Both the position numbers and the translations under genes were made by a program. From NCBI GenBank assembly GCA_965116415.1, contig OZ220693.1, positions 831,076 to 895,075 on the forward strand: a DNA stretch of 64,000 nt, written 5' to 3'. This document shows positions 1 through 64,000 of this stretch, piece after piece (within the stretch, counting starts at the first letter, position 1; every line of letters starts with the position of its first letter). The stretch comes from Dehalococcoidia bacterium. Lineage in GTDB: Bacteria; Chloroflexota; Dehalococcoidia; Lucifugimonadales; UBA1123. The notes below the pieces were generated by a model. The model had not been told where the DNA came from, made no database searches, and saw only the letters and a list, made by a program, of their open reading frames with translations.

Positions 1-812
1 TGGTTGGTGATGCTGGACTCTCCCCTGACGACTGTTCCGTCATTGAAGCGTGCAGACAGCTGAAGGTCGGCAGATGTAGAGGGCAAGACCCCTCCCCTGA
101 CCGCGAGCACGCGGCTGGACTCGACGAGTGCCTGGTCGAAGCTCTCGGTCACATTGGTCATCGCGACTATGAAGAGGTTGCCGAAGCTGTGGCCCTTGAG
201 ACCGCTGCCCTCGTCGAAGCGGTACTGGAACAAGTCTGCCAACAGAGTCTCGTCCTCAGAGAGGGCCACCAGGCAGTTGCGGAAGTCGCCGGGAGGCAGA
301 ACGCCGAGTTCCCGTCGCAGAATTCCTGAACTCCCTCCATCGTCAGCGACGGTGATAATGGCGGTGAGGTTGTCCGTGTGAAGCCTGAGGCCGCGCAGCA
401 GCACCGACTGGCCGGTACCGCCTCCAATCGCGACCACCTTGGGGCCGCGTCCCCTGGACCACCTGTTGTAGACGGTGTCGGCCACAGCATCAATTGACTT
501 CGAACGCATGAAGAGAGGACTGAGCGCCCTATAGTAGCCGTACATGGACAGCAGTATCGCACCGCCTCCGACGCCCAGCAGCAAGAACCCCTCAAAGTAC
601 CAGGGCAGAAAATCAGGAAAGCCAACAGAGAAGAACTTCCTGATCAGGTAGGCCAAGCCTATAGAGCAGAACGCGACACCGATCGCGCCAATCAAAGCCC
701 AACGCTTCAGGCCAACTCCGGGGTGCAGCAGGCGTAGAAACCGCTGTACGCGAGAGACAGACTCCCCATTCGAACCGGAACCTGGGGGAGAGCCATTTCT
801 GCGATTCGACAT
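1..812 (-). CDS. YvcK/CofD-family protein (UPF0052, gluconeogenesis-factor-like). Only the N-terminal part is present; the 3' end lies outside the window.
   Basis: My own translation of the minus strand from the ATG at 812-810, which overlaps the gatB stop as TGATG. It reads MSNRRNGSPPG..., has one hydrophobic segment, then KVVAIGGGTGQSVLLRGL ... ITVADDGGSSG ... GHSFGNLF. The frame stays open to position 1. It is absent from the ORF track because it runs off the edge. Confidence 0.7.
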   Translation of the reverse strand, partial: MSNRRNGSPPGSGSNGESVSRVQRFLRLLHPGVGLKRWALIGAIGVAFCSIGLAYLIRKFFSVGFPDFLPWYFEGFLLLGVGGGAILLSMYGYYRALSPLFMRSKSIDAVADTVYNRWSRGRGPKVVAIGGGTGQSVLLRGLRLHTDNLTAIITVADDGGSSGILRRELGVLPPGDFRNCLVALSEDETLLADLFQYRFDEGSGLKGHSFGNLFIVAMTNVTESFDQALVESSRVLAVRGGVLPSTSADLQLSARFNDGTVVRGESSITN

Positions 813-2284
813 CAGCGCATCGCTTCCAGTTGCTCGTGAACCATCTGGCTGGCCATCCGGGGATTAGCCTTACCGCGTGTGGCCTTCATCACCTGCCCAA
901 CCAGGAAGCCCATGGCCTGGTGTCTGCCAGCAAGGTAGTCGGCTACAGGGTCCGGGTTGGCTGATATGGCTTCCTGCACCGCGGTTAGAACAGCGTCAGT
1001 GTCGGATATCTGTACCAGCCCCTCAGTCTCTGCAATCTGACGAGGCGGTTGACCCGTCTCGAACATCTTCTCGAAGACAGTCTTGGCCATTGTCGAACTC
1101 AGCGTCGAGTCGTCGACCATGGCCTGCAACTCAGCGACCTGTGAAGGTTTGATGCCGACCTCCGAGATGTCCTTGCCGGATTGGTTCAACAGCCGTGACA
1201 TCTCACCCAGCATCCAGTTGCTGACAGCCTTGGCGAACTGTTCGGAGCCCGCCGGCTCCCTTGGAGCCTCGTCAAGAACTTCCTCGAAGTAGTCGGCCGT
1301 CGACTTGGTCGTGGTCAATAGCTCGGCGTCGTATTCAGGCAGGCCAAGTTCGGAGACGAAGCGGCTCTTTCGAGCATGGGGTAGTTCTGGGAGTGAGGAC
1401 TCAATGTCATCGACCCACTCTGGGGAAATCCTGAGGGGTGGAAGGTCAGGTTCAGGGAAGTAGCGATAGTCGGAGGCGCCTTCCTTCACGCGTTGGGAGA
1501 CGGTTACAGAGTCTTCCTCTTCCCATCCGCGTGTCTCCTGGACGATTCGTCCGCCCGACTCAACGACTTTAACCTGACGCTCCGCCTCGTACTCAAGCGC
1601 ACGGTACACGGAGCGGAAGCTGTTCATGTTTTTGATTTCGACCTTGGTGCCGTACTCCTCCTGGCCGACGGGGCGAACGCTGATGTTGGCGTCACACCTG
1701 AAGTTGCCCTCCTCCATGTTGGCGCTGCTGGTGCCAATGTACTGGAGAATCGAGTGCAGCTGCATCAGGTATGCACGAGCCTCTTCCGCGCTTCTGAGAT
1801 CGGGTTCACCGACGATCTCCATGAGCGGGACCCCAGCCCTGTTGACGTCGAGCAGCGAGTAGCCTTCGCCGAATCCCTCGGTGCGATGCATGAGCTTCGC
1901 TACATCCTCCTCAAGGTGGACGCGCGTTACGCCAACGGTGCGTTGGACGCCGTCTACCTCTATCGGCATTGTCCCATTGGAGGCGATTGGCAGATCGTAC
2001 TGCGAAATCTGGTAGCCCTTCATGAGGTCTGGATAGGGATAGTTCTTACGGTCGAACTTGGTGTAGGAAGCTATGTCGCAGCCGAGGGCGAGTCCAGTGC
2101 GAATCACGTGCTCGACAGCCTTGCGGTTAATCACCGGCAGCACACCGGGCATTCCCATGCAGACGGGGCACACCACGGTGTTGGGTGCGGCATCCTGGTA
2201 TTCGGAGCTGCACGCACAGAACATCTTGCTTTCGGTAGATAGCTGGGCGTGGACTTCCAGCCCAATGACCACTTCAAAATCCAT
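812..2284 (-). CDS. gatB: Asp-tRNA(Asn)/Glu-tRNA(Gln) amidotransferase subunit B
   Basis: 490-aa ORF. The N-terminus MDFEVVIGLEVHAQL, the Cys cluster (FCACSS ... CPVCMGMPG) and the C-terminal GFLVGQVMK tail are typical of GatB. Confidence 0.95.
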   Translation of the reverse strand: MDFEVVIGLEVHAQLSTESKMFCACSSEYQDAAPNTVVCPVCMGMPGVLPVINRKAVEHVIRTGLALGCDIASYTKFDRKNYPYPDLMKGYQISQYDLPIASNGTMPIEVDGVQRTVGVTRVHLEEDVAKLMHRTEGFGEGYSLLDVNRAGVPLMEIVGEPDLRSAEEARAYLMQLHSILQYIGTSSANMEEGNFRCDANISVRPVGQEEYGTKVEIKNMNSFRSVYRALEYEAERQVKVVESGGRIVQETRGWEEEDSVTVSQRVKEGASDYRYFPEPDLPPLRISPEWVDDIESSLPELPHARKSRFVSELGLPEYDAELLTTTKSTADYFEEVLDEAPREPAGSEQFAKAVSNWMLGEMSRLLNQSGKDISEVGIKPSQVAELQAMVDDSTLSSTMAKTVFEKMFETGQPPRQIAETEGLVQISDTDAVLTAVQEAISANPDPVADYLAGRHQAMGFLVGQVMKATRGKANPRMASQMVHEQLEAMR

Positions 2285-2374
2285 AACTGTTGACGTCCAA
2301 GAAGAACCTAGTCGGCGAGGAAAAACACAACGTAAAGTATATGGAACAGAAGCGAGGGTTACAACGCCGCGAGG

Positions 2375-3025
2375 CTAGTCACTCAGGTCGGACTCGGACC
2401 AGGCTTCGCGTCCAATCAAGGGCACGAACCGACAGGCTCCCAGAGAGCGAGTGACCACGCCGTCCATGGTCCTTACTGCCTTGATGAGGCTCTGTTCGCG
2501 CAAGTTGCCGACGGGGATGACGAGCCTGCCACCAATTTCCAGCTGCAGCAGAAGGTTTCTGGGAATCCTCGGCGCCGCCGCTGCCACGACAATGGCGTCA
2601 AAAGGCGCATCGCCGGGACTCCCCAGTGCGACACCTGCCTCCTCAACGCTGATGTTCGTGTACCCCAATCGTGTCAGCAACATCCTGGCCGAGTCGGCAA
2701 GCTCCGGGACTCGTTCGACTGTAACCACCTCGCGAGCGAGTTCGCCAAGGATTGCGGCCTGGTACCCGCTGCCGGTGCCTATCTCAAGCACCCGGTCGAA
2801 TCTCTTGAGTTCCATTTCCTGCAGCATGATCGCGACGATCGTCGGCTGTGAGATCGTCTGTCCCGCTGGGATACTGAGGGCGATGTCTTCGTATGCGACA
2901 TGCCGGTCGGCCTGGCGCACGAAACGCTCTCTCGGCACGGCGGCGATGGCGTCGAGCACCCGCTTATCGGAGATTTGCCCCGAGAGCTTTCGGAGCAGTC
3001 TATCCCTTGCCCGTTCGACAGGCAT
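2375..3025 (-). CDS. pcm: protein-L-isoaspartate O-methyltransferase
   Basis: 216 aa. Contains GQTISQPTIVA and the SAM-binding VLEIGTGSGYQAAIL motif characteristic of Pcm. Confidence 0.9.
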   Translation of the reverse strand: MPVERARDRLLRKLSGQISDKRVLDAIAAVPRERFVRQADRHVAYEDIALSIPAGQTISQPTIVAIMLQEMELKRFDRVLEIGTGSGYQAAILGELAREVVTVERVPELADSARMLLTRLGYTNISVEEAGVALGSPGDAPFDAIVVAAAAPRIPRNLLLQLEIGGRLVIPVGNLREQSLIKAVRTMDGVVTRSLGACRFVPLIGREAWSESDLSD

Positions 3026-3174
3026 GAGGCTATGGGTTTCCTTCCCAGAATTCTGCGTTCAGCGTGTCATTACCTTACCAAAACCGGTGGCGCCTGAGTC
3101 TCGGCTTTGCTGGGCGAACTCACGTGTCGCTATAGGGTAAACTAAACTGCAATACGAGCTAACCAGACGGGAGG

Positions 3175-3831
3175 ATGTTGTTGCCAAGATACTATCCGGC
3201 CTTCATCGACGTTCGAGAGCGAAACTGCGTCGTGATTGGAGGCGGCGCGCTGGGGGAGGAAAAGGTCGTGAAGCTGCTGGAGTGCGACGCGAAGGTTATA
3301 GTGATCGCCCCTGAGATTACTCCCGTGGTTGAGGGGTTAGCCTCCGACGGTACGCTCGAATGGATCAGGCGCGACTATCAACCCGGCGACCTCGCGCGGG
3401 CTTTCATAGCCATAGCGTCAACAGGTGACGATGAAACGGATCGTCGGATCTACGCCGAGGCTGAAGAGCGCAACGTGCTGCTCAACGTCGTGGATGTAAC
3501 ACATCTGTGTACATTCATCGCCCCCTCAGTCGCACGGCGCGGGGAAGTCACCGTTGCAACCTCCACAGGCGGGGCAAGTCCAGCGCTGGCCAGGACCTTT
3601 CGAGAGAAGCTGGAGTCCAGCAGGATCCTGGAGTACGCGGATCTGGCCCCGATACTGGCTCGAGGGCGGGCTGAACTCAGGAAGCGCGGCCTGAGGGTCG
3701 CGCCCGACCACTGGCAGAGTTGCATCAGTGAAGAGTTGCTCGACACCGTGCAGAGTGGTGATGAGACGACTGCTTATCGGATGCTCGAAGAAGGCCTGCT
3801 AGCGGGGGCAGAGCCGATTTCACCCGCATGA
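3175..3831 (+). CDS. precorrin-2 dehydrogenase / sirohydrochlorin ferrochelatase (CysG N-terminal-domain type, SirC-like)
   Basis: 218 aa. Has the Rossmann motif VVIGGGALGEEKV near the N-terminus. It is the first gene of the hemC/cobA-hemD/hemB operon, and its stop overlaps the hemC start (ATGA). Confidence 0.8.
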   Translation: MLLPRYYPAFIDVRERNCVVIGGGALGEEKVVKLLECDAKVIVIAPEITPVVEGLASDGTLEWIRRDYQPGDLARAFIAIASTGDDETDRRIYAEAEERNVLLNVVDVTHLCTFIAPSVARRGEVTVATSTGGASPALARTFREKLESSRILEYADLAPILARGRAELRKRGLRVAPDHWQSCISEELLDTVQSGDETTAYRMLEEGLLAGAEPISPA

Positions 3832-4754
3832 CAGACCGCGTCTTCAGAGTAGGTACGCGGGGGAGTGCGCTCGCAAGGGTGCAGACTGATGAGGTCGTGC
3901 AGGCCCTCAGGTCGGCGTGGCCGGATGTCAACATCGAAGTCGTTCCGATCACTCCAGACGGCGACCGCCGAAAGTCGGCCCCTCTCCAGTCTCTGGGCAG
4001 GGGCACGTTCGTTAAAGGGCTAGAGGAGCCGCTGCTGAGGGGCGAGATCGATTTGGCGGTACATTCGGCCAAAGATATGGCTTCGGAAGTTCCAACAGGG
4101 CTGGCAATTGTCGCCTACCCCGAGCGCAAGGACCCGAGAGACGTGATCGTCAACAGGTGGGATGCGGGATTTGAAGAGCTGCCTCAGGGATCGAGTTTAG
4201 GCACTAGCAGTCCCCGACGGGCTGGTCAGCTTCTGGCAGCGCGACCTGATCTCAGGTTCATTCCGGTACGTGGTAACGTCGATACGAGAATCGGTAAAGT
4301 CGGGGAAGACGCGTATGACGGTGTCGTACTCGCGGCTGCCGGGCTTGAACGGCTCGGATGGCAGGACAGGGTGTCGAGCTTCCTCGATCCCGAGTTGTGT
4401 ATTCCGGATGCGGGACAGGGTGCTTTAGCCGTTGAGGCCCGTGTGGAGGACTCAGAGGTGGCCGAGCTGTTGGCGGCGATAAATCACACGTCGACGTGGT
4501 CTACGGTAACGGCTGAGCGGGCATTCGTGGAAGCCACAGGCGGGGGATGTCGCGTACCGGTTGCAGCCTACGCGACCGAGTCGCATGGCACTCTCAGCAT
4601 TCGGTCGATGGCGTGTCTTCCTGACGGCTCCCAGATGTTTCGTTCGTCGGTTGAACTGCCGGGCGACGACCCTGTTGGGGCAGGCCAAGCGGCAGCTCGG
4701 GCTCTGGAAGAGACCGGAGCGAAGGAGATAATGTACGCCGCACGCATCGTCTGA
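3828..4754 (+). CDS. hemC: hydroxymethylbilane synthase (porphobilinogen deaminase)
   Basis: 308 aa. Contains RVGTRGSALARVQT ... AVHSAKDM ... LGTSSPRR, typical HemC motifs. Confidence 0.93.
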   Translation: MTDRVFRVGTRGSALARVQTDEVVQALRSAWPDVNIEVVPITPDGDRRKSAPLQSLGRGTFVKGLEEPLLRGEIDLAVHSAKDMASEVPTGLAIVAYPERKDPRDVIVNRWDAGFEELPQGSSLGTSSPRRAGQLLAARPDLRFIPVRGNVDTRIGKVGEDAYDGVVLAAAGLERLGWQDRVSSFLDPELCIPDAGQGALAVEARVEDSEVAELLAAINHTSTWSTVTAERAFVEATGGGCRVPVAAYATESHGTLSIRSMACLPDGSQMFRSSVELPGDDPVGAGQAAARALEETGAKEIMYAARIV

Positions 4755-4782
4755 GGGCCGCTATACAAGCTGACGATTTGTT

Positions 4783-6324
4783 GTGCTGCCTGGAGTGGGC
4801 GTCTTGAGCAACGTCGGGAAAGTCTATCTCGTGGGAGCAGGTCCCGGGGACCCCGGACTGATAACGGTCAAGGGCCTGAGGCTTCTCGAGTCGGCAGACG
4901 TGATCGTTCATGATCGGCTGATCGACGAACGGCTGCTTGCAATGGCTGGGCCTGACGCAGAGCTCGTCGATGTGGGCAAAGTACCGGGACAAGCCGGGCG
5001 AAAGCAGTCCGACATCAATAGGCGCCTGGTAAGCGAGGCCCGGGTTGGCAAGACCGTTATCCGGCTGAAGGGCGGCGACCCGTTCGTTTTTGGAAGGGGG
5101 GGCGAGGAGGCCGAGGCGCTGCATGACGCCGGAGTCCCCTTCGAGGTGGTGCCGGGGGTAACATCGGCCGTTGCAGTGCCCGCTTACGCCGGGATTCCAC
5201 TCACTCATCGCGACCACTCTTCGTCATTCACAGTCGTGACAGGCAGCACAGCCAAGTCGAATGAAGCAGGTTCTCCTGACTGGGACTTGCTTGCCAAGAT
5301 CCCCGGCACGCTCGTGGTCCTTATGGGTTGGAGCACACTCCCAGCTATTACTACCAAGCTAATCGAGAGTGGCAAGTCAGGTTCTACTCCTGCGGCAGTG
5401 ATTAGCCAGGGGACCGAGACCCAACAGAAGACAGTCATCGGCCCCCTTGGCTCTATCGCCGACATTGCGAGGGCGGAGGGTCTGAGGTCACCTGCAGTCG
5501 TCGTAATCGGCGACGTTGTTAATCTGGGTGACAGACTCAACTGGTTCGAGGCGCTGCCGCTACTTGGCAAACGAGTGCTGGTGACTCGCACCCGGAATCA
5601 AGCGGGCCTTCTCTCACAGGGCCTTCTGGATATTGGCGCGACTCCAATTGAGATCCCTACGATTGAAGTGCGCCCTCCGAAGGACTACGCCTCGTTGGAC
5701 TCGGCCTGCGCAGAGCTTTCTGTTTTCGACTGGGTTGTGTTTGCCTCGTCCAACGCAGTGCACGCTGTCTTCGAACGTCTCAGGGCATCTGGGCGGGACT
5801 CAAGAGCATTTCATGGCGTCAGGGTCGCTGCCGTTGGGCCGGCAACTGGAAAGGTCCTCGAAGGATATGGAATTGTGGCTGATCTAGTTCCCTCGACGGC
5901 AACGTCGACCGGTCTGGCCAACGACCTGATCAAAAGTGGTGTCCACGGCAGTCGGATACTACTTCCAAGGGCTGACATTGCGACGCGAGAACTCCCCGAT
6001 ATGCTAATTGAACAGGGAGCGGAGGCAGTGGAAGTCACAGCATATCGGACTGTGATGCCGGTGGAGTCAAGAGAGAGGGCTATTGCGGCCCTCAAGGCTG
6101 GTGTTGACGTGGCAACCTTCACAAGCTCGTCCACGGTGAGAAACCTGCTGAGGCTGCTTGACGACGGCGCTGAATCGCTCGCCGAAACGAAGATCGCCTG
6201 CATTGGGCCTATAACGGCCGCAACCGCTGGAAGGCTGGGTTTGAAAGTTGATATAGTTGCGAATACACCAACCATTGGTGGGCTGACGACGGCCCTTGTC
6301 GAATTCTTCACCTCTGGGAAGTAG
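4783..6324 (+). CDS. bifunctional uroporphyrinogen-III C-methyltransferase / uroporphyrinogen-III synthase
   Basis: 513 aa. The N-terminal half has the SUMT motifs GKVYLVGAGPGDPGLITVKG and LKGGDPFVFGRGGEE. The C-terminal half (about 250 aa) is HemD-like. The true start is uncertain; a TTG at about 4804 is possible. Confidence 0.9.
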   Translation: MLPGVGVLSNVGKVYLVGAGPGDPGLITVKGLRLLESADVIVHDRLIDERLLAMAGPDAELVDVGKVPGQAGRKQSDINRRLVSEARVGKTVIRLKGGDPFVFGRGGEEAEALHDAGVPFEVVPGVTSAVAVPAYAGIPLTHRDHSSSFTVVTGSTAKSNEAGSPDWDLLAKIPGTLVVLMGWSTLPAITTKLIESGKSGSTPAAVISQGTETQQKTVIGPLGSIADIARAEGLRSPAVVVIGDVVNLGDRLNWFEALPLLGKRVLVTRTRNQAGLLSQGLLDIGATPIEIPTIEVRPPKDYASLDSACAELSVFDWVVFASSNAVHAVFERLRASGRDSRAFHGVRVAAVGPATGKVLEGYGIVADLVPSTATSTGLANDLIKSGVHGSRILLPRADIATRELPDMLIEQGAEAVEVTAYRTVMPVESRERAIAALKAGVDVATFTSSSTVRNLLRLLDDGAESLAETKIACIGPITAATAGRLGLKVDIVANTPTIGGLTTALVEFFTSGK

Positions 6325-6331
6325 GTCGACG

Positions 6332-7312
6332 ATGGCGTCATACCCCAATACACGAATGAGAAGGCTCAGGGAGAACCCTGGTCTCAGACACCTTGTCGAA
6401 GAGACACGCCTGTCTACTTCAGACTTCATATATCCGCTGTTCGTAACTCACGGTCGTGATACTCGTACAGAGATTCCCCCGATGCCCGGGATATACCAGC
6501 TATCGCTGGACCAGTTGATCCACGAGGTAGGAGAGGCGGCGGACGTGGGCATCGAGAGCGTGCTCTTGTTCGGAATCCCGGCGCACAAGGACGCGAAGGG
6601 GACCGAAGCCTACTCGAGTGGTGGAATCATCCAGGAAGCCATCGGGATCATCAAGCAGGCCGTTCCCGGCATGACTGTCATTACGGACGTGTGTCTGTGC
6701 GAGTTCACCGACCATGGCCACTGCGGCGTGGTTGATGGGGACCGAATAGACAATGACGCCACGCTGGAACTACTGGGGCAGATGGCGACTGTCCAAGCCC
6801 AGGCGGGAGCCGACATGGTAGCGCCGTCTGCGATGATGGATGGACAGGTACGCACGATCAGACGCGCGCTCGACGATGCCGATATGACGGAAGTACCGAT
6901 TATGGCTTATTCGGCCAAGTACGCCTCTGGGTTCTACGGGCCATTCAGGGTTGCCGCCGAATCAGCACCGGTGTTCGGGGATCGCGCCAGCTACCAGATG
7001 GATCCTCCTAACATCAGAGAGGCGATGCGGGAGATTGCCCTGGACGTCGAAGAGGGCGCCGACATGGTTATGGTTAAGCCTGCGCTCGCGTACCTCGATG
7101 TCCTGAGAGCTGCCAAAGAGCAGTTTGCGACCCCGGTCGCCGCATACAACGTCAGCGGCGAGTATTCTATGGTTAAGGCAGCTGCCGAAAACGAGTGGAT
7201 CGATGGGAGACGAATCACATTGGAGATTCTCACGTCGATCAAACGGGCGGGCGCAGACGTCATCCTGTCCTATCATGCAAAGGAAGTCGCCGGATGGCTG
7301 CAGTCTGAGTAA
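6332..7312 (+). CDS. hemB: porphobilinogen synthase (delta-aminolevulinate dehydratase)
   Basis: ORF 6296..7312. I placed the start at the internal ATG at 6332 (MASYPNTRMRRLR...), just after the upstream stop. Active-site region DVCLCEFTDHGHCG is present, and SAKYAS / VKPA carry the Schiff-base lysine contexts. Confidence 0.93.
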   Translation: MASYPNTRMRRLRENPGLRHLVEETRLSTSDFIYPLFVTHGRDTRTEIPPMPGIYQLSLDQLIHEVGEAADVGIESVLLFGIPAHKDAKGTEAYSSGGIIQEAIGIIKQAVPGMTVITDVCLCEFTDHGHCGVVDGDRIDNDATLELLGQMATVQAQAGADMVAPSAMMDGQVRTIRRALDDADMTEVPIMAYSAKYASGFYGPFRVAAESAPVFGDRASYQMDPPNIREAMREIALDVEEGADMVMVKPALAYLDVLRAAKEQFATPVAAYNVSGEYSMVKAAAENEWIDGRRITLEILTSIKRAGADVILSYHAKEVAGWLQSE

Positions 7313-7333
7313 TCCTGACAAAACGAGAGAGTC

Positions 7334-7684
7334 ATGCCAGCTTATATTCTGCTTCTTTCCCTAACACCTGAAGGTCGCCACCGGATGCTCGACAATCCTG
7401 ACAGGCTTCTAGTTGCCGAGCAGTCGATCGACATCCCCCGGACACAGGTCCATGGGCTATACGCAGTCCTCGGCGAATACGACTTCGTCACCATCCTGGA
7501 TGCACCGGATAATGAGTCAGCGGCGCGCTTTTCGATGGAGCTGGGTGTGCTGGCGGGAGTCCAGGTCACGACGCTCCCGGCGATCCCAATCGGTAGATTC
7601 GAACAGGCGCTGGGGGAGCACGAGCCGGAAATGGACATCGCGGGTGCGCCTAATCCCAGCGACTTCGTTCCGAACGACGACTAG
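7334..7684 (+). CDS. GYD-domain protein
   Basis: 116 aa. MPAYILLLSLTPEG ... GEYDFVTILDAPDNESA ... matches the GYD family pattern as I remember it. Confidence 0.7.
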   Translation: MPAYILLLSLTPEGRHRMLDNPDRLLVAEQSIDIPRTQVHGLYAVLGEYDFVTILDAPDNESAARFSMELGVLAGVQVTTLPAIPIGRFEQALGEHEPEMDIAGAPNPSDFVPNDD

Positions 7685-8139
7685 CGAAGCCTGATGGGCC
7701 GTCTACCGATGAGCGGCCACAGCCTGACGACTGCAATACCGGCCAGGCTTGCTAACGGGACTGGGCCGAATTCCCTGCTGTCCGTGCTGTGGGCACGGTT
7801 GTCTCCAAGCACCATGCACTCGTCAGGTCCAACTCGCCACGAGCGCGAATTTGCTCCCAAGTCGGCCGGCAGACCGAAGAGGTACGGCTCCCGAAGGTGT
7901 TTGCCGTTGACGTGGAGTAAGCCATCTTCGAATGAGACCTGGTCATCAGGAAGTCCGACGACACGCTTGACCTGCCACCGAGTGTCCGAACTGCTGGGAA
8001 GGTCTACGACCACCACGTCGCCACGGCGCAGTTTCCGGTTGAGTTTTCTGACGACCAGGATGTCTCCGTCTAAGAGCGACGGCTTCATGCTCGACCCTCG
8101 GACTACGTACAGTGAGTGACGCGGTTCAAAGCGTAGCAT
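7681..8139 (-). CDS. soluble S26-family (signal-peptidase-I-like) protease; candidate NiSOD maturation protease (SodX-type)
   Basis: 152 aa. Catalytic boxes GSSMKPSL (Ser), KRVVGLPDD (Lys) and GDNRAHSTDSREFG are present. I see no N-terminal transmembrane anchor. sodN lies 0.9 kb away. Confidence 0.7.
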   Translation of the reverse strand: MLRFEPRHSLYVVRGSSMKPSLLDGDILVVRKLNRKLRRGDVVVVDLPSSSDTRWQVKRVVGLPDDQVSFEDGLLHVNGKHLREPYLFGLPADLGANSRSWRVGPDECMVLGDNRAHSTDSREFGPVPLASLAGIAVVRLWPLIGRRPIRLR

Positions 8140-8165
8140 GTCGTCGAGTCCTCCCAGAGTGACCT

Positions 8166-8894
8166 ATGGCGAAAGATAGCACAGCCCAACCCGTTTCAAT
8201 CGAAGAACATGTGGTCAATGTAAACGGGGACATCATTCCGTATCTCGTTTCTGGCAGTGCAGGCCCACATATCGTCATGGTCCACGGAGCAGGTGGTACG
8301 CGATGGGAGTGGGTCGAGAGCATGACTTCTTTGGCATCTAACCATCAGGTGCTGGCCCCAGACCTGATCGGCTTTGGCGACTCTCCCAGACGAGACATTG
8401 TTCACTCGACCGGATACCTGAGCGAATTTCTTGCGACGTTCATTGAATCCACCTGCTCAGGTCTTGTAACGCTGGTTGGCCATTCGCTGGGCGGACGAGT
8501 CATCCTGGATGTCGCCCTGCGCAGACCAGAGGCCGTCGAGGGCCTGGTCCTCATCTCACCACTTGGGTTCGGTGAACTGTCGACGGTCGGGAGAGTACTT
8601 AACACAGGCGCCTGGTGGGTTAACCGTCTCGTGGGGCGCAGACAGCCCTACCCTAAACTCGATGTCCATCTTGTTGAGCCGAATATGAACGCGTTCTCGG
8701 GCATCGGATGCGAGTCACTGCTGATCTGGGGCAGCAGGGACCCATACTTTCCGCTGGCCCATTCTGAGCGGGCGCTGAAGGCGATTCCGAACTCCAGTCT
8801 CAGCGTGTATGAGGGCGCTGGACATGCGGCCCACAGAGCCCAGGTGGACCGGTTTGCGTCGGACGTTCAAGGCTTTATCCGGCGCAGCTCGTGA
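8166..8894 (+). CDS. alpha/beta-fold hydrolase
   Basis: 242 aa. Contains HGAGG oxyanion-type motif, nucleophile elbow GHSLGG and a C-terminal GHAAH. Confidence 0.8.
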   Translation: MAKDSTAQPVSIEEHVVNVNGDIIPYLVSGSAGPHIVMVHGAGGTRWEWVESMTSLASNHQVLAPDLIGFGDSPRRDIVHSTGYLSEFLATFIESTCSGLVTLVGHSLGGRVILDVALRRPEAVEGLVLISPLGFGELSTVGRVLNTGAWWVNRLVGRRQPYPKLDVHLVEPNMNAFSGIGCESLLIWGSRDPYFPLAHSERALKAIPNSSLSVYEGAGHAAHRAQVDRFASDVQGFIRRSS

Positions 8895-8996
8895 CACGAT
8901 TGCCCAGGGTTGCGCGGCTACCTGTATTTCTGTATCTTCATACCGAATCCACGAGGCAAGCAAGACTGCCGAATCAAGAAAGGAGTAACGCAGGCT

Positions 8997-9452
8997 ATGA
9001 CATTTGCGTCTGCTTTGAGAGGACTACTGGGAGTGCGTGAGGCCAGCGCCCACTGCGACATCCCCTGCGGAATCTATGATCCCATTGCGGCAAAGATCGC
9101 CGCTCAGACAGTGCAGAAGATGGTGCTACGCATCGGGCAGCTAGATGGCGACGATGCTGCTGCTCAGAACTCGCTGTCCCGCTACATCACCGTCAAGGAA
9201 GAGCACGCCGAGCTGTGCAAGCACGAGCTGCGCGTACTCTGGGCCGACTACACGTGGCCCGGCACGGACGCCAACGAGATCGCGGCGAAGTTCAACTCTG
9301 CGCTGAAGCTTGCCGGTCAGTGCAAGCAGACAGTCAGCATGGACAACGCTGAGGCACTGGTTGCCGCCGTCGACGACATCGCCTCGGCCTTCTGGGCCAC
9401 CAAGGGTGTCGAGTACAGCGACCCTGTCGCCGAGGTCCGCTACGGAACGTAG
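8997..9452 (+). CDS. sodN: nickel superoxide dismutase precursor
   Basis: ATG at 8997 preceded by AAGGAG. An 18-residue leader (MTFASALRGLLGVREASA) is followed directly by HCDIPCGIYDP, the NiSOD Ni-hook motif. The ORF-track start at 8910 is probably too far upstream. Confidence 0.9.
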   Translation: MTFASALRGLLGVREASAHCDIPCGIYDPIAAKIAAQTVQKMVLRIGQLDGDDAAAQNSLSRYITVKEEHAELCKHELRVLWADYTWPGTDANEIAAKFNSALKLAGQCKQTVSMDNAEALVAAVDDIASAFWATKGVEYSDPVAEVRYGT

Positions 9453-9491
9453 ACGGTCGACAGCGGGGAGCTAAACCCCCCGGAAAGTATG

Positions 9492-9521
9492 AAGGGGCGT
9501 TCGATTGAACGCCCCTTTTGA
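9492..9521. terminator. intrinsic terminator hairpin between convergent sodN and a cupin gene
   Basis: Perfect 11-bp stem AAGGGGCGTTC / GAACGCCCCTT with loop GATT, followed by TTGATTTTC on the + strand. Confidence 0.7.
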
Positions 9522-9544
9522 TTTTCACGATACCGACGAGATCG

Positions 9545-9895
9545 TCAGCCCATGTAGTCCTCTCGCGGGGGGCTGAAGATGTCGAGTGCCTTGGACGGCT
9601 GATCCGTAGCCACCAGCCCGTGCTCGACGCCGCCGGGGATGATGTAGGTGTCGCCCGGCTTGACCCGCGTGGTCACGCCGCCGATGGTGAAGTCGAATTC
9701 TCCCTCCAGCACCATGCCGGCCTGCTCATGCGGGTGCTGGTGCATCGGCACTTCTGAGTTCGCGTCGATTTCGACCACGCTGAGCATGACTTTCTCGCCC
9801 CACATCGTCCTGAGCATAACGCCAGGGGCGAGCTCTCTCTGTTTCACTTCATTCGGATCGTACGTGTAGGCCAAGTCTATTCCTCCAAGGGTCAC
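9545..9895 (-). CDS. cupin-domain protein
   Basis: 116 aa. Contains the metal motif PMHQHPHEQAGMVLEG ... GD ... P..V.H typical of the cupin_2 family. Confidence 0.75.
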   Translation of the reverse strand: MTLGGIDLAYTYDPNEVKQRELAPGVMLRTMWGEKVMLSVVEIDANSEVPMHQHPHEQAGMVLEGEFDFTIGGVTTRVKPGDTYIIPGGVEHGLVATDQPSKALDIFSPPREDYMG

Positions 9896-9916
9896 CAGAT
9901 GTATTGAGATGCCCTG

Positions 9917-10846
9917 TTAGTAGTTTGCCATTGCCCGCTTATGCTGTGGAGTCAGGCAGGCTGCGATGAAATCGTTCATCGGTGTCGGCACACCCAGTTC
10001 TCCGCCCAACTGGGAGACCTTGCCGTTCAGGTTGCCAAACTCCATTGGCTTCCCGGCGTTAAGGTCCGCATGCATTGAGGAGATGAGGTGCTCCTTGTCG
10101 TCGACGAAGATCTTCATGATCGAGTCAACGAGATCGTCAGAGAGATTCACGCCAGCCGCCTTTCCAACCGTGGCAGCCTCGGTGATAACTCCTAATGTCA
10201 TCTCCCGCGTCTCCGGAGAGTCCATCACCTCCAGGAAGGACGAATGCGTAATACACGTCATCCCGCTAAGGCCACAGATGTAGACCAGCTTGTTCCACAG
10301 CGCCTGTTCGATGTCGTCTGCGATCTCGGAGTCGATACCGGCGTTGGCAAAGGTCTGCTGAATCTTGGCCCCGCGCTGCGAGGGCCTTCCATCCTGCTCG
10401 GCAAAGACGATACGGCCTTCCCAGCCAACCTCCCGGAACACGCCCGGAGCGGGGTGTGCCGCCTCGACGTATGCGGCGCCCAGCATGACGCGATGCGCAC
10501 CGAAGACTGCTGACAACTCATCACCGCTGCCCACTCCGTTCTGAAGCGTGAGGATGGCCGTTTGCTCGCCGACCGCAGGGGCGATCGTGTCCATTGCGAC
10601 GCTGTTGTGATAGCTCTTAACACAGAACAGGACGAGATCAGCGATCCAGGAACCGTCTGGTCGCTCCACTGCCTTGGCTTCGACCGTGAAATTGCCGGAC
10701 GTTTCACTCTCTACTATCAGCCCACTGGTGTTTATGGCAGCCAGATTGTCGCCTCTCGCGATAAACAGGACGTCGTTGCCCGCCTTTGCGAGGAGGCCTC
10801 CAAAGTAACCGCCGACGGAGCCGGCAGCCATGACGAGGACATTCAT
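9917..10846 (-). CDS. 2-dehydropantoate 2-reductase family (ketopantoate reductase-like)
   Basis: 309 aa. N-terminal MNVLVMAAGSVGGYFGGLLAKAGNDV dinucleotide fold, and length and C-terminal domain typical of ApbA/PanE. Confidence 0.8.
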   Translation of the reverse strand: MNVLVMAAGSVGGYFGGLLAKAGNDVLFIARGDNLAAINTSGLIVESETSGNFTVEAKAVERPDGSWIADLVLFCVKSYHNSVAMDTIAPAVGEQTAILTLQNGVGSGDELSAVFGAHRVMLGAAYVEAAHPAPGVFREVGWEGRIVFAEQDGRPSQRGAKIQQTFANAGIDSEIADDIEQALWNKLVYICGLSGMTCITHSSFLEVMDSPETREMTLGVITEAATVGKAAGVNLSDDLVDSIMKIFVDDKEHLISSMHADLNAGKPMEFGNLNGKVSQLGGELGVPTPMNDFIAACLTPQHKRAMANY

Positions 10847-10859
10847 ACTGAGACTACCC

Positions 10860-11168
10860 CTACTGACCTTTCAACTCTACGAGTACGTTGACGTACCTGG
10901 TGTCTGAGTTGTTGATGACTCGGTGAATCTTGTGCTCGCCGTGGAAACGCCAGGTGCCCGGCCCCGAGGGGCTGTCGTCGGACGTGCCATCGTCGTACTC
11001 TACGGTGAGCCCTACGCCCTCGACCACGATTGTGACGTAGTCTCGCTCGTGCATGTGCCAGTCGCTCGACTCGCCCGGATTGACGATCAGGTTCCAGATC
11101 TTGACTTTGTCGTTTTCGAATAAGACATCGGTTGCGATGTCGCCGAGTGGTGCATCCCCTCTAGGCAT
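10860..11168 (-). CDS. small cupin-domain protein (paralog 1 of a tandem pair)
   Basis: 102 aa. Contains NPGESSDWHMHERDYV ... EYDDGTS ... HRVIN. Clearly homologous to the next ORF. Confidence 0.65.
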   Translation of the reverse strand: MPRGDAPLGDIATDVLFENDKVKIWNLIVNPGESSDWHMHERDYVTIVVEGVGLTVEYDDGTSDDSPSGPGTWRFHGEHKIHRVINNSDTRYVNVLVELKGQ

Positions 11169-11201
11169 GGTGACCTCCTCCAGTCTCCTCGTTGAATAGC
11201 G

Positions 11202-11504
11202 CTACTTTATCTCAATGATCGAATTGCTGTAGAGGGCATCACCGACGTTTGTGACCCTGTGAATCGAGCCGCACTGGCCCTGCACGATTTCGCCAAGGGC
11301 ATAGTCGCGTTCTGCTGATGTTCCATCGTCGTATTCAGCCAATAGCCTACCGGGTCGTGTCACGATGAACACGTACGGGCTGGTGTGCTGGTGCCAGTCG
11401 CTGGACTGACCTGGCTCGAGCACAAGGTCCCAGGTCCTTACGTAGTCGTCCTCCCACTTCCTCTCGGTGCCGACGTCTCCAAGCTCCCTCTCGCTCATGT
11501 TCAC
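11202..11504 (-). CDS. small cupin-domain protein (paralog 2 of a tandem pair)
   Basis: 100 aa. Contains EPGQSSDWHQHTSPYV ... EYDDGTS ... HRVTN. Aligns along its length with 10860..11168. Confidence 0.65.
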   Translation of the reverse strand: MNMSERELGDVGTERKWEDDYVRTWDLVLEPGQSSDWHQHTSPYVFIVTRPGRLLAEYDDGTSAERDYALGEIVQGQCGSIHRVTNVGDALYSNSIIEIK

Positions 11505-11516
11505 CTCTCTTATCTC

Positions 11517-12224
11517 TCAGAATCCCAGTTGCCTGGACTTCATGCTTACAACGTCCGGATGGCCGACCACTATGTGGTCGAGCAGGTCGATGTCCATGAT
11601 CTCGGCGCTCTGGTTCAATCGCCGCGTTACCAGTATATCCTCTGGACTTGGTGTCGGGTCGCCAGAGGGATGATTGTGCACTACGATAATGGCGGGGCAG
11701 TTTCGTCGAATGGCCGGCCTGAGTATCTCGGAGACTCTTATCGAGGCTGAGTTGACCGTGCCCTGGTAAACAGTGTCCACGCCAACGACCTGGTGCTTGT
11801 TGTTAAGCAGGAACACCCTCAACTGCTCCTGGTCCAGAGCGGCCATCTCCGCGCCGACCAGGTTCTTGATGTCGTCGGCACACGTGACTACCGGTCTGGC
11901 TTCCGGGACCATGCTGGCAGTACGGCGGCCCAGCTCGATTGCTGCTATAACCTGGCTGGCCTTTGCGGGGCCAATACCGTGGAACTGACAGATTTCTTCA
12001 AGGCTGGTCCTCGAGAGTCCCTGAAGTCCGTCCAACTCGGATAGTAAGCGGCTCGAGAGCGCGAGGACGTTTTCGCCTCTTGTACCATCCCTGAGGAGGA
12101 TAGCGACGAGCTCACCATTGGATAGGCTACCAGGTCCGTTGTCCCTAAGCCGTTCACGGGGCTTCTCTCCTACAGGCATGTCGTGGACCGTGGGCGTGTA
12201 ACTTGGCTTGCTCTGCTCGCTCAT
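11517..12224 (-). CDS. radC: RadC-family JAB/MPN-domain protein
   Basis: 235 aa. HhH-like N-terminus (GIGPAKASQVIAAIELG) and the JAMM motif VVHNHPSGDPTPSPEDI. Confidence 0.88.
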   Translation of the reverse strand: MSEQSKPSYTPTVHDMPVGEKPRERLRDNGPGSLSNGELVAILLRDGTRGENVLALSSRLLSELDGLQGLSRTSLEEICQFHGIGPAKASQVIAAIELGRRTASMVPEARPVVTCADDIKNLVGAEMAALDQEQLRVFLLNNKHQVVGVDTVYQGTVNSASIRVSEILRPAIRRNCPAIIVVHNHPSGDPTPSPEDILVTRRLNQSAEIMDIDLLDHIVVGHPDVVSMKSRQLGF

Positions 12225-12373
12225 GCTTCTCTTTTGGTCCTGTTGGGGCCAGACTGTACAACGTAATTCGTAGCTCTCAGGCCCGATCAGGCCAATCGAC
12301 CTGAACTTAGCACACGTGTTCCAAACCCGTCAACCCTTTAGTAGAACGAAATCCTTCACTATTCGAAAGGCGG

Positions 12374-12433
12374 TTGACAGAGAAAAGTGGCACAATACAA
12401 TTGACGCGGTACAACCGCTTTCAATCAATTGTA
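12374..12433 (+). promoter_or_regulatory. candidate sigma70 promoter plus palindromic operator upstream of the M20/MBL/LarA-like operon
   Basis: TTGACA (12374-12379), a 16-nt spacer, then TACAAT (12396-12401). TACAATTGA (12396-12404) and TCAATTGTA (12425-12433) form a perfect 9-bp inverted repeat with an inner GCGGT/ACCGC pair. Confidence 0.4.
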
Positions 12434-12443
12434 AGGATACGCA

Positions 12444-13526
12444 ATGATCAGACGTGACAGGTTAGTGGACACTTTTTGCGAGCTCGCAAGCATCGATAGT
12501 CCGTCGGGTGAGGAAGAGGCTGTCGCTCAGCATCTCGTCGCCAAGCTCGAAGGATTCGGATTCAGTGTCGTGCGGGACGACTACGGGAATGTGGTCGCCA
12601 ATGATGGGCGCGAAGACCCGATCATCCTCTCCGCCCACATGGACACGGTCGAGCCCGGACGCGGAATCCAGCCTCTCGTTGACGGTGATCGAATCCACAC
12701 CGACGGGTCGACTATCCTGGGAGGCGACTGCAAGGCCGGAGTCGCTGCGATAATTGAGGCGCTGGAGTCAATCATCGAAGACGGCGTTGAATACAACGCA
12801 GTAGAGGTGGCATTTACGCGCGAAGAGGAGATAGGCCTGGTCGGCGCCCGCAACATGGACTTCTCCCTGCTCACCGGCAAGGAAGCAATCGTCTTCGATG
12901 GAGAGGGACCGCCGAGCCAGATCACGTCCTCCAGCCCCGAGTACATTGGAATGGACATCGAGATAACGGGACGAGCTGCCCACGCTGGCGTGGAGCCGGA
13001 GAAGGGCCTGTCTGCCATTCGCATCGCAGCTGAGTTAATCACGCGACTGCCACAGGGCCGGATCGACGATGAGACGACTTTCAACGTCGGGACGATCGAA
13101 GGAGGGACCGTACGAAACGCGGTGCCCGAGTCTACGACAGTTCACGGCGAGTTCCGAAGCCGGAACATCGAGTCGCTGGACAGCATACGCATCCAGGTTG
13201 ATGAGGCCGTCAACGAAGTGAGGGGGGTGTTCCCGGAGGCCGAGATCGAGTGTCACCTCCACACCGAATTCGTGGCCTACACGCTCGAGGAAGACGACCC
13301 AGCGCTGGACCGGGTAAAGGGAGCGCTCGAATCACTCGGCCTTACTCCGACGCTACGACCTTCAGGCGGCGGTACGGACGGGAACGTTTTCAGACTGAAC
13401 GAGATAAGCGCGGTGGTGGTCGGCATGGCCGATCATGGGATGCACACTGTCCGGGAGTACGTCACAATTCCAGACCTCGTCGATGCCGCCCACTTGTGTG
13501 AGACCCTGCTCCGGAAGGACCGGTAA
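12444..13526 (+). CDS. M20-family metallopeptidase (peptidase T / tripeptidase-like)
   Basis: 360 aa. Contains SPSGEE ... LSAHMDTV ... EEIGLVGA ... metal-ligand motifs of M20/M25/M40. Confidence 0.8.
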   Translation: MIRRDRLVDTFCELASIDSPSGEEEAVAQHLVAKLEGFGFSVVRDDYGNVVANDGREDPIILSAHMDTVEPGRGIQPLVDGDRIHTDGSTILGGDCKAGVAAIIEALESIIEDGVEYNAVEVAFTREEEIGLVGARNMDFSLLTGKEAIVFDGEGPPSQITSSSPEYIGMDIEITGRAAHAGVEPEKGLSAIRIAAELITRLPQGRIDDETTFNVGTIEGGTVRNAVPESTTVHGEFRSRNIESLDSIRIQVDEAVNEVRGVFPEAEIECHLHTEFVAYTLEEDDPALDRVKGALESLGLTPTLRPSGGGTDGNVFRLNEISAVVVGMADHGMHTVREYVTIPDLVDAAHLCETLLRKDR

Positions 13527-13529
13527 CGG

Positions 13530-14204
13530 ATGTCGGTAACATACCTGGGACACGCCGCCTTTTTGTTCGAGGACTCTTCCGGGGAGAAGGTGCTGATCGA
13601 CCCGTTCGGTAACGACGAAGAGAACTACTGGTTCTTGAAGTCGTTCCCTCCCCTTGAGGTCGACCTGGTTGCCGTTACTCACGACCACTTCGATCACAAC
13701 GCGATCGAGGCGCTGCCCGGCGGAACGCCGGTGATGGTTAAGGCAGGCGCGCGCCGGGTAGGCAATACGATCGTTACGGGCGTGCGTGATCTGCATTCAG
13801 GAGATTCAGGGCGGGCAGGAATGGCCAATGTGATATTCCTCGTCGAGCACGAGGGCGTCAGGTACTGTCATGTTGGCGACAACAGGCACGAGATTCCAGA
13901 GGATGTGCTCTCGCAGCTTGGCAAGGTGGACGTGCTTTTGACGCCCGCCGACGATTCGTGTCACCTCCTGACATTCGATGAGGTTGACGCACTCGTCGAC
14001 ACGCTCGACCCGAAGATCGTCATTCCAATGCACTACTACATCGACGGCCTGACGACCGTTGAGTCCACACTGGAGGGCCCTGAAGGCTGGGTGAGGAAGC
14101 AATCTCCCCGACGAACGGTGAGGCAGCCCCGAATGAGGATTGACCGGCGGGGATTGCCGTACGAGCGCGAGGTCTGGACGGTCTGGGCTGAGCTGGCCCG
14201 ATGA
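13530..14204 (+). CDS. MBL-fold metallo-hydrolase
   Basis: 224 aa. Contains the VTHDHFDHN motif (HxHxDH). The start is 4 nt after the M20 stop and the stop overlaps the next start. Confidence 0.75.
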   Translation: MSVTYLGHAAFLFEDSSGEKVLIDPFGNDEENYWFLKSFPPLEVDLVAVTHDHFDHNAIEALPGGTPVMVKAGARRVGNTIVTGVRDLHSGDSGRAGMANVIFLVEHEGVRYCHVGDNRHEIPEDVLSQLGKVDVLLTPADDSCHLLTFDEVDALVDTLDPKIVIPMHYYIDGLTTVESTLEGPEGWVRKQSPRRTVRQPRMRIDRRGLPYEREVWTVWAELAR

Positions 14205-15469
14205 AAGTAAGGCTGGCTTACGGGAGGTCCGGTCTTGTCATAGAAGTGCCCGATCATCGTACGACAGTCGTGCAGCCCCAGTATCTCCCAGGACTTCCTG
14301 ACCAGTACGGGGCTATACGGACATCTTTGAGGGACCCTGTTGGAGGCGTGTCGCCACTTCGACGGATAGCCGAGCCTTCCGACATCGTGGCAATTTCAGT
14401 ATGTGACATTACGCGTCCCATGCCAACCAGCACCGTGCTGCCCGTGGTTCTGGATGAGCTGAGGCACGTTCCCGACGAGAACATTGTCATTCTCATCGCG
14501 ACGGGGACGCACAGGCCGAACTCCGTCGACGAACTTCGGGACATGCTCGGGTCTCAGATCGTGGAACGATACACGGTCGTTAACCATGACGCGTTCGACT
14601 CGTCTGGTGTCGTGCATTTGGGAGAGACGTCCAGCGGCATACCCATTCTGCTCAACCGGCTGTGGACGGAGGCCGACGTCAGGGTCACACTGGGTTTTGT
14701 GGAACCACACTTCTTTGCGGGATTCTCGGGCGGTCCGAAGATGGTCGCGCCGGGACTTGCCGCATTTGAAACGACGATGATGCTGCACAACGCGGAGATG
14801 ATCGGACATCCGAATGCCACCTGGGGCGTAACGGTCGGCAACCCCATTCATGATGCCATAAGGGAGATCGCTGAACGGACGGGGGTGGACTTCTCTGTGG
14901 AAGTAACCCTCAACCGGGACCACCAGATCACCAGCGTCTATGCAGGTGATCCCCCAACGGCGCACCGCGCGGCCAGCAGGTTCGGGAAGTCGGTGGCCAT
15001 GCAGCAGGTCGACGAGCCATTCGACGTGGTCGTGACGACCAATAGCGGTTACCCGCTCGACATGAACCTGTACCAGTCTGTGAAGGGAATGTCAGCAGCG
15101 GCCCAGGTCGTAAAGCCAGGAGGGACGATCATCTGCGCAGCCGAGTGCTCGGATGGAGTGCCGGACCACGGTGAGTACAGCAGGCTGCTGAGGTCGAGGA
15201 GCAGTCCTGCCGACCTTCTGGAGATGATCTGCGCAAAGGGCCACAACATCCACGACCAGTGGCAGGTGCAGATTCAGGCCCAGATCCAGATGAAGGCGAG
15301 TGTGTTGATCAAGACCGACTACCTCGGCGATGAGGAGATACGACAGACACACCTGGAGCCGGTCGATGACGTCGAGAGGGCCATGCGTGAGAGGCTGGAT
15401 GCAGCAGGGCCTGACTCACGGCTATGCGTGATCCCTGAGGGGCCGCAGACTATTCCGTACCTCGCGTAG
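14201..15469 (+). CDS. LarA-family (nickel-pincer-cofactor-dependent 2-hydroxyacid racemase/epimerase-like) protein
   Basis: 422 aa. DUF2088-type N-domain with VEPHFFAGFSGGPKMVAPG (Lys in the position of the NPN-tethering Lys) followed by His-containing MLHNAEMIGHPN. Length is typical of LarA. Confidence 0.75.
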   Translation: MKVRLAYGRSGLVIEVPDHRTTVVQPQYLPGLPDQYGAIRTSLRDPVGGVSPLRRIAEPSDIVAISVCDITRPMPTSTVLPVVLDELRHVPDENIVILIATGTHRPNSVDELRDMLGSQIVERYTVVNHDAFDSSGVVHLGETSSGIPILLNRLWTEADVRVTLGFVEPHFFAGFSGGPKMVAPGLAAFETTMMLHNAEMIGHPNATWGVTVGNPIHDAIREIAERTGVDFSVEVTLNRDHQITSVYAGDPPTAHRAASRFGKSVAMQQVDEPFDVVVTTNSGYPLDMNLYQSVKGMSAAAQVVKPGGTIICAAECSDGVPDHGEYSRLLRSRSSPADLLEMICAKGHNIHDQWQVQIQAQIQMKASVLIKTDYLGDEEIRQTHLEPVDDVERAMRERLDAAGPDSRLCVIPEGPQTIPYLA

Positions 15470-15496
15470 ATGAGGCTAACTCGGCAGGAATCTCGC

Positions 15497-15540
15497 TTAA
15501 AGCAAAGAGGCCCGCGCTGTACTGGCGCGGGCCTCTTATT
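15497..15540. terminator. bidirectional intrinsic terminator between convergent larA-like and rplL
   Basis: Perfect 12-bp stem AGAGGCCCGCGC / GCGCGGGCCTCT (15506-15536) with a 7-nt loop. There is a U-rich tail on the minus-strand side (UUGCUUUAA). Confidence 0.7.
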
Positions 15541-15561
15541 CGCAATCTGGTTTGGTCGAGC

Positions 15562-15951
15562 TTAGCCGACTTCTACCACTGCTCCAACTTCTTCGAGCTT
15601 CTCTTTGAGGGTATCGGCTTCATCTCGCGGGACGGCTTCCTTGACCGCGGTGGGCGCGCTCTCGACCAGGTCCTTGGCTTCCTTGAGTCCGAGAGTGGTG
15701 ACCTCGCGGACGGCCTTGATGACCTGGATCTTGTTGGGGCCGATCTCCTTGAGCGTTACGTTGAACTCGGTCTGCTCTTCTACGTCGGCGGCCGCCTCGG
15801 CAGTACCGGCAACGCCGGCGACGGTTGCCATCTGTACCGGAGCCGCGGCGCTGACGCCGAACTCTTCTTCGAGAGCCTTGACCAGGTCCGCCAGTTCGAG
15901 CACGGACAGTCCCTTAATTTCGTCTATCAGTTCATCCTTTGTAAGCGCCAT
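15562..15951 (-). CDS. rplL: 50S ribosomal protein L7/L12
   Basis: 129 aa. Contains [33 protein letters not shown] ... [22 protein letters not shown]. Confidence 0.97.
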
Positions 15952-16002
15952 TGCCTTTTACCTCCCTGTGCTGCCGTTGACTGTTGGGTAAGCCGGTTGA
16001 TT

Positions 16003-16533
16003 CTATGCTTCTTGTCCCTGGACATTGTCGATGTGGCTCTGCAGGACTCTGGCAAGACCTGCGAGTGGGCCGTTCAGTACATTGACCAGGCCACTAATGG
16101 GGCCGTTCATCCTCATGAGAAGTGTTGCGACTAGCTCGTCCCGTGCAGGCATGTCGGCGAGTCTCTGGACATCCTCGCTGGAAAGAGCCTGACCGTCAAG
16201 TTCGCCTCCCTGAATCGTGAGGGCAGACCTGTTCGTTCTGATGTAGCTGCTCAGAGCCTTTGCGGGGACTGTCGGCTCTCCGTACCCGAAAGCGACTCCG
16301 GTTGGACCGTTTATCGCGTCCTTGATCGCAGGCCTGCCGGCCTGGTCTGCCGCGAGGTATGCGAGAGTGTTCTTGACAATGCGATATTCGATCCCGGCCT
16401 CTCGGAGGGCACGCCTCAACTCGGTCATCTGCCCCACGGGGAGACCGGCGTAATTTGTCGTGATGACGATCGCGCTATTCTCGAACTTCTCGGCAAGAGT
16501 GTTTACTGCATCGACTTTTGCTTGTGTCGGCAC
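16003..16533 (-). CDS. rplJ: 50S ribosomal protein L10
   Basis: 176 aa, located upstream of rplL. Contains LREAGIEYRIVKNTL, typical of L10. The 218-nt untranslated gap upstream (16534-16751) could hold an L10-leader-type element; I did not verify this. Confidence 0.93.
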   Translation of the reverse strand: MPTQAKVDAVNTLAEKFENSAIVITTNYAGLPVGQMTELRRALREAGIEYRIVKNTLAYLAADQAGRPAIKDAINGPTGVAFGYGEPTVPAKALSSYIRTNRSALTIQGGELDGQALSSEDVQRLADMPARDELVATLLMRMNGPISGLVNVLNGPLAGLARVLQSHIDNVQGQEA

Positions 16534-16751
16534 TTCAGCTATCTCTCCCTATCCAAATGCAAATGCCCTGAGCCAGAGGCACAGGGCACGTCAATCGTTT
16601 TCTTGATTGCTGTTTTGTGCGGCCTCGGCGGGCTGGTTTCTTAGTCCCCTTGGGAACCCGCTGTCTCTGGCAATGCTTTTTCTGTTCGCGCCATTCCAGC
16701 GGAGATCTACATCGGGACTTTAGTCTCGATCCCAGCCAGCAAGCGACGGAG

Positions 16752-17465
16752 CTATTCTATACGAAGGTCGGAAAGTCTATCAACGTCTACCGGGACGCTA
16801 GGCCCCATCGTTGCCGTCAGGTAGGCGGCCCGGAGGAACTGACCCTTGACACCGCTCGGCCGGGAGCGCATCACATTGTCAACCAGGGTAACGAGGTTGT
16901 CCATAAGTCTGTCGTCGTCGAAGCTGGCCTTGCCGATCGGTACATGGATGAGGCCGGTCCTGTCGAGGCGGAACTCCACCCTGCCCTTCTTCGCGTCCGA
17001 TATGGCCTGAGGAATGCCCTCCTGCTGGACGACCGTTCCCGTCCTGGGATTGGGCATCAGGCCCCGGCGACCGAGAATTCGGCCGAGTCGTCCCACGCGG
17101 CCCATCATATCGGGCGTTGCGATAGAAACGTCGAAGTCCAGGAACCCATTTTCGATTTCGCGGATCAGTTCGTCGCTTCCGACGTGGTCGGCTCCAGCTT
17201 CACGGGCAATGGTCTCGGCCTCGCCCTGGCAGAACACGAGCACTCGAACCGGCTTCCCAACGCCATGGGGAAGTACTGCGACTCCGCGAACCATCTGATC
17301 CGCATAGCGGGGATCAGCCCCTGTTCGGATGTGCAACTCGATTGTCTCGTCGAATTTGGCGTTCGCAGTCTTCTTGGTTAGCTCAACGGCTTCCTGTGGC
17401 GTGTACCTTGCGTCGCGGTCCAACAGTCCGACAGCGTCGTTGTATCGCTTTCCTCTAGTGGCCAT
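16752..17465 (-). CDS. rplA: 50S ribosomal protein L1
   Basis: 237 aa. Contains MATRGKRY ... KFDETIELHIRTGADPR ... GLMPNPRTGTV. Confidence 0.96.
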   Translation of the reverse strand: MATRGKRYNDAVGLLDRDARYTPQEAVELTKKTANAKFDETIELHIRTGADPRYADQMVRGVAVLPHGVGKPVRVLVFCQGEAETIAREAGADHVGSDELIREIENGFLDFDVSIATPDMMGRVGRLGRILGRRGLMPNPRTGTVVQQEGIPQAISDAKKGRVEFRLDRTGLIHVPIGKASFDDDRLMDNLVTLVDNVMRSRPSGVKGQFLRAAYLTATMGPSVPVDVDRLSDLRIE

Positions 17466-17514
17466 GTGCTGTAAGTCCTCTCAGTTGGTCAAGATGTGTA
17501 TCTGAGCGAGCCGG

Positions 17515-17940
17515 TCAGCGAACCCTGAGTCCCATACTGCGGGCTGTACCTTCGATAATGCGCATTGCGCCCTCGACATCGGCTGCATTGAGGTCGCCTA
17601 CCTTGATCTCAGCGATCTCCCTGATCTGGTCACGCGTTACGGTGACTGACAGGGGCTCGGCTTTCGGGTTGCCGCTCCCCTTCTCAACCCCTGCGGCCTT
17701 GCGCAGCAGTTCCGCTGCCGGCGGACTCTTGGTTATGAAGGTAAACGAACGGTCTTCGAATACCGTCAACTCCACGGGAACAATTGTCCCAGCGTTCTGC
17801 GCTGTCCGCTCGTTGTATTCCTTGACGAACGCCATGATGTTGACGCCGTGCTGTCCGAGCGCGGGACCTACTGGAGGGGCGGGGCTCGCCCTGCCGCCTT
17901 CGATCTGGAGCTTAATGAGTGCGCGTACTTTCTTCGCCAA
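17515..17940 (-). CDS. rplK: 50S ribosomal protein L11
   Basis: 141 aa. Contains [43 protein letters not shown]. Confidence 0.97.
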
Positions 17941-17987
17941 TTTTCTTATCCTGGGGAGTGTATTGCTAGTTAGACGGGACTGTTGTG

Positions 17988-18557
17988 CTAGGCGCGTTCT
18001 ACCTGGAGGAAATCAAGTTCGACAGGAGTCTCTCGTCCGAAGAACGAAACGAGGACCTTGACCTTGGCCCGCTCCTGGGAGACCTCGTCGACAGTGCCCA
18101 TGAAGTCGACAAAGGGGCCGTCGGTAATTCGGACGCTCTGCCCTTTTTCCAAGCCGATCCTGGGACGGGGAGTGTCGGTCTCGATCTGCCTGAGAATGGT
18201 CTCGACCTCACGCTCCTCTAGCGGGACGGGCTTGGGCCGGTTTTCACTCTCATCTTCCGCGGAAACGAATCCGGTGACTCCCGGAGTATTACGAACTACG
18301 AACCAGCTCTGGTCGTCCATTCTCATCTGGACGAGAATGTAGCCTGGGAAGATCGTGCGAGGGACTGCCTTGCGCTGGCCACCCTTGATCTCCATCTCAT
18401 CCTCGGTCGGGACCACGACCTGCAGAATCTTGTCCTGCATATCCATCGTCTTGATGCGCTGTTCCAGATTGTCCTTGACACGCTTTTCCTGTCCTGAATA
18501 GGCATGGATTATGTACCAGCGGACCTCGGGATCGGAGTGTGTAATCTGAGTCGTCAT
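17988..18557 (-). CDS. nusG: transcription termination/antitermination factor NusG
   Basis: 189 aa. Contains [19 protein letters not shown] ... and a C-terminal KOW region ([21 protein letters not shown]). Confidence 0.95.
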
Positions 18558-18561
18558 TGGC

Positions 18562-18798
18562 TCAATTCCCCAGCAGTATCCCCATTATTCGAGCAAAACC
18601 CAGATCCACCAGTCCGAGGAATGCACCAATGGCGGCAGCAACCGCGATTACCATAATGCTGAGCCGGAGCGTCTCTTCTTTCGTGGGCCATGTGACCCGG
18701 CGGAGTTCGCCCACTACTTCGCCAATCATGCGAACGCTGAAGGCGCGACGTGCGACCTCGCCTCCGACTCTGCGTGTTACACCCGGGTCTCGAGCCAC
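18562..18798 (-). CDS. secE: preprotein translocase subunit SecE
   Basis: The conserved ELRRVTWPTKEE motif is followed by a single TM helix. The ORF-track start (18837) overlaps rpmG. I prefer the in-frame GTG at 18798 (right after the rpmG stop) or the ATG at 18729. Confidence 0.85.
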   Translation of the reverse strand: MARDPGVTRRVGGEVARRAFSVRMIGEVVGELRRVTWPTKEETLRLSIMVIAVAAAIGAFLGLVDLGFARIMGILLGN

Positions 18799-18800
18799 GG

Positions 18801-18968
18801 CTACCTCACCTCTCGGTGCAGTACATGCTCCCGGCACCGCGGGCAGAACTTCATCAGCTCCAGGCGCTGCGGATCGTTCCGACGGTTCTTGCTGGAGTTG
18901 TAAGTTCGCTCTCTACAGGTTGTGCAGCCGAGCGTTACGAGAATTCTAGCTTCTCCCCGACGGGCCAT
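18801..18968 (-). CDS. rpmG: 50S ribosomal protein L33
   Basis: Not in the ORF track because it is under 60 aa. My translation is [55 protein letters not shown], which has the L33 CxxC...CxxC pattern and the usual position upstream of secE. Confidence 0.9.
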
Positions 18969-19137
18969 CTTCTATCTGCTCCTGCTCCCGCCAGCTAAAG
19001 AGAACGACCGATGCCCAAGCTGAGGCCATCGGTTCCATAAAGGTCCCTTCAGATGGAGGGGTTTCCTACCCCGTCGCCCTCTCCTGATCGGTGTGACCAG
19101 TGAGAGGGCGCGGATTCAATCGATGTGACTCTTTGGA

Positions 19138-20337
19138 CTAGTCGAGAATCTTCGTGATGACGCCGGACCCGACTGTCCTGCCACCCTCGCGTACGGCGAA
19201 CCTGAGCTGCTCCTCTAGCGCCACTGGCGTGATCAGCTTGATGTTCATCTCGATGTTGTCGCCTGGCATGACCATCTCGACTCCGTCCGGCAGTTGGATC
19301 TCGCCGGTCACGTCGGTGGTCCTGATGTAGAACTGCGGCTTGTAGCCGTTGAAGAACGGGGTGTGCCTGCCGCCCTCGTCCTTGCTGAGTACGTAAACCT
19401 GGGCCTCGTACTCGCGGTGGGGAGTCATGCTGCCGGGGGCAACGAGCACCTGGCCGCGCTCGATGGCGTCTCGGTCAACGCCTCGCAGGAGTACACCGAC
19501 GGCGTCTCCAGGCTCACCCTCGTCGAGAATCTTGTGGAACATCTCCACGCCGGTGACCACGGTGTTTGTGGTCTCCTTGATTCCGACGATCTCAATTGTG
19601 TCGCCCATCCTGACGATCCCACGCTCAACGCGTCCGGTGACCACTGTACCGCGGCCCTTGATTCCGAAAACGTCCTCGATAGGCATGAGGAAGTCGAGGT
19701 CGCGAGGTCGCTCAGGAACGGGGATATAGTCGTCCACAGCTTCCATCAGCTCCCAGATTCCACTGGCCCACTCACCCTCGCGCGTGTTGTCCTCAGCCTC
19801 GAGAGCGTTCAGGGCGCTGACCCGGACGATCGGAATGTCGTCTCCCGGGAAACCGTACTCGGAGAGCAGTTCCCGCATCTCCAGTTCGACGAGCTCGAGG
19901 AGCTCCTCGTCTTCCATCGCATCAACCTTGTTGAGAGCGACGACAATAGCGGGGACCTCAACCTGGCGGGCGAGCAGGATGTGCTCACGAGTCTGCGGCA
20001 TGGGTCCATCGGGAGCGCTTACGACCAGGATAGCGCCGTCCATCTGGGCTGCGCCGGTAATCATGTTCTTGATGTAGTCGGCGTGGCCCGGGCAGTCGAC
20101 GTGGGCGTAGTGACGCGTGTCGGTCTCGTACTCAACGTGCTGGATCGCGATCGTGACTCCACGTTCCCGCTCTTCCGGAGCGTTGTCGATAGAGTCGAAG
20201 GGACGGAAGTCTGCCATACCGGCTGACGCCAACACCTTGGTTATTGCAGCCGTCAGGGTCGTCTTGCCGTGGTCAACGTGACCAATGGTACCGACGTTAA
20301 CGTGGGGCTTCGTCCGCTCAAACCTCTGCTTAGCCAT
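19138..20337 (-). CDS. tuf: elongation factor Tu
   Basis: 399 aa. Contains [28 protein letters not shown] ... DCPGHADY ... NKVD. Confidence 0.98.
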
Positions 20338-20359
20338 TAATCCTCTTTCCTCCGTTGTC

Positions 20360-20435
20360 TGGAGCCCACAAGCAGACTCGAACTGCTGACCTCGTTCTTA
20401 CCAAGAACGCGCTCTACCTCCTGAGCTATGTGGGC
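20360..20435 (-). tRNA. tRNA-Thr (anticodon GGT), CCA encoded
   Basis: The reverse complement reads GCCCACATAGCTCAGGAGGTAGAGCGCGTTCTTGGTAAGAACGAGGTCAGCAGTTCGAGTCTGCTTGTGGGCTCCA. It folds as a canonical cloverleaf with anticodon loop TTGGTAA. Confidence 0.9.
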
Positions 20436-20470
20436 CCGATCCTTATTTGGCGATCAGAAACCTGTCTATA

Positions 20471-20558
20471 TGGTGGACGGGGAGGGATTCGAACCCCCGT
20501 AGCCCTTCCGGGCGCCAGATTTACAGTCTGGTGGTATTAACCACTCACCCACCCGTCC
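20471..20558 (-). tRNA. tRNA-Tyr (anticodon GTA), long variable arm, CCA encoded
   Basis: The reverse complement reads GGACGGGTGGGTGAGTGGTTAATACCACCAGACTGTAAATCTGGCGCCCGGAAGGGCTACGGGGGTTCGAATCCCTCCCCGTCCACCA. Confidence 0.9.
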
Positions 20559-20639
20559 ACGGCTAATCCAAAGTAGTTTAGCATAGCGAACTTTTGCAAT
20601 CCAAGAAAAAGCCAAGAAGGGGCAGAGAGGCGAGGAGAG

Positions 20640-20713
20640 AGCCTCAGGGGGGATTCGAACCCACCAACCTCCCGATTACAAGTCGGGTGCGCTGCCAATT
20701 GCGCCACTGAGGC
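20640..20713 (-). tRNA. tRNA-Thr (anticodon TGT), no encoded CCA
   Basis: The reverse complement reads GCCTCAGTGGCGCAATTGGCAGCGCACCCGACTTGTAATCGGGAGGTTGGTGGGTTCGAATCCCCCCTGAGGCT. Anticodon loop is CTTGTAA. By eye there is one T-C mismatch in the T stem. Confidence 0.8.
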
Positions 20714-20750
20714 CCGCTGTCTGCGTCGTATGACTTTAGGGCAGGGTTGG

Positions 20751-21944
20751 CTAAGGGGTCAATAGCAGGTCTTCAGCAGTGCGCTGGACTGTACGGAAAA
20801 CCTCGTTCAGTGGAAGGCCTGACTCGGCCGCGATCCTTCGGCAGTCTTCGTACTCAGGGCTTACGGATACTGTTTGTCCGTCGATGATCTTCAGCTTCAC
20901 TGAAGCGCTGCCAAGCTGGGTCTCGACCGTCCGAATCTCGCGTAGTGCCTCGTACCGTTCGATTGGGCGCACCCTAACGCCCAGCGTGGTCGTCTCACGC
21001 ATGATCAGATCGGCAGCCTGACTCTCCGTGCTCTCATCGACTATCGCGCAGAGCATCGTTGCGGGCCTGTTCTTCTTCATCTGGATAGGCGTGAACCACA
21101 CGTCCCTCGCGCCAATGTCAAAGAGTCGTTCCTGGACGTATCCGAGCAGCTCGCCAGTGGAGTCATCCAGGTTAGTCTCCAGTAGTGAAAGGCCGCCCGT
21201 CTTGGCATCGTGGGCGACCTCGCCCACCCAGATGCCCAAGACATTCGGGTACTCATCGGGATCCCTGGTGCCGAGTCCGTAGCCCTGAGCCTGCATGGAC
21301 ATGCGGGGCTGCCGAAACTCTGCAAGCGTGGTGATGATTCCAGCGCCGGTGGGCGTCACCATTTCACCGGTCCTGACAGGGTTGTTTGGGGCTGGAACGA
21401 GAGGGGCATCCGCCATGGTGAAGAGCGCCGAAGTCGCCGGGGACGGCACTGGCAGGAGACCGTGAGCGCTCCTGAATACGCCAGTTCCCATGGGGAATGG
21501 CGACGAGTAGACACGTCCTACTCCGAGGTGTTCGAGTCCGACCATTGCGCCTACCACGTCCACCAGCGTGTCTAGCGTTCCCAGCTCGTGCAGGTGCAGG
21601 TGCTCCGCGGACGTTCTATGCACCCTGGCCTCGGCGTCGGCCATTCGATTGAAGACGACGGTCGACTGCTCCTTGACACGGTCGGAAAGCGTTGAGGACT
21701 GAACGGCGGCAACAAAGTCGTCGAAACGATGGGACTTGCGAGCCTGGTCGTCAAGCTCGACTCTCACGTGGGTCCCAACTACTCCACCGCGCTGTGATTG
21801 CTCGACGCTGAGGTCGACGCCGCTAACGTTCATCGCATCCATAGCGTTCACAATGATGCTTAGAGGAACGCCAGCATCTACCAGGGCGCCCAGAACCATG
21901 TCTCCGCTGGCCCCACCAATACACTGGAAGTATGCAGATCTCAG
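20751..21944 (-). CDS. larC: LarC-family nickel insertion protein (DUF111; nickel-pincer cofactor biosynthesis)
   Basis: The conserved N-terminus AYFQCIGGASGDMVLGALVDAG and the C-terminal ...ESGLPLNEV region match the family. The ORF-track start (TTG at 22100) would overlap radA by 136 nt. Between the radA stop and the conserved motif there is no in-frame ATG, GTG or TTG. The 5' end is tentatively set at the CTG at 21944 (GAGAGG lies 8 nt upstream). Confidence 0.8.
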   Translation of the reverse strand: MRSAYFQCIGGASGDMVLGALVDAGVPLSIIVNAMDAMNVSGVDLSVEQSQRGGVVGTHVRVELDDQARKSHRFDDFVAAVQSSTLSDRVKEQSTVVFNRMADAEARVHRTSAEHLHLHELGTLDTLVDVVGAMVGLEHLGVGRVYSSPFPMGTGVFRSAHGLLPVPSPATSALFTMADAPLVPAPNNPVRTGEMVTPTGAGIITTLAEFRQPRMSMQAQGYGLGTRDPDEYPNVLGIWVGEVAHDAKTGGLSLLETNLDDSTGELLGYVQERLFDIGARDVWFTPIQMKKNRPATMLCAIVDESTESQAADLIMRETTTLGVRVRPIERYEALREIRTVETQLGSASVKLKIIDGQTVSVSPEYEDCRRIAAESGLPLNEVFRTVQRTAEDLLLTP

Positions 21945-21964
21945 CTTGCCAACCTCTCGGAAAC

Positions 21965-23356
21965 TCAGACCACGCTGACAGGACGCTTGGAACGCGAGCC
22001 AGACATCGAACCTGTGATGGCCTGCCTGAGATTGGAGGCGAGAACCAATTCGAGCGAACGCGCAGGGCTGTCGATAGCAGCCCCTCCAGGCACGACACAA
22101 CTGGAGAGACCGAGTCGTCCAACCTCCTGGACTCTCCTCGCGGGCTGTGACACGGAACGGACCTCCCCGCCCAGTCCCAGTTCGCCAAAGGCGGCAGTTC
22201 CTGCATTAACGGGCACATCACGAACTGAGGAGACTATCGCCAGTGCGATTGCCAGGTCAGCCGCTGTCTCGACTACCCTGACTCCGCCGGTGACGTTCAC
22301 AATTACATCCTGGCTGGACAGCGAAATGCCGGCTCTACGGGTCAGCACCGCACAGACCAGCAGCAGCCTGTTGTAGTCCACCCCTGAGGCCACCCGCCTG
22401 GGCGTCGGCAGCAGCGAAGGATTGGTCAGCGCCTGCAGTTCCACGAGGATCGGTCGTGTGCCCTCAATCGCCGGGACGACTACCGAGCCAACGGAGCCTG
22501 AGGAGTGCTGCGAAAGCAACTGGGCCGAAGGGTCCTTCACGTCTCGCAGACCCATCTCGGTCATTTCAAAGACTCCCACCTCGTTCGTGGAGCCGAAACG
22601 GTTCTTGACCGACCTGAGCAGTCTGAATGAGCTTACCGGGTCGCCCTCCAGGTAGAGGACAACGTCAACGACGTGCTCGAGAACTCTCGGGCCGGCAATC
22701 TCTCCCCCTTTGGTCACGTGCCCGGTCATAATGACCGAAGTTGCAGTCGACTTCGCCCACTGGGTGAGGCGACGGGCGCACTCCCTGATCTGTGCCATAC
22801 TTCCAGCCTCGGAAGGCAGGTCTTCGTCGAAGACGGTCTGGATCGAATCTATGACGACAAGCGAGGGTTTGAGACCATCCATGTGTGTCATGATTTCTGC
22901 CAGACCGGTCGCAGGCAGCAGGTAGAGTCCCGGGACGTCGATATCGAGCCGGTCGGCTCGCAGCTTGACCTGATGAGCGGACTCTTCACCGGTGACGTAG
23001 AGGACCGGAGCCTCACTAGCGGCGTCCGCAGCCGCAGCCAGGAGCAGTGTGGACTTGCCGATACCAGGGTCGCCGGCGACCAGGGTGACTGATCCAGGAA
23101 CCAGCCCTCCACCGAGGACTCGGTTTACTTCCGCTGACTTGAAAGTCGTTCGCGGGTGTTGCTGCAGTGTTACGTCACGCAGCTGCACCGGTTCGCTCCC
23201 CATGGAGCCGGACCAAGTTCCACGCCGTGGCGCTGCAGGTTGCGTGACCTCATTCAGAGTATTCCAGTCGCCGCACGAGGAACAGCGTCCCTCCCATCTG
23301 GAAGACTCGCTGCCGCAGGCAGAACATACGAATACTGATCTGGCCTTCCTAGCCAT
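21965..23356 (-). CDS. radA: DNA repair protein RadA/Sms
   Basis: 463 aa. Contains the zinc finger CSACG...CSSCGDWN, the Walker A GDPGIGKSTLLL, the KNRFG motif and a Lon-like C-domain. Confidence 0.95.
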   Translation of the reverse strand: MARKARSVFVCSACGSESSRWEGRCSSCGDWNTLNEVTQPAAPRRGTWSGSMGSEPVQLRDVTLQQHPRTTFKSAEVNRVLGGGLVPGSVTLVAGDPGIGKSTLLLAAAADAASEAPVLYVTGEESAHQVKLRADRLDIDVPGLYLLPATGLAEIMTHMDGLKPSLVVIDSIQTVFDEDLPSEAGSMAQIRECARRLTQWAKSTATSVIMTGHVTKGGEIAGPRVLEHVVDVVLYLEGDPVSSFRLLRSVKNRFGSTNEVGVFEMTEMGLRDVKDPSAQLLSQHSSGSVGSVVVPAIEGTRPILVELQALTNPSLLPTPRRVASGVDYNRLLLVCAVLTRRAGISLSSQDVIVNVTGGVRVVETAADLAIALAIVSSVRDVPVNAGTAAFGELGLGGEVRSVSQPARRVQEVGRLGLSSCVVPGGAAIDSPARSLELVLASNLRQAITGSMSGSRSKRPVSVV

Positions 23357-23372
23357 TGTCCCCTGAATACAG

Positions 23373-23404
23373 TGAAGGTCTGGGGTTATTCTCCCAGACC
23401 TTCA
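23373..23404 (-). other. perfect 12-bp stem-loop in the clpC-radA intergenic gap
   Basis: TGAAGGTCTGGG / CCCAGACCTTCA with an 8-nt loop. There is no U-tract on the transcribed (minus) strand, so this is not a classical terminator. Confidence 0.35.
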
Positions 23405-23427
23405 GCAGATAGCGGTTGTAGACGGAC

Positions 23428-25905
23428 TTAGGTCGAAGACGCTACGGTGAACGGCGATTCGGCCCTGATGACGATTTCTCCCTCGTCATCGACATCGATG
23501 ATGGCGGTGTCTGCAGGTCCGAGGTCTCCGCCCAGTATCGCGTCGGAGAGCTTGTCCTCAACGTGGTCCTGGATTACGCGGCGAAGAGGTCGCGCACCGA
23601 AGACCGGGTCGTAGCCCTTCTCGACCAGCCAGTCTTTGGCCGCGTCGGTTACGACGAGGTTTATGCCCTTCTCAATCAGGTTGGACGTAACGTCCCTAAG
23701 CTCGATCGGAATGATCTGGTGCATGTGGTCCTGGTTAAGAGAATGGAAAACGACACTCCCGTCAATCCTGTTGAGGAACTCAGGGCGGAAGAACCTCTTT
23801 ACCTCGTCGAGCACGTTGTTCTTCATGCGATTGTAGGCCTCGTCCTCGGTCTGACCCTGGCCCGACCTGGCGGCGAAGCCGATTGACCTGTCCTGCCGGA
23901 TCAGGTCTGATCCGATGTTCGAAGTCATGGCGACGATGGTGTTGCGGAAGTCGACCTTGCGACCCTTGGAGTCGGTGAGGTGTCCGTCGTCGAAAATCTG
24001 GAGCAGTATGTTGAAGACCTCAGGATGCGCCTTCTCGATCTCATCGAGCAGGATGACGCAATATGACTTACGCCTGACTGCCTCCGTAAGCTGGCCGCCG
24101 TCGTCGTAGCCGATATACCCGGGAGGTGCGCCTACCAGACGGGCGACAGAGTGCCGCTCCATGAACTCCGACATGTCGATTCGGATGAGTGCGTCCTCAG
24201 ATCCGAACAGGAACTCGGCGAGCTTGCGAACAAGAAGGGTCTTACCCACGCCCGTCGGACCCAGGAACATGAATATGCCGGTGGGGCGTCTCGGATTCTT
24301 GAGACCTGCACGTCCGCGGCGGACGGCCTTGGAGATCATGGTAATTGGCTCATCCTGGCCTATGACCTTCTCGTGAAGGACCTCCTCCATGTTGATGAGT
24401 CTTTCGGTCTCTGTAGCTGCCAGCCGGGTCACCGGGATCGAGGTCCACATGCTCACTACTTCGGCTATGTCCTCTTCGGTGACGACCGGGCTTTCGTCTG
24501 CCCGTTCGTCCTTCCAGGATTGCTCGAGCTCTTCGAGGTTTTCCACCATATGCGCTTCTCTGTCACGAAGCTCGGCGGCGTACTCGTACTGCCTGCTGGC
24601 GATCGCCTCATCCTTCTCCTTGCGAACACTTTCCAGCATCCTGGTCGCGTCCTGCACGGACAGTGGCGCGGTGCTGAAGTTGATGCGAACGCGTGAGGAC
24701 GCTTCGTCGATCAGGTCGATGGCCTTGTCGGGCAGGAAGCGGTCTGAAATGTACCTGGATGCCAGGACCGCGGCCTGCTGCAGGGCCTCGTCAGTTATCG
24801 AGAGCTGGTGATGCTCTTCGTAGTGCTTCTTGACTCCGCGCAGGATGTCGACAGTCTCTTCGGTGGTCGGCTCTTCCACCCTGACGGGCTGGAAGCGCCT
24901 CTCGAGTGCGGGGTCGCGCTCAACGTACTTGCGATAGTCGTCGAGGGTCGTCGCACCAATTGTCTGGAGTTCGCCGCGTGCAAGTGACGGCTTCAGGATG
25001 TTCGCGGCGTCCACCGCGCCTTCGGCAGCTCCCGCTCCAACCATGGTGTGGACTTCGTCTATGAACAGGACGCAGTTGCCGGCGTTGCGGATCTCTTCAA
25101 CGACCTTTTTGAGCCGTTCTTCGAATTCGCCCCTGTACTTGGTACCCGCAACCAGGGCGCCCATGTCGAGCGTCACTAGGCGTCTCCCCTGGAGGGTGCT
25201 GGGAACGTCGTTGTTCGCGATGCGTTGCGCGAGCCCCTCGACGATTGCAGTCTTGCCAACACCAGGTTCGCCGACCAGAACCGGGTTGTTCTTGGTCCTG
25301 CGGCTGAGGATCTGGGTTACACGCTGTATCTCCCGCTCGCGTCCAACCGTTTCGTCAAGCTTGCCCGAGCGGGCAGCCTGGGTGAGGTCTATACCGAGCT
25401 GGTCGAGCGTAGGCGTTCTAGAGGTCGACCTTCCACTGCCGCTGCTCTGGGACTGCTGGACGTTCTGGCTGAGAATCCGGCTCGTCTCGGCGCGGATCTT
25501 GTCCAGCGTAACTCCGAGACTTTCGAGCACTCCCGCGGGGACTCCCTCGCCCTCGCGCATCAGGCCGATCAGCAGGTGCTCGGTGCCGATGTAGTTGTGA
25601 TTGAGCCTGCGGGCCTCATCGACGGCCAGCTCTATTACCTTCTTGGCCCTGGGTGTGAGACCAATCTCTCCGGAAGGAGTTCGCTCTCCCCTGCCTATGA
25701 TGAACTCGACCGCGGAGCGCACCTTGCTGAGCTCCACGCCAAGGTTGTTGAGCACCTTGGCAGCGACTCCATCTGTCTCGCGGACAAGGCCAAGAAGAAT
25801 ATGCTCGGTACCAATGTAGGTATGGTTGAACCGCTGTGCCTCTTCTTGCGCCAGGGAAAGGACTCGACGTGCCTTTTCCGAGAATTTCTCAAACCTGCTG
25901 GCCAT
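23428..25905 (-). CDS. clpC: ATP-dependent Clp protease ATP-binding subunit ClpC
   Basis: 825 aa. Contains duplicated Clp-N repeats, two AAA+ modules ([17 protein letters not shown]) and a UVR-like linker. Confidence 0.95.
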
Positions 25906-25954
25906 GGAAGCGTCTCCTCGTCGGGAAAGTCAGTTCGGCAAAGGTGGTACAGGG

Positions 25955-27127
25955 CTAGAAGAAGCGCTCTTCGCTCGCCTGCTTGAGGCTGAGGCCAAGC
26001 CTCCTGCGCTCCGGCTCGATTCGCAGGATCTTGACTTCCACCTGCTCGCCTTCCCTCACCACTTCCCGAGGGTGATTAATCATCCTTGCTGAGAGTTCCG
26101 AAATGTGAATCAGACCTTCTATGGAGTCTTCCACTCGCGCGAAGGCGCCAAAGTTGGTCAACTTGGTCACGGTTGCATTTACGACGTCGCCGATATTGTG
26201 ACGCTCGTGTATGGTCTCCCAGGGCTCTGGCTGGAGCCGCCTGAGGCTGAGAGCGATCTTCATGTTTTCGGCGTCTACCCGCAGCACGTAAACGTCGACC
26301 TTCTGGCCGACGCTCACCACCTCTTCCGGGGAGTTGACCATGCTCCACGAGAGCTCAGAGATGTGAATCAGTCCGTCTGCGCCGCCGATATCGACAAATG
26401 CGCCGAAGCTGCTGATGCCGGTAACGGTCCCGCTTCTGGTCTGACCCTCTTCCAGTTCTTCGATGAGCTTGGCCTTGCGGGCGTCGCGCGACTCCTGAAC
26501 AGCCTGTCTCTCTGAGAAGATGGCCCGGTTTCGGCTGCGGTTCACTTCAAGAACTTTCATCTGAATCTCGCGACCGAGTTCGGCGCTCTGGGCCTCCTGA
26601 ATGCTCTCGGTCTCTTCTTCAGACAGCCCATCGCCGCCTTCCTGGTAGATGCGGAAGCGCTCTCGGGGCACCGAGACCAACTGGGACATGGGGACGAAGC
26701 CCTGGACTCCCTCGACCTCGACGATCGAGCCACCCCTGTTGAAACCGGCGATCTTGCCTTCGATAACCTCTCCAGCTTCCATCGCCTTCTCAAGGTAGCG
26801 CCAGCCCTGTTCGCCTATGGCTCTATCCACGGACAGGATTGCGGGGTTGTCGCCCGACTCCGGACGTACCACCATTGCGATTATGGAGCCGCCCACCAGC
26901 CCTTCGATGCCCGTTGTATCGATGGTGCGCATCTCGTTAGCGGGAACGTGGGCCTCGGCTTTCTGTCCGATATTGACGAACAGTCCGTCGGAGGTGTCAG
27001 CCCGCATCACGACGCCTTCTACGACATCGCCTCGGCGGACATTCTTGATCTCCCCCATCATCTGGTCGAGCAGCTGGCCCATATCTTCTTCAGCGGCCAC
27101 TTGCTCACGCTCTTGTTCAGTAGTCAT
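25955..27127 (-). CDS. rpsA: 30S ribosomal protein S1 (four S1 domains)
   Basis: 390 aa. Contains repeated S1-domain signatures (GxVxG.V....G.FV.IG...GLIHISEL). Confidence 0.9.
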   Translation of the reverse strand: MTTEQEREQVAAEEDMGQLLDQMMGEIKNVRRGDVVEGVVMRADTSDGLFVNIGQKAEAHVPANEMRTIDTTGIEGLVGGSIIAMVVRPESGDNPAILSVDRAIGEQGWRYLEKAMEAGEVIEGKIAGFNRGGSIVEVEGVQGFVPMSQLVSVPRERFRIYQEGGDGLSEEETESIQEAQSAELGREIQMKVLEVNRSRNRAIFSERQAVQESRDARKAKLIEELEEGQTRSGTVTGISSFGAFVDIGGADGLIHISELSWSMVNSPEEVVSVGQKVDVYVLRVDAENMKIALSLRRLQPEPWETIHERHNIGDVVNATVTKLTNFGAFARVEDSIEGLIHISELSARMINHPREVVREGEQVEVKILRIEPERRRLGLSLKQASEERFF

Positions 27128-27417
27128 TCGTTCAACTTTCCGGTAAAAGAGTCAGGTAGGTTCATTATATGTAATGATTTTCGACTGGTAAAGCCGCGCC
27201 CATCGCACAAAACACCCTAAGCCGGGTCCTTGGACAGTGAGTACCTGGTAGAAGTCGCCGCCCCGACTTTCCCCCTGTTAATTGTAGAGTGACGTGATTG
27301 TATCATGGCGGGATTGGGCTGAAAACCCATTTTTGAGGGGCAGCCGACTACGCGATACGAAGCCTTGACTGCCAATTCGGCAAGGTCTTCAGTTAACTCA
27401 GACCTCTTGAGGGGGAC

Positions 27418-27536
27418 ACCCTGGCAGTGGCCTATTTTCCCACACCCTTGCAAGTGCAGTATCGTCGGCGCTGAAGCGTTTCACTTCCGTGTTCGGGATG
27501 GGAACGGGTGGGTCCGCCTCGCTCAAACCACCAAGG
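27418..27536 (-). rRNA. rrf: 5S ribosomal RNA (stand-alone copy)
   Basis: The reverse complement reads CCTTGGTGGTTTGAGCGAGGCGGACCCACCCGTTCCCATCCCGAACACGGAAGTGAAACGCTTCAGCGCCGACGATACTGCACTTGCAAGGGTGTGGGAAAATAGGCCACTGCCAGGGT. It contains the universal CCCGTTCCCATCCCGAACACGGAAGT core, and the ends pair as helix I. No 23S or 16S sequence is present anywhere in the window. Confidence 0.9.
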
Positions 27537-27549
27537 ATAATCGGCGAAA

Positions 27550-27579
27550 AGTATAGCGCAGCCAAGATTCCGGCGTCAA
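27550..27579 (-). promoter_or_regulatory. sigma70-type promoter for the 5S rRNA gene
   Basis: On the minus strand: TTGACG (27579-27574), an 18-nt spacer, TATACT (27555-27550), then about 13 nt to the 5S 5' end. Confidence 0.55.
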
Positions 27580-27662
27580 TGATTTCCTTGACTGGTATCG
27601 GGGCCCATGCTAGGATTGCGGCCAATTGGAGACTTCCCGTAAGAGCCAGAAAAGCGGAGGTA

Positions 27663-28079
27663 ATGGACGTGGCGACAACCCAGCTACTAGAGGTCAGCGA
27701 ACTGGCCGCCCAGAAGTTCCAGGACATCCTCAAAGAAGAGGGTGAGGACGAAGGGCTGCTCCGTGTGATGGTTATGCCCGGACCTCAGGGGGGCGTTCAG
27801 TACATGCTGAGCGTCGAGGCCGAGGCCGCTGAAAATGACTTCGTCATCGACACCCACGAGATCCAGGTTCTGGTGGACGCAGACAGCGCTCCCCTTCTCG
27901 ACGGCTCGACCATAGATTATATGGAGGGGTTGATGAGGAGCGGGTTCGTCATCAGCAACCCGAACTTCCAGTCCGGATGCGGATGCGGCGGTGGTGGTGG
28001 CGGATGCGCCTGCGGTGGCGGCGGTGGAGGATGCGGCTGTGGTGGCGGCGGCGGTGGATGCGGATGCGGCGGTCACTAG
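27663..28079 (+). CDS. HesB/IscA-family (A-type carrier-like) protein with a Gly/Cys-repeat C-terminal tail
   Basis: ATG at 27663 preceded by GGAGG. The body (...LRVMVMPGPQGGVQYMLSV ... FVISNPNFQSGCGCG) follows the HesB fold pattern. The tail is GGGGGGCAC GGGGGGCGC GGGGGGCGC GGH. The upstream part of ORF 27489.. overlaps the 5S promoter region and is rejected. Confidence 0.8.
   Translation: MDVATTQLLEVSELAAQKFQDILKEEGEDEGLLRVMVMPGPQGGVQYMLSVEAEAAENDFVIDTHEIQVLVDADSAPLLDGSTIDYMEGLMRSGFVISNPNFQSGCGCGGGGGGCACGGGGGGCGCGGGGGGCGCGGH
27987..28067 (+). repeat. three tandem 27-nt coding repeats (Gly6-Cys-x-Cys)
   Basis: The units are GGCGGTGGTGGTGGCGGATGCGCCTGC, GGTGGCGGCGGTGGAGGATGCGGCTGT and GGTGGCGGCGGCGGTGGATGCGGATGC. 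They are in frame within the hesB-like gene. Confidence 0.9.
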
Positions 28080-28110
28080 ACCACAAGGCTACACAGACCA
28101 ACTAAGCAAA

Positions 28111-28137
28111 ACGGAGCGGTCAACTCGCTCCGTTTTT
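28111..28137 (+). terminator. intrinsic terminator after the hesB-like gene
   Basis: ACGGAGCG / CGCTCCGT stem with a 7-nt loop, followed by TTTTTGATTT. Confidence 0.65.
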
Positions 28138-28151
28138 GATTTCAATGAACA

Positions 28152-28853
28152 TTGCTTATCTCGTCGATCGATCTGTTTACGAGAGACCCGCTTCTAGGTC
28201 TGATAACGGTCGTCACCCTGTGCGTCTCGCTGATCATCGGGATCACGGTGCACGAGTTCAGTCATGCGTACGTGGCTACGTCACTCGGCGACCGCACGGC
28301 CGTCAACCTGGGGAGACTCTCGCTCAACCCAGTTCGGCACCTGGACCCGTTGGGCAGCGCGCTAATCCTCCTGGCCGGATTCGGCTGGGGAAAGCCAGTT
28401 CCGGTGAGCCCGGCCTATCTGCGAATTGGGCAGCGCGTCGGGATGGCTATGGTATCGCTGGCGGGGCCACTGTCGAACATCATCGCAGCCGCCGTGTTCG
28501 GACTCGCGGTAAGGGCTGACATTGCGGGGCTGCCAGGTTCGGAGTTTACAGTGGGCGGGTTCCAGGGCAGCGCTCTGATCGAATACGCTCTCGAATCTCT
28601 TGTGAGATGGAACCTGGTGCTGGCCGTGTTTAACCTGCTTCCAATCGCCCCGCTCGATGGGTTCAAGGTCGCGCTGGGGGTGCTCCCAAGGGATGCGGCA
28701 AACGCCTATGCGAAGACGGAGAGATACGGCCCGGGAATTCTGTTGATCCTGATCCTGGCCGGGTTCGTTTTCGACATTCCTGTCTTTTCAACTGTGATAT
28801 GGCCGGTAGTGAACCTGTTCGGCGAGATAATCCTAGGTTCGAGCCTTCTGTGA
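28152..28853 (+). CDS. M50-family (site-2 protease-type) membrane metalloprotease
   Basis: 233 aa and polytopic. Contains the HEFSHAY zinc motif in the first TM region and a second motif context NLLPIAPLDG. Confidence 0.85.
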   Translation: MLISSIDLFTRDPLLGLITVVTLCVSLIIGITVHEFSHAYVATSLGDRTAVNLGRLSLNPVRHLDPLGSALILLAGFGWGKPVPVSPAYLRIGQRVGMAMVSLAGPLSNIIAAAVFGLAVRADIAGLPGSEFTVGGFQGSALIEYALESLVRWNLVLAVFNLLPIAPLDGFKVALGVLPRDAANAYAKTERYGPGILLILILAGFVFDIPVFSTVIWPVVNLFGEIILGSSLL

Positions 28854-28903
28854 TAATCTGTTAGCGAAAATGAGCGCTAGCATCGGAACGTTGAGGTGTC
28901 ATC

Positions 28904-29902
28904 TTGGAACGAATAACAATTGTGGGAGTAGGACCGATTGGAGTTTCAATCGGGCAATCCCTGATGAAGCGCAACCTCAGCAACACCGAGGTAGTGATCA
29001 CTTCAGGTGACCGTGCGGTTATGAACGCGGTTTCAAAGATGGACGCGGCTCACAGGTCCATCGGCGGCCTTCGGCAAGCGGTGGAAACCGCACAGCTCGT
29101 GATACTGGACGCGCCGCTCGGCGAGCTCCATGAACTCATGGAAGCCGTTGGCCCATCGATCGAGCCGGGGGCAGTGGTAACAGATACGGCCAGCGTCAAG
29201 GGCCCGGTCATAAAGTGGGCCAGCGAGTACCTGCCGTCAGACGCGAGCTTCGTTGGTGGCCATCCACTGTTGAAAGCGACCCCATACTCCCTCGAAGAGT
29301 CTGACCCAGCTATTTTCAATGGCGCAAGGTACACGGTGACTCCAGCCGAGTCTTCGGACGAGCAGTCGATCAGGACCGTTGTTGGCCTGATCGAGGCCCT
29401 TGGGGCCAAACCTGTGTTCCTGGATCCCGCGGAACATGACTCCTATGCCGCAGCCATGCACCACCTACCGGTGATAATGTCGTCGGCATTCGTCAACTCG
29501 ACTGCAGGCAGTGACGGTTGGCGCGAGATGCACATGCTCGCGGAGTCGCAGTTCGAGGTGTTTGGAAGACACGCCTCGAATGATCCGTTGGACAACGAGG
29601 CAATGTCCCTGGCCGACCCGGACGCGCTGGCACACTGGATAGACCAGCTAATCCTCGAGCTGTACGCGTTCAGAAACGAGATCAAGGACGGCAGCGAAGA
29701 ACTCATCGAGCGGTTCGTGAGCGCATGGGAGCACAGAGCGAAGTGGGAGGCAGACGCTGTCGTCCCACAGGATGGCGTGCGCATTCCCAGCGCGGGAGAG
29801 TCCATAGCCAGCGCGATGCTGGGAGAAAAGCTCGCCCAGAGACTTGGCGCGCTTCGACAGAAAGAAGAAGAGCAGGACACCAGGTACAGATCCAGGAGAT
29901 AA
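28904..29902 (+). CDS. tyrA: prephenate dehydrogenase
   Basis: 332 aa with a TTG start. N-terminal IVGVGPIGVSIG dinucleotide fold and GGHPL motif. Adjacent to aroA. Confidence 0.85.
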   Translation: MERITIVGVGPIGVSIGQSLMKRNLSNTEVVITSGDRAVMNAVSKMDAAHRSIGGLRQAVETAQLVILDAPLGELHELMEAVGPSIEPGAVVTDTASVKGPVIKWASEYLPSDASFVGGHPLLKATPYSLEESDPAIFNGARYTVTPAESSDEQSIRTVVGLIEALGAKPVFLDPAEHDSYAAAMHHLPVIMSSAFVNSTAGSDGWREMHMLAESQFEVFGRHASNDPLDNEAMSLADPDALAHWIDQLILELYAFRNEIKDGSEELIERFVSAWEHRAKWEADAVVPQDGVRIPSAGESIASAMLGEKLAQRLGALRQKEEEQDTRYRSRR

Positions 29903-29907
29903 ATTCA

Positions 29908-31212
29908 GTGAACCGTACAGTCCAGCACAGCCCGCGTTTGGAAGGGACGGTAGTCCCGCCGGGCGATAAGTCCATCTCGCACCGGGCGGCGCTGTTGAAC
30001 GCTATCTCTGATGGCGACGCGGTGGTCTCAAATTTCTGCGTCGGCGACGACCGGACTTCTATGCTCGGATGTCTGAGCGGCCTCGGCGTAGAGATCGAGC
30101 GCGATGCCGAGGAAGGCGCTTCTGCCGATAAGGAATACTTCAACATCTCAGGCCGGGGCAAGTTCGGGCTTCGCGAGCCGGAAAACATCCTCTTCTCCGG
30201 GAACAGCGGCACTACGATGCGACTGGTCTCAGGGTTGCTCGCGGCACAGCGTTTCTTCAGCGTCATCACTGGGGACTCGTCCCTGAGGCGCCGACCCATG
30301 AAGCGAATCCTGACACCGCTCTCCATGATGGGAGCCGGGGTTATGGGCCGGGACGGAGGCTCGCTTGCGCCGCTGGCTTTCAGCGGTGGTGAACTCCAAG
30401 GCATCGAATACGATCTGCCTGTGGCCAGTGCCCAGCTTAAATCGTGCATTCTAATTGCTGGTCTATACGCGCAGGGCGAGACCACGGTAGTCTCGCCAGC
30501 AGAGTCCCGCGACCACACGGAACGGATGATGGCGGCCATGGGTGCAGACATCGAAAAAGACGGACTTCGAGTGACGGTGAGGCCGTCAGAGTTGAAGTCG
30601 ATCGATATCCAGGTGCCAGCGGACATAAGCGGCGCCGCCTTCTGGCTTGTAGCCGGTGCGGCCCATCCGAATGCGCGCATCACCGTCAAGGGTGTTGGGA
30701 TCAATCCCTCCCGCACCGGAGTGCTCGATGTTCTCGCCGAGATGGGCGCGAACATCCGAATGGAGAACGTCCGCGAGGACGGCAACGAACCGGCAGCGGA
30801 CCTCGTCGTCGAATCCAGCGATTTGAAGGGCATCGAGATTGGCGGCGAGATCATTCCGCGGGTCATCGACGAGCTACCCGTGCTGGCGATGGCTGCCTCG
30901 CAGGCGTCGGGGCGAACGATCATCAGGGACGCCACGGAACTGCGGGTCAAGGAATCGGACCGGATCTCGGCAACTGTGGACGGCTTGCACGCGCTGGGAG
31001 CCAGGATCGTTGAGACCGACGACGGCATGATCATAGAGGGTGGATCAAAGCTCTCGGGCGCGGAAGTCATTAGCCACGGTGACCATCGAATTGCCATGTC
31101 CATGGCTGTGGCAGGGTTGGTCGCAGAGGGTGAGACACGCATTGGCGACTCGGAGGCCGCGGATGTCTCCTACCCGTCCTTCTGGGAGACGCTGGATGGG
31201 CTGAGGTCCTGA
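29908..31212 (+). CDS. aroA: 3-phosphoshikimate 1-carboxyvinyltransferase (EPSP synthase)
   Basis: I placed the start at the GTG at 29908 (AGGAG upstream), 6 nt after the tyrA stop. Contains PPGDKSISHRAALL, GNSGTTMRL and LRVKESDR motifs. The ORF-track start at 29725 lies inside tyrA. Confidence 0.93.
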   Translation: MNRTVQHSPRLEGTVVPPGDKSISHRAALLNAISDGDAVVSNFCVGDDRTSMLGCLSGLGVEIERDAEEGASADKEYFNISGRGKFGLREPENILFSGNSGTTMRLVSGLLAAQRFFSVITGDSSLRRRPMKRILTPLSMMGAGVMGRDGGSLAPLAFSGGELQGIEYDLPVASAQLKSCILIAGLYAQGETTVVSPAESRDHTERMMAAMGADIEKDGLRVTVRPSELKSIDIQVPADISGAAFWLVAGAAHPNARITVKGVGINPSRTGVLDVLAEMGANIRMENVREDGNEPAADLVVESSDLKGIEIGGEIIPRVIDELPVLAMAASQASGRTIIRDATELRVKESDRISATVDGLHALGARIVETDDGMIIEGGSKLSGAEVISHGDHRIAMSMAVAGLVAEGETRIGDSEAADVSYPSFWETLDGLRS

Positions 31213-31219
31213 CGCACGG

Positions 31220-31813
31220 GTGAACCGTCAGTCAGTGGACAGCGAATCAAGCGGCCGCCTGTTCGTGCTGTCCGGCCCGTCCGGAGTCGGTAAGGACGCC
31301 GTGCTCTCCAGGATGAAGCGGCGACGCATGGACTTCCACTTCACTATTACGGCGACGACCCGTGCAAAGAGGCAGGGCGAGCGCAATGGTGTTGACTATA
31401 TCTTCATGGCGCGCGACGACTTTCAGCGCATGATAGATGAGGACGGCCTGCTGGAGTGGGCCGAAGTGTACGGGAACCTGTACGGCGTGCCAAAGTCGCA
31501 GGTAGCTGAGGCCCTGGAACGCGGGAGCAATGTACTAGTGAAGGTGGACGTGCAGGGAGCCGCAACAGTGAAGAGACTCTATCCTGACTCGGTGCTGATA
31601 TTCCTCGAGCCGCCAAGTATGGACTCACTCGACAGACGTCTCATGGAGCGCGGTACGGAACAGGGTGAAGAGCTCAGGATCAAACTGGAGACGGCTCGTG
31701 AGGAGATGAAGGCGGCCGACTGGTTCGACTACAAGGTCGTCAACCATGACGGTAAGCTCGACGAAGCCGTCTCTGAAATAGACCGGATTGTAAGTAGAGA
31801 GACTATGCCCTAA
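31220..31813 (+). CDS. gmk: guanylate kinase
   Basis: 197 aa. Contains LFVLSGPSGVGKDAV (P-loop), TTR..R.GE..G.DY.F. Confidence 0.92.
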   Translation: MNRQSVDSESSGRLFVLSGPSGVGKDAVLSRMKRRRMDFHFTITATTRAKRQGERNGVDYIFMARDDFQRMIDEDGLLEWAEVYGNLYGVPKSQVAEALERGSNVLVKVDVQGAATVKRLYPDSVLIFLEPPSMDSLDRRLMERGTEQGEELRIKLETAREEMKAADWFDYKVVNHDGKLDEAVSEIDRIVSRETMP

Positions 31814-31858
31814 GGCAACCACTAGAGGGCGCGCTACCAGGAACAAGGGGGAATTCGG

Positions 31859-33055
31859 ATGGACCAGGCGCTATCCAACGTCAAAGTACTGGACCTCACT
31901 CACGTTCAGGCCGGTCCTTCCTGCGCCCAGATGTTGGGCTTCCTGGGCGCGGACGTCATCAAGGTCGAAGACACGAGGGGCGGTGACAGCACACGCACCG
32001 ACCTTGCGCATCGTGAAGACTCCGACAGCGTCTACTTCCTGATATTCAACAACAACAAGCGAGCGGTGACACTCGACCTCAAGACGGACCGGGGCAAGGA
32101 GCTGTTCGTCCGGCTGGCCCAGTGGGCTGACGTGCTGGTCGAGAACTTCTCGCCAGGAATGCTGGACAGGCTTGGCCTAGGCTGGGACGTGCTTCACCGG
32201 CTGAACCCCAGACTGATCTACGCGACAATTAAGGGCTTCGGCACCTACGGCCCGTACGCCGACTACAAGGGCTACGAGTTTGTCGCGCAGGCCGTTGGCG
32301 GAGCGATGGCGACGACCGGATATGAAGACAGACCTCCGGTGATGGTCACTCCCGGAGTAGGCGATTCCGGGAGCGGGCTGCACGCTGCCATCGGCATCCT
32401 TGCCGCGCTCCACAAGCGGGAGCGCACGGGCGTCGGCCAGATGGTCGAGGTCTCCATGCAGGACTCGGTTGTGAACCTGATGCGGATGTTCCTCACCAGG
32501 ACGCTTGGACACGGCATCGACCACAAGCGACAGGGGCATAGTGGGATGCGAGGCCTGCCAATGGTGTTCCCATGTGCGCCGGGCGGTCCAAACGACTACG
32601 TAATGATCCACCCACGCGGTGACGGCTGGGACCTGATGCTGGCCGCAATGGACAGGTCTGACCTCATCGGCGATCCACGTTTCGACGACGAAGAGGAACG
32701 GGTGAAGAACAGCGAGGAAGCGGAGCGGGTGATCACCGAGTGGACCTCGAAGCGTACCAAGTGGGAGGCCATGGAGACACTGGCGGGATCGGGCGTACTC
32801 GCTGGTGCGACGATTGGCGCGGCAGAGGTGCTCGAGAACGAGCACCTGATGGCGAGAGAGATGATCGTCAATGTCGACGACCCAGTTCGGGGCGACTACA
32901 AGATGGTCGGAATTCCGGTAAAGCTCTCAGACGAGGCCAACGAAGTGACCAAGGCTCCCCGGTACTCCGAGCATACGGATGAGGTGCTGCAGACGGTCCT
33001 CGGCTGCTCGTCAGAAGACGTGGAAGAGCTGCGAAAGCAGGGCGTGATTGTCTGA
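31859..33055 (+). CDS. family III (CaiB/BaiF) CoA-transferase, formyl-CoA-transferase-like
   Basis: 398 aa. The N-terminus VKVLDLTHVQAGPSCAQMLGFLGADVIKVE closely resembles the Frc/YfdW N-terminus as I remember it, and GDSGSG is present (catalytic Asp context). Confidence 0.85.
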   Translation: MDQALSNVKVLDLTHVQAGPSCAQMLGFLGADVIKVEDTRGGDSTRTDLAHREDSDSVYFLIFNNNKRAVTLDLKTDRGKELFVRLAQWADVLVENFSPGMLDRLGLGWDVLHRLNPRLIYATIKGFGTYGPYADYKGYEFVAQAVGGAMATTGYEDRPPVMVTPGVGDSGSGLHAAIGILAALHKRERTGVGQMVEVSMQDSVVNLMRMFLTRTLGHGIDHKRQGHSGMRGLPMVFPCAPGGPNDYVMIHPRGDGWDLMLAAMDRSDLIGDPRFDDEEERVKNSEEAERVITEWTSKRTKWEAMETLAGSGVLAGATIGAAEVLENEHLMAREMIVNVDDPVRGDYKMVGIPVKLSDEANEVTKAPRYSEHTDEVLQTVLGCSSEDVEELRKQGVIV

Positions 33056-33139
33056 GAAGGTGTTTACGTAGTCCATGAACAGTCCTTCGACAGGCTCAGG
33101 ACGAACGAAAGACTGGCACTCAAGAAACACTCTTGACGT

Positions 33140-34324
33140 TCAGACGGTGCGTTCCTCTAACCAGTCCAGGTCGAACTCCATACCGAATCCGGGAGCATCG
33201 CTGGGCTTGACGTAGCCGTCCTTGATGGCTGGGGTGCCCGGCAGCAGGACCATCTCTTCCAGGGGTACACCCGGAGGCGCGACGCCCTCGGATCTCTCAC
33301 CCCACGGAATCACTGGCATGGCGTAGGCGAGGTGCTGTCCGTAGGGGTAGTTCATCCCGCCGTGCCCGATGACGGAAACACCGTGAGCCTCGGCGATGTG
33401 GCAGATGCGGATGCTGGCGGTCATGCCTCCGACCCAGGCGATGTCCGGCTGGAGAATGTCCACCAGCCCCTGCCCTGCCGCCAGTGCGAACGGGTGGATG
33501 GTGTACCAGTGCTCGCCGGTGGCGAGCGTCTGTCCCGGTACACGCTGACGGACCTTCATGTAGCTGTCGAGGTCTTCCGGCAGGAGGTAATCTTCGAGCC
33601 ACTTGATCCTGTACGGTTTGAGGGCTTCGACCAGCCGGACGATGTACTCGGTGTTCAGGGACATCCACGAGTCGACTGCAATCTCGACATCCGGGCCGAC
33701 CTGCTCACGTGTGCGTGCGACGAGCTCCTCGTTCTTTCGGAGGCCCTCGAGGTCGGCCTCCGGACCGTGACGGACGAACAGCTTTACGGCCTTGAAGCCC
33801 AGTTCCAGGAACCAGTCGATGTAGTTCTCAGTGCCGTAGGTCAGCATGGTGTTCGAGGCGTAGCAGAAGATGCGGTCTTTGACTGGGCCACCGAGCAGCT
33901 CGTACACCGGCAGGCCAAGCAGTTTGCCCTTCAGGTCCCAGAGGGCGTTGTCGACCGCGCTGATCGCGTAGCTGGTCAGGCCGTGAGTGCCGTACGGAGA
34001 CGACGCCCGGCGCATCAGGTCCCAGTGCTTTTCTACGGACATCGCGTTCTGGCCTTCGAGAAGCGGCGCGAAGTGGTCGTTGATGATGGAGAGCACTGGG
34101 CCGCTGTTCGTCGAGATACCAAGACCCCACGTGCCATCGTCCGCGGTGACAACACATGCCGCTCGGCCCCAACTCTCGCTCCATCCGCGCCCTGGGAATT
34201 CCCCCTCATATCGAGCCATGGGACTGGTGAAGTGTCCCGCATCGGGAATCGGTGGAACTCGCGGTTCGGTGACCATCGGAGGCCTCAGGTTCACGGCAAC
34301 GGCGCGGATGCTCTTGATATTCAA
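33140..34324 (-). CDS. enolase-superfamily enzyme (mandelate racemase/muconate lactonizing family, acid-sugar dehydratase-like)
   Basis: 394 aa. Contains AISAVDNALWDLKGKLLGLPVYELLGG, with length and layout similar to rhamnonate-dehydratase-type members. Confidence 0.8.
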   Translation of the reverse strand: MNIKSIRAVAVNLRPPMVTEPRVPPIPDAGHFTSPMARYEGEFPGRGWSESWGRAACVVTADDGTWGLGISTNSGPVLSIINDHFAPLLEGQNAMSVEKHWDLMRRASSPYGTHGLTSYAISAVDNALWDLKGKLLGLPVYELLGGPVKDRIFCYASNTMLTYGTENYIDWFLELGFKAVKLFVRHGPEADLEGLRKNEELVARTREQVGPDVEIAVDSWMSLNTEYIVRLVEALKPYRIKWLEDYLLPEDLDSYMKVRQRVPGQTLATGEHWYTIHPFALAAGQGLVDILQPDIAWVGGMTASIRICHIAEAHGVSVIGHGGMNYPYGQHLAYAMPVIPWGERSEGVAPPGVPLEEMVLLPGTPAIKDGYVKPSDAPGFGMEFDLDWLEERTV

Positions 34325-34377
34325 CTCTTCCTCCGAATGACTCAGTATTTCGTCAGAGGCTTACTGGCCTGTGCGCT

Positions 34378-35397
34378 CTATGCCGACTGCAGCTCGGAGA
34401 CCATACCCGCCAGCATCTCTTCGTCTTCTCCCGTGGCTGTCGGGATGTCGAAGCTGATGGACGTCGCGTAATCTCCGTGGGCCCTCTTGAGCCTGTCCAC
34501 GATCTCATCGTGAGTGCCGATCACGGCGAACGTCTCGAGCATGTCGTCGGTGATCTGGTTTGGCATCTCTCCCCAACGGTTGTCTACTGACATCCGATAG
34601 AGTCTTGCGGCGGTATCCTCCCAGCCGTGAGTGCTCATAACCGATTCGTAGCTCCTGGTGGACGCGTAGAAGGAAATCTGACCCTTCACACCGGCCTTCT
34701 TGGATTCCACCTCTTCTTCAGTTGCGCCAGTTATGATGAATCCCCCGGCGTTGATTTCGAAGTTGTCCAGGGACCTGCCCGCGCGCTTGGCGCCGATTTC
34801 CAGATTCGGAATGATGACCTCACGGGTGTACTTCGGGGTGCAGAACCCGTGAAGGAGCACGCCGTCGCACACTTCCCCCGCCACCCGAAGCATGTACGGA
34901 TTGACCGCCGAGACGTAGACCTTGACGTCCGGCTTCTCGATCGGACCTGGGTTGAAGAACGGAGGCATGAGGTTGAAGTCGTAGTGGTCGCCGTGGAACC
35001 TTACCGGCTCCTGGGTCTGCCACGCATTCCAGATGTGCCTAAGCGCCTGGATATACTCGCGCATCCTGGGAGCGGGCGCAGACCAGTTCATGCCGAAGCG
35101 ACGGACGATGTGTCCTCGGACCTGGCTACCGAGCCCGAGAGTAAACCTGCCGTTGGACATGGCCTGAAGGTCCCAGCCTATGTATGCGACGTCCATGGGA
35201 CTTCTTGCAAAGGCGAGCGCGATGGACGTGCGCAGGTCAATGCGCTCAGTGTGTTCGGCAGCTATAGACAGTGGCAGAAACGGGTTGTGATTCGTCTCCG
35301 AAGAGGAGTAGGTGTCGAATCCCAAGCGCTCTGCGCGCCGCGCCGACGCCGCGATTTGCTGGGGGGTCCGTCCGTCCAATCTTGATCCGACTTTCAA
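34378..35397 (-). CDS. luciferase-like (LLM-class, probably F420/flavin-dependent) oxidoreductase
   Basis: I placed the start at the TTG at 35397 (GGAGGG upstream), reading LKVGSRLDG... Contains LGFDTYSSSE and GRFTLGLG, typical of the LLM family. The ORF-track N-terminal extension is Cys/Arg/Pro-rich junk. Confidence 0.8.
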   Translation of the reverse strand: MKVGSRLDGRTPQQIAASARRAERLGFDTYSSSETNHNPFLPLSIAAEHTERIDLRTSIALAFARSPMDVAYIGWDLQAMSNGRFTLGLGSQVRGHIVRRFGMNWSAPAPRMREYIQALRHIWNAWQTQEPVRFHGDHYDFNLMPPFFNPGPIEKPDVKVYVSAVNPYMLRVAGEVCDGVLLHGFCTPKYTREVIIPNLEIGAKRAGRSLDNFEINAGGFIITGATEEEVESKKAGVKGQISFYASTRSYESVMSTHGWEDTAARLYRMSVDNRWGEMPNQITDDMLETFAVIGTHDEIVDRLKRAHGDYATSISFDIPTATGEDEEMLAGMVSELQSA

Positions 35398-35588
35398 TTC
35401 AAGCCCTCCGGGTTCAGCTGGTGTCGATTGACGGGCACATGGTAGCAGACAGGTAAATCGGTCGCACAAGGCGAGCCGCGAGGCCTGACTGGGGTTGCAG
35501 CGGGTTGGCAAGTCTGTCGCAGGTTCGATACAACTAGTGGCACACTAGGACCAGATGGAGATTACTGAGCAAACACAAGGAGACTCTC

Positions 35589-36206
35589 ATGGCAGACGAC
35601 ATCGGCCTGTTCGAGGCCATCTACTCACAGCGGGCGATACGCTACTTCACGGACGAGCCAGTCCCTGATGAGCTAATTCACAAGCTGATCGAGGCAGGCA
35701 CCAAGGCCCCCAGCGGTGGCAACAGGCAGGGGTGGAAGTTCCTGGTCATCACCGACCCGGAGACCAAGCAGAAGATCGGTGAATACTACGAGCAGGGTTG
35801 GGAGCACGCCTATGGCTCCGCCAACCCGAATCCGCCGGACATCCAGTCCCACGTGCGAAGGTCGGCAGACCACCTGGCGCGGACGATAGGCCAGGCGCCC
35901 GTCCTTCTGATGGCGTGCATCGAGCATGATGGAGGGCCATCGACGATGGGCCGGGGCGGTTCGATCTTTCCGTCGGTGCAGAACATCCTGCTCACGGCCC
36001 GCGGCCTTGGCCTGGGGAGCTGTCTGACCAGTCTTCACAAGAGGTACGAGGACGAGATCAAAGAACTACTCGGAATACCTGAGAACGTCGAGACGGCTGC
36101 GTTGCTGCCAGTTGGGTTCCCCGCGGACAACAATCGGTATGGTCCGACCCGGCGCCAGCCTGTCGAAGACGTCACCTACCGGGAGAAGTGGGGCGAGGGC
36201 TGGTAG
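35589..36206 (+). CDS. nitroreductase-family protein
   Basis: 205 aa. Contains RRAIRYF-type motif (QRAIRYFTDEPV), APSGGNRQGWKF. Confidence 0.8.
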   Translation: MADDIGLFEAIYSQRAIRYFTDEPVPDELIHKLIEAGTKAPSGGNRQGWKFLVITDPETKQKIGEYYEQGWEHAYGSANPNPPDIQSHVRRSADHLARTIGQAPVLLMACIEHDGGPSTMGRGGSIFPSVQNILLTARGLGLGSCLTSLHKRYEDEIKELLGIPENVETAALLPVGFPADNNRYGPTRRQPVEDVTYREKWGEGW

Positions 36207-36262
36207 TTTGGGCCTCTGCTATACTCTGCACGGTCTGAGGCAACCACATCGAGGAGATACTC

Positions 36263-37063
36263 ATGTCATACGAGTTCATTACCTATGAGCAGAAGGGCCG
36301 GATCACCTATGTGACCATCAATCGGCCCGAGAGACTTAACGCACTTCATCCGCCGGCAAACGCGGAGCTTCACGACGCGTTCACCAGGTTCAACGATGAC
36401 CCCGACGCGTGGGTCGCCATCCTGACCGGCACAGGTGAGAGGGCGTTCAGCGCCGGCAACGATCTCCGCTACACAGCTGAGCGGGACCAGGGCCAGCACG
36501 GCGACCAAGACCCGAACGTCCGGTACGCCCGTGCGCCTTTCGGCGGCATCACCTCGAACTTCGAGTGCTGGAAGCCGATGATTGCGGCAGTGAACGGGTA
36601 CGCGCTTGGAGGCGGACTTGAGACCGCGATGGCCTGCGACATCATCATCGCAGCCGACCACGCCGAGGTCGGTCTGCCAGAGCCTCGCGTCGGGCTGTAC
36701 GCTGGAGCCGGTGGAGTGTTCCGACTCCCTCGCTTCATCCCTACCAAGATCGCCATGGGAATGATGCTGACTGCGCGACGCATCAGCGCCCAGGAGGCAT
36801 ATCGGCTCGGACTGGTCAACGAGGTAGTACCCCTGGCTGACCTGATGCCCACCGCAGAGAGATGGGCAAACGAGATACTGGAGTGCGCTCCTCTGTCTGT
36901 GAGGGCCAGTAAGCAGATGGGATACATGGGTCTGGACTGGCCTCTCGACGTGGCAATGTCACGCAATTACAGCGAGGCGCAGAAGCACAACTCATCGGCA
37001 GACCGGATCGAGGGTCCTCGCGCTTTCTCTGAGAAGCGAAAGCCAAACTGGACAGCGTCCTAG
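36263..37063 (+). CDS. enoyl-CoA hydratase/isomerase (crotonase) family protein
   Basis: 266 aa. Contains ITYVTINRPERLNAL ... FSAGNDL ... AAVNGYALGGGLE. Confidence 0.88.
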   Translation: MSYEFITYEQKGRITYVTINRPERLNALHPPANAELHDAFTRFNDDPDAWVAILTGTGERAFSAGNDLRYTAERDQGQHGDQDPNVRYARAPFGGITSNFECWKPMIAAVNGYALGGGLETAMACDIIIAADHAEVGLPEPRVGLYAGAGGVFRLPRFIPTKIAMGMMLTARRISAQEAYRLGLVNEVVPLADLMPTAERWANEILECAPLSVRASKQMGYMGLDWPLDVAMSRNYSEAQKHNSSADRIEGPRAFSEKRKPNWTAS

Positions 37064-37108
37064 ACCTTCGGTCGAAACTCGCAGTAACAGGCGATTAAAG
37101 GAAACGGA

Positions 37109-39712
37109 ATGACATCATCTAATGAGTGGCAACTACCGACCGGTGTGCGGCCAACGCGATACGCCCTGAACCTGGAGCCCAATCTCGACACTTTCAAGTT
37201 CGATGGCTACGTGTCGATTGACGTCGAAGTCGAGGTAGCGACGTCTGAGATCGTGCTCAACAGCGCGGAACTCGATATCCACTACGCTCGAATAACTCTC
37301 GGCAGCGGCTCGTCCTATCGAGCGACCGGGGTTTCGTTGGACGAAGAGCGAGAGACGCTTACGGTCTCGTTCGACAGTCCCATCCCGGCAGGCACGGCCC
37401 AGCTCGGGATCGACTTCACCGGTGAGCTCAACGACAAGCTGCGCGGGTTCTACCGGTCGTCGTACACCGACGTGGAAGGCAACCAGCGCTGGATGGCCAC
37501 AACCCAGTTCGAGTCCACGGACGCGCGCAGGGCATTCCCTTGCTGGGACGAGCCGGCGGTCAAGGCCACGTTCGATGTCATGCTCATTGTTCCTGAGGAG
37601 CTTGAGGTCATTTCGAACACGGAGCCGGTCACTACCACTGTCGGCGCCAGTGGCAAGAAGTCCGTACGTTTCGCGGAGACGCCGATAATGTCCACGTATC
37701 TGCTCGCGTTCATCGTGGGCGATCTGGCATGTGTCGAGGACAGGACTGAGGACGGCGTCCTGATGCGCGTGTGGGCGACGCGAGGCAACGAGGACAAGGG
37801 CCAGTTTGCGCTCGAAACGTCGATAGACCTGCTGGACTACTTCCACCAGTACTTCGGAGTCCCCTACCCGCTTTCCAAGTTGGACCACATCGCAATCCCG
37901 GACTTTGCCGCAGGAGCTATGGAGAACTGGGGGGCCATTACGTACAGGGAGGTGGCGCTTCTTGTCGACCCCGAGAACAGTTCGGCCGGAACACGCGAGA
38001 TCGTCGCGGCAATTGTATCGCACGAGATGGCGCACCAGTGGTTTGGCAATCTCGTGACCATGGAGTGGTGGGACGACCTGTGGCTCAACGAGAGCTTTGC
38101 GTCGTGGATGGGCGACAAGGCCGTCGACTACCTGCATCCCGAGTGGGAGATGTGGACACAGTTCCTGACCCACGACACCGGCTCCGCTCTCAACCTCGAC
38201 GGACTACGCAACTCGCACCCTATCGAGCAGGAAGTTGGCAATCCGGCAGAGATCGGGCAGCTCTTCGACGCCATAAGCTACTCCAAGGGCGGCTCTATCC
38301 TGAGGATGCTGGAACACTACCTCGGGGCAGACGACTTCCAGAAGGGTCTCCAGATATACATCAAGCGTCACGAGTACGCGAACGCACGCACGCGCGACCT
38401 GTGGAACGCGCTCGGCGAGGCATCGGGCGAGCCAGTTGCCGAGATCATGGACACCTGGACGTCGCAGACCGGGTATCCGGTGTTGGACACCACTATCTCC
38501 CGATCTGAGGACACCATTGACGTCGGCCTTTCGCAGTCGCGGTTCCTGTACGATGACGTACTCGGGGGCAGTGACGGAGACGATACGATCTGGAAAGTCC
38601 CCATCACGGCACGCACTGCCTCAAATGCCGACCCAGTGCGCGAGCTTATGGACGCGCCAGAGGCGACTCTCAGCCTGAAACCCGCGTCGTTCGGACAGGG
38701 CGACGAGTGGATCAAGGTCAACCCCGGGCAATCCGGCTTCTATCGAGTCAAGTATTCGGACGATGAGATCGAGCGCCTCAAGGCACCGATCAGGAGTCTG
38801 ACGCTTCCGGCCCAGGACAGGCTCGGGCTGAACTCCGACGCTTACGCGCTGGCTAAGGCAGGGCACATACCGGCGTCAGCGTACCTTAACCTCGCCGAAG
38901 CTTACTCCAACGAGACCGACCCGTCGGTTGCCAGCGACCTTGCGGCGTCGCTGAATGCTCTCGACAACCTGCTGTCTGACGAAGCCTTCTACACAGCCTA
39001 CCAGGCTTTTGGGCGAAGCATATTCAAGCCCATCGGCGAACGCGCAGGCTGGGATGCCAAGTCCGGTGAGGGGCACAGGGATGTTCTGCTCAGGTCGACA
39101 GCGCTCGGGCAGCTCGGACGATTCGACGATGCTGAGACTCTCGACGAAGCGGGAAGGCGATTCCAGAGCTACCGAGAGGATCCTGCAACGGTGCCTGCCG
39201 ACCTCAGGTCCGTGACGTTCTCGATGGCTGCCAAACAGGGTGGCCGCGGCCTCTACGACACGATGTGGGAACTGGAGCAGCGGGCGACACTTCAGGAAGA
39301 GAAGATGCGCCTGCTCGGTGCGCTGTGCAACTTCGACGACCAGGCGCTTCTCCAACAGACGCTGGACAGGTCTCTCGACGACGACTACGTTCGAAGTCAG
39401 GACACCATCAGGGTGATGGTTTCGGTTGCCTCGAATCGACAGGGCCGCGACCTTGCCTGGCAGTTCCTGAAGGACAACTGGGACGAGTTCGACCGTCGCT
39501 ACGGCGAGGGAGGATTCGCCATCATGAGACTCGTTAGCATCTCCTCGCTGTTCACCACAGAGGAGAAGCGCCAGGAGGTCGAGGAGTTCTTCGCGGCCAA
39601 TCCAGTACCATCGGCAGATCGGACGATACGTCAGGGTCTGGAACGCATGGCCATCAACATCGCATGGATGGACAGGAATCGCGAGGACCTGGCGCGCTGG
39701 CTGGTAGCCTAG
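37109..39712 (+). CDS. pepN: M1-family aminopeptidase (aminopeptidase N-like)
   Basis: 867 aa. Contains the GAMENWG exopeptidase motif, the HEMAHQWFGNLVTMEWWDDLWLNESFA zinc motif and an ERAP1-like C-domain. Confidence 0.92.
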   Translation: MTSSNEWQLPTGVRPTRYALNLEPNLDTFKFDGYVSIDVEVEVATSEIVLNSAELDIHYARITLGSGSSYRATGVSLDEERETLTVSFDSPIPAGTAQLGIDFTGELNDKLRGFYRSSYTDVEGNQRWMATTQFESTDARRAFPCWDEPAVKATFDVMLIVPEELEVISNTEPVTTTVGASGKKSVRFAETPIMSTYLLAFIVGDLACVEDRTEDGVLMRVWATRGNEDKGQFALETSIDLLDYFHQYFGVPYPLSKLDHIAIPDFAAGAMENWGAITYREVALLVDPENSSAGTREIVAAIVSHEMAHQWFGNLVTMEWWDDLWLNESFASWMGDKAVDYLHPEWEMWTQFLTHDTGSALNLDGLRNSHPIEQEVGNPAEIGQLFDAISYSKGGSILRMLEHYLGADDFQKGLQIYIKRHEYANARTRDLWNALGEASGEPVAEIMDTWTSQTGYPVLDTTISRSEDTIDVGLSQSRFLYDDVLGGSDGDDTIWKVPITARTASNADPVRELMDAPEATLSLKPASFGQGDEWIKVNPGQSGFYRVKYSDDEIERLKAPIRSLTLPAQDRLGLNSDAYALAKAGHIPASAYLNLAEAYSNETDPSVASDLAASLNALDNLLSDEAFYTAYQAFGRSIFKPIGERAGWDAKSGEGHRDVLLRSTALGQLGRFDDAETLDEAGRRFQSYREDPATVPADLRSVTFSMAAKQGGRGLYDTMWELEQRATLQEEKMRLLGALCNFDDQALLQQTLDRSLDDDYVRSQDTIRVMVSVASNRQGRDLAWQFLKDNWDEFDRRYGEGGFAIMRLVSISSLFTTEEKRQEVEEFFAANPVPSADRTIRQGLERMAINIAWMDRNREDLARWLVA

Positions 39713-40479
39713 ACCTGCATCAGGAAGTCGACTCGGAGTCGACCCGGTCTGGACATTCGCCGGTAGAGGCTCGTCCAGTCAGTGTCGCGGAGCGGCTGTG
39801 GAAGGCGGCTCTGGACATCATATTCCCAATTGCATGCCTGGGATGTGGCGCACATGGGCGTTTTATCTGCCCTGACTGTGCGGATCGGATGCCGAAGCTG
39901 GAGCGGCCATTCTGCACGGTGTGCGCCAACCCCGGCGCGGGCGGAATATGCTCCTGGTGTCACGCACATGCGCCCTCAATTGACGCCATTCGTTCGCCGT
40001 ATCTCTATGTGCCGAGCAGCCCCATCTACAGGGCGATCACATCGTTGAAATACGGTGGGATGCGAAGTGTCGCGCCCGAGATGGCTGAGCTTCTGCACTC
40101 GTTTTGGAGCAGTCGTCGCTCGGCAGATCCGGACGTCATCGTGCCGGTCCCAAGTCATAGCTCGCGAGTCAGACAGCGAGGATATGCTCAGGCATCTCTG
40201 ATTGCCGACGAACTTGCCAGCAGGATGAACGTGCCGGTTAGCACCGACACGTTGGCAAGGGTCATTAACGCGCCATCCCAGCTAGAGACCGAATCGCGAG
40301 AGGACCGGTGGACCAACGTCCAGCGTGGCTTCAGGGCAGAGTCTCAAGTAGAAGGCGCTAACGTGCTTCTGGTAGACGACCTGGTGACTACAGGTTCGAC
40401 AGCCTCTGCGTGCGCCGCCGCGTTGAAGGTGGCTGGCGCACGCAGAGTCATCTGCTTGTCGGTCGCGCGGGCGCCTTAG
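39664..40479 (+). CDS. ComF-family phosphoribosyltransferase-domain protein
   Basis: Contains an N-terminal double CxxC (CLGCG...CPDC, CTVC...CSWC) and the PRTase motif VLLVDDLVTTGSTA. The start is uncertain. The ATG at 39664 overlaps pepN by 49 nt, and downstream the only in-frame candidates are CTG codons. Confidence 0.8.
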   Translation: MDGQESRGPGALAGSLDLHQEVDSESTRSGHSPVEARPVSVAERLWKAALDIIFPIACLGCGAHGRFICPDCADRMPKLERPFCTVCANPGAGGICSWCHAHAPSIDAIRSPYLYVPSSPIYRAITSLKYGGMRSVAPEMAELLHSFWSSRRSADPDVIVPVPSHSSRVRQRGYAQASLIADELASRMNVPVSTDTLARVINAPSQLETESREDRWTNVQRGFRAESQVEGANVLLVDDLVTTGSTASACAAALKVAGARRVICLSVARAP

Positions 40480-40480
40480 G

Positions 40481-41347
40481 TTACACGCGGACGAACTTCG
40501 AGACCCGCTCGCCCTGGCCGATCTCGGTGACGTAGATGCTGCCGTGGGAGTCGACGCAGATTCCGTGACCGCCGATGAGGGTCCCCATTCCAGCGCCCTC
40601 GTTGCCACGCCACCGGGTGATCAGCTCGCCGTCCATGGTCCAGATGCTGACGCCGTTGCCGCCGCCCTGCTCGATGACGTAGATGATGTCATCGTGTATC
40701 CAGAGGTCCCCGGGGGCGACCATGTCGGTCCACTCTTCGATGAAATTGCCCTCGTCATCGAACAACTGCATCCTGTTGTTTTCGCGGTCGGCGATGTAGA
40801 CCCTGCTGTTCTTGTCCACCCAGACGTTGTGGAGGAGCGCAAACTCGCCCGGACCGGTGCCCTGCTTGCCCCAGGACTTGACCAGCTCACCATCGGCGGT
40901 GAACTTGTGGACGCGGTGACCTCCGTAGCCGTCAGAAACAAACATGTGGCCGTCCGGCGCTATGGCGAGTCCAGACGGCATGTTGAAGGGCATGCCCTGA
41001 AACGACGGCGAGGGCGCGAGCTTTTCGCCGAGAGTGCGGAGCGCCTCACCCCCGGGTGTGTACTCGGTGGCGATGTGGTAGTCGCGGTCGACCAGCCAGA
41101 CGTTGTCGTTCGGCGCGATGTAGATGCCGTGCGGGTTGGCGGAGAAAGTGCCCTCACCCCAGGAGCTGATGAAGTTTCCGTCCGTGTCCCAGATGGTCAA
41201 CGGATGGAGTCCCCGGCTGAAAATGTAGACCTCGTCCCTGGAGTTCACTGCGCCGTCTGAAGCTGCGCCAAACTCCCAGTACTTGGGCATGTTTGGCCAC
41301 TCGGGCACGCGTTCGTATTGAAAGTCTCCTGATCCTACGACTGCCAT
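40481..41347 (-). CDS. NHL-repeat six-bladed beta-propeller protein
   Basis: 288 aa. Contains repeated ...P.G[IV]A.D..G..[YF]V.D..N.R[IV]..F... units. Confidence 0.75.
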   Translation of the reverse strand: MAVVGSGDFQYERVPEWPNMPKYWEFGAASDGAVNSRDEVYIFSRGLHPLTIWDTDGNFISSWGEGTFSANPHGIYIAPNDNVWLVDRDYHIATEYTPGGEALRTLGEKLAPSPSFQGMPFNMPSGLAIAPDGHMFVSDGYGGHRVHKFTADGELVKSWGKQGTGPGEFALLHNVWVDKNSRVYIADRENNRMQLFDDEGNFIEEWTDMVAPGDLWIHDDIIYVIEQGGGNGVSIWTMDGELITRWRGNEGAGMGTLIGGHGICVDSHGSIYVTEIGQGERVSKFVRV

Positions 41348-41389
41348 TTCGATTCACCTCACTTGTCGAATAGCTTAGGAAGCAGGGCG

Positions 41390-41418
41390 ATTGTATTTTG
41401 CACCGGGTGCATGGTCAA
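41390..41418 (-). promoter_or_regulatory. sigma70-type promoter for the NHL-repeat gene
   Basis: On the minus strand: TTGACC (41418-41413), a 17-nt spacer, TACAAT (41395-41390). It lies about 45 nt upstream of the ATG. Confidence 0.5.
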
Positions 41419-41606
41419 CCTGAGTTGCGGGTACGGGGTCCTGAACTGAAACTGATGAACAGGATTCGACCAAAGTCAAGCAATTTCGGAAAATTCTCAA
41501 GGGTGTTATATATTTAACTTGACAACGAGACTCACAACACAGGCTGCTTCTCACTCATTTGGGAGAATCCGCGTTAGCCGCTAGTGGCTGGCGGACGAAT
41601 CAGCAA

Positions 41607-41828
41607 TCAGATATGAGAAAACTGCGCTGACAGCCAGCCGCACTCCTCGCTGAGGGACCCAAGACGGCGTTGAATCTCTTCGAGGTCCTTAGCTATGCTG
41701 ACCAGTTTGGGGTCAATCTGAGGAGCCTGGGGATCGCGTACTGGCACCGGCTCAAGAAGCTCACGTACTTCTGCCACCTTTCTAGCGGCCTCGTTGTATC
41801 GCTGTTCCAGAACTGCGAATCTCTCCAT
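41607..41828 (-). CDS. hypothetical 73-aa helical/coiled-coil protein
   Basis: The internal ATG at 41828 is preceded by AAGGGAG. The sequence is MERFAVLEQRYNEAARKVAEVRELLE... It is the last gene of a three-gene small-ORF operon. I recognise no family. Confidence 0.45.
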   Translation of the reverse strand: MERFAVLEQRYNEAARKVAEVRELLEPVPVRDPQAPQIDPKLVSIAKDLEEIQRRLGSLSEECGWLSAQFSHI

Positions 41829-41874
41829 GGGTACTCCCTTGACCGAGAATCTTGCCCTGCTGAGTAACACACTA

Positions 41875-42084
41875 TCAGATGCGGTAGTCCACAAGCCAAG
41901 TTGTCAGGGTCTCGATTCGCTGTGGCTCCTGCTCGATAATCAGTCCGTAGGCGCAGTCTAGGCAGAGCTGTCTGCTAGCTGTACCTTCCAGTCTCCGATC
42001 TAGGTGCAGGTCTTCCCTGCACTCAGTACGGATGTGGTAGACCGTGCCTCCAGCAGTGTGCCAAGGGGCGGCGACCGTAGCCAT
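41875..42084 (-). CDS. hypothetical 69-aa Cys/His-containing protein
   Basis: Its start overlaps the stop of the upstream Pmp3-like gene (TAATG). It contains YHIRTEC ... CLDC. I recognise no family. Confidence 0.45.
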   Translation of the reverse strand: MATVAAPWHTAGGTVYHIRTECREDLHLDRRLEGTASRQLCLDCAYGLIIEQEPQRIETLTTWLVDYRI

Positions 42085-42284
42085 TAGTTCTGCCCCCTGT
42101 TAATCATCCCCGCCATTCTCTCTGAGCGCTGGTTTGCCTTGTGCTCATTCACAACCAGCATGGCATGAATGATCCCAGGCACCCAGAGCAGAAGGGTCAG
42201 GCCGACATTCAGAAGGGCTGAAAAGGGTCGTCCTGTACATAGGACAGCGACCGGCGGTAGTACGATTGCCAGCAAATACAGCAT
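42084..42284 (-). CDS. YqaE/Pmp3-family small membrane protein
   Basis: 66 aa from the ATG at 42284 (GGAGG upstream). MLYLLAIVLPPVAVLCTGRPFSALLNVGLTLLLWVPGIIHAMLVV matches the Pmp3 pattern (LPP..V......N..LT...W.PG.IHA). The ORF-track N-terminal extension is rejected. Confidence 0.7.
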   Translation of the reverse strand: MLYLLAIVLPPVAVLCTGRPFSALLNVGLTLLLWVPGIIHAMLVVNEHKANQRSERMAGMINRGQN

Positions 42285-42290
42285 CTTGGA

Positions 42291-42372
42291 GCCTCCTCGT
42301 GGCGTGGATTGGCTGTACTCGCCACAAGTCCCACCGCTCCGTGTATACCGCGAGGAGGCACGAAAACGTGCC
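42291..42372 (-). promoter_or_regulatory. possible SD-sequestering leader structure upstream of the Pmp3-like operon
   Basis: On the mRNA (minus) strand, GCCUCCUCG (42359-42351) is perfectly complementary to the SD region CGAGGAGGC (42299-42291). An alternative hairpin GGCACG-UUUU-CGUGCC (42372-42357) overlaps the anti-SD by 3 nt. Confidence 0.3.
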
Positions 42373-42516
42373 TTTCCACGCCTGCATACACGCATGGAGT
42401 TGTGGGCTGTGGCGAGCCATGCCCAAACCTTGCCAGTGGCGGGGCTTGTTGTCAAGCTGAGGCGGCCTTAAAACTCACCTAACGCGATCCTGTGCTAAAC
42501 TTGTCAGCAGCACATT

Positions 42517-42553
42517 GAAAATACAAAGACCCCAGTGTTGGCGCACTGGGGTC
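42517..42553 (-). terminator. intrinsic terminator (minus strand)
   Basis: On the minus strand: GACCCCAGUG-CGCCAA-CACUGGGGUC (10-bp stem), followed by UUUGUAUUUUC. Confidence 0.6.
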
Positions 42554-42611
42554 AATCCGTCGGACAACGTGGGCTGTCGTGTCCTGTTGCGTAAGTATAG
42601 CACAGATTTTT

Positions 42612-42648
42612 GAGGCCCTCGTCGGACAGTGACGAGGGCCTCTTTTAT
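42612..42648 (+). terminator. intrinsic terminator (plus strand) abutting the tRNA-like gene
   Basis: Perfect 12-bp stem GAGGCCCTCGTC / GACGAGGGCCTC with loop GGACAGT, followed by TTTTAT. The tRNA-like element starts at the very next base. Confidence 0.6.
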
Positions 42649-42742
42649 GCGGAGCGTAACCCCAGCAGGTGCTGGGCGCGGCTTGAGAAGCCGCTGGATG
42701 CTGCGAGAACAGGATTGGGGTTCGATACCCCTACGCTCCGCT
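42649..42742 (+). tRNA. non-canonical tRNA-like gene (Sec/allo-tRNA-type architecture, anticodon GAG, no encoded CCA)
   Basis: 94 nt. Acceptor GCGGAGCGTA pairs with TACGCTCCGC (9-10 bp). The T arm is GGGG-TTCGATA-CCCC (4 bp). The D arm is CCCAGC-AGGT-GCTGGG (6 bp, 4-nt loop). The anticodon arm is GCGGC-TTGAGAA-GCCGC. The variable arm is about 22 nt and the discriminator is T. A canonical 7/5 cloverleaf cannot be drawn. Confidence 0.55.
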
Positions 42743-42818
42743 CTAGTTCAATTGTAAGCTAGGGCTTGACAAGAAACAACCTCATGGTGCGCCTAGAACA
42801 TACCCCAGGAGCTAACCC

Positions 42819-42983
42819 ATGCACCCACTTGTGATAGGCTTAATTGCAGTCTTGGTCATAGGACTATCCCTATTAGGCCTTGCCGTTGCATCACAATTCG
42901 GATACGGACTCATAGGAGCACTTGCAGGACTAGTCGCGGGAGCTGTCATTGCACTAGTTGTCATGGCATACGCCGGAAGGTAG
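42819..42983 (+). CDS. hypothetical 54-aa hydrophobic (two-TM, Gly-zipper-like) peptide
   Basis: Not in the ORF track because it is under 60 aa. AGGAG lies 8 nt upstream of the ATG at 42819. The sequence is MHPLVIGLIAVLVIGLSLLGLAVASQFGYGLIGALAGLVAGAVIALVVMAYAGR*. Codon usage is AT-richer than in neighbouring genes. Confidence 0.35.
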   Translation: MHPLVIGLIAVLVIGLSLLGLAVASQFGYGLIGALAGLVAGAVIALVVMAYAGR

Positions 42984-44015
42984 CTGACACGCCAATGTGC
43001 GGGTGAACTAGAGATCGCTCCTGCCTAGAACATCACCAACTGAGCGCCGTCCGGCGGCTCGTGACCGATCAGCACCTGGTACTTGAGACGCTTGTCCAAC
43101 ATAGCCACAACCAGATTAGCCATCTGGTCGATGGTATCCAGGGGTCGCCAGTTGTGCCGATGCTCGAACTCGGACACGTACCGGGCTAGATGCTTGGCGC
43201 TGAACCAGTGGTAGATGCCCTGATACCCACGCTTCATCTGCGCCCAGAACGATTCCATGCCGTTCGTGCTTGCCATACCCCTGACGTACTCACCAGCACT
43301 GTGATTGACAGTCTCGTGCTCCCGAGCAATCCCGCTGTAGCCTCCCCAGCTGTCCGTGTAGACCACAGTATCCTCATAGGTCCTGGACTCTACAAAACGA
43401 TGCAGTGTTCGCTGAGACGCATCGGGTACGGGAGCCGCTGACACCTGATGGCTGTATCGGTCCCTGATGCCGACTACAGCAATGTGACCTTGGACTCCCC
43501 GTCCGATTCCGCCTCCCCGTTCTCGTCGCCTTCGGGCGTGCATGGAACGGGCTCGCCCACCAACATAAGTCTCATCTGCTTCGACAGGTCCACGAAACAT
43601 CGGGTCGTCGGACCGCATTGCCTCCCGTATCCTGTGCTGCATGAACCATGCGCTCTTTTGAGTGATGCCCAGGTCACGGTGTAGCTTCATTGACGACACA
43701 CCCTTGAGGTTCGTCATCATCTGGTAGATCGCTATGGCCCACTTCTGGTAGCCGATCTTCGAGGACTCCATGACAGTGCCGAGCTTCGCGGAGAAATACT
43801 TCCGACAATCACCGCACCAGTATGGCATGGGCTTGGAGTTCTCGACCGGAGACGTGACTGTGCTCCCACACCTGGGGCAAGCCCTTCCGTCCGGCCAGCG
43901 GATGCTCTCGAACCATGCCCGTGCTTGCTCTTCGTCCGGGAACATGTCAAACAACTGGACGAGCGATATGCCGTCCCTCTCTTCTCTGCCTGCCACTGCC
44001 CTGGCTCCTCTTCTA
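42984..44015 (-). mobile_element. IS1595-family insertion sequence; ends not resolved
   Basis: Defined only by the transposase gene. I could not find convincing terminal inverted repeats or target duplications by eye, so the boundaries are approximate. Confidence 0.45.
43025..43996 (-). CDS. IS1595-family transposase (N-terminal zinc-ribbon plus ISXO2-like DDE domain)
   Basis: 323 aa. Contains FPDEEQARAWFESIRWPDGRACPRCGS ... YWCGDCRKYFSAKLGTVMESSKIGYQKW ... SSMKLHRDLGITQKSAWFMQHRIREAM and D...D...E spacing in the C-terminal half. Confidence 0.85.
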   Translation of the reverse strand: MAGREERDGISLVQLFDMFPDEEQARAWFESIRWPDGRACPRCGSTVTSPVENSKPMPYWCGDCRKYFSAKLGTVMESSKIGYQKWAIAIYQMMTNLKGVSSMKLHRDLGITQKSAWFMQHRIREAMRSDDPMFRGPVEADETYVGGRARSMHARRRRERGGGIGRGVQGHIAVVGIRDRYSHQVSAAPVPDASQRTLHRFVESRTYEDTVVYTDSWGGYSGIAREHETVNHSAGEYVRGMASTNGMESFWAQMKRGYQGIYHWFSAKHLARYVSEFEHRHNWRPLDTIDQMANLVVAMLDKRLKYQVLIGHEPPDGAQLVMF

Positions 44016-44291
44016 CTACTCTTCTTTACCGTCTAACTCGAATCGTAACCTCACAGGATTACGTCGCTGTACTAAGACAGTCTGCATTGCTTGCAGCAAC
44101 TCGTGTGTCTCACTGTACGCTTCCCCATTTGTCCAATTCCTGTTGCAGGATGGGCACATTTTGATCGGCTTGGTGCATTCATTCAGAGGCCTTACAACCT
44201 CGGCCTTACAATCATCCCAACCACACCGATACCGCACTGCCTGGATGTCATCCAGCCCAAACACGATCTTGCTTTCCTTCATAACGCTCAT
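44016..44291 (-). CDS. hypothetical 91-aa protein with a CxxC-type pair (C..DC ... CPSC)
   Basis: Internal ATG at 44291 (MSVMKESKIVFGLDDIQAVRYRCGWDDCKAEVV...CPSCNRNW...). It stops 20 nt from the transposase start. The region is AT-rich. I recognise no family. Confidence 0.4.
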   Translation of the reverse strand: MSVMKESKIVFGLDDIQAVRYRCGWDDCKAEVVRPLNECTKPIKMCPSCNRNWTNGEAYSETHELLQAMQTVLVQRRNPVRLRFELDGKEE

Positions 44292-44484
44292 CGTGGGTCC
44301 CCTCGGCTGGACGCCTTGGGAAACCCAGCCTCCTTGGTTGGATTTGTCTATGCCCCAATTGTACCTGAGACAAGGCACTTTGTCAAGTTATCTACGTAAC
44401 TTTGGAAGGACGACACTTGACGTTGTGCTATGCTCTGGCAACTAAAAAGACCCTCTGCAAACGAGGGTCAGAACAGGACTTGAT

Positions 44485-44757
44485 ATGCACGAACTACTGA
44501 AGCAATTGGCTATCAAATGGCAGGAGGCCGCTGGCAATCTGGAGGGTTATACATCCCACAACGAGTTTGGGAGAACCGTTCCATTGCTATTGAGGTTGAG
44601 CCTTACAGCCGAGGGCGAGTTACATCTAGAGGTCATAGCTGAGTCTGATGTTTTTGGAACTCACCATGCTGGTGAACTACTCAACGCTTCGTCAGATATG
44701 GAGTCCCCTGCTATACCGACAGCTTCTGTGACGATTCCGCCAGAGACTCTTTTCTAA
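44485..44757 (+). CDS. hypothetical 90-aa protein
   Basis: ORF with an ATG start in the AT-rich islet, divergent from 44016..44291. I recognise no motif. Confidence 0.35.
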   Translation: MHELLKQLAIKWQEAAGNLEGYTSHNEFGRTVPLLLRLSLTAEGELHLEVIAESDVFGTHHAGELLNASSDMESPAIPTASVTIPPETLF

Positions 44758-44929
44758 CAGGCAGAAGTCCAGATCGACGACGCACTTCGGTTATAGATAG
44801 AACTTCGTCTTTGATGGATAGCTCTTTTTGCACCCCAGCCCCCTTTTCACCTTGTCCTACTACCCATTCTCTGCCCTCTCACGTCGGTTTGTCAACTTTT
44901 GTATATAAGTTCCATTCTCAAATAAAGTA

Positions 44930-44956
44930 TTGACAAGTGCCCAAAACAGGTATATT
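44930..44956 (+). promoter_or_regulatory. strong sigma70-type promoter driving the structured RNA
   Basis: TTGACA (44930-44935) and TATATT (44951-44956; spacer 15-17 nt depending on register), preceded by an A/T-rich UP-like stretch AAATAAAGTA. Confidence 0.6.
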
Positions 44957-44965
44957 CTTAATTTT

Positions 44966-45171
44966 GCCCCAAGTGGTTGAGGCTAACGATTCAGCGGAGC
45001 GGTTACAGCAGGCGGGACGCCGCAGGTTGCGCTCTCAGAGTCGGAAGGTCCGGCCCCCGAACGAGCAGGCAGTGCGTTGCAGGCTCACGGGAGTTGGATC
45101 CTGGAGGCTGGTAGCGTCGGTGACGCATCGCAGGCGCGGACGCTGGTCTCGAGGGCGAGGTCACTTGGGGC
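44966..45171 (+). ncRNA. candidate structured small RNA of about 205 nt, class unknown (closed-rod, 6S-like overall shape)
   Basis: The 5' GCCCCAAGTGG (44966-44976) pairs with the 3' TCACTTGGGGC (45161-45171). Several internal GC-rich hairpins are present. The element follows the promoter and is followed by TTTGTATTT. There is no credible ORF, and it converges on hpt, so it is not a 5' leader. Confidence 0.5.
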
Positions 45172-45222
45172 GTTTGTATTTCCCCTCGTTTCCCTTCCCG
45201 CGCCGATGGTGCGCGTTTGCGT

Positions 45223-45756
45223 TTATGGCCCATCGCTCCGGGCGATATCCAGTGCGCGCACGTCCCTCAGGTTCCTGTAAGCGCCGTTGTAGTCCAGGCC
45301 GCAACCGACAACGAAGACATCGGGGATCTCGAAACCTACGTACGCGACCTCCAGGACGTGGGTCCTCTTTGAGGGCTTGTCCAACAGAGAGCACACCTTG
45401 ACTGACTTTGCTCCCAGGTCGATCACGTGTCGGGAGAGAGCTGTCAGCGTCGCTCCTGTGTCCACTATGTCCTCCACGAGGAGGACATGCCGACCCTCGA
45501 GGGACTGCTGAGAGGGAAGCCATTCAACTGTAATCTTGCCCGGCTCCGTTCCGCTGTAGCTCTGGACGCGGGCTGTGGCAACGTCGACGGAGTGTGGAAA
45601 CGCCCGGATCAGATCGACGAGAAAACACATCGCGCCATCCATCACGCCGACAAATATCGGGGCGGTGTCGCCGTAGTCCCCGGAAATCCTGCCCGCGAGC
45701 TTGGGGATTGCGCGGGCAATTTCGGCTTCCGAGATAACGATGTCTCCCAGGGGCAT
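45223..45756 (-). CDS. hpt: hypoxanthine phosphoribosyltransferase
   Basis: Contains the PRTase motif VLLVEDIVDTGATLT and C-terminal VVGCGLDYNGAYRNL. I prefer the ATG at 45756 (MPLGDIVISEAEI...) to the GTG at 45792. Confidence 0.92.
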   Translation of the reverse strand: MPLGDIVISEAEIARAIPKLAGRISGDYGDTAPIFVGVMDGAMCFLVDLIRAFPHSVDVATARVQSYSGTEPGKITVEWLPSQQSLEGRHVLLVEDIVDTGATLTALSRHVIDLGAKSVKVCSLLDKPSKRTHVLEVAYVGFEIPDVFVVGCGLDYNGAYRNLRDVRALDIARSDGP

Positions 45757-45984
45757 TGTCGAATCCTTGGCGGTGTCGAGGTCCGGTGTCACAGATGCAG
45801 GGTGCTCGCGAAATTCATGGCACCATGATACTGCGTTTGGTCTGTTCCAATCATCCGCAATCCACCTGGAAATTACCGGATGAACTGGTTTCCGAATTCA
45901 TAGTCTCTGTTGCGGGCGAACGCTATATGTTAATCTCGGACGGTCGCTGACAACCCCCTACTAGGAAACTGGACTAAGTCATCG

Positions 45985-47370
45985 GTGCGTAAAGGCGTAT
46001 TCAGACCCACGTCGGCCAGAGAGGCCGTTACAGGCTTGCGTGGCGTCTTCTACGGGTGGTGGTTGGTTGGCCTCTCATCGATCATGCTCACGCTGATGTC
46101 CCTCACCGTATTCCAGGGTCTAGGCACGATGCTTGTTGCCCTCGAGCGCCAGTTTATGTGGAGCCGCACAGCACTCTCCGGGGCGTTCTCGCTTGCACGC
46201 ATCGAAGGAGCCGTGCTTGGACCAATAGAGGGCGTGCTGATCGACCGCATCGGTACCCGACGAATGGTGATGATCGGCTACACGATCATGGGCGTCGGCT
46301 TCATCTGGCTTTCGCAGATAGAGTCACTTGGAAACCTGCGGTTAATCGCGAAGTTCACGCCTTTCGACTCGCTCGACGAGAGTCTCATCCAGTTCTACCT
46401 GGCGTATATTTTCATCACACTTGGTTCTGGGCTCGGTGGTTGGCTCGCGCTCATCGCACTGGTGAACAACTGGTTCAGCAGGCGTCGCTCGTTCGCGATG
46501 GCAACTGCGATGTCGGGGATACACCTCGGCGGGCTGCTCGTCACCCCTTTCGCGCTGGCAATCGACACGTACGGATTCGAAAGCACCGCGCTTGGGATTG
46601 GCATCGTCCTGCTGGCAATAGTGGGTCCGGCTACGAAGGCCATTCGGAACCATCCAGAAGACATGGGACTCAACCCTGACGGTGACGCTCAGCGCACTCA
46701 GACGAGTGAGAGCCAGACAGCCCAGTCTCCAATTGATGACGAGCCCGAATTTACCGTAATGCAGGCGTTGAAGACGCCCGCATTCTGGATGCTGACAATC
46801 GCGCAGGTCGCGTCCAGCGTGGCAATCGTTACGCTGGCGCTGCACCTGGTACCGAAGTTGACCGATACTGGGATGTCTCTAACGGCGGCAGCTTCGGTCC
46901 ACACGACCTATACGATCATTGCCCTGCCCGCCCAGTTCATCTCCGGTTACTATGCCGACAGACTTCCCAAGACACTGATGATCGCCTTTTTCATGTTTGT
47001 CCAGGGAGTTGGCATATTCATCATCGCCCTGTTCGACAGTGCAATCATGGCATACCTGTTCGCGGTGCTGTACGGCATCGGCTTCGGCGGTCGTAGCCCG
47101 CTTACTACGGCAATCAGGGGCGAGTACTTTGGACGCAAGGCATTCGCAACGATCATGGGTATATCACAGTTCCCAATGAACATCGCGATGATCTTCGCGC
47201 CGCTGTTTGCGGGCTACATGTTCGACACCACGGGTACGTACATCGTTCCATTCACGATATTCGCCGGACTAACCATGGCTGGCGGCGTGTTGATGCTGTT
47301 CGTGAGAAGGCCCAAGGCGCCGCTCGGAACGGTACAACCTGAGCCTGCGACGACTCGTACGTCAACCTGA
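45985..47370 (+). CDS. MFS transporter
   Basis: 461 aa with about 12 predicted TM segments, a central hydrophilic loop and an MFS-type D-R-x-G-R-R-like motif (IDRIGTRRM). Confidence 0.8.
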   Translation: MRKGVFRPTSAREAVTGLRGVFYGWWLVGLSSIMLTLMSLTVFQGLGTMLVALERQFMWSRTALSGAFSLARIEGAVLGPIEGVLIDRIGTRRMVMIGYTIMGVGFIWLSQIESLGNLRLIAKFTPFDSLDESLIQFYLAYIFITLGSGLGGWLALIALVNNWFSRRRSFAMATAMSGIHLGGLLVTPFALAIDTYGFESTALGIGIVLLAIVGPATKAIRNHPEDMGLNPDGDAQRTQTSESQTAQSPIDDEPEFTVMQALKTPAFWMLTIAQVASSVAIVTLALHLVPKLTDTGMSLTAAASVHTTYTIIALPAQFISGYYADRLPKTLMIAFFMFVQGVGIFIIALFDSAIMAYLFAVLYGIGFGGRSPLTTAIRGEYFGRKAFATIMGISQFPMNIAMIFAPLFAGYMFDTTGTYIVPFTIFAGLTMAGGVLMLFVRRPKAPLGTVQPEPATTRTST

Positions 47371-47432
47371 TGCACTTCGGTGCACTTGGGACTTGATTAG
47401 CTGGCGCAGTGACCTGCGAGGCTCGAACCCTG

Positions 47433-48329
47433 CTACCGATCAGTCGGCACCGGGATACCTGGTATGTTCACACGGACACTTCCGACCATGTTCCAGGTCG
47501 TGAAATAGAGCGTCTTCCAGTCATCCCTGCCGAACGCCACGTTGGTCGTCGCACCCTCACCGTGGGCGATCGTGCCAAGATGGTTGCCATCGGCGTCGAT
47601 CACCCAGACGCCACCTGACCCGCCGCAGTAGATATTGCCCTCGACGTCTACCTTCATGCCGTCTGGAACGCCAGGGCGGTCGCCGCTGAGGTCACACAGG
47701 ACACGGTCTGAGGCCAGCGCGATTGTGCCGTTGGGTTGAACGTCGAACGCGCGGATGTGCTGACGTCGCGTATCGTTGATGTAAAGGATGCTCTCGTCCG
47801 GCGAAAATGCGAGCCCGTTGGGGGTCAGGAAGTCGCCGACGATCATGGTGATGTCGCCGAGGTCTGGCGGGACCATGTAGACGCCCGCAAAGTCGAGGTC
47901 GAGTCCGGGCCCAGGCGCTCCAGGGTCGGTAAAGTAGATGCTGCCGTCGGATTTCACCACCGCGTCGTTTGGGCGGTTCAGGCGTCGGCCCCGGTAGCTC
48001 CAGGCGATGACGGTCACTTCCCCGTCCGAGTCCTGTCGTGTCACCCGACGAGCGCTGTGCTCACAGGCAACGAGCCTGCCCTTGAGGTCGCGGGTCAGCC
48101 CGTTTGCGTGGTTGGTAGGCTGCTGATAGACAGAGACCCCGCCTCCTGGAGTCAGCTTCATTCGCCGGTTGTTGTGGATGTCACTGAAGAGCAGGTAGCC
48201 GCCTTCATGCCACCAGAGAGGGCCCTCCGCAGGGCCACCGTCACCACCGTAGCCGCTGCCGTGCCACTCTACGTGCTGGTCGGGGTCGAGAACCTGTGGG
48301 AGGTTGGAGGAGTGTTGTTCGATGGGCAT
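47433..48329 (-). CDS. SMP-30/gluconolactonase/LRE-family beta-propeller protein
   Basis: Contains EGPLWW ... NG ... RPNDAVV.SDGSIYFTDP ... PNGLAFSPDE ... PDGMKVD..GN motifs. I prefer the ATG at 48329. Confidence 0.82.
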   Translation of the reverse strand: MPIEQHSSNLPQVLDPDQHVEWHGSGYGGDGGPAEGPLWWHEGGYLLFSDIHNNRRMKLTPGGGVSVYQQPTNHANGLTRDLKGRLVACEHSARRVTRQDSDGEVTVIAWSYRGRRLNRPNDAVVKSDGSIYFTDPGAPGPGLDLDFAGVYMVPPDLGDITMIVGDFLTPNGLAFSPDESILYINDTRRQHIRAFDVQPNGTIALASDRVLCDLSGDRPGVPDGMKVDVEGNIYCGGSGGVWVIDADGNHLGTIAHGEGATTNVAFGRDDWKTLYFTTWNMVGSVRVNIPGIPVPTDR

Positions 48330-48526
48330 GTCGACATCCTTTGGGGCCAGACTGAAGCGATTTCCGCACAAGACTAATTCCAACTGAGAGGAGAGTCAAT
48401 CGAAACACGATGGGGTCATCCGATCGGATCGCCTCCGTTGAGATGTCTGGTTTTCATGTATACTCGACTCCGCAACAATTAGAACGTGCATTTCAGAACA
48501 TGTACGAAGGCCCGGGAAGGGAGAGG

Positions 48527-50398
48527 ATGACCATGAAAGCAAAGAGGTACGAGTTTAAATTCACCGTCGTACTCGTCATCTCCATAATGACAGCATTAGT
48601 GCTTGCGTGTTCATCGGAGCCGGAAGTAATCGAAGTCGTCAAGGAAGTCCCTGTAGAAGTTGAAAAAGTGGTGACTCAGGAAATCGTTAAGGAAGTTCCT
48701 GTAGAAGTTGAAAGGGTGGTCACCAAGGAGGTCGTCAAGGAAGTCCCTGTAGAAGTTGAAAAGGTGGTGACACAGGAAGTCGTTAAGGAAGTTGTCAAGG
48801 AAGTCCCCGTAGAGGTTGAAAAGGTGGTCACCAGGGAGGTCGTCAAGGAAGTCCCTGTAGAAGTTGAAAAGGTGGTCACCAAGGAGGTTGAAAAGGAAGT
48901 CGTCAGGATAGTCGAGATACAAGGGATGCGTGGAGGATCACTGGTAGATGCTCGCACGACAGATGCCACGAGCCTTGACCCACACAACGTACCGGCTGCC
49001 GCAAACTTCCGAATCAGGGGCCATGTGTACAGCGGTCTGGTGAGCCTGGACTCCGGTATGTCGGTCCAGCCTGACCTCGCGACAAACTGGATCATACCCG
49101 ACCCCACAACTTACATCTTCAACATTCGGCAAGGAGTAACGTTCCACAACGGGGAACCACTCTCCGCAGACGACGTTAAGTACACGTATGAGCGGATCCT
49201 GGATGAGTCTATCGGCTCGTTCATTAGAGGTGGAATACTAAACATCAGCGAGATAAATGTAGTCGACTCGCAGACTGTCGAGTTCAAGCTTGAGAATCCT
49301 GAAGGAGGATTCCTGAGCCGGCACTGGTCGATTGGAATCATTCCCAGGTCTGTCGCTGACCAGCCTAAAGACTGGCTTAACAACAATGTCGTGGGAACCG
49401 GCCCATGGGTTCTTCAGGACTGGAAGACCGACGTGGAGCACAGTGTCACTCGAAACGAGAACTACTATGAGCCGCAAATCCCGCTCATGGATGGATTCAA
49501 GGTCCAGGTGATCCCTGAAGAGTCATCGATCATTGCAGGAATACGAACGGGGATAGTCGACCACGCCAAGCTGGAGGACGCCCAGAACTTTAGCCTGCTT
49601 CAGAAGAACCCAAACGTCGTTCTGTACCAGACGCCCGCCATGGGCACCAATTTCGTCAACATCAATCACCGTTCAGGTACCGGCCCTGGCCCAGCCCAAG
49701 GACCACTTAGCGACATTCGAGTGCGCCAGGCCCTTTCCCTTGGGATGGACAGAGATGCGATCCTGAATCTTGTAGGTGCGGGGCTGGGTACAGTAAGCGG
49801 TCATGTGCCGCCTTCACTGTCTGAGTACTGGGTGCCGCCCGAAGAGTTGCCCTACTTCCAACGCGACGTGGAACGAGCCAAGCAGCTGTTGGCTGAAGCA
49901 GGTTATGCAGACGGGTTCTCCATGGACATAATCTACATCCCTGAGTTCGCTGTGATGCAGTTCTCGGCTGAACTATTGGCGGAGCAGTGGAAGGAGATCG
50001 GGCTCGACGCTGTTGCGAGATCCACAGAGTACGGTGTCTGGCTCGACGAACGGGTAGAGACCTTCCCGTATTTTGTAAGCACCAATCTGACATTCAACAT
50101 GGCAGACCCTGACCACGTCCTCTACAACTGCTTCCACTCGTCTGGCAGCTGCGCCCAGTGGGATGCGTGGTCTGACCCTGAAATGGACGCGCTGTTGGAC
50201 AAGGCTCGCCAGGAGACCGACCCGGCCATGCGAGTGCAGCTCTGGAAGGACGTCCAGATCATGCTGGCTGAGCGCATTCCTGCCCTCACCTCGTTTGCGC
50301 CCATCGAAATTGACGTGGTGCAGAAGTGGGTCAGGGGGTACACGCCACATCCGTCCGCTGTCCAGTTTGGATTCAAGTGGACATGGCTTGATAGGTAG
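48527..50398 (+). CDS. ABC transporter substrate-binding lipoprotein, family 5 (peptide/nickel type) with a repeat linker
   Basis: Start at the ATG at 48527 (GGGAGAGG upstream). Signal peptide plus lipobox (ALVLAC|SS), then an approximately 90-residue EVVKEVPVEVEKVVT repeat region, then an SBP_bac_5-type domain (ATNWIIPDPTTYIFNIRQGVTFHNG...). Confidence 0.88.
   Translation: MTMKAKRYEFKFTVVLVISIMTALVLACSSEPEVIEVVKEVPVEVEKVVTQEIVKEVPVEVERVVTKEVVKEVPVEVEKVVTQEVVKEVVKEVPVEVEKVVTREVVKEVPVEVEKVVTKEVEKEVVRIVEIQGMRGGSLVDARTTDATSLDPHNVPAAANFRIRGHVYSGLVSLDSGMSVQPDLATNWIIPDPTTYIFNIRQGVTFHNGEPLSADDVKYTYERILDESIGSFIRGGILNISEINVVDSQTVEFKLENPEGGFLSRHWSIGIIPRSVADQPKDWLNNNVVGTGPWVLQDWKTDVEHSVTRNENYYEPQIPLMDGFKVQVIPEESSIIAGIRTGIVDHAKLEDAQNFSLLQKNPNVVLYQTPAMGTNFVNINHRSGTGPGPAQGPLSDIRVRQALSLGMDRDAILNLVGAGLGTVSGHVPPSLSEYWVPPEELPYFQRDVERAKQLLAEAGYADGFSMDIIYIPEFAVMQFSAELLAEQWKEIGLDAVARSTEYGVWLDERVETFPYFVSTNLTFNMADPDHVLYNCFHSSGSCAQWDAWSDPEMDALLDKARQETDPAMRVQLWKDVQIMLAERIPALTSFAPIEIDVVQKWVRGYTPHPSAVQFGFKWTWLDR
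48632..48909 (+). repeat. coding tandem repeat with 48-nt period (about 5.5 units; one unit is 60 nt)
   Basis: Units run 48632-48679, 48680-48727, 48728-48775, 48776-48835 (which carries an extra 12 nt) and 48836-48883, plus a partial unit. Each encodes E[VI]VKEVPVEVE[KR]VVT[QKR]. Confidence 0.95.
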
Positions 50399-50465
50399 AC
50401 CTTCAGAATAGACTGAGCTTTGAAGGAGCCTACTCTTGCTTGAGGGAAGTGAGAGGTAACAACGA

Positions 50466-50508
50466 AGAGGCTGTCAGGTAAGTTTTGTGCTTCTGACAGC
50501 CTCTTTTT
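50466..50508. terminator. bidirectional intrinsic terminator between the convergent SBP and permease genes
   Basis: Perfect 12-bp stem AGAGGCTGTCAG / CTGACAGCCTCT with a 15-nt loop and TTTTT on the + strand. Confidence 0.7.
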
Positions 50509-50575
50509 CAGTCCTGGAGAACCCGACAGATTGACGCTTCAGTCATTCCGGTGAGTTAACCTAAAACTCACCACA

Positions 50576-51499
50576 TCAGGCTGATTGCCGATCACTGCCC
50601 CCGATCTGCTGACGCAGCCTGGGGTCCAGGATGTCGCGGAGTCCGTCTCCCAGCATGTTGAAGGCCAAAACGGCCAACATTATCGCGATACCAGGGAAGA
50701 TTGACGCCCATGGAGCTTTCTCGAGTACATCACGCGCGTCGCTCAGCAACCTGCCCCACGAGGGGTTTTCAGCGGGCGTGCCAAGACCCAAAAAGCTAAC
50801 AGCAGCCTCAATCAGGATGGCCCCTGCGAATGTCACAGAAGCCTGAACGATGACAGGGGGAGCAACGTTGGGGGCTATGTGACGTGTCACTATTCGCAAG
50901 TTGCTGGCGCCCAGTGCGCTGGCCGCGTTGACGTACTCTTTCTCCTTTTCAACCAAGACGGGACCGCGTACTACCCTATACAGCAGCGGTGTAAACACAA
51001 TGCCAAGGGCAATCACGGTGTTCCTAATTCCGGGTCCCAGCATGGCCGCCACGGCGATGACAAACAACATGAAAGGGAACCCGAATATAATGTCCATCAG
51101 CCGCCCTGACACGTTGTCCCATATGCCCCCAAAGTAGGCAGAGAAGAGAGCTAGAGATCCCCCAACGAGGATTGCAAAAACAACCGAGAAGAGCGGGATA
51201 ATGAGTGACACCCGGCTAGCATGAACGACACGACTGTAGATGTCCCTGCCCAGTCTGTCGGTCCCGAAGAAGGCTTCCATGCCAGGGCTGCTGAATCCCA
51301 GAGATGCCTTGGGCTCAAGCGGCCCTCGCGTCGCAATCAGGTCGGCAAAAATCGCCATGATGACGAACAGGCCGACGATGATGATGCCCGCCAGAGTCAG
51401 CTTGTTAGCTGTTATTGCCCTGAGGACGTAGAATCCTCTGCTTCGCGAGGTTTGATCGATTACAGCCTTATCGGTGCGGGCTTCACCAGTAATGGACAT
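50576..51499 (-). CDS. ABC transporter permease (DppC/OppC-type)
   Basis: 307 aa and polytopic. Contains the EAA-loop region YVNAASALGASNLRIVTRHIAPN. Confidence 0.88.
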   Translation of the reverse strand: MSITGEARTDKAVIDQTSRSRGFYVLRAITANKLTLAGIIIVGLFVIMAIFADLIATRGPLEPKASLGFSSPGMEAFFGTDRLGRDIYSRVVHASRVSLIIPLFSVVFAILVGGSLALFSAYFGGIWDNVSGRLMDIIFGFPFMLFVIAVAAMLGPGIRNTVIALGIVFTPLLYRVVRGPVLVEKEKEYVNAASALGASNLRIVTRHIAPNVAPPVIVQASVTFAGAILIEAAVSFLGLGTPAENPSWGRLLSDARDVLEKAPWASIFPGIAIMLAVLAFNMLGDGLRDILDPRLRQQIGGSDRQSA

Positions 51500-51607
51500 C
51501 TGACTACCTCACCTTTGAAGACGGCACGTCTGTCCGTGCCACCATGTCGATGCGGCCAGAATTGACCACCTGCACACTCGAACGACCCCGATATTCCATT
51601 GCAGCAT

Positions 51608-52555
51608 CTAGCCGTACCTTATACGCGGGTTTACGTAGGCATAAAGGACATCTACCAACAGGTTGCTGAAGACAAATATCGTCGCTATGAACAGGACGAC
51701 TCCCTGAATTAGTGGGTAGTCGCGTTGGGATATGGCAAGAAGCATCAGCCGTCCCACGCCAGGGAGTGTAAAGACCGCCTCCATGACCACGATCCCGCCC
51801 ATCAGGTATCCGATTTGCAGCCCGGCAATGGTCACGACTGGGATCAGGGTGTTCTTGAGTGCGTGCGAGTAGATCACCACGCGATCGTGAAGGCCCTTGG
51901 CCCTAGCCGTCCTGACGTAGTCCTGGCGCAGCTCTTCCAACATCGTGGCCCTCGTCATACGCACGATGTTTGCGGAGGCAACCGTGCCTACAGAGATGGC
52001 CGGAAGTATCATAATGCTGAGGTTGGTTGCCGGATCTTTCCAGAAGTCCACGTACTCCAACGAGGGGATCCAGCCCAGTGTTATTGAGAGTACGAGAATC
52101 AACATGATCCCCTGCCAGAATTCGGGAATCGACAGGCTAAACATGGACATAACTCGGACCAAATAGTCGATGGGCGAGTTCTGCCTGGTGGCGGCGATTA
52201 TTCCCAGCGGGACTCCAAGACCGATGGATACCAACATGGCAAGGATAGTTAGCTCAGCCGTCACCGACAGCCTATCAAGAATAAGGCCCATGACCGAGTT
52301 GCCACTACGCCATGAAGTGCCCAAGTCGCCCTGGAGCACACCACTGAGCCACTGCCAGTACTGGACATGCAAGGGTTGATCCAAACCGAAGAAGCTTCGA
52401 AGCTCCTGGATCATCTCGGGAGTACGTTCAGCCTGTTCCAAGCTGACTTGAACGATGTCGCCAGGTATCAGTCTGGCCATTAGGAACACCAGCACAGACA
52501 GACCAAACAGGGTGAATACCATGCTGATTAGTCTGACCACGATGAACTGACGCAT
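51608..52555 (-). CDS. ABC transporter permease (DppB/OppB-type)
   Basis: I prefer the ATG at 52555 (MRQFIVVRLISMVFTLFGLSVLVFLM..., the typical OppB N-terminus). Contains the EAA loop YVRTARAKGLHDRVVIYSHALKN. Confidence 0.88.
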   Translation of the reverse strand: MRQFIVVRLISMVFTLFGLSVLVFLMARLIPGDIVQVSLEQAERTPEMIQELRSFFGLDQPLHVQYWQWLSGVLQGDLGTSWRSGNSVMGLILDRLSVTAELTILAMLVSIGLGVPLGIIAATRQNSPIDYLVRVMSMFSLSIPEFWQGIMLILVLSITLGWIPSLEYVDFWKDPATNLSIMILPAISVGTVASANIVRMTRATMLEELRQDYVRTARAKGLHDRVVIYSHALKNTLIPVVTIAGLQIGYLMGGIVVMEAVFTLPGVGRLMLLAISQRDYPLIQGVVLFIATIFVFSNLLVDVLYAYVNPRIRYG

Positions 52556-52684
52556 GTCCGTCCTCTTGCCGACGCGAGGCTCTATGCCGAGGGGTTGGCG
52601 ACTCTCCGATACTATCATCGAAGAACCACGTTCGCCATTTGCAGCGGGCAATGAGACTGTATCAATTCAGTCGGAGGCACAAAC

Positions 52685-52754
52685 GTAGGGGCGTCCCTTG
52701 TGGGCGCCTTGAGCATGATGGCCAACATGGGCAACCACAAGGGATTGCCCCTAC
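52685..52754. repeat. inverted pair of REP-like units of about 20 nt in a divergent promoter region
   Basis: GTAGGGGCGTCCCTTGTGG (52685-52703) faces CCACAAGGGATTGCCCCTAC (52735-52754). The arms are complementary except for a 1-nt bulge and one G-T. Each arm is itself an imperfect hairpin. Confidence 0.6.
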
Positions 52755-52859
52755 ATGTGTATGACCGACCAAACTGGTACAGCATCGCGGGCAATCGTCG
52801 TCTTGACCCTTGAACGACGTGCGAATAGTATCAGCCGGACACATTGAGGAGTGCCGATC

Positions 52860-54062
52860 ATGTTTCTGATGCGGTTCACAGAGCGAGCCTACTTCCACTA
52901 CACGGAGGAGGACGTAAGGAACAGCTACCGCAGTGCGGTCAGGCTGACGTTCCCAAACTCCCACTTCGATCCCGAGATGGCCGCGGACATGTACAACTAC
53001 TACCTCGACGAGTACGAGTACTGCGAGGAGATGGGGTTCGACGGGCTGATGCTCAACGAGCATCACAACACGCCGACGTGCATGGGCGCAGCCATGAACC
53101 TCGAAGCTGCGATCCTTGCACGGGCCACTAGGAACGCCAAGATCGTGCTTCTTGGCAACCCGCTGCCCATCTCTGACAATCCAGTCAGGATGGCCGAGGA
53201 GCTTGCGGAGATAGACCTGATCTCTCGCGGCAGGCTCGTATCGGGATTCGTGCGAGGCACCGGTGTCGAGTCGTGGGCCACGAACACCAACCCCGTCCAC
53301 AACCGGGAGCGTTTCCAGGAGGCGCACGACCTGATCATCAAGACCTGGACGACTCCGGGCCCCTTCAGATGGGAGGGACGTCACTACGAGTACCGCGTCG
53401 TGAACCCGTTCGTTCGGCCCCTGCAGGACCCGCACCCGCCAGTGTGGGTACCGGGAAGCGCGAGTCCGGAGACGATGATCTGGGCGGCGCAGCGCCACTA
53501 CCCGTACGTGTTCCTCGAAGCCGACCCTGAAGTCGTAGGCGACGCCAAGGCGATCTACGCAGAGGCGGCGAACGAGGTCGGATACGAACCCGGCCCGCAG
53601 AACTTCGGGTACCTGTTCCGCATCCACGTTCAGGACACAGATGAGAAGGCGTACGAGGTTGGCAAGGGGTTCCTGTCAGGAAATGCCGGTGTGGGACGCG
53701 TCCCGATGCCGCCGGAGTACATGAACCCGCCGGGTTACACGTCTATCGAAGGTAGGAGACGAAGCTCCAATATCAACCTGCGTCCAGACCGGCTGGTAGG
53801 CGGCGTCGACGCAGCCGGTTATGATCGGGTTGTCGGGCTGAACCGAATCGTGGTCGGCAATCCTGACACCGTCATCAGGAAGCTGCGGGAGGTGCTGTCG
53901 GTCATTCGGCCAGGCATTCTAGCGGTGTGGACCAATGACGGCAGTATCAGCCACGAGGACACGATGAGGTGCCTGGAGTTGATGGACTCGGACGTCCTGC
54001 CCGCGCTGAGGGAAATCGGTGAGGAGTTGGAGCTTCCAGGGCCGTTCGAGGTGGCGCCATGA
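52860..54062 (+). CDS. luciferase-like (LLM-class) flavin-dependent oxidoreductase/monooxygenase
   Basis: ATG at 52860 with GAGGAG 9 nt upstream. Contains GFDGLMLNEHH ... RLVSGFVRG, typical of the LLM family. The antisense ORF 52662..53627 is rejected. Confidence 0.82.
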   Translation: MFLMRFTERAYFHYTEEDVRNSYRSAVRLTFPNSHFDPEMAADMYNYYLDEYEYCEEMGFDGLMLNEHHNTPTCMGAAMNLEAAILARATRNAKIVLLGNPLPISDNPVRMAEELAEIDLISRGRLVSGFVRGTGVESWATNTNPVHNRERFQEAHDLIIKTWTTPGPFRWEGRHYEYRVVNPFVRPLQDPHPPVWVPGSASPETMIWAAQRHYPYVFLEADPEVVGDAKAIYAEAANEVGYEPGPQNFGYLFRIHVQDTDEKAYEVGKGFLSGNAGVGRVPMPPEYMNPPGYTSIEGRRRSSNINLRPDRLVGGVDAAGYDRVVGLNRIVVGNPDTVIRKLREVLSVIRPGILAVWTNDGSISHEDTMRCLELMDSDVLPALREIGEELELPGPFEVAP

Positions 54063-54844
54063 CCACTACATCCGTTGCCGAGGAATTCGTCGAAGTCGGC
54101 GGAGCGAAGGTCCATCTCGTCAGAGGTGGAGACGGCCCTCCCCTGCTCTTTCTGCACAGCATCGAGGGCAACCTGGGCTGGCTTCCGTGGATGGAAGAAG
54201 TCTCGAAGTCTTCGACAGTGTACGCGCCGACGCACCCAGGCTTCGGGCGTTCAGAACGGCCCGAGTTCCTCGAGTCAGTCTCGGACATGGCGCGGTTCTA
54301 CCTGTGGATGATCCAGGAGTTGAGGCTTGACGGAGTTACACTCGTCGGACACTTCCTCGGCGGGTGGATTGCCTCAGAGATGGCGACCATGAGTCCGGAA
54401 AGCCTGGGGAGTCTGATTCTGATCGATTCCGCGGGAGTCAGGCCGGAGGAAGGTGAGATCGCTGACATCTTCCTGCTAGGAGAGGATGAGACAACGAGGC
54501 TCTCATTCCACGATGCCGCAAACGCTCCTGGCTACTCCGAACTGTTTGAACGCGATCTATCCCCCAAAGAGCTTGAGATGAGAGTTCGCGGACGGGAGAT
54601 GACGACGCGCCTGTGCTGGAAGCCGTACATGCACGACCGCAGCCTCGTCTGGCTCCTACAGCGAGTCAACGTGCCGACGCTGATCGTGTGGGGCGCTGAG
54701 GACAAGATCATCCCGTCGGATGCAGGTCGCCGAATACAGGAGGCGATTCCAGGATCGCGCCTGGAAGTCATCCCCGACTGTGGTCACCTGCCACACATAG
54801 AGAAGTCGGATGAGTTCTTGAGGTTGCTGAGCCACATGATTTAG
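54059..54844 (+). CDS. alpha/beta-fold hydrolase (C-C hydrolase/esterase-like)
   Basis: 261 aa. The start overlaps the LLM stop (ATGA). Contains LLFLHS, the nucleophile-elbow-type GHFLGG, and C-terminal DCGHLPHIE. Confidence 0.8.
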   Translation: MTTTSVAEEFVEVGGAKVHLVRGGDGPPLLFLHSIEGNLGWLPWMEEVSKSSTVYAPTHPGFGRSERPEFLESVSDMARFYLWMIQELRLDGVTLVGHFLGGWIASEMATMSPESLGSLILIDSAGVRPEEGEIADIFLLGEDETTRLSFHDAANAPGYSELFERDLSPKELEMRVRGREMTTRLCWKPYMHDRSLVWLLQRVNVPTLIVWGAEDKIIPSDAGRRIQEAIPGSRLEVIPDCGHLPHIEKSDEFLRLLSHMI

Positions 54845-55018
54845 ACCTGAAGGCAAGCGACGTATTCAACACTCAACGATTCGGCGTGGATCAAGTGATA
54901 GCAATTGGCCAAGAGTTCAGCTAGCAAAATACAGTCACGTAAAACTGGACAAATAAAGCGACCTTGTTTCAATTTAAGGTTGCCGTAACCTTAGAGCCTA
55001 ATACCCTGGAGACCAACA

Positions 55019-56833
55019 ATGGATGTAAATGTTCTCACAATGGAAAAGCTGTTTGGAAAGCCCATACGCTACCAGATTCCGACTTTCCAGAGACCGTACG
55101 TTTGGGGCAAAGACGAACAGTGGGAGCCACTCTGGGATGACGTGCGTAACACGGCCGAGGACTATCTAGAAAACAGCGCCAACACGAATGGATCGGTGCG
55201 ACGAGTTCCCACAAGCCAGGCACGGGCACATTTCTTGGGTGCTGTCGTCGTTCAACAGCAGCCTTTCATGACAGGTGAAATCGAAACTAGACTTGTAATA
55301 GACGGCCAGCAACGTTTGACAACATCGCAACTGCTCTTGGACGCCGTGCAAGAAATACTAGAGCAACGCGAATATGGTCGTATGGCGAAGAGGCTGTCAC
55401 TACTTGTTCTAAACAATGACGCCTACATAGAAGACGAAGACGATGTATTCAAAGTGTGGCCGACCCTCAATGATCGGGACGCATTTCGTCACGCAATGCA
55501 CAACGGACTTCCAAGTGAAGAATACGAAGATTCTCTAATCGTACAGGCTCACGAATTCTTTAAGCAGCAAATTGAACACTGGCTAGACGAACGTCCCGAG
55601 GAGGTCGAAGCACGAGCAGACGCACTAGAAAAGGCCGTCGTACATCTTCTTGAATTAGTCATAATCGATCTGCGCTTGGATGATGAACCGCACATTATAT
55701 TCGAGACTCTCAATGCTCGAGGGACCCCTTTACTGCAGTCTGATCTCATAAAGAACTTTATCCTCTATAAGGCCGGACAGGCCGATATCACTGATGGCTC
55801 AGAGGATGCAATAGGGTTGTGGGCATTTAACGATGACTGGTGGAGAACTGAAATCGGCAGAGGCCGCATAAGGGAACCGAGGATTGACGTCTTCCTAAAC
55901 TACTGGCTCACCATGCGGACGCGAGAGGAGATTAGGCCGGACCGAACTTCAGCAGAGTTCCGCAACTACGTGGAAGGGACACACTACGACATTAGAGAGA
56001 TTGCTGGCGACATCAGACGGGTCGGCGAAACTTACCGAGATCTTGAAATCGGCAACAAGGTTGGATTCGAGAGTTTCCTATACAGGCGCGAAGTCATGCA
56101 GGCTGGAACACTTACTCCAGTTCTACTTTGGCTATTCTCTTCCCAAATGTCAGAAGCGCAGCGAAAGAAGGGGGTTCACGCGCTAGAGAGCTACATGGTC
56201 CGACGCATGGTTTGCCGAATGACAACCAAGAATTATAATCAGCTTTTTCTCCGACTAATAAACACCCTAGAGGACGAAGGACCAACGGCAGCGGGCGATA
56301 CCATAGCCCGTTATCTGGGAGAACAGACAGCCCATGCAAACTTGTGGCCAGATGACAGAATGCTCGAAGACGCTTTCCTAAAACTCCCTCTCTATTGGTC
56401 CCTCACGAGGGGGAGGCTCAGACTTGTCCTAGAAGGGATTGAAGAGGAGATGCGATCGAGAATGGCGGAGAGCCACTCTGTGCCACGAGGGCTAACGATT
56501 GAACACATCATGCCACAAAAGTGGCAAGCCAATTGGCCTCTTGATGCAGATACCGCAGACGTAGAGAGTGTCGTGAAGAAGAGAGATCGCCGCAACCGCA
56601 TTCTCCATTCGATCGGCAATCTGACTCTTGTAAATGGACGGCTGAATGCAAGCCTGTCCAATGGCCAGTGGTCAGACAAAAAGAAGGTATTGAACCAACA
56701 CACGGTTCTCTTCCTTAACAAGGAACTCTTGGACGAAGCTCCAAATACCTGGGACGAAGAGCTCATAGAAGAGCGCGCGCGGCGGCTATCAGGAATTGCA
56801 GCGCGAGTCTGGCCTTCTGCCGAGGCCATATAA
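55019..56833 (+). CDS. DUF262/DUF1524 two-domain nuclease (GmrSD-like type IV restriction/defence protein)
   Basis: 604 aa. The N-domain has FQRPYVW and IDGQQRLTT (the DGQQR motif of the ParB-like DUF262). The C-domain has TIEHIMPQKW ... IGNLTLVNGRLNASLSN (His-Me/HNH-like DUF1524). The gene and its flanks are visibly AT-richer than neighbours. Confidence 0.8.
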   Translation: MDVNVLTMEKLFGKPIRYQIPTFQRPYVWGKDEQWEPLWDDVRNTAEDYLENSANTNGSVRRVPTSQARAHFLGAVVVQQQPFMTGEIETRLVIDGQQRLTTSQLLLDAVQEILEQREYGRMAKRLSLLVLNNDAYIEDEDDVFKVWPTLNDRDAFRHAMHNGLPSEEYEDSLIVQAHEFFKQQIEHWLDERPEEVEARADALEKAVVHLLELVIIDLRLDDEPHIIFETLNARGTPLLQSDLIKNFILYKAGQADITDGSEDAIGLWAFNDDWWRTEIGRGRIREPRIDVFLNYWLTMRTREEIRPDRTSAEFRNYVEGTHYDIREIAGDIRRVGETYRDLEIGNKVGFESFLYRREVMQAGTLTPVLLWLFSSQMSEAQRKKGVHALESYMVRRMVCRMTTKNYNQLFLRLINTLEDEGPTAAGDTIARYLGEQTAHANLWPDDRMLEDAFLKLPLYWSLTRGRLRLVLEGIEEEMRSRMAESHSVPRGLTIEHIMPQKWQANWPLDADTADVESVVKKRDRRNRILHSIGNLTLVNGRLNASLSNGQWSDKKKVLNQHTVLFLNKELLDEAPNTWDEELIEERARRLSGIAARVWPSAEAI

Positions 56834-56908
56834 TGAGGACTCTGGGGTCAAGTATCCGGGGCACCCCAGTTGGAGTTCAGATCAATACAGTGGGCTTGTT
56901 GCACTCTG

Positions 56909-57847
56909 CTAGTCAGGATCTGTCCTAATTCGAGCCTTGGCAACGGCCGCGGCCTTTACGGCCTCGCGGGCGGCGCAGCGCTCCCAGAGCTCCAGGTTGA
57001 CGCGGGCGTTCTCGTCGACTGGGACGTCGATCATCATGGTGGTGCCGGGATAGGGAATCGCGGCGGTGCCTCGCGCTACTCCTTCCGCGAATAGACGTCG
57101 GGTCTCGCGGTAGAACTCCAGCCTGTCTTCGGGCGGCGCGAAGGCCCTGTTGCAGTGCTCGACCCAGGATGGGTCAGGACATATCGCGCCTGCAAAGCCG
57201 AGGTTCTTCGACCTGAGGGCAAGGCGAGCTATCTCGCCTTCGTCGTCGAACTCGGGCAGCACACCGTACGGATGACTCATGCCTATGGGTTGGACTTTCG
57301 AGGCACGGGCCTCGATGATCACCCTGCCCTTGGCGTACTCGAACGGATCGAAGTCGGCGCTCGGGACGATCCCCAGGCTCTGGCACAAGGCCAGCTCGTC
57401 GATCCCGACCGAGCTTACACGTTCCGATGCGCGAACTATCTCACGAATGTTCCATACACCCGCACCTGATGTGAGCAATACGATGATGTGGAGCGTGTTC
57501 TCATGCACACCGCTCTTCTTCTCGAACTCAGCCAGCCACTCATCGACCTGCTCAAGCTCGGATCCTGACTCTTCGCCCGCATAGACGATGCCCTTCAAGC
57601 CAGGGCCGGCCGCGGCCTCCAAGTCCGCATACGCTGCGACTCTGTCGGTCAGGACAAACACTTCAGCGCCGCCCAGTGCGGCAGTGTTGACCGCCTGTCG
57701 CAAGTTCGCACGAGCTGTCGACCGCTCCAGCGCCCCTCCAGGCAATGTCAGAGCCACTGCGTCTGCGTTGTGCCTCCACGATCCATTGACGGCTTCACGA
57801 TTGAGGACGTCGACGAGCAGGTGAGACCTTCTGACGAATGGCTTCAT
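56909..57847 (-). CDS. HpcH/CitE-like lyase paralog C (signature motifs degenerate)
   Basis: Start at the ATG at 57847, overlapping the upstream stop (ATGA). The fold-level pattern is CitE-like, but LTLPGG replaces DLED and VLLTSGAG replaces the ..ET.. motif. Confidence 0.65.
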   Translation of the reverse strand: MKPFVRRSHLLVDVLNREAVNGSWRHNADAVALTLPGGALERSTARANLRQAVNTAALGGAEVFVLTDRVAAYADLEAAAGPGLKGIVYAGEESGSELEQVDEWLAEFEKKSGVHENTLHIIVLLTSGAGVWNIREIVRASERVSSVGIDELALCQSLGIVPSADFDPFEYAKGRVIIEARASKVQPIGMSHPYGVLPEFDDEGEIARLALRSKNLGFAGAICPDPSWVEHCNRAFAPPEDRLEFYRETRRLFAEGVARGTAAIPYPGTTMMIDVPVDENARVNLELWERCAAREAVKAAAVAKARIRTDPD

Positions 57848-58788
57848 CCAGACGACTCCTCGGCAGCCTCTGTCCGAGCGCGGGCTGCGGTCTTCTCCGC
57901 ATCCCGCTGGGCGCAGAGGTCGGCCCACTCTATGAGTTCGAGCGCGCGGTCGGCCTCGTAGGCGTCGACGATCTGGCCGTCTAGATCACCCTCGACCTCG
58001 CCTGCTTCGTCAAGCTCGGCAAAGAAGACGAGAACTCTATGAGCGTGCTCGACCTCTTCGGCAGTTGGAGTAAGTCCTTCGTTCTGTGGGGCGACGACGT
58101 TTGGATGGAGGCCGCCGCCTGATCGCAGCCCTGCCTTCCTGTTCGCACGAGCCCGGTTGAGGGCGAGGTCGGCGTTGCCCACGTTGCCAGTCGTGTCGGG
58201 CATGTAGACGCCGCCATCGCGTTCCAGTCCGAGAGCGAGTGCGACTAGCTCGCCCTCACCCCGGTTGTAGAAGAACTGATCGAATCCCACGAACATCTCG
58301 ACGCCCATGTCCATGGACATGTCGTAGCCCGTCCCGGGTCCGAACGAGTCTATGCGCGGACTGGCTGACGCTATCTCGTAGGAGTTCGCCACTCCCAGAG
58401 TGGTCTCGACCGTGGCGCCAATGCGGACCGTGCCAGGTCTGATACCTCGCACTCTCTCCATTCCGGTGATGAGTTCGTCGAGGTTCTTGATCTGTTCAGC
58501 GGTCTCCGCCTTTGGAAAGTTGATCTGAGTGACTCCTGGCAGTACGGCGGCTGGAACGTCCACCTCGGGGTAGGCGCAGTTGATCCTGATGTTGACCTCT
58601 GCCGCTCCCTTCTTAGCCTGCTCAATGGCGTACTTGACCAGTGTGCGGGCGTGCTCCTTCTGCGACTGGGGAACGGAGTCTTCGAAGTCGAAGTTCAGGT
58701 AGTCGCAGTCTCGGGTCCACGACCGCCCCACGAAGCGAGGGTTGTTGATGGGCATTGTCAGCCCGGAACGTCTCACTCTTCTGGTCAT
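57844..58788 (-). CDS. HpcH/CitE-like acyl-CoA lyase paralog B (malyl-/citramalyl-CoA-lyase-like; canonical motifs present)
   Basis: 314 aa. Contains FDFEDSV (DxED box), INFPKAE, ATVETTLG (Mg-ligand Glu context) and HPNVV. Confidence 0.75.
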   Translation of the reverse strand: MTRRVRRSGLTMPINNPRFVGRSWTRDCDYLNFDFEDSVPQSQKEHARTLVKYAIEQAKKGAAEVNIRINCAYPEVDVPAAVLPGVTQINFPKAETAEQIKNLDELITGMERVRGIRPGTVRIGATVETTLGVANSYEIASASPRIDSFGPGTGYDMSMDMGVEMFVGFDQFFYNRGEGELVALALGLERDGGVYMPDTTGNVGNADLALNRARANRKAGLRSGGGLHPNVVAPQNEGLTPTAEEVEHAHRVLVFFAELDEAGEVEGDLDGQIVDAYEADRALELIEWADLCAQRDAEKTAARARTEAAEESSG

Positions 58789-58800
58789 AGCCTGTTCCCT

Positions 58801-59715
58801 CTAATCATGATCGGGCTGGGACTGGCCGCGCACGAGTTCTCTCGCCTGATCGCGTGCTACGCAGGCGTCTGCCCAAGCGGCGAGGTCGGACGAGATCTGG
58901 GATGCCGGTGATACCGCAGTTTGGTTTTCCAGCTCCGAATTGGACGGGGTAAAGCCCCTATTGAGCGCGTCAACCTGATTCGACCTCATGCAAAGAGCGC
59001 CCCGGAAACCCGCCTGTCGACCCGTCAGTGCCGCCTCGAGCGTGTCCAGGGAGCTGGCTACCAGACCCCGGGATGTCGCGCGCCACCAAGCGCCCACAGG
59101 CTCGACGCCGGTCGCGTTTGCAATGATGATTAACCTCTGTATCAGATACGGGAGCAAGTGTAGGTCGCCAGTTGGCTCCTCGCGAAGGTCCATGACGAGG
59201 TCGGCGCGTCCCAGGCTGATTGACTTGACCCGGTCGCTGGCTCTGATCAGATCCTCGGCGTGCCAGTTGCCGGGGCCGGTGTCGAGGGACAGGTGGATCT
59301 CCAGTGCCTGCTCAGGGCCACGGGGGTCGTCGGCCTCCCGAACCTGCCCAACCGGTGGAGGTTTGACCACGCCTCGCTCGGCCTCGAACTGCGAGAGAAT
59401 CTCGTCGGCTGCCCGCACCTGCTCAACGCTCGTTACGCCGGGCAGGACCACGCCTGACAGTCCCCGCCAGACGGATGCATCGAGATCGGCATACATCAAG
59501 TCGACATCGGAGCGCACGAAAACCTCAGCACCGGCGTCACGCATCGTTTCGATGGCACCGCGGACCTTACCGCGCGCATCGTGCTTACGGCTCTCGTGTA
59601 CGGTGTCCTGCAAATCGAGTACGACAACGTCCGCGCCGGACTCTGCAGCCTCGTCCAGAGCCTTGTCGTTATGTGCAGGCACAATCAGCCAGGAGCGTCG
59701 AACTGTGTACGTCAT
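58801..59715 (-). CDS. HpcH/CitE-like lyase paralog A (partly divergent motifs)
   Basis: 304 aa. Contains RSWLIVPAHN ... VVVLDLQDTV (E to Q), LSLDTGPG (E to D) and LGRADLVMDL. Its start overlaps the stop of the acyl-CoA synthetase (ATGA). Confidence 0.7.
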   Translation of the reverse strand: MTYTVRRSWLIVPAHNDKALDEAAESGADVVVLDLQDTVHESRKHDARGKVRGAIETMRDAGAEVFVRSDVDLMYADLDASVWRGLSGVVLPGVTSVEQVRAADEILSQFEAERGVVKPPPVGQVREADDPRGPEQALEIHLSLDTGPGNWHAEDLIRASDRVKSISLGRADLVMDLREEPTGDLHLLPYLIQRLIIIANATGVEPVGAWWRATSRGLVASSLDTLEAALTGRQAGFRGALCMRSNQVDALNRGFTPSNSELENQTAVSPASQISSDLAAWADACVARDQARELVRGQSQPDHD

Positions 59716-61856
59716 GCGTCGTCCCGTTTCAACGTCACCAAAGCGTCCAGTGCCTTCACGCCGCCTCCCTCTGGAAGAACCGCGAGCGGGTTTATGTCCA
59801 ACTCCTCGATGACGCCGTCAAGGTGTACAGCGAGGTCTGAGACCCGCACGAGGGTTTCGACCAAAGCGTCGACATCGGCCTTTGGCTGGCCCCGGAATCC
59901 GTGCAGCAGCCGGCTGCCACGAACCTGTGCGACCATCTCCTCGGCATCAAGGCGCGAGATTGGGCACACACGAAGGGCGACGTCGCGCATCACCTCGACG
60001 AGTATGCCGCCCATCCCGAATAGCAGGACCGGGCCGAGCTGCGAGTCGTAAGTCACGCCGACTATGACTTCGGTAGCATCGCGGACCATCTCTCCCACGA
60101 GCACGCCTTCGATGCGCGCGCCAGTCGAGTGCGCCCTGGCGTTAGATACAACCTCTCGATAGGCTGCCCGCACGGCATCGTCGGAGGTCAGGCCTACTCT
60201 CAGCGCATCGGCCTCCGTCTTGTGCAAGATGTCCGGAGAGTTGACCTTGACTACGACAGGGAGGCCGATCTCTCGCGCAGCCTCGACGGCCTCGTCCTCG
60301 GATGCAGCCAACCGCTCGGTTACGATCGGAACTCCCCATTGAGCTACGAGCTGCTTTGCCTCATGTTCTGAAAGAGCGCCGCCGCCTCTGGCTTCCAGTG
60401 CGTGGGCACAGTCAATCTGGGCATCGCTCATGGCCTGCGCACTTCCGAAATCGGAGCCGCGCCTTGACTGTCTCCACGAGTGGTAATCGTGGAACTGCCT
60501 GAGCGCAGATGCAAGGTTCTCGGGACTGTGGAACACGGGCACGCCTGCGTCCTTCAGTCGGTCCAGGCCGGTGGAAGCTCCTAACTCGTTGCCCGTGTAC
60601 AGGAACGTAACGAGCTTGTCATGCCTGTCTCGAACGTCGATGACGTGCCTCGCCTGATCGTCCGACGCGGAACTTGCGACGACAAGCGTGCCGACTTCCG
60701 GCTCACAAATCATGTGCTCCATGATGGGCAGCACCGTGTCACGGCTGGCGTGACCGGTTATATCGGCAGGATTCGCGGCCCATCCGAATCCCTCGAGGAT
60801 GTCGTTGATGGCATCCCTGGCCGGGTCAGAGAGTTCGGGAAGTTCGAGACCGGCGTCACCAAGGTTGTCTGCCGTGAGTGAGCAGACTCCTCCGGAGTGG
60901 GAAACCAGCGCGATTCCCTGATTGGTCGGAGACTTCCCTACTGACAGGAGCTGCGCGACCTCCAGCAGCTTGTCCCAGTCGTGGACACGGACGACCCCGT
61001 ACTGCTCGAAGGCCGCGTCGTATACCTCGTCCACGCCGGTGAGCGCGGCGGTATGGGAGCGTGCGGCCCTCATACCGAGATCTGAGCGACCTATCTTCAC
61101 GGCGACGATTGGTTTGCCACGCTCGGCTGCAAGTCTTGCGACTTCGAGGAACTTCCTGGCGTCATTGAAGCCCTCAATGAACATGGCAATGACACTGGTG
61201 TCGTCGTCGTCGAGAAGGTATCTTGCGAAGTCAGGACCTTCAAGATCGGCTTCATTTCCCGTTGAAACAATGTACGAGTAACCCACGCCGCGTCCGACAG
61301 CCCTCGACAGGAACGGGCCGAAAGCGGATGCGCCGCTCTGGCAGACGAGTCCGACGTTTCCGCTCTTGAGCTCGACGCCTTCGAGACGCGACGATGAGCA
61401 CGCCCAGATGTCGTCCTTGATGTTGGCGAGACCGAGGCAGTTCGGACCGGAGATGCGGACGCCTGTCTCCTGGGCGACCTGCCCGAGTTCGGCCTGAAGC
61501 TCGCGTCGATCGTCCACGCCACGCTCAGAGAAGCCGGCTGATATGACAACTGCAGAGCCCGCTCCGCGCTCGGCGCTCTCTCGCAGGACGGGAATCACCC
61601 TGTGGTACGGGACTATGATGCCTACGGCGTCTGGGGCTTCGGGTAAGTCGAGAACGCTGGCGTAGCACTTCTGTCCAAGCAATTCGTCGTAACGAGGATT
61701 GACCGGGTAGACGTTTACACGATCACCGGCCTGGAGCGCGGCGCGCAGGAACCTGCCGCCGTACTGGGGGCGCTCGGTCGCGCCAACGACGGCGATCGAG
61801 CGCGGATTAAGCATCTTGTGTATGGAGGCGAGCTGAGCCTCCGACCAGTAGTCCAT
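59712..61856 (-). CDS. ADP-forming acyl-CoA synthetase (acetate--CoA ligase family; fused alpha/beta, CoA-binding plus ATP-grasp)
   Basis: 714 aa. The N-terminus is LNPRSIAVVGATERP (CoA-binding Rossmann). A succinyl-CoA-synthetase-like middle has the phospho-His context (SHTAALTG). The C-terminal ATP-grasp has VVKV.SPDILHKTE. Confidence 0.85.
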   Translation of the reverse strand: MDYWSEAQLASIHKMLNPRSIAVVGATERPQYGGRFLRAALQAGDRVNVYPVNPRYDELLGQKCYASVLDLPEAPDAVGIIVPYHRVIPVLRESAERGAGSAVVISAGFSERGVDDRRELQAELGQVAQETGVRISGPNCLGLANIKDDIWACSSSRLEGVELKSGNVGLVCQSGASAFGPFLSRAVGRGVGYSYIVSTGNEADLEGPDFARYLLDDDDTSVIAMFIEGFNDARKFLEVARLAAERGKPIVAVKIGRSDLGMRAARSHTAALTGVDEVYDAAFEQYGVVRVHDWDKLLEVAQLLSVGKSPTNQGIALVSHSGGVCSLTADNLGDAGLELPELSDPARDAINDILEGFGWAANPADITGHASRDTVLPIMEHMICEPEVGTLVVASSASDDQARHVIDVRDRHDKLVTFLYTGNELGASTGLDRLKDAGVPVFHSPENLASALRQFHDYHSWRQSRRGSDFGSAQAMSDAQIDCAHALEARGGGALSEHEAKQLVAQWGVPIVTERLAASEDEAVEAAREIGLPVVVKVNSPDILHKTEADALRVGLTSDDAVRAAYREVVSNARAHSTGARIEGVLVGEMVRDATEVIVGVTYDSQLGPVLLFGMGGILVEVMRDVALRVCPISRLDAEEMVAQVRGSRLLHGFRGQPKADVDALVETLVRVSDLAVHLDGVIEELDINPLAVLPEGGGVKALDALVTLKRDDA

Positions 61857-62108
61857 AATCAGTTAGAGAGGTTGTCCTGTATCAGGCTTGGCGTCCGTAT
61901 CGTGCGATTACCACACCCTTACCTAGTGAATCATCCAGTGGTTGCAGTACGTGGGCTCCCGAGAGTCAACGTTCAGACCAGCCTGGTCACGTGCTTCAAT
62001 TGTGCGATCGTGCCTGGACGACATCAATCGGCGATGTCGATATGCGGCACTGCATACCACGATGAGCGCCATGGCAGCGACTAGAACAGTCAGCGTGATC
62101 ACCAGAGA

Positions 62109-63311
62109 CTAGTCCGCGGTTGCTACGGCCTTGGACTTTTCCATCTCTCGGATGGCGGGAAAGACCTCTTTGCCGAATAGCTCGATTGAGCTCATGACCT
62201 TCTCGTGTGGAATGGTCTCGGTCTGGATAATCATCATGACTTCGTCGACGCCGATCTCCTGGTACTGCTGGATGGCCCGGATGCAGCTTTCGGGATCACC
62301 AGCGATGGTGACTGCGCGGTCTGCGAGCGTGTTAGCGTCAAGCTCGGCGATGGCTGCACGTGCAGCGCCAGGCCCCGAGTCCAGCGAGATACCCACATCC
62401 TCGGCCTGCTGCTTGTGGGCCTCGTCGGACTGTCGGAGCCAGCGACCGAAGTCGGCCTCCAAGTGCTCGGGGACACCGCCCCATGCTTCCAGCAACTCTT
62501 CGTAGGCGCCGACGCGGCCTGCGATGTACGGCTTGTCTGGTCCGAAGAAGGTCTTCATGGACTCCGCGGCCGTCTCCCGTGCCTCCTGGTTGTCCGTGCC
62601 GCAGAAGGCGTGGACATTGTTCGCCCAGTAGTTGGTCGTGAAGGCTCCAACCGGGTTGGCGTTCTTGATCTTCTGCTTGTAGGTCTTGACGTGTGACTCC
62701 AGCACCGACGTCGCGTACGAAGCCGAAGAGAGCACACCAATGCCCTTCTCTGCCGCGAGGTCAAAGCTGGACGACTGCGTGCAGGCGAGGTACATATTTG
62801 GATGCGGCTTCTGGACGAGCTTGGGCAGCACACGGCGCGAGGGCACGTTCCAGAACTTGCCCTCCCACTCGAACTCGTCGGACTGCCAGATCTGCGGCAG
62901 CATGGTGATCGACTCGTTCCACATGTCGCGGGTGTCCCTGGGGTCCACTCCGAGGCCCATCTGCTCGTAGGCGTTCGAGCGGCCGGTGCCGAACTCGACT
63001 CTGCCGTCGGTGAGCTGATCGACCATCGCAACCCGCTCTGCGATTCGCACCGGGTGAGCGTGAGGCAATATCGACACTCCGAACCCAATCCTGATGTTCT
63101 TGGTGCGCTGGCTGAGCGCCCCGAAGATCACCTCAGGGCAGGGAGATCCGGAGAACCCGAGCAGGAAGTGGTGCTCAACGAACCAGACCCTGTCGTACCC
63201 GACACTGTCGGCGAGCTCACACTGTTCGAGCGTCTCCTTGTATAGTGTGTTCCAGTCGATCTCGGTGCCCTCGTACGGGCGCTGCATCTCAAATAGCAGA
63301 CCGAAGTTCAT
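62109..63311 (-). CDS. luciferase-like (LLM-class) flavin/F420-dependent oxidoreductase
   Basis: 400 aa. Contains MNFGLLFEMQ ... GYDRVWFVEHHF ... GRVEFGTGR, typical of the LLM family. Confidence 0.82.
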   Translation of the reverse strand: MNFGLLFEMQRPYEGTEIDWNTLYKETLEQCELADSVGYDRVWFVEHHFLLGFSGSPCPEVIFGALSQRTKNIRIGFGVSILPHAHPVRIAERVAMVDQLTDGRVEFGTGRSNAYEQMGLGVDPRDTRDMWNESITMLPQIWQSDEFEWEGKFWNVPSRRVLPKLVQKPHPNMYLACTQSSSFDLAAEKGIGVLSSASYATSVLESHVKTYKQKIKNANPVGAFTTNYWANNVHAFCGTDNQEARETAAESMKTFFGPDKPYIAGRVGAYEELLEAWGGVPEHLEADFGRWLRQSDEAHKQQAEDVGISLDSGPGAARAAIAELDANTLADRAVTIAGDPESCIRAIQQYQEIGVDEVMMIIQTETIPHEKVMSSIELFGKEVFPAIREMEKSKAVATAD

Positions 63312-63413
63312 CTTTACTCTCCTCGGGAACGCGCTTCAGGTAGGGCGCGCAACCCTTGACTGGGCCAATCCTACTAGTGCGTAGGGCGGTGTGCAACGGG
63401 TGGGAGCGTCCAG

Positions 63414-64000
63414 CTAAGTCTGGCGGAGGCGGGGATCCATCCTGTCGCGGACCCAGTCGCCGAGCAGGGTGAACGCGATCACCACCAAAGCGATGATCAT
63501 ACCCGGGGCGAGGCTGTCCCACCATGCATCGACTACATACAGGCGACCGAGCGCGACCATGGAACCCCACGCAGGTGTCGGTGGAGGCACTCCGGCTCCG
63601 AGGAAGCTGAGCGACGCCTCAGCAAGGATGATGTTGCCGACCTGGATGGTGGCAACGACGACGATCGTGTTGAGCACGCCGGGGAGGATGTGCTTGTAGA
63701 GGATGCGAGTGGTCGATGCGCCTGTGACCTTGGCAAGGGCGACGTAGTCCATCTCCTTGAGCACCAGTACCTCGCCGCGGACCTGCCGGGCGAAACCTCC
63801 CCATATCAGGAAGGCAAGGAGTCCGAGAAGCAGCGGCAGGCTGGGACCGAAGATGAGAGCCAGCGCCAGCGCAATCAGAATGAACGGCAGCGAGAACTTG
63901 ACGTCCACGATGCGCATGATGATCTCGTCCACCCAGCCTCCGAAGTAGCCTGAGATCATTCCGACCACAGTACCAAAAAGCCCTCCGACTCCCAGTACCA
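63414..64000 (-). CDS. ABC transporter permease (DppC/OppC-type), C-terminal part; the 5' end lies outside the window
   Basis: The frame stays open to position 64000 (…GTVVGMISGYFGGWVDEIIMRIVDV…). Contains the EAA-loop context YVALAKVTGASTTRILYKHILPG. Confidence 0.85.
   Translation of the reverse strand, partial: VLGVGGLFGTVVGMISGYFGGWVDEIIMRIVDVKFSLPFILIALALALIFGPSLPLLLGLLAFLIWGGFARQVRGEVLVLKEMDYVALAKVTGASTTRILYKHILPGVLNTIVVVATIQVGNIILAEASLSFLGAGVPPPTPAWGSMVALGRLYVVDAWWDSLAPGMIIALVVIAFTLLGDWVRDRMDPRLRQT

Follow-up and report, generated by a model that had tools for sequence, protein, structure and literature searches.

A candidate (8/4) allo-tRNA gene with a leucine (GAG) anticodon in a variable module of a marine SAR202-like Chloroflexi genome

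Allo-tRNAs combine a tRNA-Sec-like, serine-type body with a non-serine anticodon (Mukai et al. 2017, NAR 45:2776, PMC5389517), and they are among the few natural tRNAs that are predicted to depart from the genetic code when they read sense codons. They were first detected through their matches to tRNA-Sec models, they are associated with mobile DNA, and the class has been reported from Clostridia, Proteobacteria and Acidobacteria (PMC5389517). In addition, their anticodon stem is longer than the canonical one (Mukai et al. 2017, PMC5389517). The (8/4) allo-tRNA-GAG of Silvibacterium bohemicum has been shown to insert serine at CUC in E. coli, and to be toxic on induction (PMC5389517). A second relevant group is formed by the phage-borne (8/4) tRNA-Ser (Mukai et al. 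2017), of which 24 are found in IMG/VR contigs. Here we describe a tRNA-like gene that is probably a new example of this known but poorly understood class of allo-tRNAs. It would widen the range of the class to marine SAR202-like Chloroflexi, and our full-text literature search returned no paper reporting allo-tRNAs in Chloroflexi.

The window, that is, the whole stretch of DNA that we analyzed, comprises 64,000 nt of a Dehalococcoidia bacterium (assembly GCA_965116415.1, contig OZ220693.1, positions 831,076-895,075, forward strand); the host is a marine SAR202-like member of the Chloroflexi. The tRNA-like gene is located on the plus strand, as are all its arms described below. When its helix is drawn at maximal length it spans 42649..42742, which is based on the sequence, the Rfam tRNA-Sec model, the minimum free energy (MFE) fold and a covariance model of (8/4) tRNAs (R2, see below). 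Within it, the core (8/4) tRNA occupies positions 42651-42740, where R2 scores 79.0 bits. In this register, the 5' strand of the acceptor, GGAGCGUA (42651..42658), pairs with UACGCUCC (42732-42739), and the pairs formed include G1:C72, G2:C71 and A3:U70. The D arm (42661..42676; CCCAGC-AGGU-GCUGGG) has a 6-bp stem and an AGGU tetraloop in which G18 and G19 are present, and the T arm (42717..42731; GGGG-UUCGAUA-CCCC) has a 4-bp stem and a canonical loop; both arms are supported by the sequence, the MFE fold and R2. The anticodon arm (42678..42694; GCGGC-UUGAGAA-GCCGC), evident from the sequence and the Rfam alignment, has a 5-bp stem, U33 and A37, and presents the anticodon GAG (42685-42687), which reads CUC and CUU. 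Its five pairs are clean, and the sixth pair that appears in the Rfam alignment, C42677:G42696, forms only when U42695 is bulged. According to the MFE fold, the variable arm (42695..42716; 22 nt) consists of a stem of seven positions, one of which is a G.G mismatch, and a 6-nt loop. The discriminator in the 8/4 register, G73 (42740; sequence and R2), is directly followed by CUCUAG, and hence CCA is not encoded. This would be no obstacle to function, because the tRNA-Thr(UGU) gene of the host also lacks an encoded CCA.

An initial annotation of this DNA had proposed a tRNA-Sec/allo-tRNA-type fold with a leucine GAG anticodon, and had suggested Rfam, ARAGORN and a search for covariation among homologs as checks. 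The structural details that it listed for the acceptor, the D, anticodon, variable and T arms and the missing CCA are all present in the sequence, and the proposed fold is borne out by the scores: the Rfam tRNA-Sec model RF01852 matches positions 42650-42740 with 53.4 bits (E 5.8e-8, whole window), which is above its gathering threshold of 47 bits, and R2 gives 79 bits. The MFE structure is a cloverleaf of -54.1 kcal/mol (z = -5.57) that was not equalled by any of 200 shuffled sequences, and the cloverleaf is thus far above chance level. Furthermore, every stem is intact and the nucleotides for tertiary contacts are all there (G18, G19, U54, U55, C56, A58 and U33). As the initial annotation had also stated, a normal 7/5 cloverleaf cannot be drawn, since the fifth pair of the T stem would be U.U; an 8/5 drawing is equally impossible, the T stem has no bulge, and ARAGORN did not call the element.

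Model R2 was made exclusively from 25 phage-borne (8/4) tRNAs, leaving out the sequence of the window, and 24 of these 25 carry a serine anticodon (CGA, GCU, UGA or GGA). The element matches the model over its full length (positions 1-88 of 88; E ~9e-19), with a G as discriminator and standard pairs at 23 of the 23 core positions, whereas the canonical class-II tRNA-Tyr of the host scores only 46.9 bits, with mismatches. In an alignment of the class (26 sequences: the 25 phage (8/4) tRNAs plus the element), compensatory changes are found at all 23 pairs and 95.4% of the cells are paired, versus 40-48% in a control in which the partners were slid by 1-3 columns. The pairs G1:C72, G2:C71 and A3:U70 are near-invariant, being present in 23, 25 and 25 of the 26 sequences, respectively. 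These pairs, together with C11:G24 and G73, reportedly make up the identity set of the SerRS of E. coli. A leucine anticodon occurs nowhere else in the alignment, and a single further member departs from serine, with a tyrosine anticodon (GUA).

[quoted passage not shown] It shares the GAG anticodon with the S. bohemicum allo-tRNA, and, like the class, it is located near mobile DNA. It differs from the class in two additional pairs, contributed by leader and trailer, that extend the acceptor, and apparently in the length of its anticodon stem, which has five clean pairs and a sixth only with a bulge. The likeness to published allo-tRNAs is one of described features. With the phage (8/4) tRNA-Ser the architecture is equal position by position, and the same GGA.../...UCC acceptor end is followed by G73 or U73. 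The closest of them (L104:553-638; anticodon CGA) shares the AGGU D loop and the GGGG-UUCGAUA-CCCC T arm with the element, although only 50 of the 90 columns are identical. Phage (8/4) tRNA-Ser genes are found in clusters of phage tRNA genes, frequently with an encoded CCA; the element, on the other hand, is solitary, lacks CCA and does not have a serine anticodon. Canonical bacterial tRNA-Leu(GAG) has the GAG anticodon and a long variable arm in common with the element, but the latter lacks the 7/5 branch and A73, and its D arm has a 6-bp stem and a tetraloop. A73 is the major identity element of LeuRS, whereas the registers open to the element place G, C or U at the discriminator, never A. 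Similarly, position 37 of tRNA-Leu reading CUN codons is usually G (m1G), and the element has A37.

Based on these observations, we consider it fairly probable that the element is an (8/4) allo-tRNA gene with a serine-type body and a leucine anticodon, whose serylation, use in translation and expression are predicted. Its 5' end is best read as G42651 (+1), where processing would yield the described (8/4) form with discriminator G42740 and a 12-bp branch. Serine charging is to be expected because SerRS ignores the anticodon and instead recognizes its tRNAs by their long variable arm and by the end of the acceptor. The 12-bp acceptor/T branch should be compatible with EF-Tu and the ribosome, and the charged RNA would then decode CUC and CUU as serine instead of leucine. 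These two codons amount to 40 per 1000 (~4%) in the long ORFs of the window. A missense-suppressor tRNA that reads CUY as something other than leucine was one of the functions put forward in the initial annotation, and it is the most plausible one, given the precedent of the allo-tRNA-GAG that inserts serine at CUC (PMC5389517).

Searches for relatives of the gene were based on its loops. The pattern AGGT-N12-TTGAGAA-...-GGTTCRANNCC gave 37 matches in 185,579 species genomes, all of which were either fortuitous or canonical tRNA-Leu(GAG) of archaea; acidobacterial allo-tRNAs were not among the matches in this genome collection. The same pattern gave seven matches in IMG/VR, none of them related, and 93 loci in JGI metagenomes, with a single analogue (L168, discussed below). 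A pattern combining the D and T arms retrieved nothing from metagenomes and only unrelated tRNAs from IMG/VR, and blastn against plasmids and phages gave no meaningful match. Thus, the patterns used revealed no orthologue in the species genomes, JGI metagenomes, IMG/VR, plasmids and phages, and purifying selection is consequently not attested by any true orthologue. No tRNA-Sec-like gene was present at the syntenic loci of the closest relatives (identified via an NHL-repeat protein; 86-89% identity), at related IS1595 transposase loci, or at loci encoding relatives of the protein neighboring L168.

The gene lies in a stretch of lower GC content and within a variable module of 560 nt (42465..43024), which also contains two terminators and a 54-aa ORF, and which was delimited by comparison with a related genome (L225) that has unrelated DNA in its place between homologous flanks. 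The initial annotation had noted an intrinsic terminator that ends one base before the element and the lack of a good promoter, and we found both. This strong terminator (42612..42648, plus strand) is formed by a 13-bp hairpin (42612-42642) followed by UUUUAU, and a scan of 41800-43400 detected no sigma-70-type promoter, although the same scan finds the promoters of a canonical tRNA operon and of the transposase. The 54-aa ORF (42819..42983, plus strand) starts 77 nt downstream of the element, is preceded by an AGGAG ribosome-binding site and is possibly co-transcribed with the element; its product is a hydrophobic orphan without a single relative among 1.84 billion representative proteins. 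None of the small neighboring ORFs matched a functionally characterized family in Pfam, NCBIfam or PHROG.

Directly next to the module, and convergent with the tRNA-like gene, is a transposase gene of the IS1595 family (43025..43996, minus strand; Pfam PF12762/PF12760, NCBIfam NF033547). It forms an operon with a 120-aa ORF, driven by a sigma-70-type promoter (TTGACA-17-TACAAT; 44358..44386, minus strand) that is also conserved in front of related copies of the transposase. The second intrinsic terminator of the module (42528..42553, minus strand) would stop antisense transcripts of this operon, and presumably marks the end of a transposase transcript that runs antisense to both the tRNA-like gene and the small ORF. 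The initial annotation had placed the element next to an IS element, which is correct as far as position is concerned, but the element is not a regular part of the IS: two loci with related transposases (L224 and L225; transposases 83% and 80% identical) have no tRNA-like match, and the idea that it is regular IS1595 cargo was rejected. No terminal inverted repeats of the IS1595 element could be defined. An imperfect inverted repeat candidate is present at 42519-42534/45166-45181, and a candidate plus-strand transcript at 44966-45225 has no unusual structure.

This context raises the question of whether the element merely travels with mobile DNA and is silent or has no part in translation, its RNA being scarce, or made but not used by the ribosome. 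Its role could then be that of a processing signal, of a regulatory RNA or of an RNA linked to a toxin-antitoxin system, or it could be a recently acquired gene heading to decay. Several observations are in line with this: no sigma-70-type promoter was detected, and the 5' end directly adjoins a terminator; the transposase transcript probably covers the element in antisense with its 3' part; the searches returned no orthologue of the element, which stands as a singleton; it resides in a replaceable module beside an orphan ORF; and a Ser-tRNA(GAG) would be toxic. However, the stems are intact, the set of tertiary-contact nucleotides is complete and the acceptor signature is fully of the SerRS type, whereas a decaying gene should show broken pairs, of which the Edaphobacter pseudogene is an example. 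Moreover, domain and family searches of the nearby ORFs revealed no recognizable toxin-antitoxin genes. We therefore regard a passenger role as rather unlikely. For an (8/4) allo-tRNA gene, on the other hand, the module suggests horizontal gain beside the transposase, and expression that is probably weak or conditional because of the terminator directly upstream, the lack of a sigma-70-type promoter and the antisense transcription of the transposase operon. Taken together, the swappable 560-nt module, the upstream terminator, the antisense transcription and the absence of a promoter of its own point to a way in which a missense tRNA that may be toxic could be kept near-silent.

A different question is posed by the two additional pairs. 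C42650:G42740 (C-1:G73) and G42649:C42741 (G-2:C74), both Watson-Crick, extend the 8-bp acceptor to a perfectly paired maximum of 10 bp, GCGGAGCGUA (42649-42658) / UACGCUCCGC (42732-42741), and the Rfam alignment draws the element as 9/4, with C42650:G42740 as its first pair. Two claims of the initial annotation depend on them: the discriminator would be U, as stated there, only if all ten pairs survive in the mature RNA, and it is G42740 in the 8/4 register; likewise, the acceptor/T branch would have 13-14 bp and exceed the described classes if the pairs are kept, but it has the described 12 bp in the 8/4 register. Since the discriminator would be hidden within a helix by the flanking pairs, cleavage by RNase P might occur elsewhere and generate a branch of 13 or 14 bp, which EF-Tu may refuse.

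The single analogue in the metagenomes, L168:1-84, bears on this issue. It is a tRNA-Sec-like gene cut at its 5' end, also with a GAG anticodon, on soil metagenome contig Ga0193695_1009744 (~68% GC), and hence from a different (soil) organism. It has the same AGGU tetraloop, UUGAGAA loop, GGGG/CCCC T stem and spacing throughout as the element, and the sequences of its D and anticodon stems are unlike those of the element, with pairing kept. Its 3' end reads CGCCCUCGG-C-CCA, and the encoded CCA fits a 9/4 register with C73 better than 8/4.

It is conceivable that the mature element has a new cloverleaf, either 9/4 with a tRNA-His-like G-1:C73 or 10/4 with U73, and that its charging or function is unlike that of the Ser-type allo-tRNAs. 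This could be supported by the Watson-Crick nature of both flanking pairs, whose probability by chance is estimated at ~1/16, by the 9/4 alignment of Rfam, and by L168, which has G and then C after the eighth acceptor nucleotide and a CCA in the 9/4 + C73 register. Nevertheless, we consider such a cloverleaf very unlikely. The 8/4 register yields G1:C72, G2:C71, A3:U70 and G73 as well as 79 bits with R2, two complementary flanking pairs could be due to chance, L168 lacks its 5' end so that its register is unproven, and we know of no aminoacyl-tRNA synthetase whose identity set is matched by a tRNA starting with C1 and having C73. On the supporting side, irregular tRNAs that bear G-1 and are charged by HisRS have been described (PMC5389517). 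The broader proposition that the additional pairs are functional in a 13-14 bp branch, and that the element and L168 form an undescribed class, with non-serine charging or a role outside translation that is connected with mobile DNA, is also quite improbable. In phage (8/4) tRNAs, positions -1 and 73 show no consistent Watson-Crick pairing, and in the element the two pairs may reflect complementarity between leader and trailer.

Even less likely is a variant of selenocysteine tRNA whose anticodon reads a sense codon. After serylation, SelA would carry out the conversion, and SelB would bring the product to special CUC codons. This would not be without parallel, as Mukai et al. 2016 reported tRNA-Sec species of this kind, and the element shares with bacterial tRNA-Sec (selC; RF01852) the D arm with its 6-bp stem and 4-nt loop, the long variable arm and the extended acceptor, and it exceeds the Rfam gathering threshold of that family. 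In addition, Chloroflexi possess (8/4) tRNA-Sec species (PMC5389517). A tRNA-Sec branch has 13 bp, arranged as 8/5, as 8/4 with bulge 51a or, in archaea and eukaryotes, as 9/4, and of these the 9/4 arrangement can be drawn for the element. On the other hand, the anticodon is GAG and not UCA, from which tRNA-Sec departs only rarely, the 4-bp T stem lacks the bulge at position 51a described for (8/4) tRNA-Sec (PMC5389517), and the 9/4 (13-bp) register would give discriminator C42741, versus G73 in bacterial tRNA-Sec. The model of (8/4) tRNA-Ser also yields the higher score (79 versus 53 bits for the tRNA-Sec model), no SelA, SelB or SelD domain is present in the 30 larger ORFs of the window that were scanned (27 of them at least 300 aa), and the module was horizontally acquired, the element being missing from relatives.

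Finally, the decayed integration-site remnant that the initial annotation had contemplated, or a copy of one end of some canonical tRNA, would fit the lower-GC variable stretch beside a transposase but is hardly credible, since the element is full length and not a 3' fragment, does not allow a 7/5 fold, has no integrase nearby and no att-like direct repeat of its 3' end, and neither parts of it of at least 10 nt (within 39000-47000, apart from two chance 10-mers of the variable arm) nor the 41300-45200 region (within the window) occur a second time.

As a probable (8/4) allo-tRNA gene, the element lends itself well to tests of conditional mistranslation and adds to the natural scaffolds that genetic-code engineering can draw on; it would in addition represent a new cloverleaf geometry, should the mature RNA retain the longer acceptor helix. 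With respect to L168, its tRNA-like sequence is followed by a hairpin with the loop UUCUCAA, the exact complement of the anticodon loop; unlike L168, the window contains no hairpin complementary to the anticodon arm. The 3' hairpin of L168 displays the cognate CUC codon.

The 94-nt gene at 42649-42742 (+) reads GCGGAGCGUA AC CCCAGC AGGU GCUGGG C GCGGC UUGAGAA GCCGC UGGAUGCUGCGAGAACAGGAUU GGGG UUCGAUA CCCC UACGCUCCGC U, and all stems described in the initial annotation are present and perfectly paired. The cloverleaf is the minimum free energy fold of the isolated RNA (-54.1 kcal/mol, z = -5.57; 0/200 shuffled sequences were as stable) and is retained in a 201-nt context. The Rfam tRNA-Sec model, proposed as a check, matches 42650-42740 with 53.4 bits against a gathering threshold of 47 (E 5.8e-8 for the whole window), which is the only Rfam match at E <= 1 in 41300-45300. 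ARAGORN, also proposed, called three tRNAs in the window, all canonical (Thr, Tyr and Thr at 20360-20713), and not this gene. The presence of a tRNA-like gene is confirmed.

Near-misses of the tRNA-Sec model have previously revealed tRNAs whose acceptor branch has 12 bp, divided 8/4 or 9/3 (acceptor/T-stem base pairs), and which combine a D arm resembling that of tRNA-Sec with a long variable arm and G73 or U73; members that carry a serine anticodon, known from phages and some bacteria, are the (8/4) tRNA-Ser, and those with other anticodons the allo-tRNAs (Mukai et al. 2017, PMC5389517). The acceptor helix of the window element can be drawn with 8, 9 or 10 pairs. Scanning the IMG/VR viral contigs for the same loops yielded phage tRNAs of exactly its architecture, such as the (8/4) tRNA-Ser(CGA) at L104:553-638 (GGAAGAUG AU UUAUGC AGGU GUAUAA C ACUGC UUCGAAA ... 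GGGG UUCGAUA CCCC CAUCUUCC U CCA). With this tRNA and the 8/4 core of the window element (42651-42740) as its two seeds, covariance model R1 gathered 25 phage (8/4) tRNAs, 24 of them with serine anticodons (CGA, GCU, UGA, GGA) and nearly all with 5' GGA and 3' UCC followed by G or U. When these were aligned with the window element, 23/23 pairs had compensatory changes and 95.4% of cells were paired, compared to 40-48% in a control with partners shifted by 1-3 columns; G1:C72 is present in 23 of the 26 sequences, and G2:C71 and A3:U70 in 25 each. For model R2, the window element was left out and only the 25 phage sequences were used. It matches the window element over its full length with 79.0 bits (E about 9e-19) and no non-standard pair. 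The alignment behind R2 was fitted via R1, in which the window sequence was one of two seeds, although the sequence content of R2 is still independent of the window. R2 assigns G42740 as the discriminator; it gives the host canonical class-II tRNA-Tyr 46.9 bits, with mismatches. Because of this fit and the class signature shared in that register, the element is, judged from its sequence, a textbook serine-type (8/4) tRNA when G42651 is taken as +1 (GGAGCGUA/UACGCUCC, G73). The phage clusters from which the 25 sequences come, including L053, L058, L062, L120 and L087, contain several adjoining (8/4) tRNA-Ser isoacceptors, with up to six matches in one cluster (L053).

The GAG anticodon is that of the Silvibacterium bohemicum (8/4) allo-tRNA-GAG, which in E. 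coli was shown to place Ser at CUC codons and, when induced, to kill the cells (PMC5389517). In the 8/4 register, the window element has the structural features of an (8/4) allo-tRNA; its anticodon stem has 5 clean pairs rather than 6, and a sixth (C42677:G42696) could form only with U42695 bulged. A73, the main LeuRS identity element, is absent in every register. The acceptor end and C11:G24 match the E. coli SerRS identity set as reportedly defined by Normanly et al. in 1992. Because of these structural features, the anticodon, the lack of A73, and the SerRS-type acceptor end with C11:G24, we file the element as an (8/4) allo-tRNA(GAG), predicted to be serylated. The initial classification as a tRNA-Sec/allo-tRNA-type gene with a GAG anticodon was therefore right in substance, and the element is a further example of an already described class. 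It appears to be the first allo-tRNA reported from Chloroflexi; in a full-text literature search, Mukai et al. 2017 was the sole paper naming both allo-tRNA and Chloroflexi, and it names Chloroflexi only for tRNA-Sec (PMC5389517).

According to the proposed mechanism, the RNA would be processed at G42651/G42740 and receive CCA, be charged by SerRS, and then read CUC and, by wobble, CUU. CCA addition would be no obstacle, since CCA is not encoded in the host gene for tRNA-Thr(UGU) either. In the long ORFs of the window, CUC and CUU occur at 27.4 and 12.7 per 1000 codons, together ~45% of leucine codons, and high expression of a Ser-charged GAG tRNA should harm the host; the genomic context, given in the next paragraph, fits near-silence. 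We consider the structural classification very probable and Leu-to-Ser decoding in vivo a tentative proposal, so that the explanation as a whole is moderately favoured.

Alternatively, the element may be a silent or non-translational passenger, which we regard as unlikely though worth serious consideration. The genomic context that fits near-silence also speaks for this reading: no promoter was found, a terminator lies directly upstream and antisense transcripts are suggested. In agreement with the initial annotation, which noted no good promoter, the scan detected none on either strand of 41800-43400; it did detect TTGACC-18-TAAAGT upstream of the canonical Thr-Tyr-Thr-tuf operon and TTGACA-17-TACAAT upstream of the transposase operon, the latter conserved in L224 and L225, two loci with related IS1595 transposase genes. 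The annotated terminator, a strong one formed by a 13-bp hairpin with a T-tract, ends at 42648, one base upstream of the gene, and a minus-strand terminator at 42553-42528 suggests that antisense transcripts from the transposase operon cross the element. A parallel for a passenger is the inactive 'allo-tRNA-UAU' group, considered non-translational by Mukai et al. (PMC5389517). However, all stems and tertiary-contact nucleotides of the window element are intact.

The initial annotation also held that a 13-14 bp branch exceeds the described classes. The extra Watson-Crick pairs are there (C42650:G42740 and G42649:C42741, allowing a 10-bp helix); as a weak point of the 8/4 reading, they would bury G73 and could move RNase P cleavage, and the phage (8/4) tRNAs examined have no consistent Watson-Crick extension of this kind. 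However, it is the 8/4 register that gives the class signature, which makes a new 13-14 bp class improbable. No orthologue was recovered with loop- or arm-anchored patterns from 185,579 species genomes, IMG/VR or JGI metagenomes, and plasmids and phages yielded no useful match by blastn. One analogue was found, at L168:1-84 on a soil metagenome contig (Ga0193695_1009744; about 68% GC), with the 5' end of the gene missing (29.8 bits with Rfam tRNA-Sec and 36.9 bits with R2 for this incomplete gene). It shares the AGGU D loop, UUGAGAA anticodon loop, GGGG/CCCC T stem and spacing; in its D and anticodon stems the sequence is different but the pairing is kept. Its 3' end, CGCCCUCGG-C-CCA, encodes a CCA that suits a 9/4 register with C73, not 8/4, and G and C stand at the same two positions in the window element. 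This CCA register and the possible G42649:C42741 pair, comparable to the G-1:C73 end of tRNA-His, keep the minority longer-helix reading alive.

Shortly 3' of the analogue, within L168:95-178, is a hairpin (CCGA-UUCUCAA-UCGG) with a 7-nt loop that is exactly complementary to the anticodon loop UUGAGAA and so shows the cognate codon CUC; another hairpin and a strong terminator come after it. The CUC hairpin may have arisen as an inverted duplication of the anticodon arm, or it may serve the anticodon loop as a decoy or partner. Among the IMG/VR loci L074-L130 (e.g. L075, L090, L078, L115) there is a large tRNA-like family in which the anticodon loop is CUUAUAA (UAU), the D loop is AGGU, the D stems have mismatches and the T arm is (A/G)GGG-UUCGAUA-CCC(U/C); it resembles the 'allo-tRNA-UAU' group. 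A second viral family (e.g. L080, L110) consists of 7/5 tRNA-Tyr(GUA) whose D arm combines a 5-bp stem with a tetraloop.

That the element is a tRNA-Sec with a sense anticodon is very improbable. The Rfam match and the tRNA-Sec-like D arm point in this direction, but the anticodon is wrong, C73 would result in the 13-bp register, the 51a bulge is missing and no SelA/B/D domains were found among the larger ORFs of the window. By model score, the element fits the (8/4) serine class better.

The IS element reported beside the gene was recovered as an IS1595-family transposase gene at 43025-43996 (-), for which no IS ends could be defined. Both lie in a stretch of lower GC (~41250-45000; 0.47-0.58 versus 0.60-0.63). 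This stretch also includes a Pmp3-family gene in an operon with two small ORFs, a hydrophobic ORF of 54 aa, a 120-aa ORF upstream of the transposase, and a 90-aa ORF. Homologues of the neighbouring NHL-repeat protein come from sources named 'Chloroflexi bacterium' and 'SAR202 cluster bacterium', which identifies the host lineage; relatives with an NHL protein of 86-89% identity have a different flank without a tRNA-Sec-like gene. L225, a 4.06-Mb circular contig, shares the Pmp3 leader (85%) and the transposase gene (78% identical DNA, 80% protein); between them, 646 unrelated nt replace the 560 nt of the window (42465-43024) in which the tRNA-like gene, the small ORF and the two terminators lie. 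There is no tRNA-like match in L224 or L225. Because relatives lack the element at these loci and its segment is replaced in L225, it is a lineage-specific, horizontally acquired insert and no fixed part of the IS. Despite this variable lower-GC stretch adjoining a transposase, we give almost no credence to an integration remnant, as the element is full length, its 3' end is not repeated within 39000-47000 and no integrase lies nearby.

The 54-aa ORF (42819-42983), 77 nt 3' of the tRNA-like gene, is very hydrophobic and glycine-zipper-like, with a good AGGAG ribosome-binding site; no relatives were found among 1.84 billion representative proteins. The leader of the Pmp3-family gene (42084-42287, -), at 42301-42461, matches L225:7612-7770 at 85% identity, has no Rfam match, and may be a conserved regulatory leader; nested inverted repeats (42286-42302/42348-42364 and 42301-42313/42370-42382) surround the Pmp3 ribosome-binding site. 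The 64-kb window has just two copies of AAATACAAA, at 42519-42534 and 45166-45181 in inverted orientation, as part of an imperfect 16-22 nt inverted repeat enclosing 2.66 kb (tRNA-like gene, small ORF, transposase and two further ORFs); L224 and L225 lack the motif, and the repeat may represent the ends of a larger mobile unit.

Three sigma-70-type promoters cluster at 44358-44958. The one at 44386-44358 (-) drives the 120-aa ORF and the transposase; that at 44895-44866 (-) would yield an RNA antisense to the 90-aa ORF (44485-44757), ending at the terminator at 44469-44449; the third is at 44930-44958 (+), and the candidate + strand transcript, 44966-45225, shows no unusual structure (z -0.69). 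The 120-aa ORF (44016-44378) has two CxxC-like motifs and matches phrog_4875 weakly (E 7e-4). It separates the transposase start from the conserved promoter; in L224 and L225, which lack this ORF, the promoter adjoins the transposase gene.

Elsewhere in the window, tRNA-Thr(UGU), tRNA-Tyr(GUA), tRNA-Thr(GGU) and tuf (EF-Tu), at 19138-20762, share one orientation and a single upstream promoter-like site, an arrangement like that of the E. coli tufB operon; only 2/3 of these tRNAs encode CCA. Since the window has a 5S rRNA gene (27419-27535, 83.8 bits) but neither a 23S nor a 16S rRNA gene, the rRNA genes appear to be unlinked. A restriction endonuclease gene of the GmrSD type, directed against modified DNA, is located at 55019-56833; in relatives, the syntenic loci beside the NHL gene have different defence genes (MmeI, Type ISP, TIR, HEPN), and the region seems to be a hot spot of defence and mobile DNA.

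Follow-up and report, generated by a model that had tools for sequence, protein, structure and literature searches.

The locus and its RNA gene

The stretch of DNA analysed here, hereafter the window, covers 64,000 nt of a Dehalococcoidia genome, and its plus strand holds a gene for a structured non-coding RNA that faces hpt, the convergent gene of hypoxanthine phosphoribosyltransferase. Besides hpt, the neighbours recognised in the window with Pfam are an MFS transporter, an SMP-30-like protein and an IS1595 transposase. The features of the locus are as follows:

44908-44929, plus strand: A/T-rich stretch before the -35 box, a possible UP element; in most homologues TTGACA follows an A-rich run such as aaaaagg
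44930-44935, plus strand: -35 hexamer TTGACA, from a promoter scan; (T)TGACA keeps this distance in nearly every one of the 100+ homologues
44953-44958, plus strand: -10 hexamer TATTCT, from the promoter scan; spacer to the -35 box 17 nt
44966-45176, plus strand: the RNA, ~206-211 nt, running from G44966, the inferred start, into the U-rich tail; metatranscriptome contigs and adapters
44966-44978, plus strand: 5' strand of the terminal helix P1, GCCCCAAGUGGUU; folds of the window RNA and of homologues
44979-44980, plus strand: 5' half (GA) of a tandem purine mismatch between P1 and P2; 90 distinct end sequences
44987-45043, plus strand: hairpin H1; consensus fold of six 205-207-nt homologues
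45047-45100, plus strand: hairpin H2; consensus fold, in which column pairs 92:125, 100:119 and 106:113 show compensatory changes
45104-45150, plus strand: hairpin H3; consensus fold, columns 139-186
45157-45158, plus strand: 3' half (GA) of the tandem purine mismatch; end-sequence alignment A5, columns 26-27
45159-45171, plus strand: 3' strand of P1, GGUCACUUGGGGC, pairing with 44966-44978; folds
45172-45181, plus strand: U-rich tail GUUUGUAUUU; cDNA ends at 45170-45176, and a U-rich tail directly after P1 in nearly all homologues
45223-45792, minus strand: hpt, the convergent neighbour outside the RNA; Pfam PF00156

A reading made earlier from the letters alone (the sequence-only reading) had proposed a promoter-driven structured RNA of about 205 nt at this place, with TTGACA and an A/T-rich stretch in front, a U-rich run behind and hpt convergent, and all of these elements were recovered. 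The exception is the -10 box, which it had read as TATATT (44951-44956) and which we place at the overlapping TATTCT, following the spacing of the family, whose -10 element reads TAnnnT, 17 nt past TTGACA and 6-7 nt ahead of the first base of P1. The promoter at 44930-44958 is of the consensus sigma-70 type, and since TATTCT lies at the family-wide 17-nt spacer, transcription would start at G44966. The A/T-rich stretch ahead of it may act as a UP element, and P1 together with the U-rich tail appears to form the terminator, with termination by P1 itself.

Contigs assembled from sponge metatranscriptomes cover 44966/44972-45176 only and none lies on the flanking genes, in keeping with an RNA that is independently terminated. 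One contig, from metatranscriptome X5, begins exactly at 44966, and Illumina adapters adjoin positions 44972 and 45173/45176 in X15/X17 and 45170 in X14, so that the transcript ends, which the sequence-only reading had wished to see defined from RNA-seq, fall at 44966/44972 and 45170-45176 in these public data. Word depth over the RNA is about 800-5000 (796 in the X5 contig, ~1000-5000 in X15/X17); few transcripts of these bacteria match the abundance of the family in sponge metatranscriptomes. The contigs are uninformative on strand and the orientations of the adapters conflict between libraries, and the plus strand was therefore assigned from the promoter, the U tail and the G-U pairs: promoter and U tail lie on the plus strand in every family member, and many G-U pairs turn into A-C if read on the opposite strand. 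Positions 44966-45176 of the plus strand form a gene that stands alone, with a promoter and a terminator of its own, and its product is a stable, structured non-coding RNA of very high abundance.

Neither a protein nor a leader accounts for the transcript. The open reading frame at 44937-45401 cannot be the product, because its GTG at 44937 precedes 44966 and falls in the promoter spacer, after the -35 and before the -10 box, and because relatives differ by 1-nt indels; that this frame is non-coding had already been suspected. A riboswitch or 5' leader was rejected on the grounds that at most loci, that of the window included, the RNA is followed by a convergent gene, that the interior ranges over 70-260 nt and that no riboswitch model matches. 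The statement of the sequence-only reading that the RNA is not a 5' leader is right for the window, where hpt is convergent, and incomplete for the family, in which a few relatives have a gene on the same strand after the RNA; there too the RNA ends at its own helix and U tail.

Fold, covariation and composition

The minimum free energy of 44966-45171 is -106.9 kcal/mol, compared with -89.2 +/- 4.3 kcal/mol for 200 shuffles (z = -4.09; none of the 200 as good), and the fold of the plus strand is more stable than that of the minus strand by 21 kcal/mol. A 100-nt relative folds with z = -7.2. The ends pair perfectly over 44966-44976 and 45161-45171, and when G-U pairs are counted P1 extends to 13 bp (44966-44978 with 45159-45171). 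Next to it, GA or AA in the 5' half of the mismatch opposes a nearly invariant 3' GA among 90 distinct end sequences; in the 3' half the first position is G in 75 of 91 and A in the other 16, and the second is A in 90 of 91.

In the consensus fold the 206-nt window RNA is modelled as a four-way junction of P1 and three hairpins, and its shorter relatives as rods. The predicted apex of H1 is a module, CAGC-AG-GCGG-GACG-CCGC-AG-GUUG, which recurs as the tip of the 100-nt rod forms, and the apex of H2 (GAGC-AG-GCAG-UGCG-UUGC-AG-GCUC) repeats it; the module thus occurs once in the 100-111-nt forms and repeatedly in the window RNA. Changes in H3 are mostly one-sided (G-U), with one compensatory pair. 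Most of what had been drawn from the letters reappears in this fold: the perfect pairing of the ends, the long arm at 45047-45101, which equals H2, and two hairpins on near-identical motifs, both GCAGGCG...-type copies of which fall within H1 and H3. Folding together with homologues, a check suggested at the time, is also what gave H1-H3.

Pairing and covariation were then assessed across homologues. In the terminal helix, 94% of the alignment cells are paired, compared with 28-50% when the partner is slid, none of 500 shuffles reaches this value and both sides change in 11 of 16 pairs, although the detection of 5' arms demanded at least 10-11 consecutive pairs and so inflates these P1 statistics, leaving the inner helices unaffected. 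The 155-nt subfamily is 93.4% paired (27-41% when slid), with 11 compensatory pairs, and none of 500 shuffles matches either its pairing or its covariation score. For the interior of this subfamily the data are compatible with either of two competing pairings, one of GNRA hairpins formed locally and one with a 3-bp helix formed over long range. Duplicated CCRAGU/ACUUGG strings might allow an alternative pairing as well. Covariation, whose absence would have spoken against a structured RNA, is accordingly present in P1 and in the 155-nt subfamily.

The interior has a median purine content of 71% (G 41%, A 30%), and full Watson-Crick pairing is therefore impossible. Long purine-rich stretches are predicted to be unpaired in some subfamilies, and in the 111-nt and 155-nt subfamilies large purine-rich internal loops are flanked by helices. 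In many clades the 100-125-nt hairpins end in a 3-bp helix that stands over an internal loop and is capped by a GNRA or GNAR tetraloop, whereas the loops of the window clade are UUCG, GACG or UGCG. The internal loop itself is AG/AG in the sponge-symbiont clade, and elsewhere AGUA or AAGGUA opposite GAAA(A), a combination that looks loop-E-like from its letters.

An RNA family spread through Dehalococcoidia

Searches for homologues brought the total to 111 distinct family sequences of 70-260 nt, nearly all from metagenome-assembled genomes of Dehalococcoidia/Chloroflexota; the matched genomes include sponge- and ocean-associated lineages, judging by record titles. The window RNA is joined to the family through a syntenic locus, L001, which matches it with nhmmer at E = 1.5e-8 and is itself matched by the covariance model R1 at E = 9e-6; R1 was built on the 111-nt subfamily and, with E up to 1 allowed, misses the window form of 206 nt. 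A motif scan gave 14 Dehalococcoidia loci, and a survey downstream of hpt that used no sequence pattern added 26 further members among 43 Dehalococcoidia hpt loci. In a scan for the 3' motif, at least 76 loci also had a 5' arm to pair with it; 74 of those listed belong to the family, and almost all are from Dehalococcoidia. Two loci listed there are not members: L347, in which the 5' arm is misplaced, and L327, a chance match. R1 matches Chloroflexota loci only, and none of ~110 hpt loci from other phyla. An exact 23-mer scan of GTDB genomes gave no match, so that the source genome is not among their representatives, the metagenome scan with the 5' motif returned only two true matches, both of one Tara-type sequence, and the scan of viral contigs gave a chance match only, with no sign of a link to phages.

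Common to the family are the promoter, the 13-bp terminal helix, the tandem purine mismatch, the purine-rich interior and the U tail. The terminal helix has the consensus GUCCCRAGURRYY / GAGGUUACUYGGGRC, the 3' part of which is the most conserved sequence of the family. Between these ends the architectures span a 100-nt rod, the 206-nt four-way junction modelled for the window and a form of 259 nt, and homologue lengths include 100, 101, 104, 205, 206 and 207 nt. With promoter, helix and U tail kept in more than 100 homologues, the conservation on which the sequence-only reading had made its proposal depend is there.

Most members lie immediately downstream of hpt and are usually convergent with it, with 6-225 nt between the 3' end of the RNA and hpt; at L226 and L229 both are on the same strand. 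This hpt-linked form is near-universal at Dehalococcoidia hpt loci, and the adjacency is kept over deep divergence, down to an hpt identity of ~40-60%. Apart from hpt the neighbours vary, and no protein gene is consistently adjacent. Genomes carry 1-2 diverged paralogues, some of them away from hpt, which have P1 in common and differ in their interiors, and a tandem duplicate is also present. In Dehalococcoides the 3' end of a family member adjoins hpt, where the Logan contigs stop 30 nt into the RNA, and at the loci most closely related to the D. mccartyi hpt locus the RNA measures 111-125 nt. The family is absent from Rfam 15 and spread through Dehalococcoidia (Chloroflexota), and we hold with high confidence that the RNA at 44966-45176 is a real, expressed member of it.

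Known RNA classes and possible function

The sequence-only reading could match the RNA to no class that it knew, and Rfam 15, which it had proposed to search, agrees: there is no relevant match at gathering scores in the whole window, in 44800-45300 at E up to 10, in twelve homologous loci or in a 136-nt slice around a 111-nt member. tmRNA and RNase P RNA were rejected since no Rfam match falls on the element. The sole tmRNA fragment found lies elsewhere, at locus L008. Y RNAs (Ro/Rsr-associated; RF00019, YrlA) invite comparison, as their terminal helix of both ends is likewise the part most conserved in sequence, followed by a U-rich 3' tail, and as their interior varies and several paralogues occur per genome; P1 (GUCCCAAGU...ACUUGGGAC) superficially resembles the Ro-binding helix of hY1. 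However, no Y RNA model scores, P1 has neither a bulged C nor an asymmetric loop, a tRNA-like domain is missing, and no rsr (TROVE) gene stands among the window neighbours, nor was one recognised among the neighbours at other loci, judged from sequence starts. CsrB/RsmZ-type sponges share size-variable paralogues of repeated hairpin modules, a strong promoter, a terminator, purine richness and GGA in some tetraloops (GGAA), but in the present family GGA is not enriched above composition (observed/expected 7/5.6, 7/7.2 and 5/4.9), the closing helix is long and the module is an internal-loop hairpin, not an ANGGA loop.

A closer look is due to SRP RNA and 6S RNA, because Rfam models detect neither in Dehalococcoides (PMC4779614; PMC12961961) and a non-canonical substitute for either is for this reason still considered. 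That the family is a divergent SRP (4.5S) RNA of Dehalococcoidia, the hairpin tip serving as a non-canonical Ffh-binding domain, is in our judgement unlikely. Such an RNA would suit D. mccartyi CBDB1, whose RefSeq feature types list RNase P RNA and tmRNA and not SRP RNA, and in which three abundant sRNAs match no Rfam family (PMC12961961); the hpt-linked family is besides abundant and near-universal, with a 3' end beside hpt in Dehalococcoides. If, however, Dehalococcoides truly lacks the SRP protein as well, as stated in PMC4779614, no SRP RNA is needed. Many members resemble 4.5S RNA (RF00169) in being abundant single hairpins of ~100-115 nt closed by both ends, with one core-genome copy per genome, and the apex of the 100-125-nt hairpins, a tetraloop (GNRA/GNAR) with a 3-bp helix and then a purine-rich internal loop beneath it, has the layout of SRP helix 8. 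Against this likeness stand the SRP models, none of which scores at E up to 10, the 136-nt slice included, and the lack of the universal CAGG/AGCA symmetric-loop motif: the helix-8 pattern (CAGG, 3-bp helix, GNRA, 3-bp helix, AGCAG) has no counterpart in the window, also when one mismatch is tolerated, the window apices reading CAGG-CGG-GACG-CCG-CAGG with non-GNRA loops, and in the fetched loci it falls outside the RNA genes only. Paralogues, a tandem duplicate, branched 206-259-nt versions beside rods and an interior of 71% purine would also be unusual for SRP RNA. On the protein side the search covered the 64-kb window, with no Ffh or FtsY motif, and the homologous loci, with no tblastn match. 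A 6S-type RNA, an open-promoter mimic binding sigma-70 RNA polymerase, seems to us distinctly unlikely, despite the likeness to RF00013 and its relatives in abundance, stand-alone transcription from a strong housekeeping-type promoter, paired termini, occasional pairs of paralogues (cf. Bacillus 6S-1 and 6S-2) and, in the 111-nt and 155-nt subfamilies, large purine-rich internal loops between helices. No 6S model matches at gathering score in the window, at E up to 10 in 44800-45300 or in distant homologues, and many members, at 100-125 nt, are smaller than known 6S RNAs, which measure ~150-200 nt. A conserved central bubble is likewise missing, the 100-nt forms being near-fully paired rods and the window form a predicted four-way junction, so that the closed rod reminiscent of 6S RNA in the sequence-only reading gives way to a branched model. 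Rfam evidently misses 6S RNA in Dehalococcoides, where sRNA1 of CBDB1, 188 nt long, has 6S traits and yet no family match (PMC12961961), but the hpt-linked RNA of D. mccartyi is probably not this sRNA1, to judge from the 111-125-nt forms of its nearest relatives. As a group, sRNA1-3 are monocistronic, lie in intergenic regions behind sigma-70-type promoters and are abundantly transcribed; all are conserved in the species, two as part of its core genome (PMC12961961, 2026). Judging by this description, abundance, promoter type and the lack of an Rfam match are shared with the present family, as is a host that carries a member's 3' end beside hpt, and identity with it is a mere possibility.

A base-pairing regulator, acting either on the convergent hpt by antisense or transcriptional interference through read-through, or in trans as an sRNA with purine tracts on pyrimidine-rich targets, appears quite improbable. 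The hpt adjacency over deep divergence at distances of only 6-225 nt would suit the former and the long purine-rich stretches predicted to be unpaired the latter, with a U tail after the terminal helix as in Hfq-type sRNAs, yet the cDNA ends at 45170-45176 with no contig on hpt, the RNA lies on the hpt strand at L226 and L229, many paralogues are not close to hpt, and the most conserved part, P1, is double-stranded, with no single-stranded seed common to all clades. Hardly credible, finally, is an element with no RNA function, be it a large bidirectional terminator or insulator, a chance fold or a mobile repeat that inverted repeats bound at its ends. Its location between convergent genes, the P1 arms as an inverted repeat in DNA and the several copies in some genomes are what such an element would show, whereas a conserved dedicated promoter that sets the start on the first P1 base in over 100 members, the extreme abundance of the RNA and the covariation of inner helices are not. 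A MITE or REP repeat is likewise rejected, there being one copy in the 64-kb window, diverged rather than near-identical paralogues within genomes, a promoter outside the inverted repeat and only a chance match among viral contigs; promoter conservation and expression rule out a MITE or terminator-only element.

Our best guess at a mechanism, to which we give somewhat less than an even chance, is that the RNA is stable and binds protein, as a scaffold or as a sponge. The window RNA would act in trans as the RNA component of a ribonucleoprotein, in which the near-invariant P1 would serve, with the neighbouring tandem G.A/A.G mismatch, as a shared handle and at once as terminator and as protection from exonucleases, and the purine-rich interior would be the binding surface. 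The interior module may be described as a 3-4-bp helix capped by a tetraloop with a purine-purine internal loop beneath, in one to several copies, and because its copy number and arrangement vary we favour a multivalent binding platform over a single catalytic or ligand-binding fold. Against a scaffold or sponge speak the lack of a consistently neighbouring gene for a partner protein at family loci, GGA frequencies that equal the expectation from composition, with no CsrA-type signature, and the clade-dependent internal loop (AG/AG or AGUA/GAAA), which does not point to one conserved protein contact at the module. The sequence conservation of P1 could alternatively reflect promoter-proximal or terminator constraints.

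More tentatively, the scaffold may belong to a new, Dehalococcoidia-specific class of ribonucleoprotein RNA, in which the invariant terminal-helix handle recruits a lineage-specific protein and the modular loop-E-like interior diversifies binding. If so, the paralogues within a genome would diversify the binding of the particle, which would then correspond, in bacteria, to Y or vault-type RNAs and stand apart from SRP, 6S and Rsr. Dehalococcoidia also take in lineages of the SAR202 type and the organohalide respirers on which bioremediation draws, and the non-coding RNAs of the class are almost unknown. With its class-wide conservation and simple, testable architecture, the family is a strong candidate to fill this gap. 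Defined RNA ends, a covariance model and more than 100 sequences are now in hand, and there are cultivable relatives in Dehalococcoides and probably Dehalogenimonas. Either outcome would be informative, a non-canonical replacement of a "universal" RNA or a new ribonucleoprotein.

A stand-alone, highly abundant RNA

The element between the islet and hpt is a stand-alone gene, transcribed from the first base of its 13-bp terminal helix (P1) to the U tail beyond it, and its RNA is highly abundant. As the sequence-only reading had described, the −35 box TTGACA (44930-44935) with an A/T-rich stretch upstream is followed by a G+C-rich block at 44966-45171 (GC 0.66 vs. ~0.44-0.50 just upstream) and a U-rich run. 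The best promoter in a promoter scan joins this TTGACA through a 17-nt spacer to TATTCT at 44953-44958, a spacing kept in relatives of the window RNA, which places the RNA start at G44966. The sole long ORF (44937-45401) opens within the spacer of the promoter and is therefore untranslatable from this RNA, in agreement with the earlier view of it as noncoding. The neighboring hpt is indeed convergent, and the element, which has its own terminator, is no 5′ leader.

Features of the element and its neighbor (hairpins from the fold common to six 205-207-nt RNAs)
44966-44978 with 45159-45171, plus strand, P1, 13 bp counting G-U pairs
44987-45043, plus strand, hairpin H1
45047-45100, plus strand, hairpin H2
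45104-45150, plus strand, hairpin H3
45223-45792, minus strand, hpt, phosphoribosyltransferase

Public assembled contigs from sponge metatranscriptomes are confined to the element, bearing out the expectation of an expressed structured RNA. In set X5 a single contig (word depth 796) begins exactly at 44966, while those of X15 and X17 cover 44972-45176 at a depth of ~400-5000, with Illumina adapter flush with 44972 at one side and with 45173/45176 at the other; in X14, adapter sequence abuts 45170. Since adapters sit flush at both ends, the sequenced molecules were complete, giving an RNA of ~205-211 nt whose 3′ end lies within GUUUG directly after P1. The islet, hpt and the transporter gene had no matching contigs from these runs, save one low-depth X14 contig with a 31-nt partial match inside hpt. 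The contigs are strandless and adapter orientations disagree among libraries, and the plus strand is assigned from the promoter, the U tail and many G-U pairs, whose opposite-strand counterparts would be A-C.

The end-to-end pairing proposed earlier is genuine, the plus strand folding at −106.9 kcal/mol where 200 dinucleotide shuffles give −89.2 ± 4.3 (z = −4.09, no shuffle being as stable) and the minus strand reaching only −85.3 kcal/mol. The six 205-207-nt RNAs of the window subfamily have P1, a short inner helix (P2) and three hairpins in common, with some compensatory changes.

A conserved and covarying family

When loci fetched through hpt were searched with the element (nhmmer and blastn), a Dehalococcoidia MAG provided a syntenic relative including the promoter (L001, E = 1.5e-8). 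A motif scan covering a single genome for each GTDB species found 14 Dehalococcoidia loci of ~100, 205, and 259 nt, one being a tandem duplicate; in L130 (2115-2855) the 259-nt gene and its promoter are repeated 697 nt apart with three positions differing. Diverged versions were also found in the equivalent position by a pattern-free search, in which the stretch immediately following hpt was examined in Chloroflexota loci with no RNA motif, and these carry compensatory terminal-helix changes (CCCGAGC/ACUCGGG, CUCCAGGUA/UACCUGGGG, CCUCAGGUAAC/GUUACCUGAGG). Matches to a covariance model of the 111-nt subfamily were confined to loci titled Chloroflexota, Chloroflexi, Chloroflexia or Dehalococcoidia, with none in ~110 hpt loci of other phyla. 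Searching for the conserved 3′ strand with its U tail yielded at least 120 stretches, at least 76 of them with a complementary 5′ arm; after dropping L347 (5′ arm misplaced) and L327 (chance match), at least 74 are family members, nearly all from Dehalococcoidia. With duplicates removed there are at least 111 distinct sequences, of 70-259 nt among the matches listed.

All members share one frame: TTGACA-N17-TAnnnT ending 6-7 nt before P1, a P1 of consensus GUCCCRAGURRYY with GAGGUUACUYGGGRC, a tandem purine mismatch (GA or AA opposite a nearly invariant GA), the short P2 and a U-rich tail. Across P1 and P2, 94% of 1440 cells are paired vs. 28-50% with the partner slid, although P1 pairing is favored by locating the 5′ arm through complementarity; the placement of this arm is validated by its fixed distance to the independently conserved promoter. 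Both sides change in 11 of 16 pairs (pair 6:35, for example, is A-U 57, G-C 27, and G-U 6 times), and none of 500 shuffles equalled the observed values. In the 155-nt subfamily, whose inner helices had no part in detection, 93.4% of cells are paired vs. 27-41% slid, with 11 compensatory pairs and neither pairing nor covariation score attained in 500 shuffles. Conservation and covariation are features of the family. The alignment of this subfamily holds two copies each of CCRAGU and ACUUGG (columns 4-9, 24-29, 49-54, 154-159), so that P1 and an inner hairpin could rearrange into a hairpin at the 5′ end and a long-range helix. Pairing in these alternative helices likewise reaches ~96-98%, and the repeats reflect either a past internal duplication or a genuine alternative fold.

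Members of 100-160 nt are irregular rods with a recurrent small module, a 3-4-bp helix and tetraloop atop a purine-purine internal loop. H1 and H2 are both tipped by the window-clade version, C-AG-GCGG-loop-CCGC-AG-G. The version of other clades runs from (A)AGUA or AAGGUA through GGY-GNRA-RCC to GAAA(A), and we take it to resemble the loop-E/bulged-G motif. The interior is purine-rich (median 71% G+A; G 41%, A 30%, C 17%, U 12%).

Linkage to hpt and paralogues

Among the matches listed, hpt lies convergent 6-225 nt past the RNA 3′ end in 46 of 76 loci, and it does so in nearly all loci of the motif scan and pattern-free search; in L226 and L229 both genes are on one strand. A member's 3′ end, AGGCUACCUGGGGC then GGCUAUUUU, likewise lies convergent to hpt in Dehalococcoides. 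Four Logan contigs (L396-L399) carry an hpt 99% identical to that of D. mccartyi 195; three end 37 nt beyond its stop codon, 30 nt into the convergent RNA 3′ strand, and the fourth 22 nt beyond it, a common stop that may reflect an abrupt change in coverage or a repeat that paralogues have in common. L002 (OY762456.1, titled Pseudomonadales) has the second-best hpt match among GTDB genomes (58% identical to the window hpt) and no family RNA downstream of hpt; its label may be wrong or its hpt transferred.

Copies away from hpt, of 138-nt and 140-147-nt types, have variable neighbors. At least four MAGs have matches on two different contigs, and two of these MAGs (L305/L338 and L210/L303) combine an hpt-linked copy with an unlinked one. 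Diverged second paralogues away from hpt keep the family promoter and P1 (L303, L338, L339, L377, L283, L311, L392, and others); L338 and L339 have MazF/PemK-like ORFs as neighbors, to which L338 adds an excisionase-like ORF. Some short-form loci (L140 1150-1700, L081/L001, L089) have a small same-strand ORF starting MTTKR 15-60 nt after the RNA, apparently truncated in L001 (8 codons).

Upstream, the NHL-repeat gene (40481-41347, minus strand) and the promoter lie ~3.6 kb apart (41348-44929), whereas in L098, L135, and L146 the gap between the end of that gene and the RNA is just ~190-200 nt. The additional stretch has the appearance of an islet inserted next to tRNA-Sec and also holds small ORFs lacking assignment.

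Extra DNA upstream of the sRNA
42084-42455, Pmp3 proteolipid ORF
42650-42740, tRNA-Sec
43025-43996, IS1595-family transposase

Known classes and the favored reading

Over the whole window Rfam 15 reports a 5S rRNA, three tRNAs (one tRNA-Sec) and an L10 leader, and nothing else. The 5S gene (27419-27535, minus strand) is apparently unlinked from the large rRNAs, as the 64-kb window has no 23S or 16S match. With E values of up to 10 allowed, neither 44800-45300 nor any of six distant homologues gave a relevant match, and the same was true of twelve homologous loci at gathering score and of a 136-nt slice containing a 111-nt member, upholding the earlier failure to match a known class. Y RNA was rejected (no model score, no bulged Ro-type helix, no rsr gene recognized among the neighbors), as were a Csr/Rsm sponge (GGA no more frequent than composition predicts) and a leader or riboswitch (convergent neighbor, own terminator, variable interior).

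A non-canonical SRP RNA is unlikely, yet it has some appeal: Rfam SRP models detect no SRP RNA in Dehalococcoides (PMC4779614), the listed CBDB1 RefSeq feature types contain none, and the family offers an abundant, class-wide hairpin of ~110 nt tipped by a tetraloop, 3-bp helix and internal loop. Against it, no SRP model scores, the element has no universal helix-8 motif, and loops of the window clade are the non-GNRA UUCG, GACG or UGCG. The 6S-like rod analogy did not hold up, since there is no 6S model score or conserved central bubble and many members are only 100-125 nt, which leaves a 6S-type regulator quite improbable; the 188-nt RNA with 6S traits in D. mccartyi CBDB1 (PMC12961961) is probably a separate one, whereas 111-125-nt forms occur in the closest relatives of the Dehalococcoides hpt locus. 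Like the gene order around other stable RNA genes, the persistent hpt linkage may have been inherited. We give little credence to a base-pairing or antisense regulator, control of hpt included. A purely cis-acting or non-functional element, such as a mobile repeat or plain terminator, is hardly credible given that the RNA is abundant and has a promoter of its own beyond the inverted repeat.

The family is missing from Rfam 15 and no description was found in the literature searched; the nearest report, likened by description alone, concerns unclassified abundant sRNAs of D. mccartyi CBDB1 (2026; PMC12961961). It is a new family within a known general kind, the abundant, end-paired, stand-alone bacterial RNAs. 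Our favored, if tentative, reading of the window RNA is a trans-acting RNP scaffold or sponge RNA, in which P1 and the U tail would terminate transcription and seal both ends against exonucleases, the sequence-invariant P1 with its GA mismatch would be a recognition handle common to paralogues with differing interiors, and the purine-rich modular interior may present a multivalent protein-binding surface.

Follow-up and report, generated by a model that had tools for sequence, protein, structure and literature searches.

We propose that the three tandem CitE-like paralogs (A, B and C) encoded beside an ADP-forming acyl-CoA synthetase (ACD) in the window, the whole 64,000-nucleotide stretch of DNA analysed here, assemble into a single obligate hetero-oligomeric beta-hydroxyacyl-CoA lyase of the CitE-like type, a reading to which we assign, from the sequences, a probability of about 0.6. 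A heteromeric lyase of three paralogs had been suggested in the initial annotation of the locus, and the suggestion is strongly supported by conserved synteny, complementary retention of catalytic residues, covariation between the subunits and natural A-B fusions. Because barrel and lid are partitioned among the paralogs, the trio most likely works only as one mixed enzyme. A literature search found no publication describing such a three-paralog CitE-like trio, and to our knowledge no paralog hetero-oligomer with complementary losses has been described in the CitE/HpcH family.

The operon and its conservation

The host of the operon is a sponge-associated SAR202-type bacterium, the nearest relatives being Dehalococcoidia and SAR202 MAGs, which bears out the initial suggestion of Chloroflexota/SAR202. 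Four coupled minus-strand genes make up the operon: the ACD gene (59712..61856; 714 aa, a fused alpha-beta ADP-forming, or NDP-forming, acyl-CoA synthetase), followed by paralog A (58801..59715; 304 aa), paralog B (57844..58788; 314 aa) and paralog C (56909..57847; 312 aa from its ATG). The three paralogs score 79, 76 and 54 bits, respectively, against PF03328 (HpcH_HpaI), all above the Pfam cut-off of 25 bits. Direct reading of the junctions gave GCATGACG between ACD and A, with an ATGA overlap at 59712-59715; TAG, 12 nt (agggaacaggct) and ATG between A and B, the gap being 58789-58800; and GGATGAAG between B and C, with an ATGA overlap at 57844-57847. The coupling of the four genes, both overlaps and the 12-nt gap were thus as first annotated. 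A longer, GTG-started alternative ORF for paralog C extends to 57928.

Directly upstream on the same strand, again as first described, lie genes for a luciferase-like (LLM) flavin/F420-dependent oxidoreductase (62109..63311; 400 aa; PF00296, 165 bits) and an ABC permease (63414..63968; PF00528). The operon probably starts within the 252-nt minus-strand spacer between the LLM and ACD genes (61857..62108), and it is possible that transcription reaches ACD by read-through from the LLM gene; a sequence scan of this spacer found no sigma-70-like or terminator-like site, and a metatranscriptome contig of a related strain covers 61934-62258. An LLM gene product of 87-98% identity is encoded upstream of the synthetase in loci L001-L006, L013-L015, L019 and L039, the linkage being limited to closer relatives. 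Another conserved module neighbour in these relatives is an SMP-30/gluconolactonase-like (SGL) protein, found as an SGL and MFS pair downstream of C in 21 loci; in the window the SGL gene (47433..48383, minus strand; PF08450) has been shifted away by a 4.5-kb insertion, as judged from collinearity with L001 and L003.

Conservation of the neighbourhood, which the initial annotation had put forward as a check, proved extensive. The order A, B, C on one strand was found in about 73 of the 80 genome loci, representing no fewer than five phyla or classes (Dehalococcoidia/SAR202, Ktedonobacterales, Chloroflexia, Entotheonella, Methylomirabilota and Betaproteobacteria), and in 35 of 35 metagenome contigs of sufficient length. 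With gene order and tight junctions recurring in more than 100 independent loci, the arrangement is not due to chance. Median gaps are 25 nt from A to B and 5 nt from B to C, and in 24 of 73 cases the B and C genes overlap, by 1 or 4 nt; in betaproteobacterial loci, TctC genes lie between A-B and C. Median identity is 49-55% within the ortholog groups, across phyla, and 29-31% between them, the window paralogs being 29-33% identical to each other. The 'graded motif decay' of the initial annotation is therefore not an ongoing process; the A/B/C partition is old, stable and under purifying selection.

Barrel and lid residues in the three paralogs

In CitE-like enzymes the active site is a composite of the barrel of one subunit and the lid of its neighbour: in the R. 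sphaeroides malyl-CoA lyase numbering, the TIM barrel gives E141 and D168 as Mg ligands, E44 and D45 as the water-ligand pair, and also D42 and R76, and the neighbour's C-terminal helix/hairpin/helix lid gives the catalytic Asp299 and shuts the CoA tunnel (PMC3832036, PMC6689899). The superfamily members compared were R. sphaeroides Mcl1 (4l9y/4l9z), C. aurantiacus Mcl (4l80), the M. extorquens enzyme (5ugr), human CLYBL (5vxc), P. aeruginosa citramalyl-CoA lyase (8khl) and M. tuberculosis Rv2498c (6aq4). By both sequence and fold, A, B and C match malyl-CoA, beta-methylmalyl-CoA and citramalyl-CoA lyases best, sharing with them the PF03328 TIM barrel and C-terminal lid. Identity to Mcl1 is about 25-27% and no NCBIfam equivalog cut-off is reached (the citE model TIGR01588, with a cut-off of 443 bits, gives 110, 67 and 60), so the substrate of the known lyases cannot be transferred to the trio.

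The CitE-signature motifs first quoted for A (LDLQDTV, LSLDTGPG), B (FDFEDSV, ATVETTLG) and C (LTLPGG, VLLTSGAG) are all present in the translations, and a residue-by-residue comparison found a full catalytic set in B only. Paralog B has D34, E36, D37, R68, E128, D156 and the lid Asp D275, the same Mg-ligand, Arg and lid-Asp set as the known lyases, and aligns full-length to the malyl-CoA lyases 4l9y and 5ugr; its catalytic residues are present in 72-78 of 78 orthologs and, save where the ORF is cut, in all of the metagenome triads (n = 35).

Paralog A in the window has a nearly complete barrel, keeping D34, Q36, D37, R68, D145 and D172 (mapped on the R. sphaeroides malyl-CoA lyase), while a deletion has removed the C-terminal lid hairpin together with its catalytic Asp. 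Among its orthologs the Mg ligands are invariant and an insert of 13-17 aa (..PPP.G.V.EADDPRGPEQ) is conserved, but the lid has been lost repeatedly, in at least six independent modes on the tree. A structure prediction for the A monomer was unusable (pLDDT 49).

Paralog C is the reverse. Its barrel site is dead in the window (T34, P36/G37/G38, L66, T126, A153), as in most lineages, yet its lid (..ETRRLFAEGVARGTAAIPYPGTTMMIDVPVDE..), which carries the invariant catalytic Asp D274, is near-invariant and is the most conserved segment of the protein. The AF2 model (pLDDT 89.9, pTM 0.87) confidently predicts a malyl-CoA-lyase-like barrel and lid, the best Foldseek matches being malyl-CoA lyase 4l9z/4l9y (TM 0.77-0.81). 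The division into one catalytic and two scaffold or pseudo-enzyme subunits made in the initial annotation does not fit: a protein whose lid is its most conserved part is no mere scaffold, and that lid must act in trans, while A, which keeps D34, D37, R68, D145 and D172 and lacks the lid hairpin only, is no pseudo-enzyme in this genome.

Assembly and alternative explanations

Retention was counted over 107 triads pooled from genomes and metagenomes. Barrel and lid of B are both competent in 107/107; C has a competent lid in 106/107 and a competent barrel in 28/107, and A a competent barrel in 58/107 and a competent lid in 40/107. As homotrimers only 11 of the A and 28 of the C proteins would be complete, yet both are under purifying selection. 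The losses are also associated. In genomes, C keeps the Mg ligand D168 in 11 of 19 triads with an A lid compared with 0 of 55 without (Fisher p = 1.8e-8, no phylogenetic correction), and in metagenomes in 18 of 24 compared with 0 of 11 (p = 3e-5, likewise uncorrected), the intact-C-barrel triads belonging to only one or two clades. Altogether, triads lacking the A lid keep this Asp in 0/66, one fusion locus excepted; in the exceptional A-B fusion locus L081 the A hairpin is deleted and the C barrel complete.

The assembly and ring order that we infer from these patterns would place the lid of A on the barrel of C, that of C on B and that of B on A, an order giving at least one complete site in 107/107 triads; the opposite order gives no complete site in 19 triads. 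Three distinct A-B fusion proteins occur (P0246, P0247 and P0267), the first on six contigs from at least three samples, with C next and the synthetase adjacent. In the divergent fusion locus L084, in a PRTase/HAD context, C lacks the barrel and the lid Asp and the A lid is kept, a pattern in agreement with the reverse order of the ring or with another kind of assembly.

A 1:1:1 ring would be the simplest stoichiometry, with doubling to a hexamer possible. The C lid (D274) would close the B barrel and, since both are invariant across the family, this would be the core site; the B lid (D275) would close the A barrel as a second, slightly altered site, and A, its hairpin missing, would face a C barrel without any catalytic residue. 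Closure in trans by a neighbour's lid would be as in the known CitE-like lyases, but these are one-gene homo-oligomers with barrel and lid in each subunit, whereas the trio splits the parts over three paralogs. The principle would be that of yeast NAD-isocitrate dehydrogenase IDH1/IDH2, trypanosomatid AdoMetDC/prozyme and the crenarchaeal PCNA1-2-3 heterotrimer, in which duplication of a homo-oligomer with interface active sites is followed by complementary losses that make the copies interdependent; the analogy is a general one, as their folds and chemistry are unrelated to those of the trio.

Two further observations sit less easily with a heterotrimer. B alone holds all that a canonical homotrimer needs, and its lid is invariant even in the 46 of 107 triads in which Gln replaces the catalytic Arg of the A barrel, so that the B-lid/A-barrel site has a role there which the ring model does not explain. 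B might be a self-sufficient homotrimeric or hexameric lyase, with A and C forming a separate complex (A barrel, C lid) or serving as accessory or regulatory pathway proteins. The mutual complementarity of the window A and C, and the TctC genes parting C from A-B, would suit such an arrangement, but we consider it unlikely: CitE-like enzymes are three-fold rings, which a reciprocal A/C pair misfits; the fusion partner of A in the natural fusions is B, not C; A is kept beside B in 19 triads without a competent barrel or a competent lid of its own; and the C lid is invariant even where the A barrel lacks its catalytic Arg.

That the three are ordinary paralogs, independent homomeric lyases of different substrates clustered for one pathway, is improbable. 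Purifying selection acts on all three, which are full-length PF03328 proteins, and B and C are each complete alone in 28/107 triads, but 79/107 have no competent C barrel and 67/107 no A lid Asp, so that homomers would be inactive where C lid and A Mg ligands are nevertheless invariant, and the link between loss of the A lid and decay of the C barrel would be left without explanation. Decay of A and C into pseudogenes, suggested by the catalytic motifs lost from the window copies, is effectively refuted by their intact, constant-length ORFs at over 100 loci from different phyla, their long invariant segments and their 1039 (A) and 459 (C) database homologs at E <= 1e-5, the best 120 being at least 66% (A) and 61% (C) identical to the window proteins.

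Partner enzymes and pathway direction

The synthetase has the Pfam domains CoA_binding_2, Succ_CoA_lig and ATP-grasp_5 and the phosphohistidine motif SHT at residues 267-269, which aligns with that of its closest solved structure, 4-hydroxybutyrate--CoA ligase [ADP-forming] (8wzu; E = 3e-119); it falls below the NCBIfam equivalog cut-offs (481 bits against 1300). Of the 80 loci, 43 have it beside the trio, and in 11 others its place directly upstream of A is taken by two tandem family III CoA-transferases, which suggests that the partner makes or recycles the lyase's own acyl-CoA rather than CoA esters generally.

Pairing of a maker of an acid-CoA thioester with a CitE-like lyase is well established: MtkAB acts with malyl-CoA lyase in the serine cycle, the SmtAB CoA-transferase with Mcl in the 3-hydroxypropionate bi-cycle, and Ict/Ich/Ccl (RipABC) in itaconate degradation. 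The thioester makers there are ADP-forming ligases of the succinyl-CoA-synthetase superfamily or family III CoA-transferase pairs, and trio loci have both. Unlike in those pathways, the lyase here is a three-gene set; ACD, unlike MtkAB, is a fused alpha-beta protein (its match to malate--CoA ligase beta reaches 28 bits, where the cut-off is 604), and no hydratase was consistently linked to the trio in the loci compared. The citrate lyase complex CitDEF, whose beta subunit is CitE, is likewise a heteromer in which a CitE lyase is coupled to an activity that forms or transfers thioesters, but its CitF transferase and CitD acyl carrier protein are unrelated to CitE, whereas the trio consists of CitE paralogs throughout.

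For pathway direction and substrate class we infer that ACD, co-translated with the trio, would turn a free acid, probably a hydroxy-di- or tricarboxylic one, with ATP and CoA into an acyl-CoA, which the lyase would cleave to give a short acyl-CoA plus a 2-oxo acid. The module may, with a smaller but appreciable chance, run in reverse, the lyase condensing a short acyl-CoA with a 2-oxo acid, like malyl-CoA lyase when glyoxylate is assimilated, and the synthetase freeing the acid and converting the thioester energy to ATP. ADP-forming acyl-CoA synthetases work in both directions, and archaea use them to make ATP; the CoA-transferases could equally recycle CoA from the product, and many loci link the synthetase to an ALS-like thiamine-diphosphate enzyme, of a class acting on 2-oxo acids. 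CitE-like lyases are reversible as well (PMC3832036). The closest solved relatives of the synthetase, however, are the acid-activating 4-hydroxybutyrate- and 3-hydroxypropionate-CoA ligases, and in close relatives the surroundings of the module, with an LLM oxidoreductase, a lactonase-like SGL protein and transporters of the MFS and ABC types, appear catabolic. The reverse reading differs in pathway direction only and is compatible with the heteromer.

The operon and the catalytic residues of its lyase paralogs

The four coupled minus-strand ORFs described in the initial annotation were all found, and their junctions were read directly from the sequence. The gene for an ADP-forming acyl-CoA synthetase (59712..61856, 714 aa, with the Pfam domains CoA_binding_2, Succ_CoA_lig and ATP-grasp_5) shares an ATGA overlap (59712-59715) with that for the first CitE-like paralog, A (58801..59715, 304 aa); a 12-nt spacer (58789-58800) separates A from paralog B (57844..58788, 314 aa), and a second ATGA overlap (57844-57847) joins B to paralog C (56909..57847, 312 aa counted from the ATG). 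The six peptide motifs quoted in that annotation are all in the translations, and the LLM oxidoreductase and the ABC permease that it had placed upstream are both there. A promoter scan of 56400-63500 found no promoter-like sites, and a terminator scan of the same interval found just two weak plus-strand terminator-like sites, fewer than the shuffled expectation. Short contigs from related strains in one sponge metatranscriptome lie on B, the 5' end of the synthetase gene and the LLM gene; they hint at expression of the operon, with DNA carry-over possible, and do not address co-transcription.

Judged from their sequences, A, B and C are members of the CitE-like superfamily, with scores of 79.1, 75.6 and 54.2 bits, respectively, against PF03328 (HpcH_HpaI/citrate lyase; gathering cut-off 25 bits). 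None reaches the equivalog cut-offs tried: for citE (TIGR01588) the scores are 66.7, 110.4 and 59.6 bits against a cut-off of 443, for the itaconate-pathway lyase RipC-Ccl (NF038242) 54.7, 67.2 and 29.1 bits against 375, and for the haloarchaeal malyl-CoA lyase (NF041626) B has 24 bits against 500. Neither CitF (alpha) nor CitD (acyl carrier) is found in the four-gene operon or among its annotated neighbours. CitE-like lyases (malyl-, citramalyl-, HMG- and citryl-CoA lyases, human CLYBL and Mycobacterium tuberculosis Rv2498c) are regarded as homo-oligomers.

The barrel of malyl-CoA lyase supplies Asp42, Glu44, Asp45, Arg76, Glu141 and Asp168 to the active site, and Asp299 comes from the C-terminal lid of the adjacent subunit (PMC3832036); the lid of Rv2498c also acts in trans (PMC6689899). 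We mapped these positions onto the three paralogs through a family alignment that includes the Rhodobacter sphaeroides enzyme (Mcl1 numbering). B keeps all six barrel residues (Asp34, Glu36, Asp37, Arg68, Glu128 and Asp156) together with a lid Asp, Asp275, and aligns over its full length, lid included, to 4l9y. A has Asp34, Gln36, Asp37, Arg68, Asp145 and Asp172 in its barrel, so that five of the six positions are the same as in Mcl1 or conservatively exchanged (Glu141 to Asp145) and Glu44 is replaced by Gln36; its lid Asp is absent, the helix/hairpin segment having been deleted, a feature of the clade to which the window belongs. C keeps none of the barrel residues, with Thr34, Pro36/Gly37/Gly38, Leu66, Thr126 and Ala153 in their place, and has a lid Asp, Asp274, in a near-invariant segment. 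Asp275 of B and Asp274 of C are each invariant among orthologs. Scoring the catalytic residues by alignment, as the initial annotation had proposed, gave unequal sets: all in B, most in A and none in the barrel of C.

The AF2 model of C (pLDDT 89.9, pTM 0.87) has as its best structural matches malyl-CoA lyases, CLYBL and citramalyl-CoA lyase (TM 0.77-0.81), with Foldseek giving TM 0.77-0.81 over about 310 columns against 4l9y/4l9z. The model of A, built with 27 orthologs of at least 68% identity as input, had a pLDDT of 48.9 and was not used. A pairwise HMMER alignment of C to 1sgj had Glu151 as an Mg ligand, a candidate we rejected because the family alignment puts the ligand two residues later, at a position that is Asp in orthologs with the motif LDESDL and Ala153 in the window. 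At residues ~117-136, ahead of the strand that bears Asp145, A also carries an insert of 13-17 residues (VKPPPVGQVREADDPRGPEQ), many positions of which are invariant among orthologs of at least 68% identity; neither B nor C has this insert, and the solved lyases lack it too.

Distribution of the trio and fusion of A to B

A search with C returned 459 homologs, the best 120 of which are at least 61% identical to it. More than 280 loci were confirmed and 160 retrieved, and the locus scan, taking one genome per species, comprised 80. These span Dehalococcoidia/SAR202, Ktedonobacterales, Chloroflexia, Candidatus Entotheonella, Methylomirabilota and Betaproteobacteria, and in about 73 of the 80 the A-type, B-type and C-type genes follow one another in that order on the same strand; the check on neighbourhood conservation suggested in the initial annotation is borne out across several phyla. 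The median gap is 25 nt between A and B and 5 nt between B and C, with a 1- or 4-nt overlap at 24 B/C junctions. Median identity is 49-55% within each of the three groups and 29-31% between them, B being the slowest-evolving paralog. The same order in these lineages implies that the triplication would be older than the lineages, or that the trio would have been transferred as a unit.

Some loci depart from the simple arrangement. Two from Chloroflexota, L038 (5924-6874 and 6993-7970) and L048 (3656-4627 and 4519-5637), have four paralogs in the order A-B-B'-C, and by sequence both of their full-length B-type genes are catalytically complete; five others (L040, L041, L045, L049 and L109) have an additional shorter B-like ORF between A and B. 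In L043, C appears split into two pieces (4144-4653 and 8004-8579), ~3.3 kb apart, which suggests an insertion inside the gene. In the betaproteobacterial loci L050, L058, L067, L075 and L080, one or more genes for TctC, the receptor of the tripartite tricarboxylate transporter, lie between A-B and C (gaps of 1.9-6.3 kb), and A consists of the barrel only (~240 aa).

When 1.84 billion representative proteins were searched with a profile, three distinct proteins with two such domains (612-645 aa) emerged, all of them A-B fusions. One, P0246, was seen on six contigs, which come from three or more samples; its stop overlaps the start of the C gene that comes next, and genes for a thiamine-diphosphate enzyme, the synthetase and a PrpD-family protein lie around it. 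The remaining two also have a third paralog directly after them. One of these two, the divergent P0247, lies with a C-like gene at L084 (5001-7882) beside PRTase_2/TRSP, PRTase_3 and HAD genes; L084 and its flanks contain no synthetase gene, and the functional context there is a different one.

Complementary retention and a proposed subunit pairing

Combining the genome set with triads collected independently from metagenomes (35 complete ones) gave 107 triads, in which barrel and lid were scored separately as competent or not in each paralog. Four main patterns were seen. In the window-type pattern (47 triads) A has a competent barrel and no lid, B has both and C has the lid alone; in the second (28 triads) A has a lid and a barrel disabled by Gln in place of Arg76, and B and C have both parts. 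A has neither part in the third pattern (19 triads) and both in the fourth (11 triads), B having both and C only the lid in each case. The B barrel, the B lid and the C lid are essentially invariant across the triads. Of the 107 triads, 11 would have a complete A homomer and 28 a complete C homomer; both proteins are nonetheless conserved, for which reason pseudogene decay was rejected, and within C conservation is highest in the lid, which in a homomer would serve a dead barrel.

The state of the C barrel covaries with that of the A lid. Among the genomes, C keeps the Mg ligand Asp168 in 11 of 19 triads with an A lid compared with 0 of 55 without (Fisher P = 1.8e-8, uncorrected for phylogeny), and among the metagenomes in 18 of 24 compared with 0 of 11 (P = 3e-5, likewise uncorrected); in both sets it is retained only alongside an A lid hairpin bearing the Asp, the fusion locus L081 excepted. 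The intact-C state is confined to one or two clades. On a neighbour-joining tree of B, the A lid has been lost in at least six places, by deletion of the hairpin (the case in the window clade), loss of the entire C-terminal domain through truncation, an Asp-to-Thr replacement, or insertion, and every mapped loss lies on a background in which the C barrel is already degenerate.

This covariation suggests that the A lid pairs with the C barrel, which in a three-fold ring would fix the other two pairs as C lid on B barrel and B lid on A barrel. With that order every one of the 107 triads has one complete site or more, and 86 have two; the reverse order leaves none in 19. Two fusion loci are exceptions: in L081 (P0246) the A hairpin is lost and the C barrel is complete, and in L084 (P0247) C is fully dead, including its lid Asp, and A keeps its lid, a state that fits the opposite ring order or another assembly. 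Since the B lid is invariant also where the A barrel has Gln for the catalytic Arg, the predicted site formed by these two parts must there have a task other than canonical cleavage.

The initial annotation had proposed a heteromeric lyase with one catalytic subunit and two scaffold or pseudo-enzyme subunits. Comparative genomics supports the heteromer well and changes the roles, in that C would provide a catalytic lid and A has retained its barrel and lost its lid. Covariation and fusions argue indirectly for a trimer or hexamer whose lids act in trans; this assembly, like the ring order, the substrate and the direction of the pathway, is what we infer from sequence comparison. We put at slightly above one half (about 0.55) the probability that the trio represents an undescribed class of obligate heterotrimeric CitE-like lyases, which arose by ancient triplication and serves catabolism with a ligase or a CoA-transferase pair. 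After the triplication, the three paralogs would have lost barrel sites and lids reciprocally and become locked in a single ring, in which one composite site (B barrel and C lid) is invariant and one or two further sites are variable, and the heterotrimer would range over SAR202/Dehalococcoidia, other Chloroflexota, Entotheonella, Methylomirabilota and Betaproteobacteria.

The characterised CitE-like enzymes that we could trace, in contrast, do not have this three-paralog make-up with barrel and lid divided between subunits, and no description of a multi-paralog CitE lyase was found in the literature searched, most subscription journals lying outside it. If the reading is correct, the trio would be a clear, sequence-readable case of passage from homomer to obligate heteromer, with the intermediate states (107 triads in four patterns) open to reconstruction and testing. 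Hundreds of proteins that currently carry the label ‘citrate lyase subunit beta / citryl-CoA lyase’ or ‘hypothetical’ in genomes from SAR202, sponge symbionts and soil would be subunits of one enzyme, and A or C expressed singly would be expected to be inactive.

The partner enzyme and the surroundings of the operon

The synthetase carries the CoA-binding, CoA-ligase flavodoxin and ATP-grasp domains (PF13380, PF13607 and PF13549) of an ADP-forming acyl-CoA synthetase, and its phosphohistidine motif SHT (residues 267-269) aligns with SHTGAL of 8wzu. Its closest relatives are the ADP-forming 4-hydroxybutyrate-CoA (E = 3e-119) and 3-hydroxypropionate-CoA (2e-98) ligases, but it scores far below the equivalog cut-offs for both (481 versus 1300 bits and 404 versus 1300 bits, respectively) and for acetate-CoA ligase (ADP-forming; 451 versus 1200 bits), and these therefore assign it no substrate. 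A synthetase adjoins the trio in 43 of the 80 loci, upstream and co-directional in close relatives and downstream on the opposite strand in distant ones, where an ALS-like thiamine-diphosphate enzyme usually accompanies it. Eleven loci instead have a tandem pair of family III CoA-transferases directly upstream of A. The presence of one or the other beside the trio implies that the partner would interconvert the free acid and the acyl-CoA of the lyase, and the similarity of the CoA-transferases to dicarboxylate enzymes whose substrates are formyl-CoA/oxalate, mesaconate or glutarate suggests a di- or tricarboxylic acid as the probable substrate.

Lyase and partner together would catabolise a hydroxy-di- or tricarboxylic acid by an uncharacterised route. 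The module functionally resembles malate thiokinase or SmtAB with malyl-CoA lyase, and would mark a C-C cleavage step dependent on ATP or CoA transfer. Its host organisms are thought to break down recalcitrant dissolved organic matter. Close relatives have in common an LLM oxidoreductase gene upstream and, downstream, a lactonase-like SGL gene and an MFS transporter; across clades the neighbours differ (LLM, SGL lactonase-like, MFS, ALS-like thiamine-diphosphate enzyme, PrpD, thiolase-like and TctC), and they do not point to a substrate.

Sequence near-identical to 56400-63400 (word share 0.98-0.99) was present in two coded host-associated runs when X1, X2 and X6 were compared with the window, and related strains were present in sponge metagenome and metatranscriptome runs, which fits a sponge-symbiont origin. 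A 2.1-kb segment at the 3' end of the operon (54819-56939), containing a plus-strand gene for a GmrSD-type (DUF262/DUF1524) restriction endonuclease (55019..56833), is missing from the closest genomes (L001, L003 and L004), in which ~90 nt separate the end of C from a convergent alpha/beta-hydrolase gene; the segment appears to be a defence gene acquired by strain-specific insertion. Another such insertion, 4.5 kb long (48331-52795) and likewise strain-specific, splits the SGL/MFS pair from the LLM/hydrolase pair, which are contiguous in L001 and L003, and holds genes for a family-5 solute-binding protein (48410..50398, plus strand) and two ABC permeases (50576..51499 and 51608..52651, minus strand). 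Farther off, an IS1595-family transposase gene (43025..43996, minus strand; DDE_Tnp_IS1595 and zinc ribbon) lies in a stretch with a G+C content of 0.54-0.57, compared with ~0.59-0.61 elsewhere.
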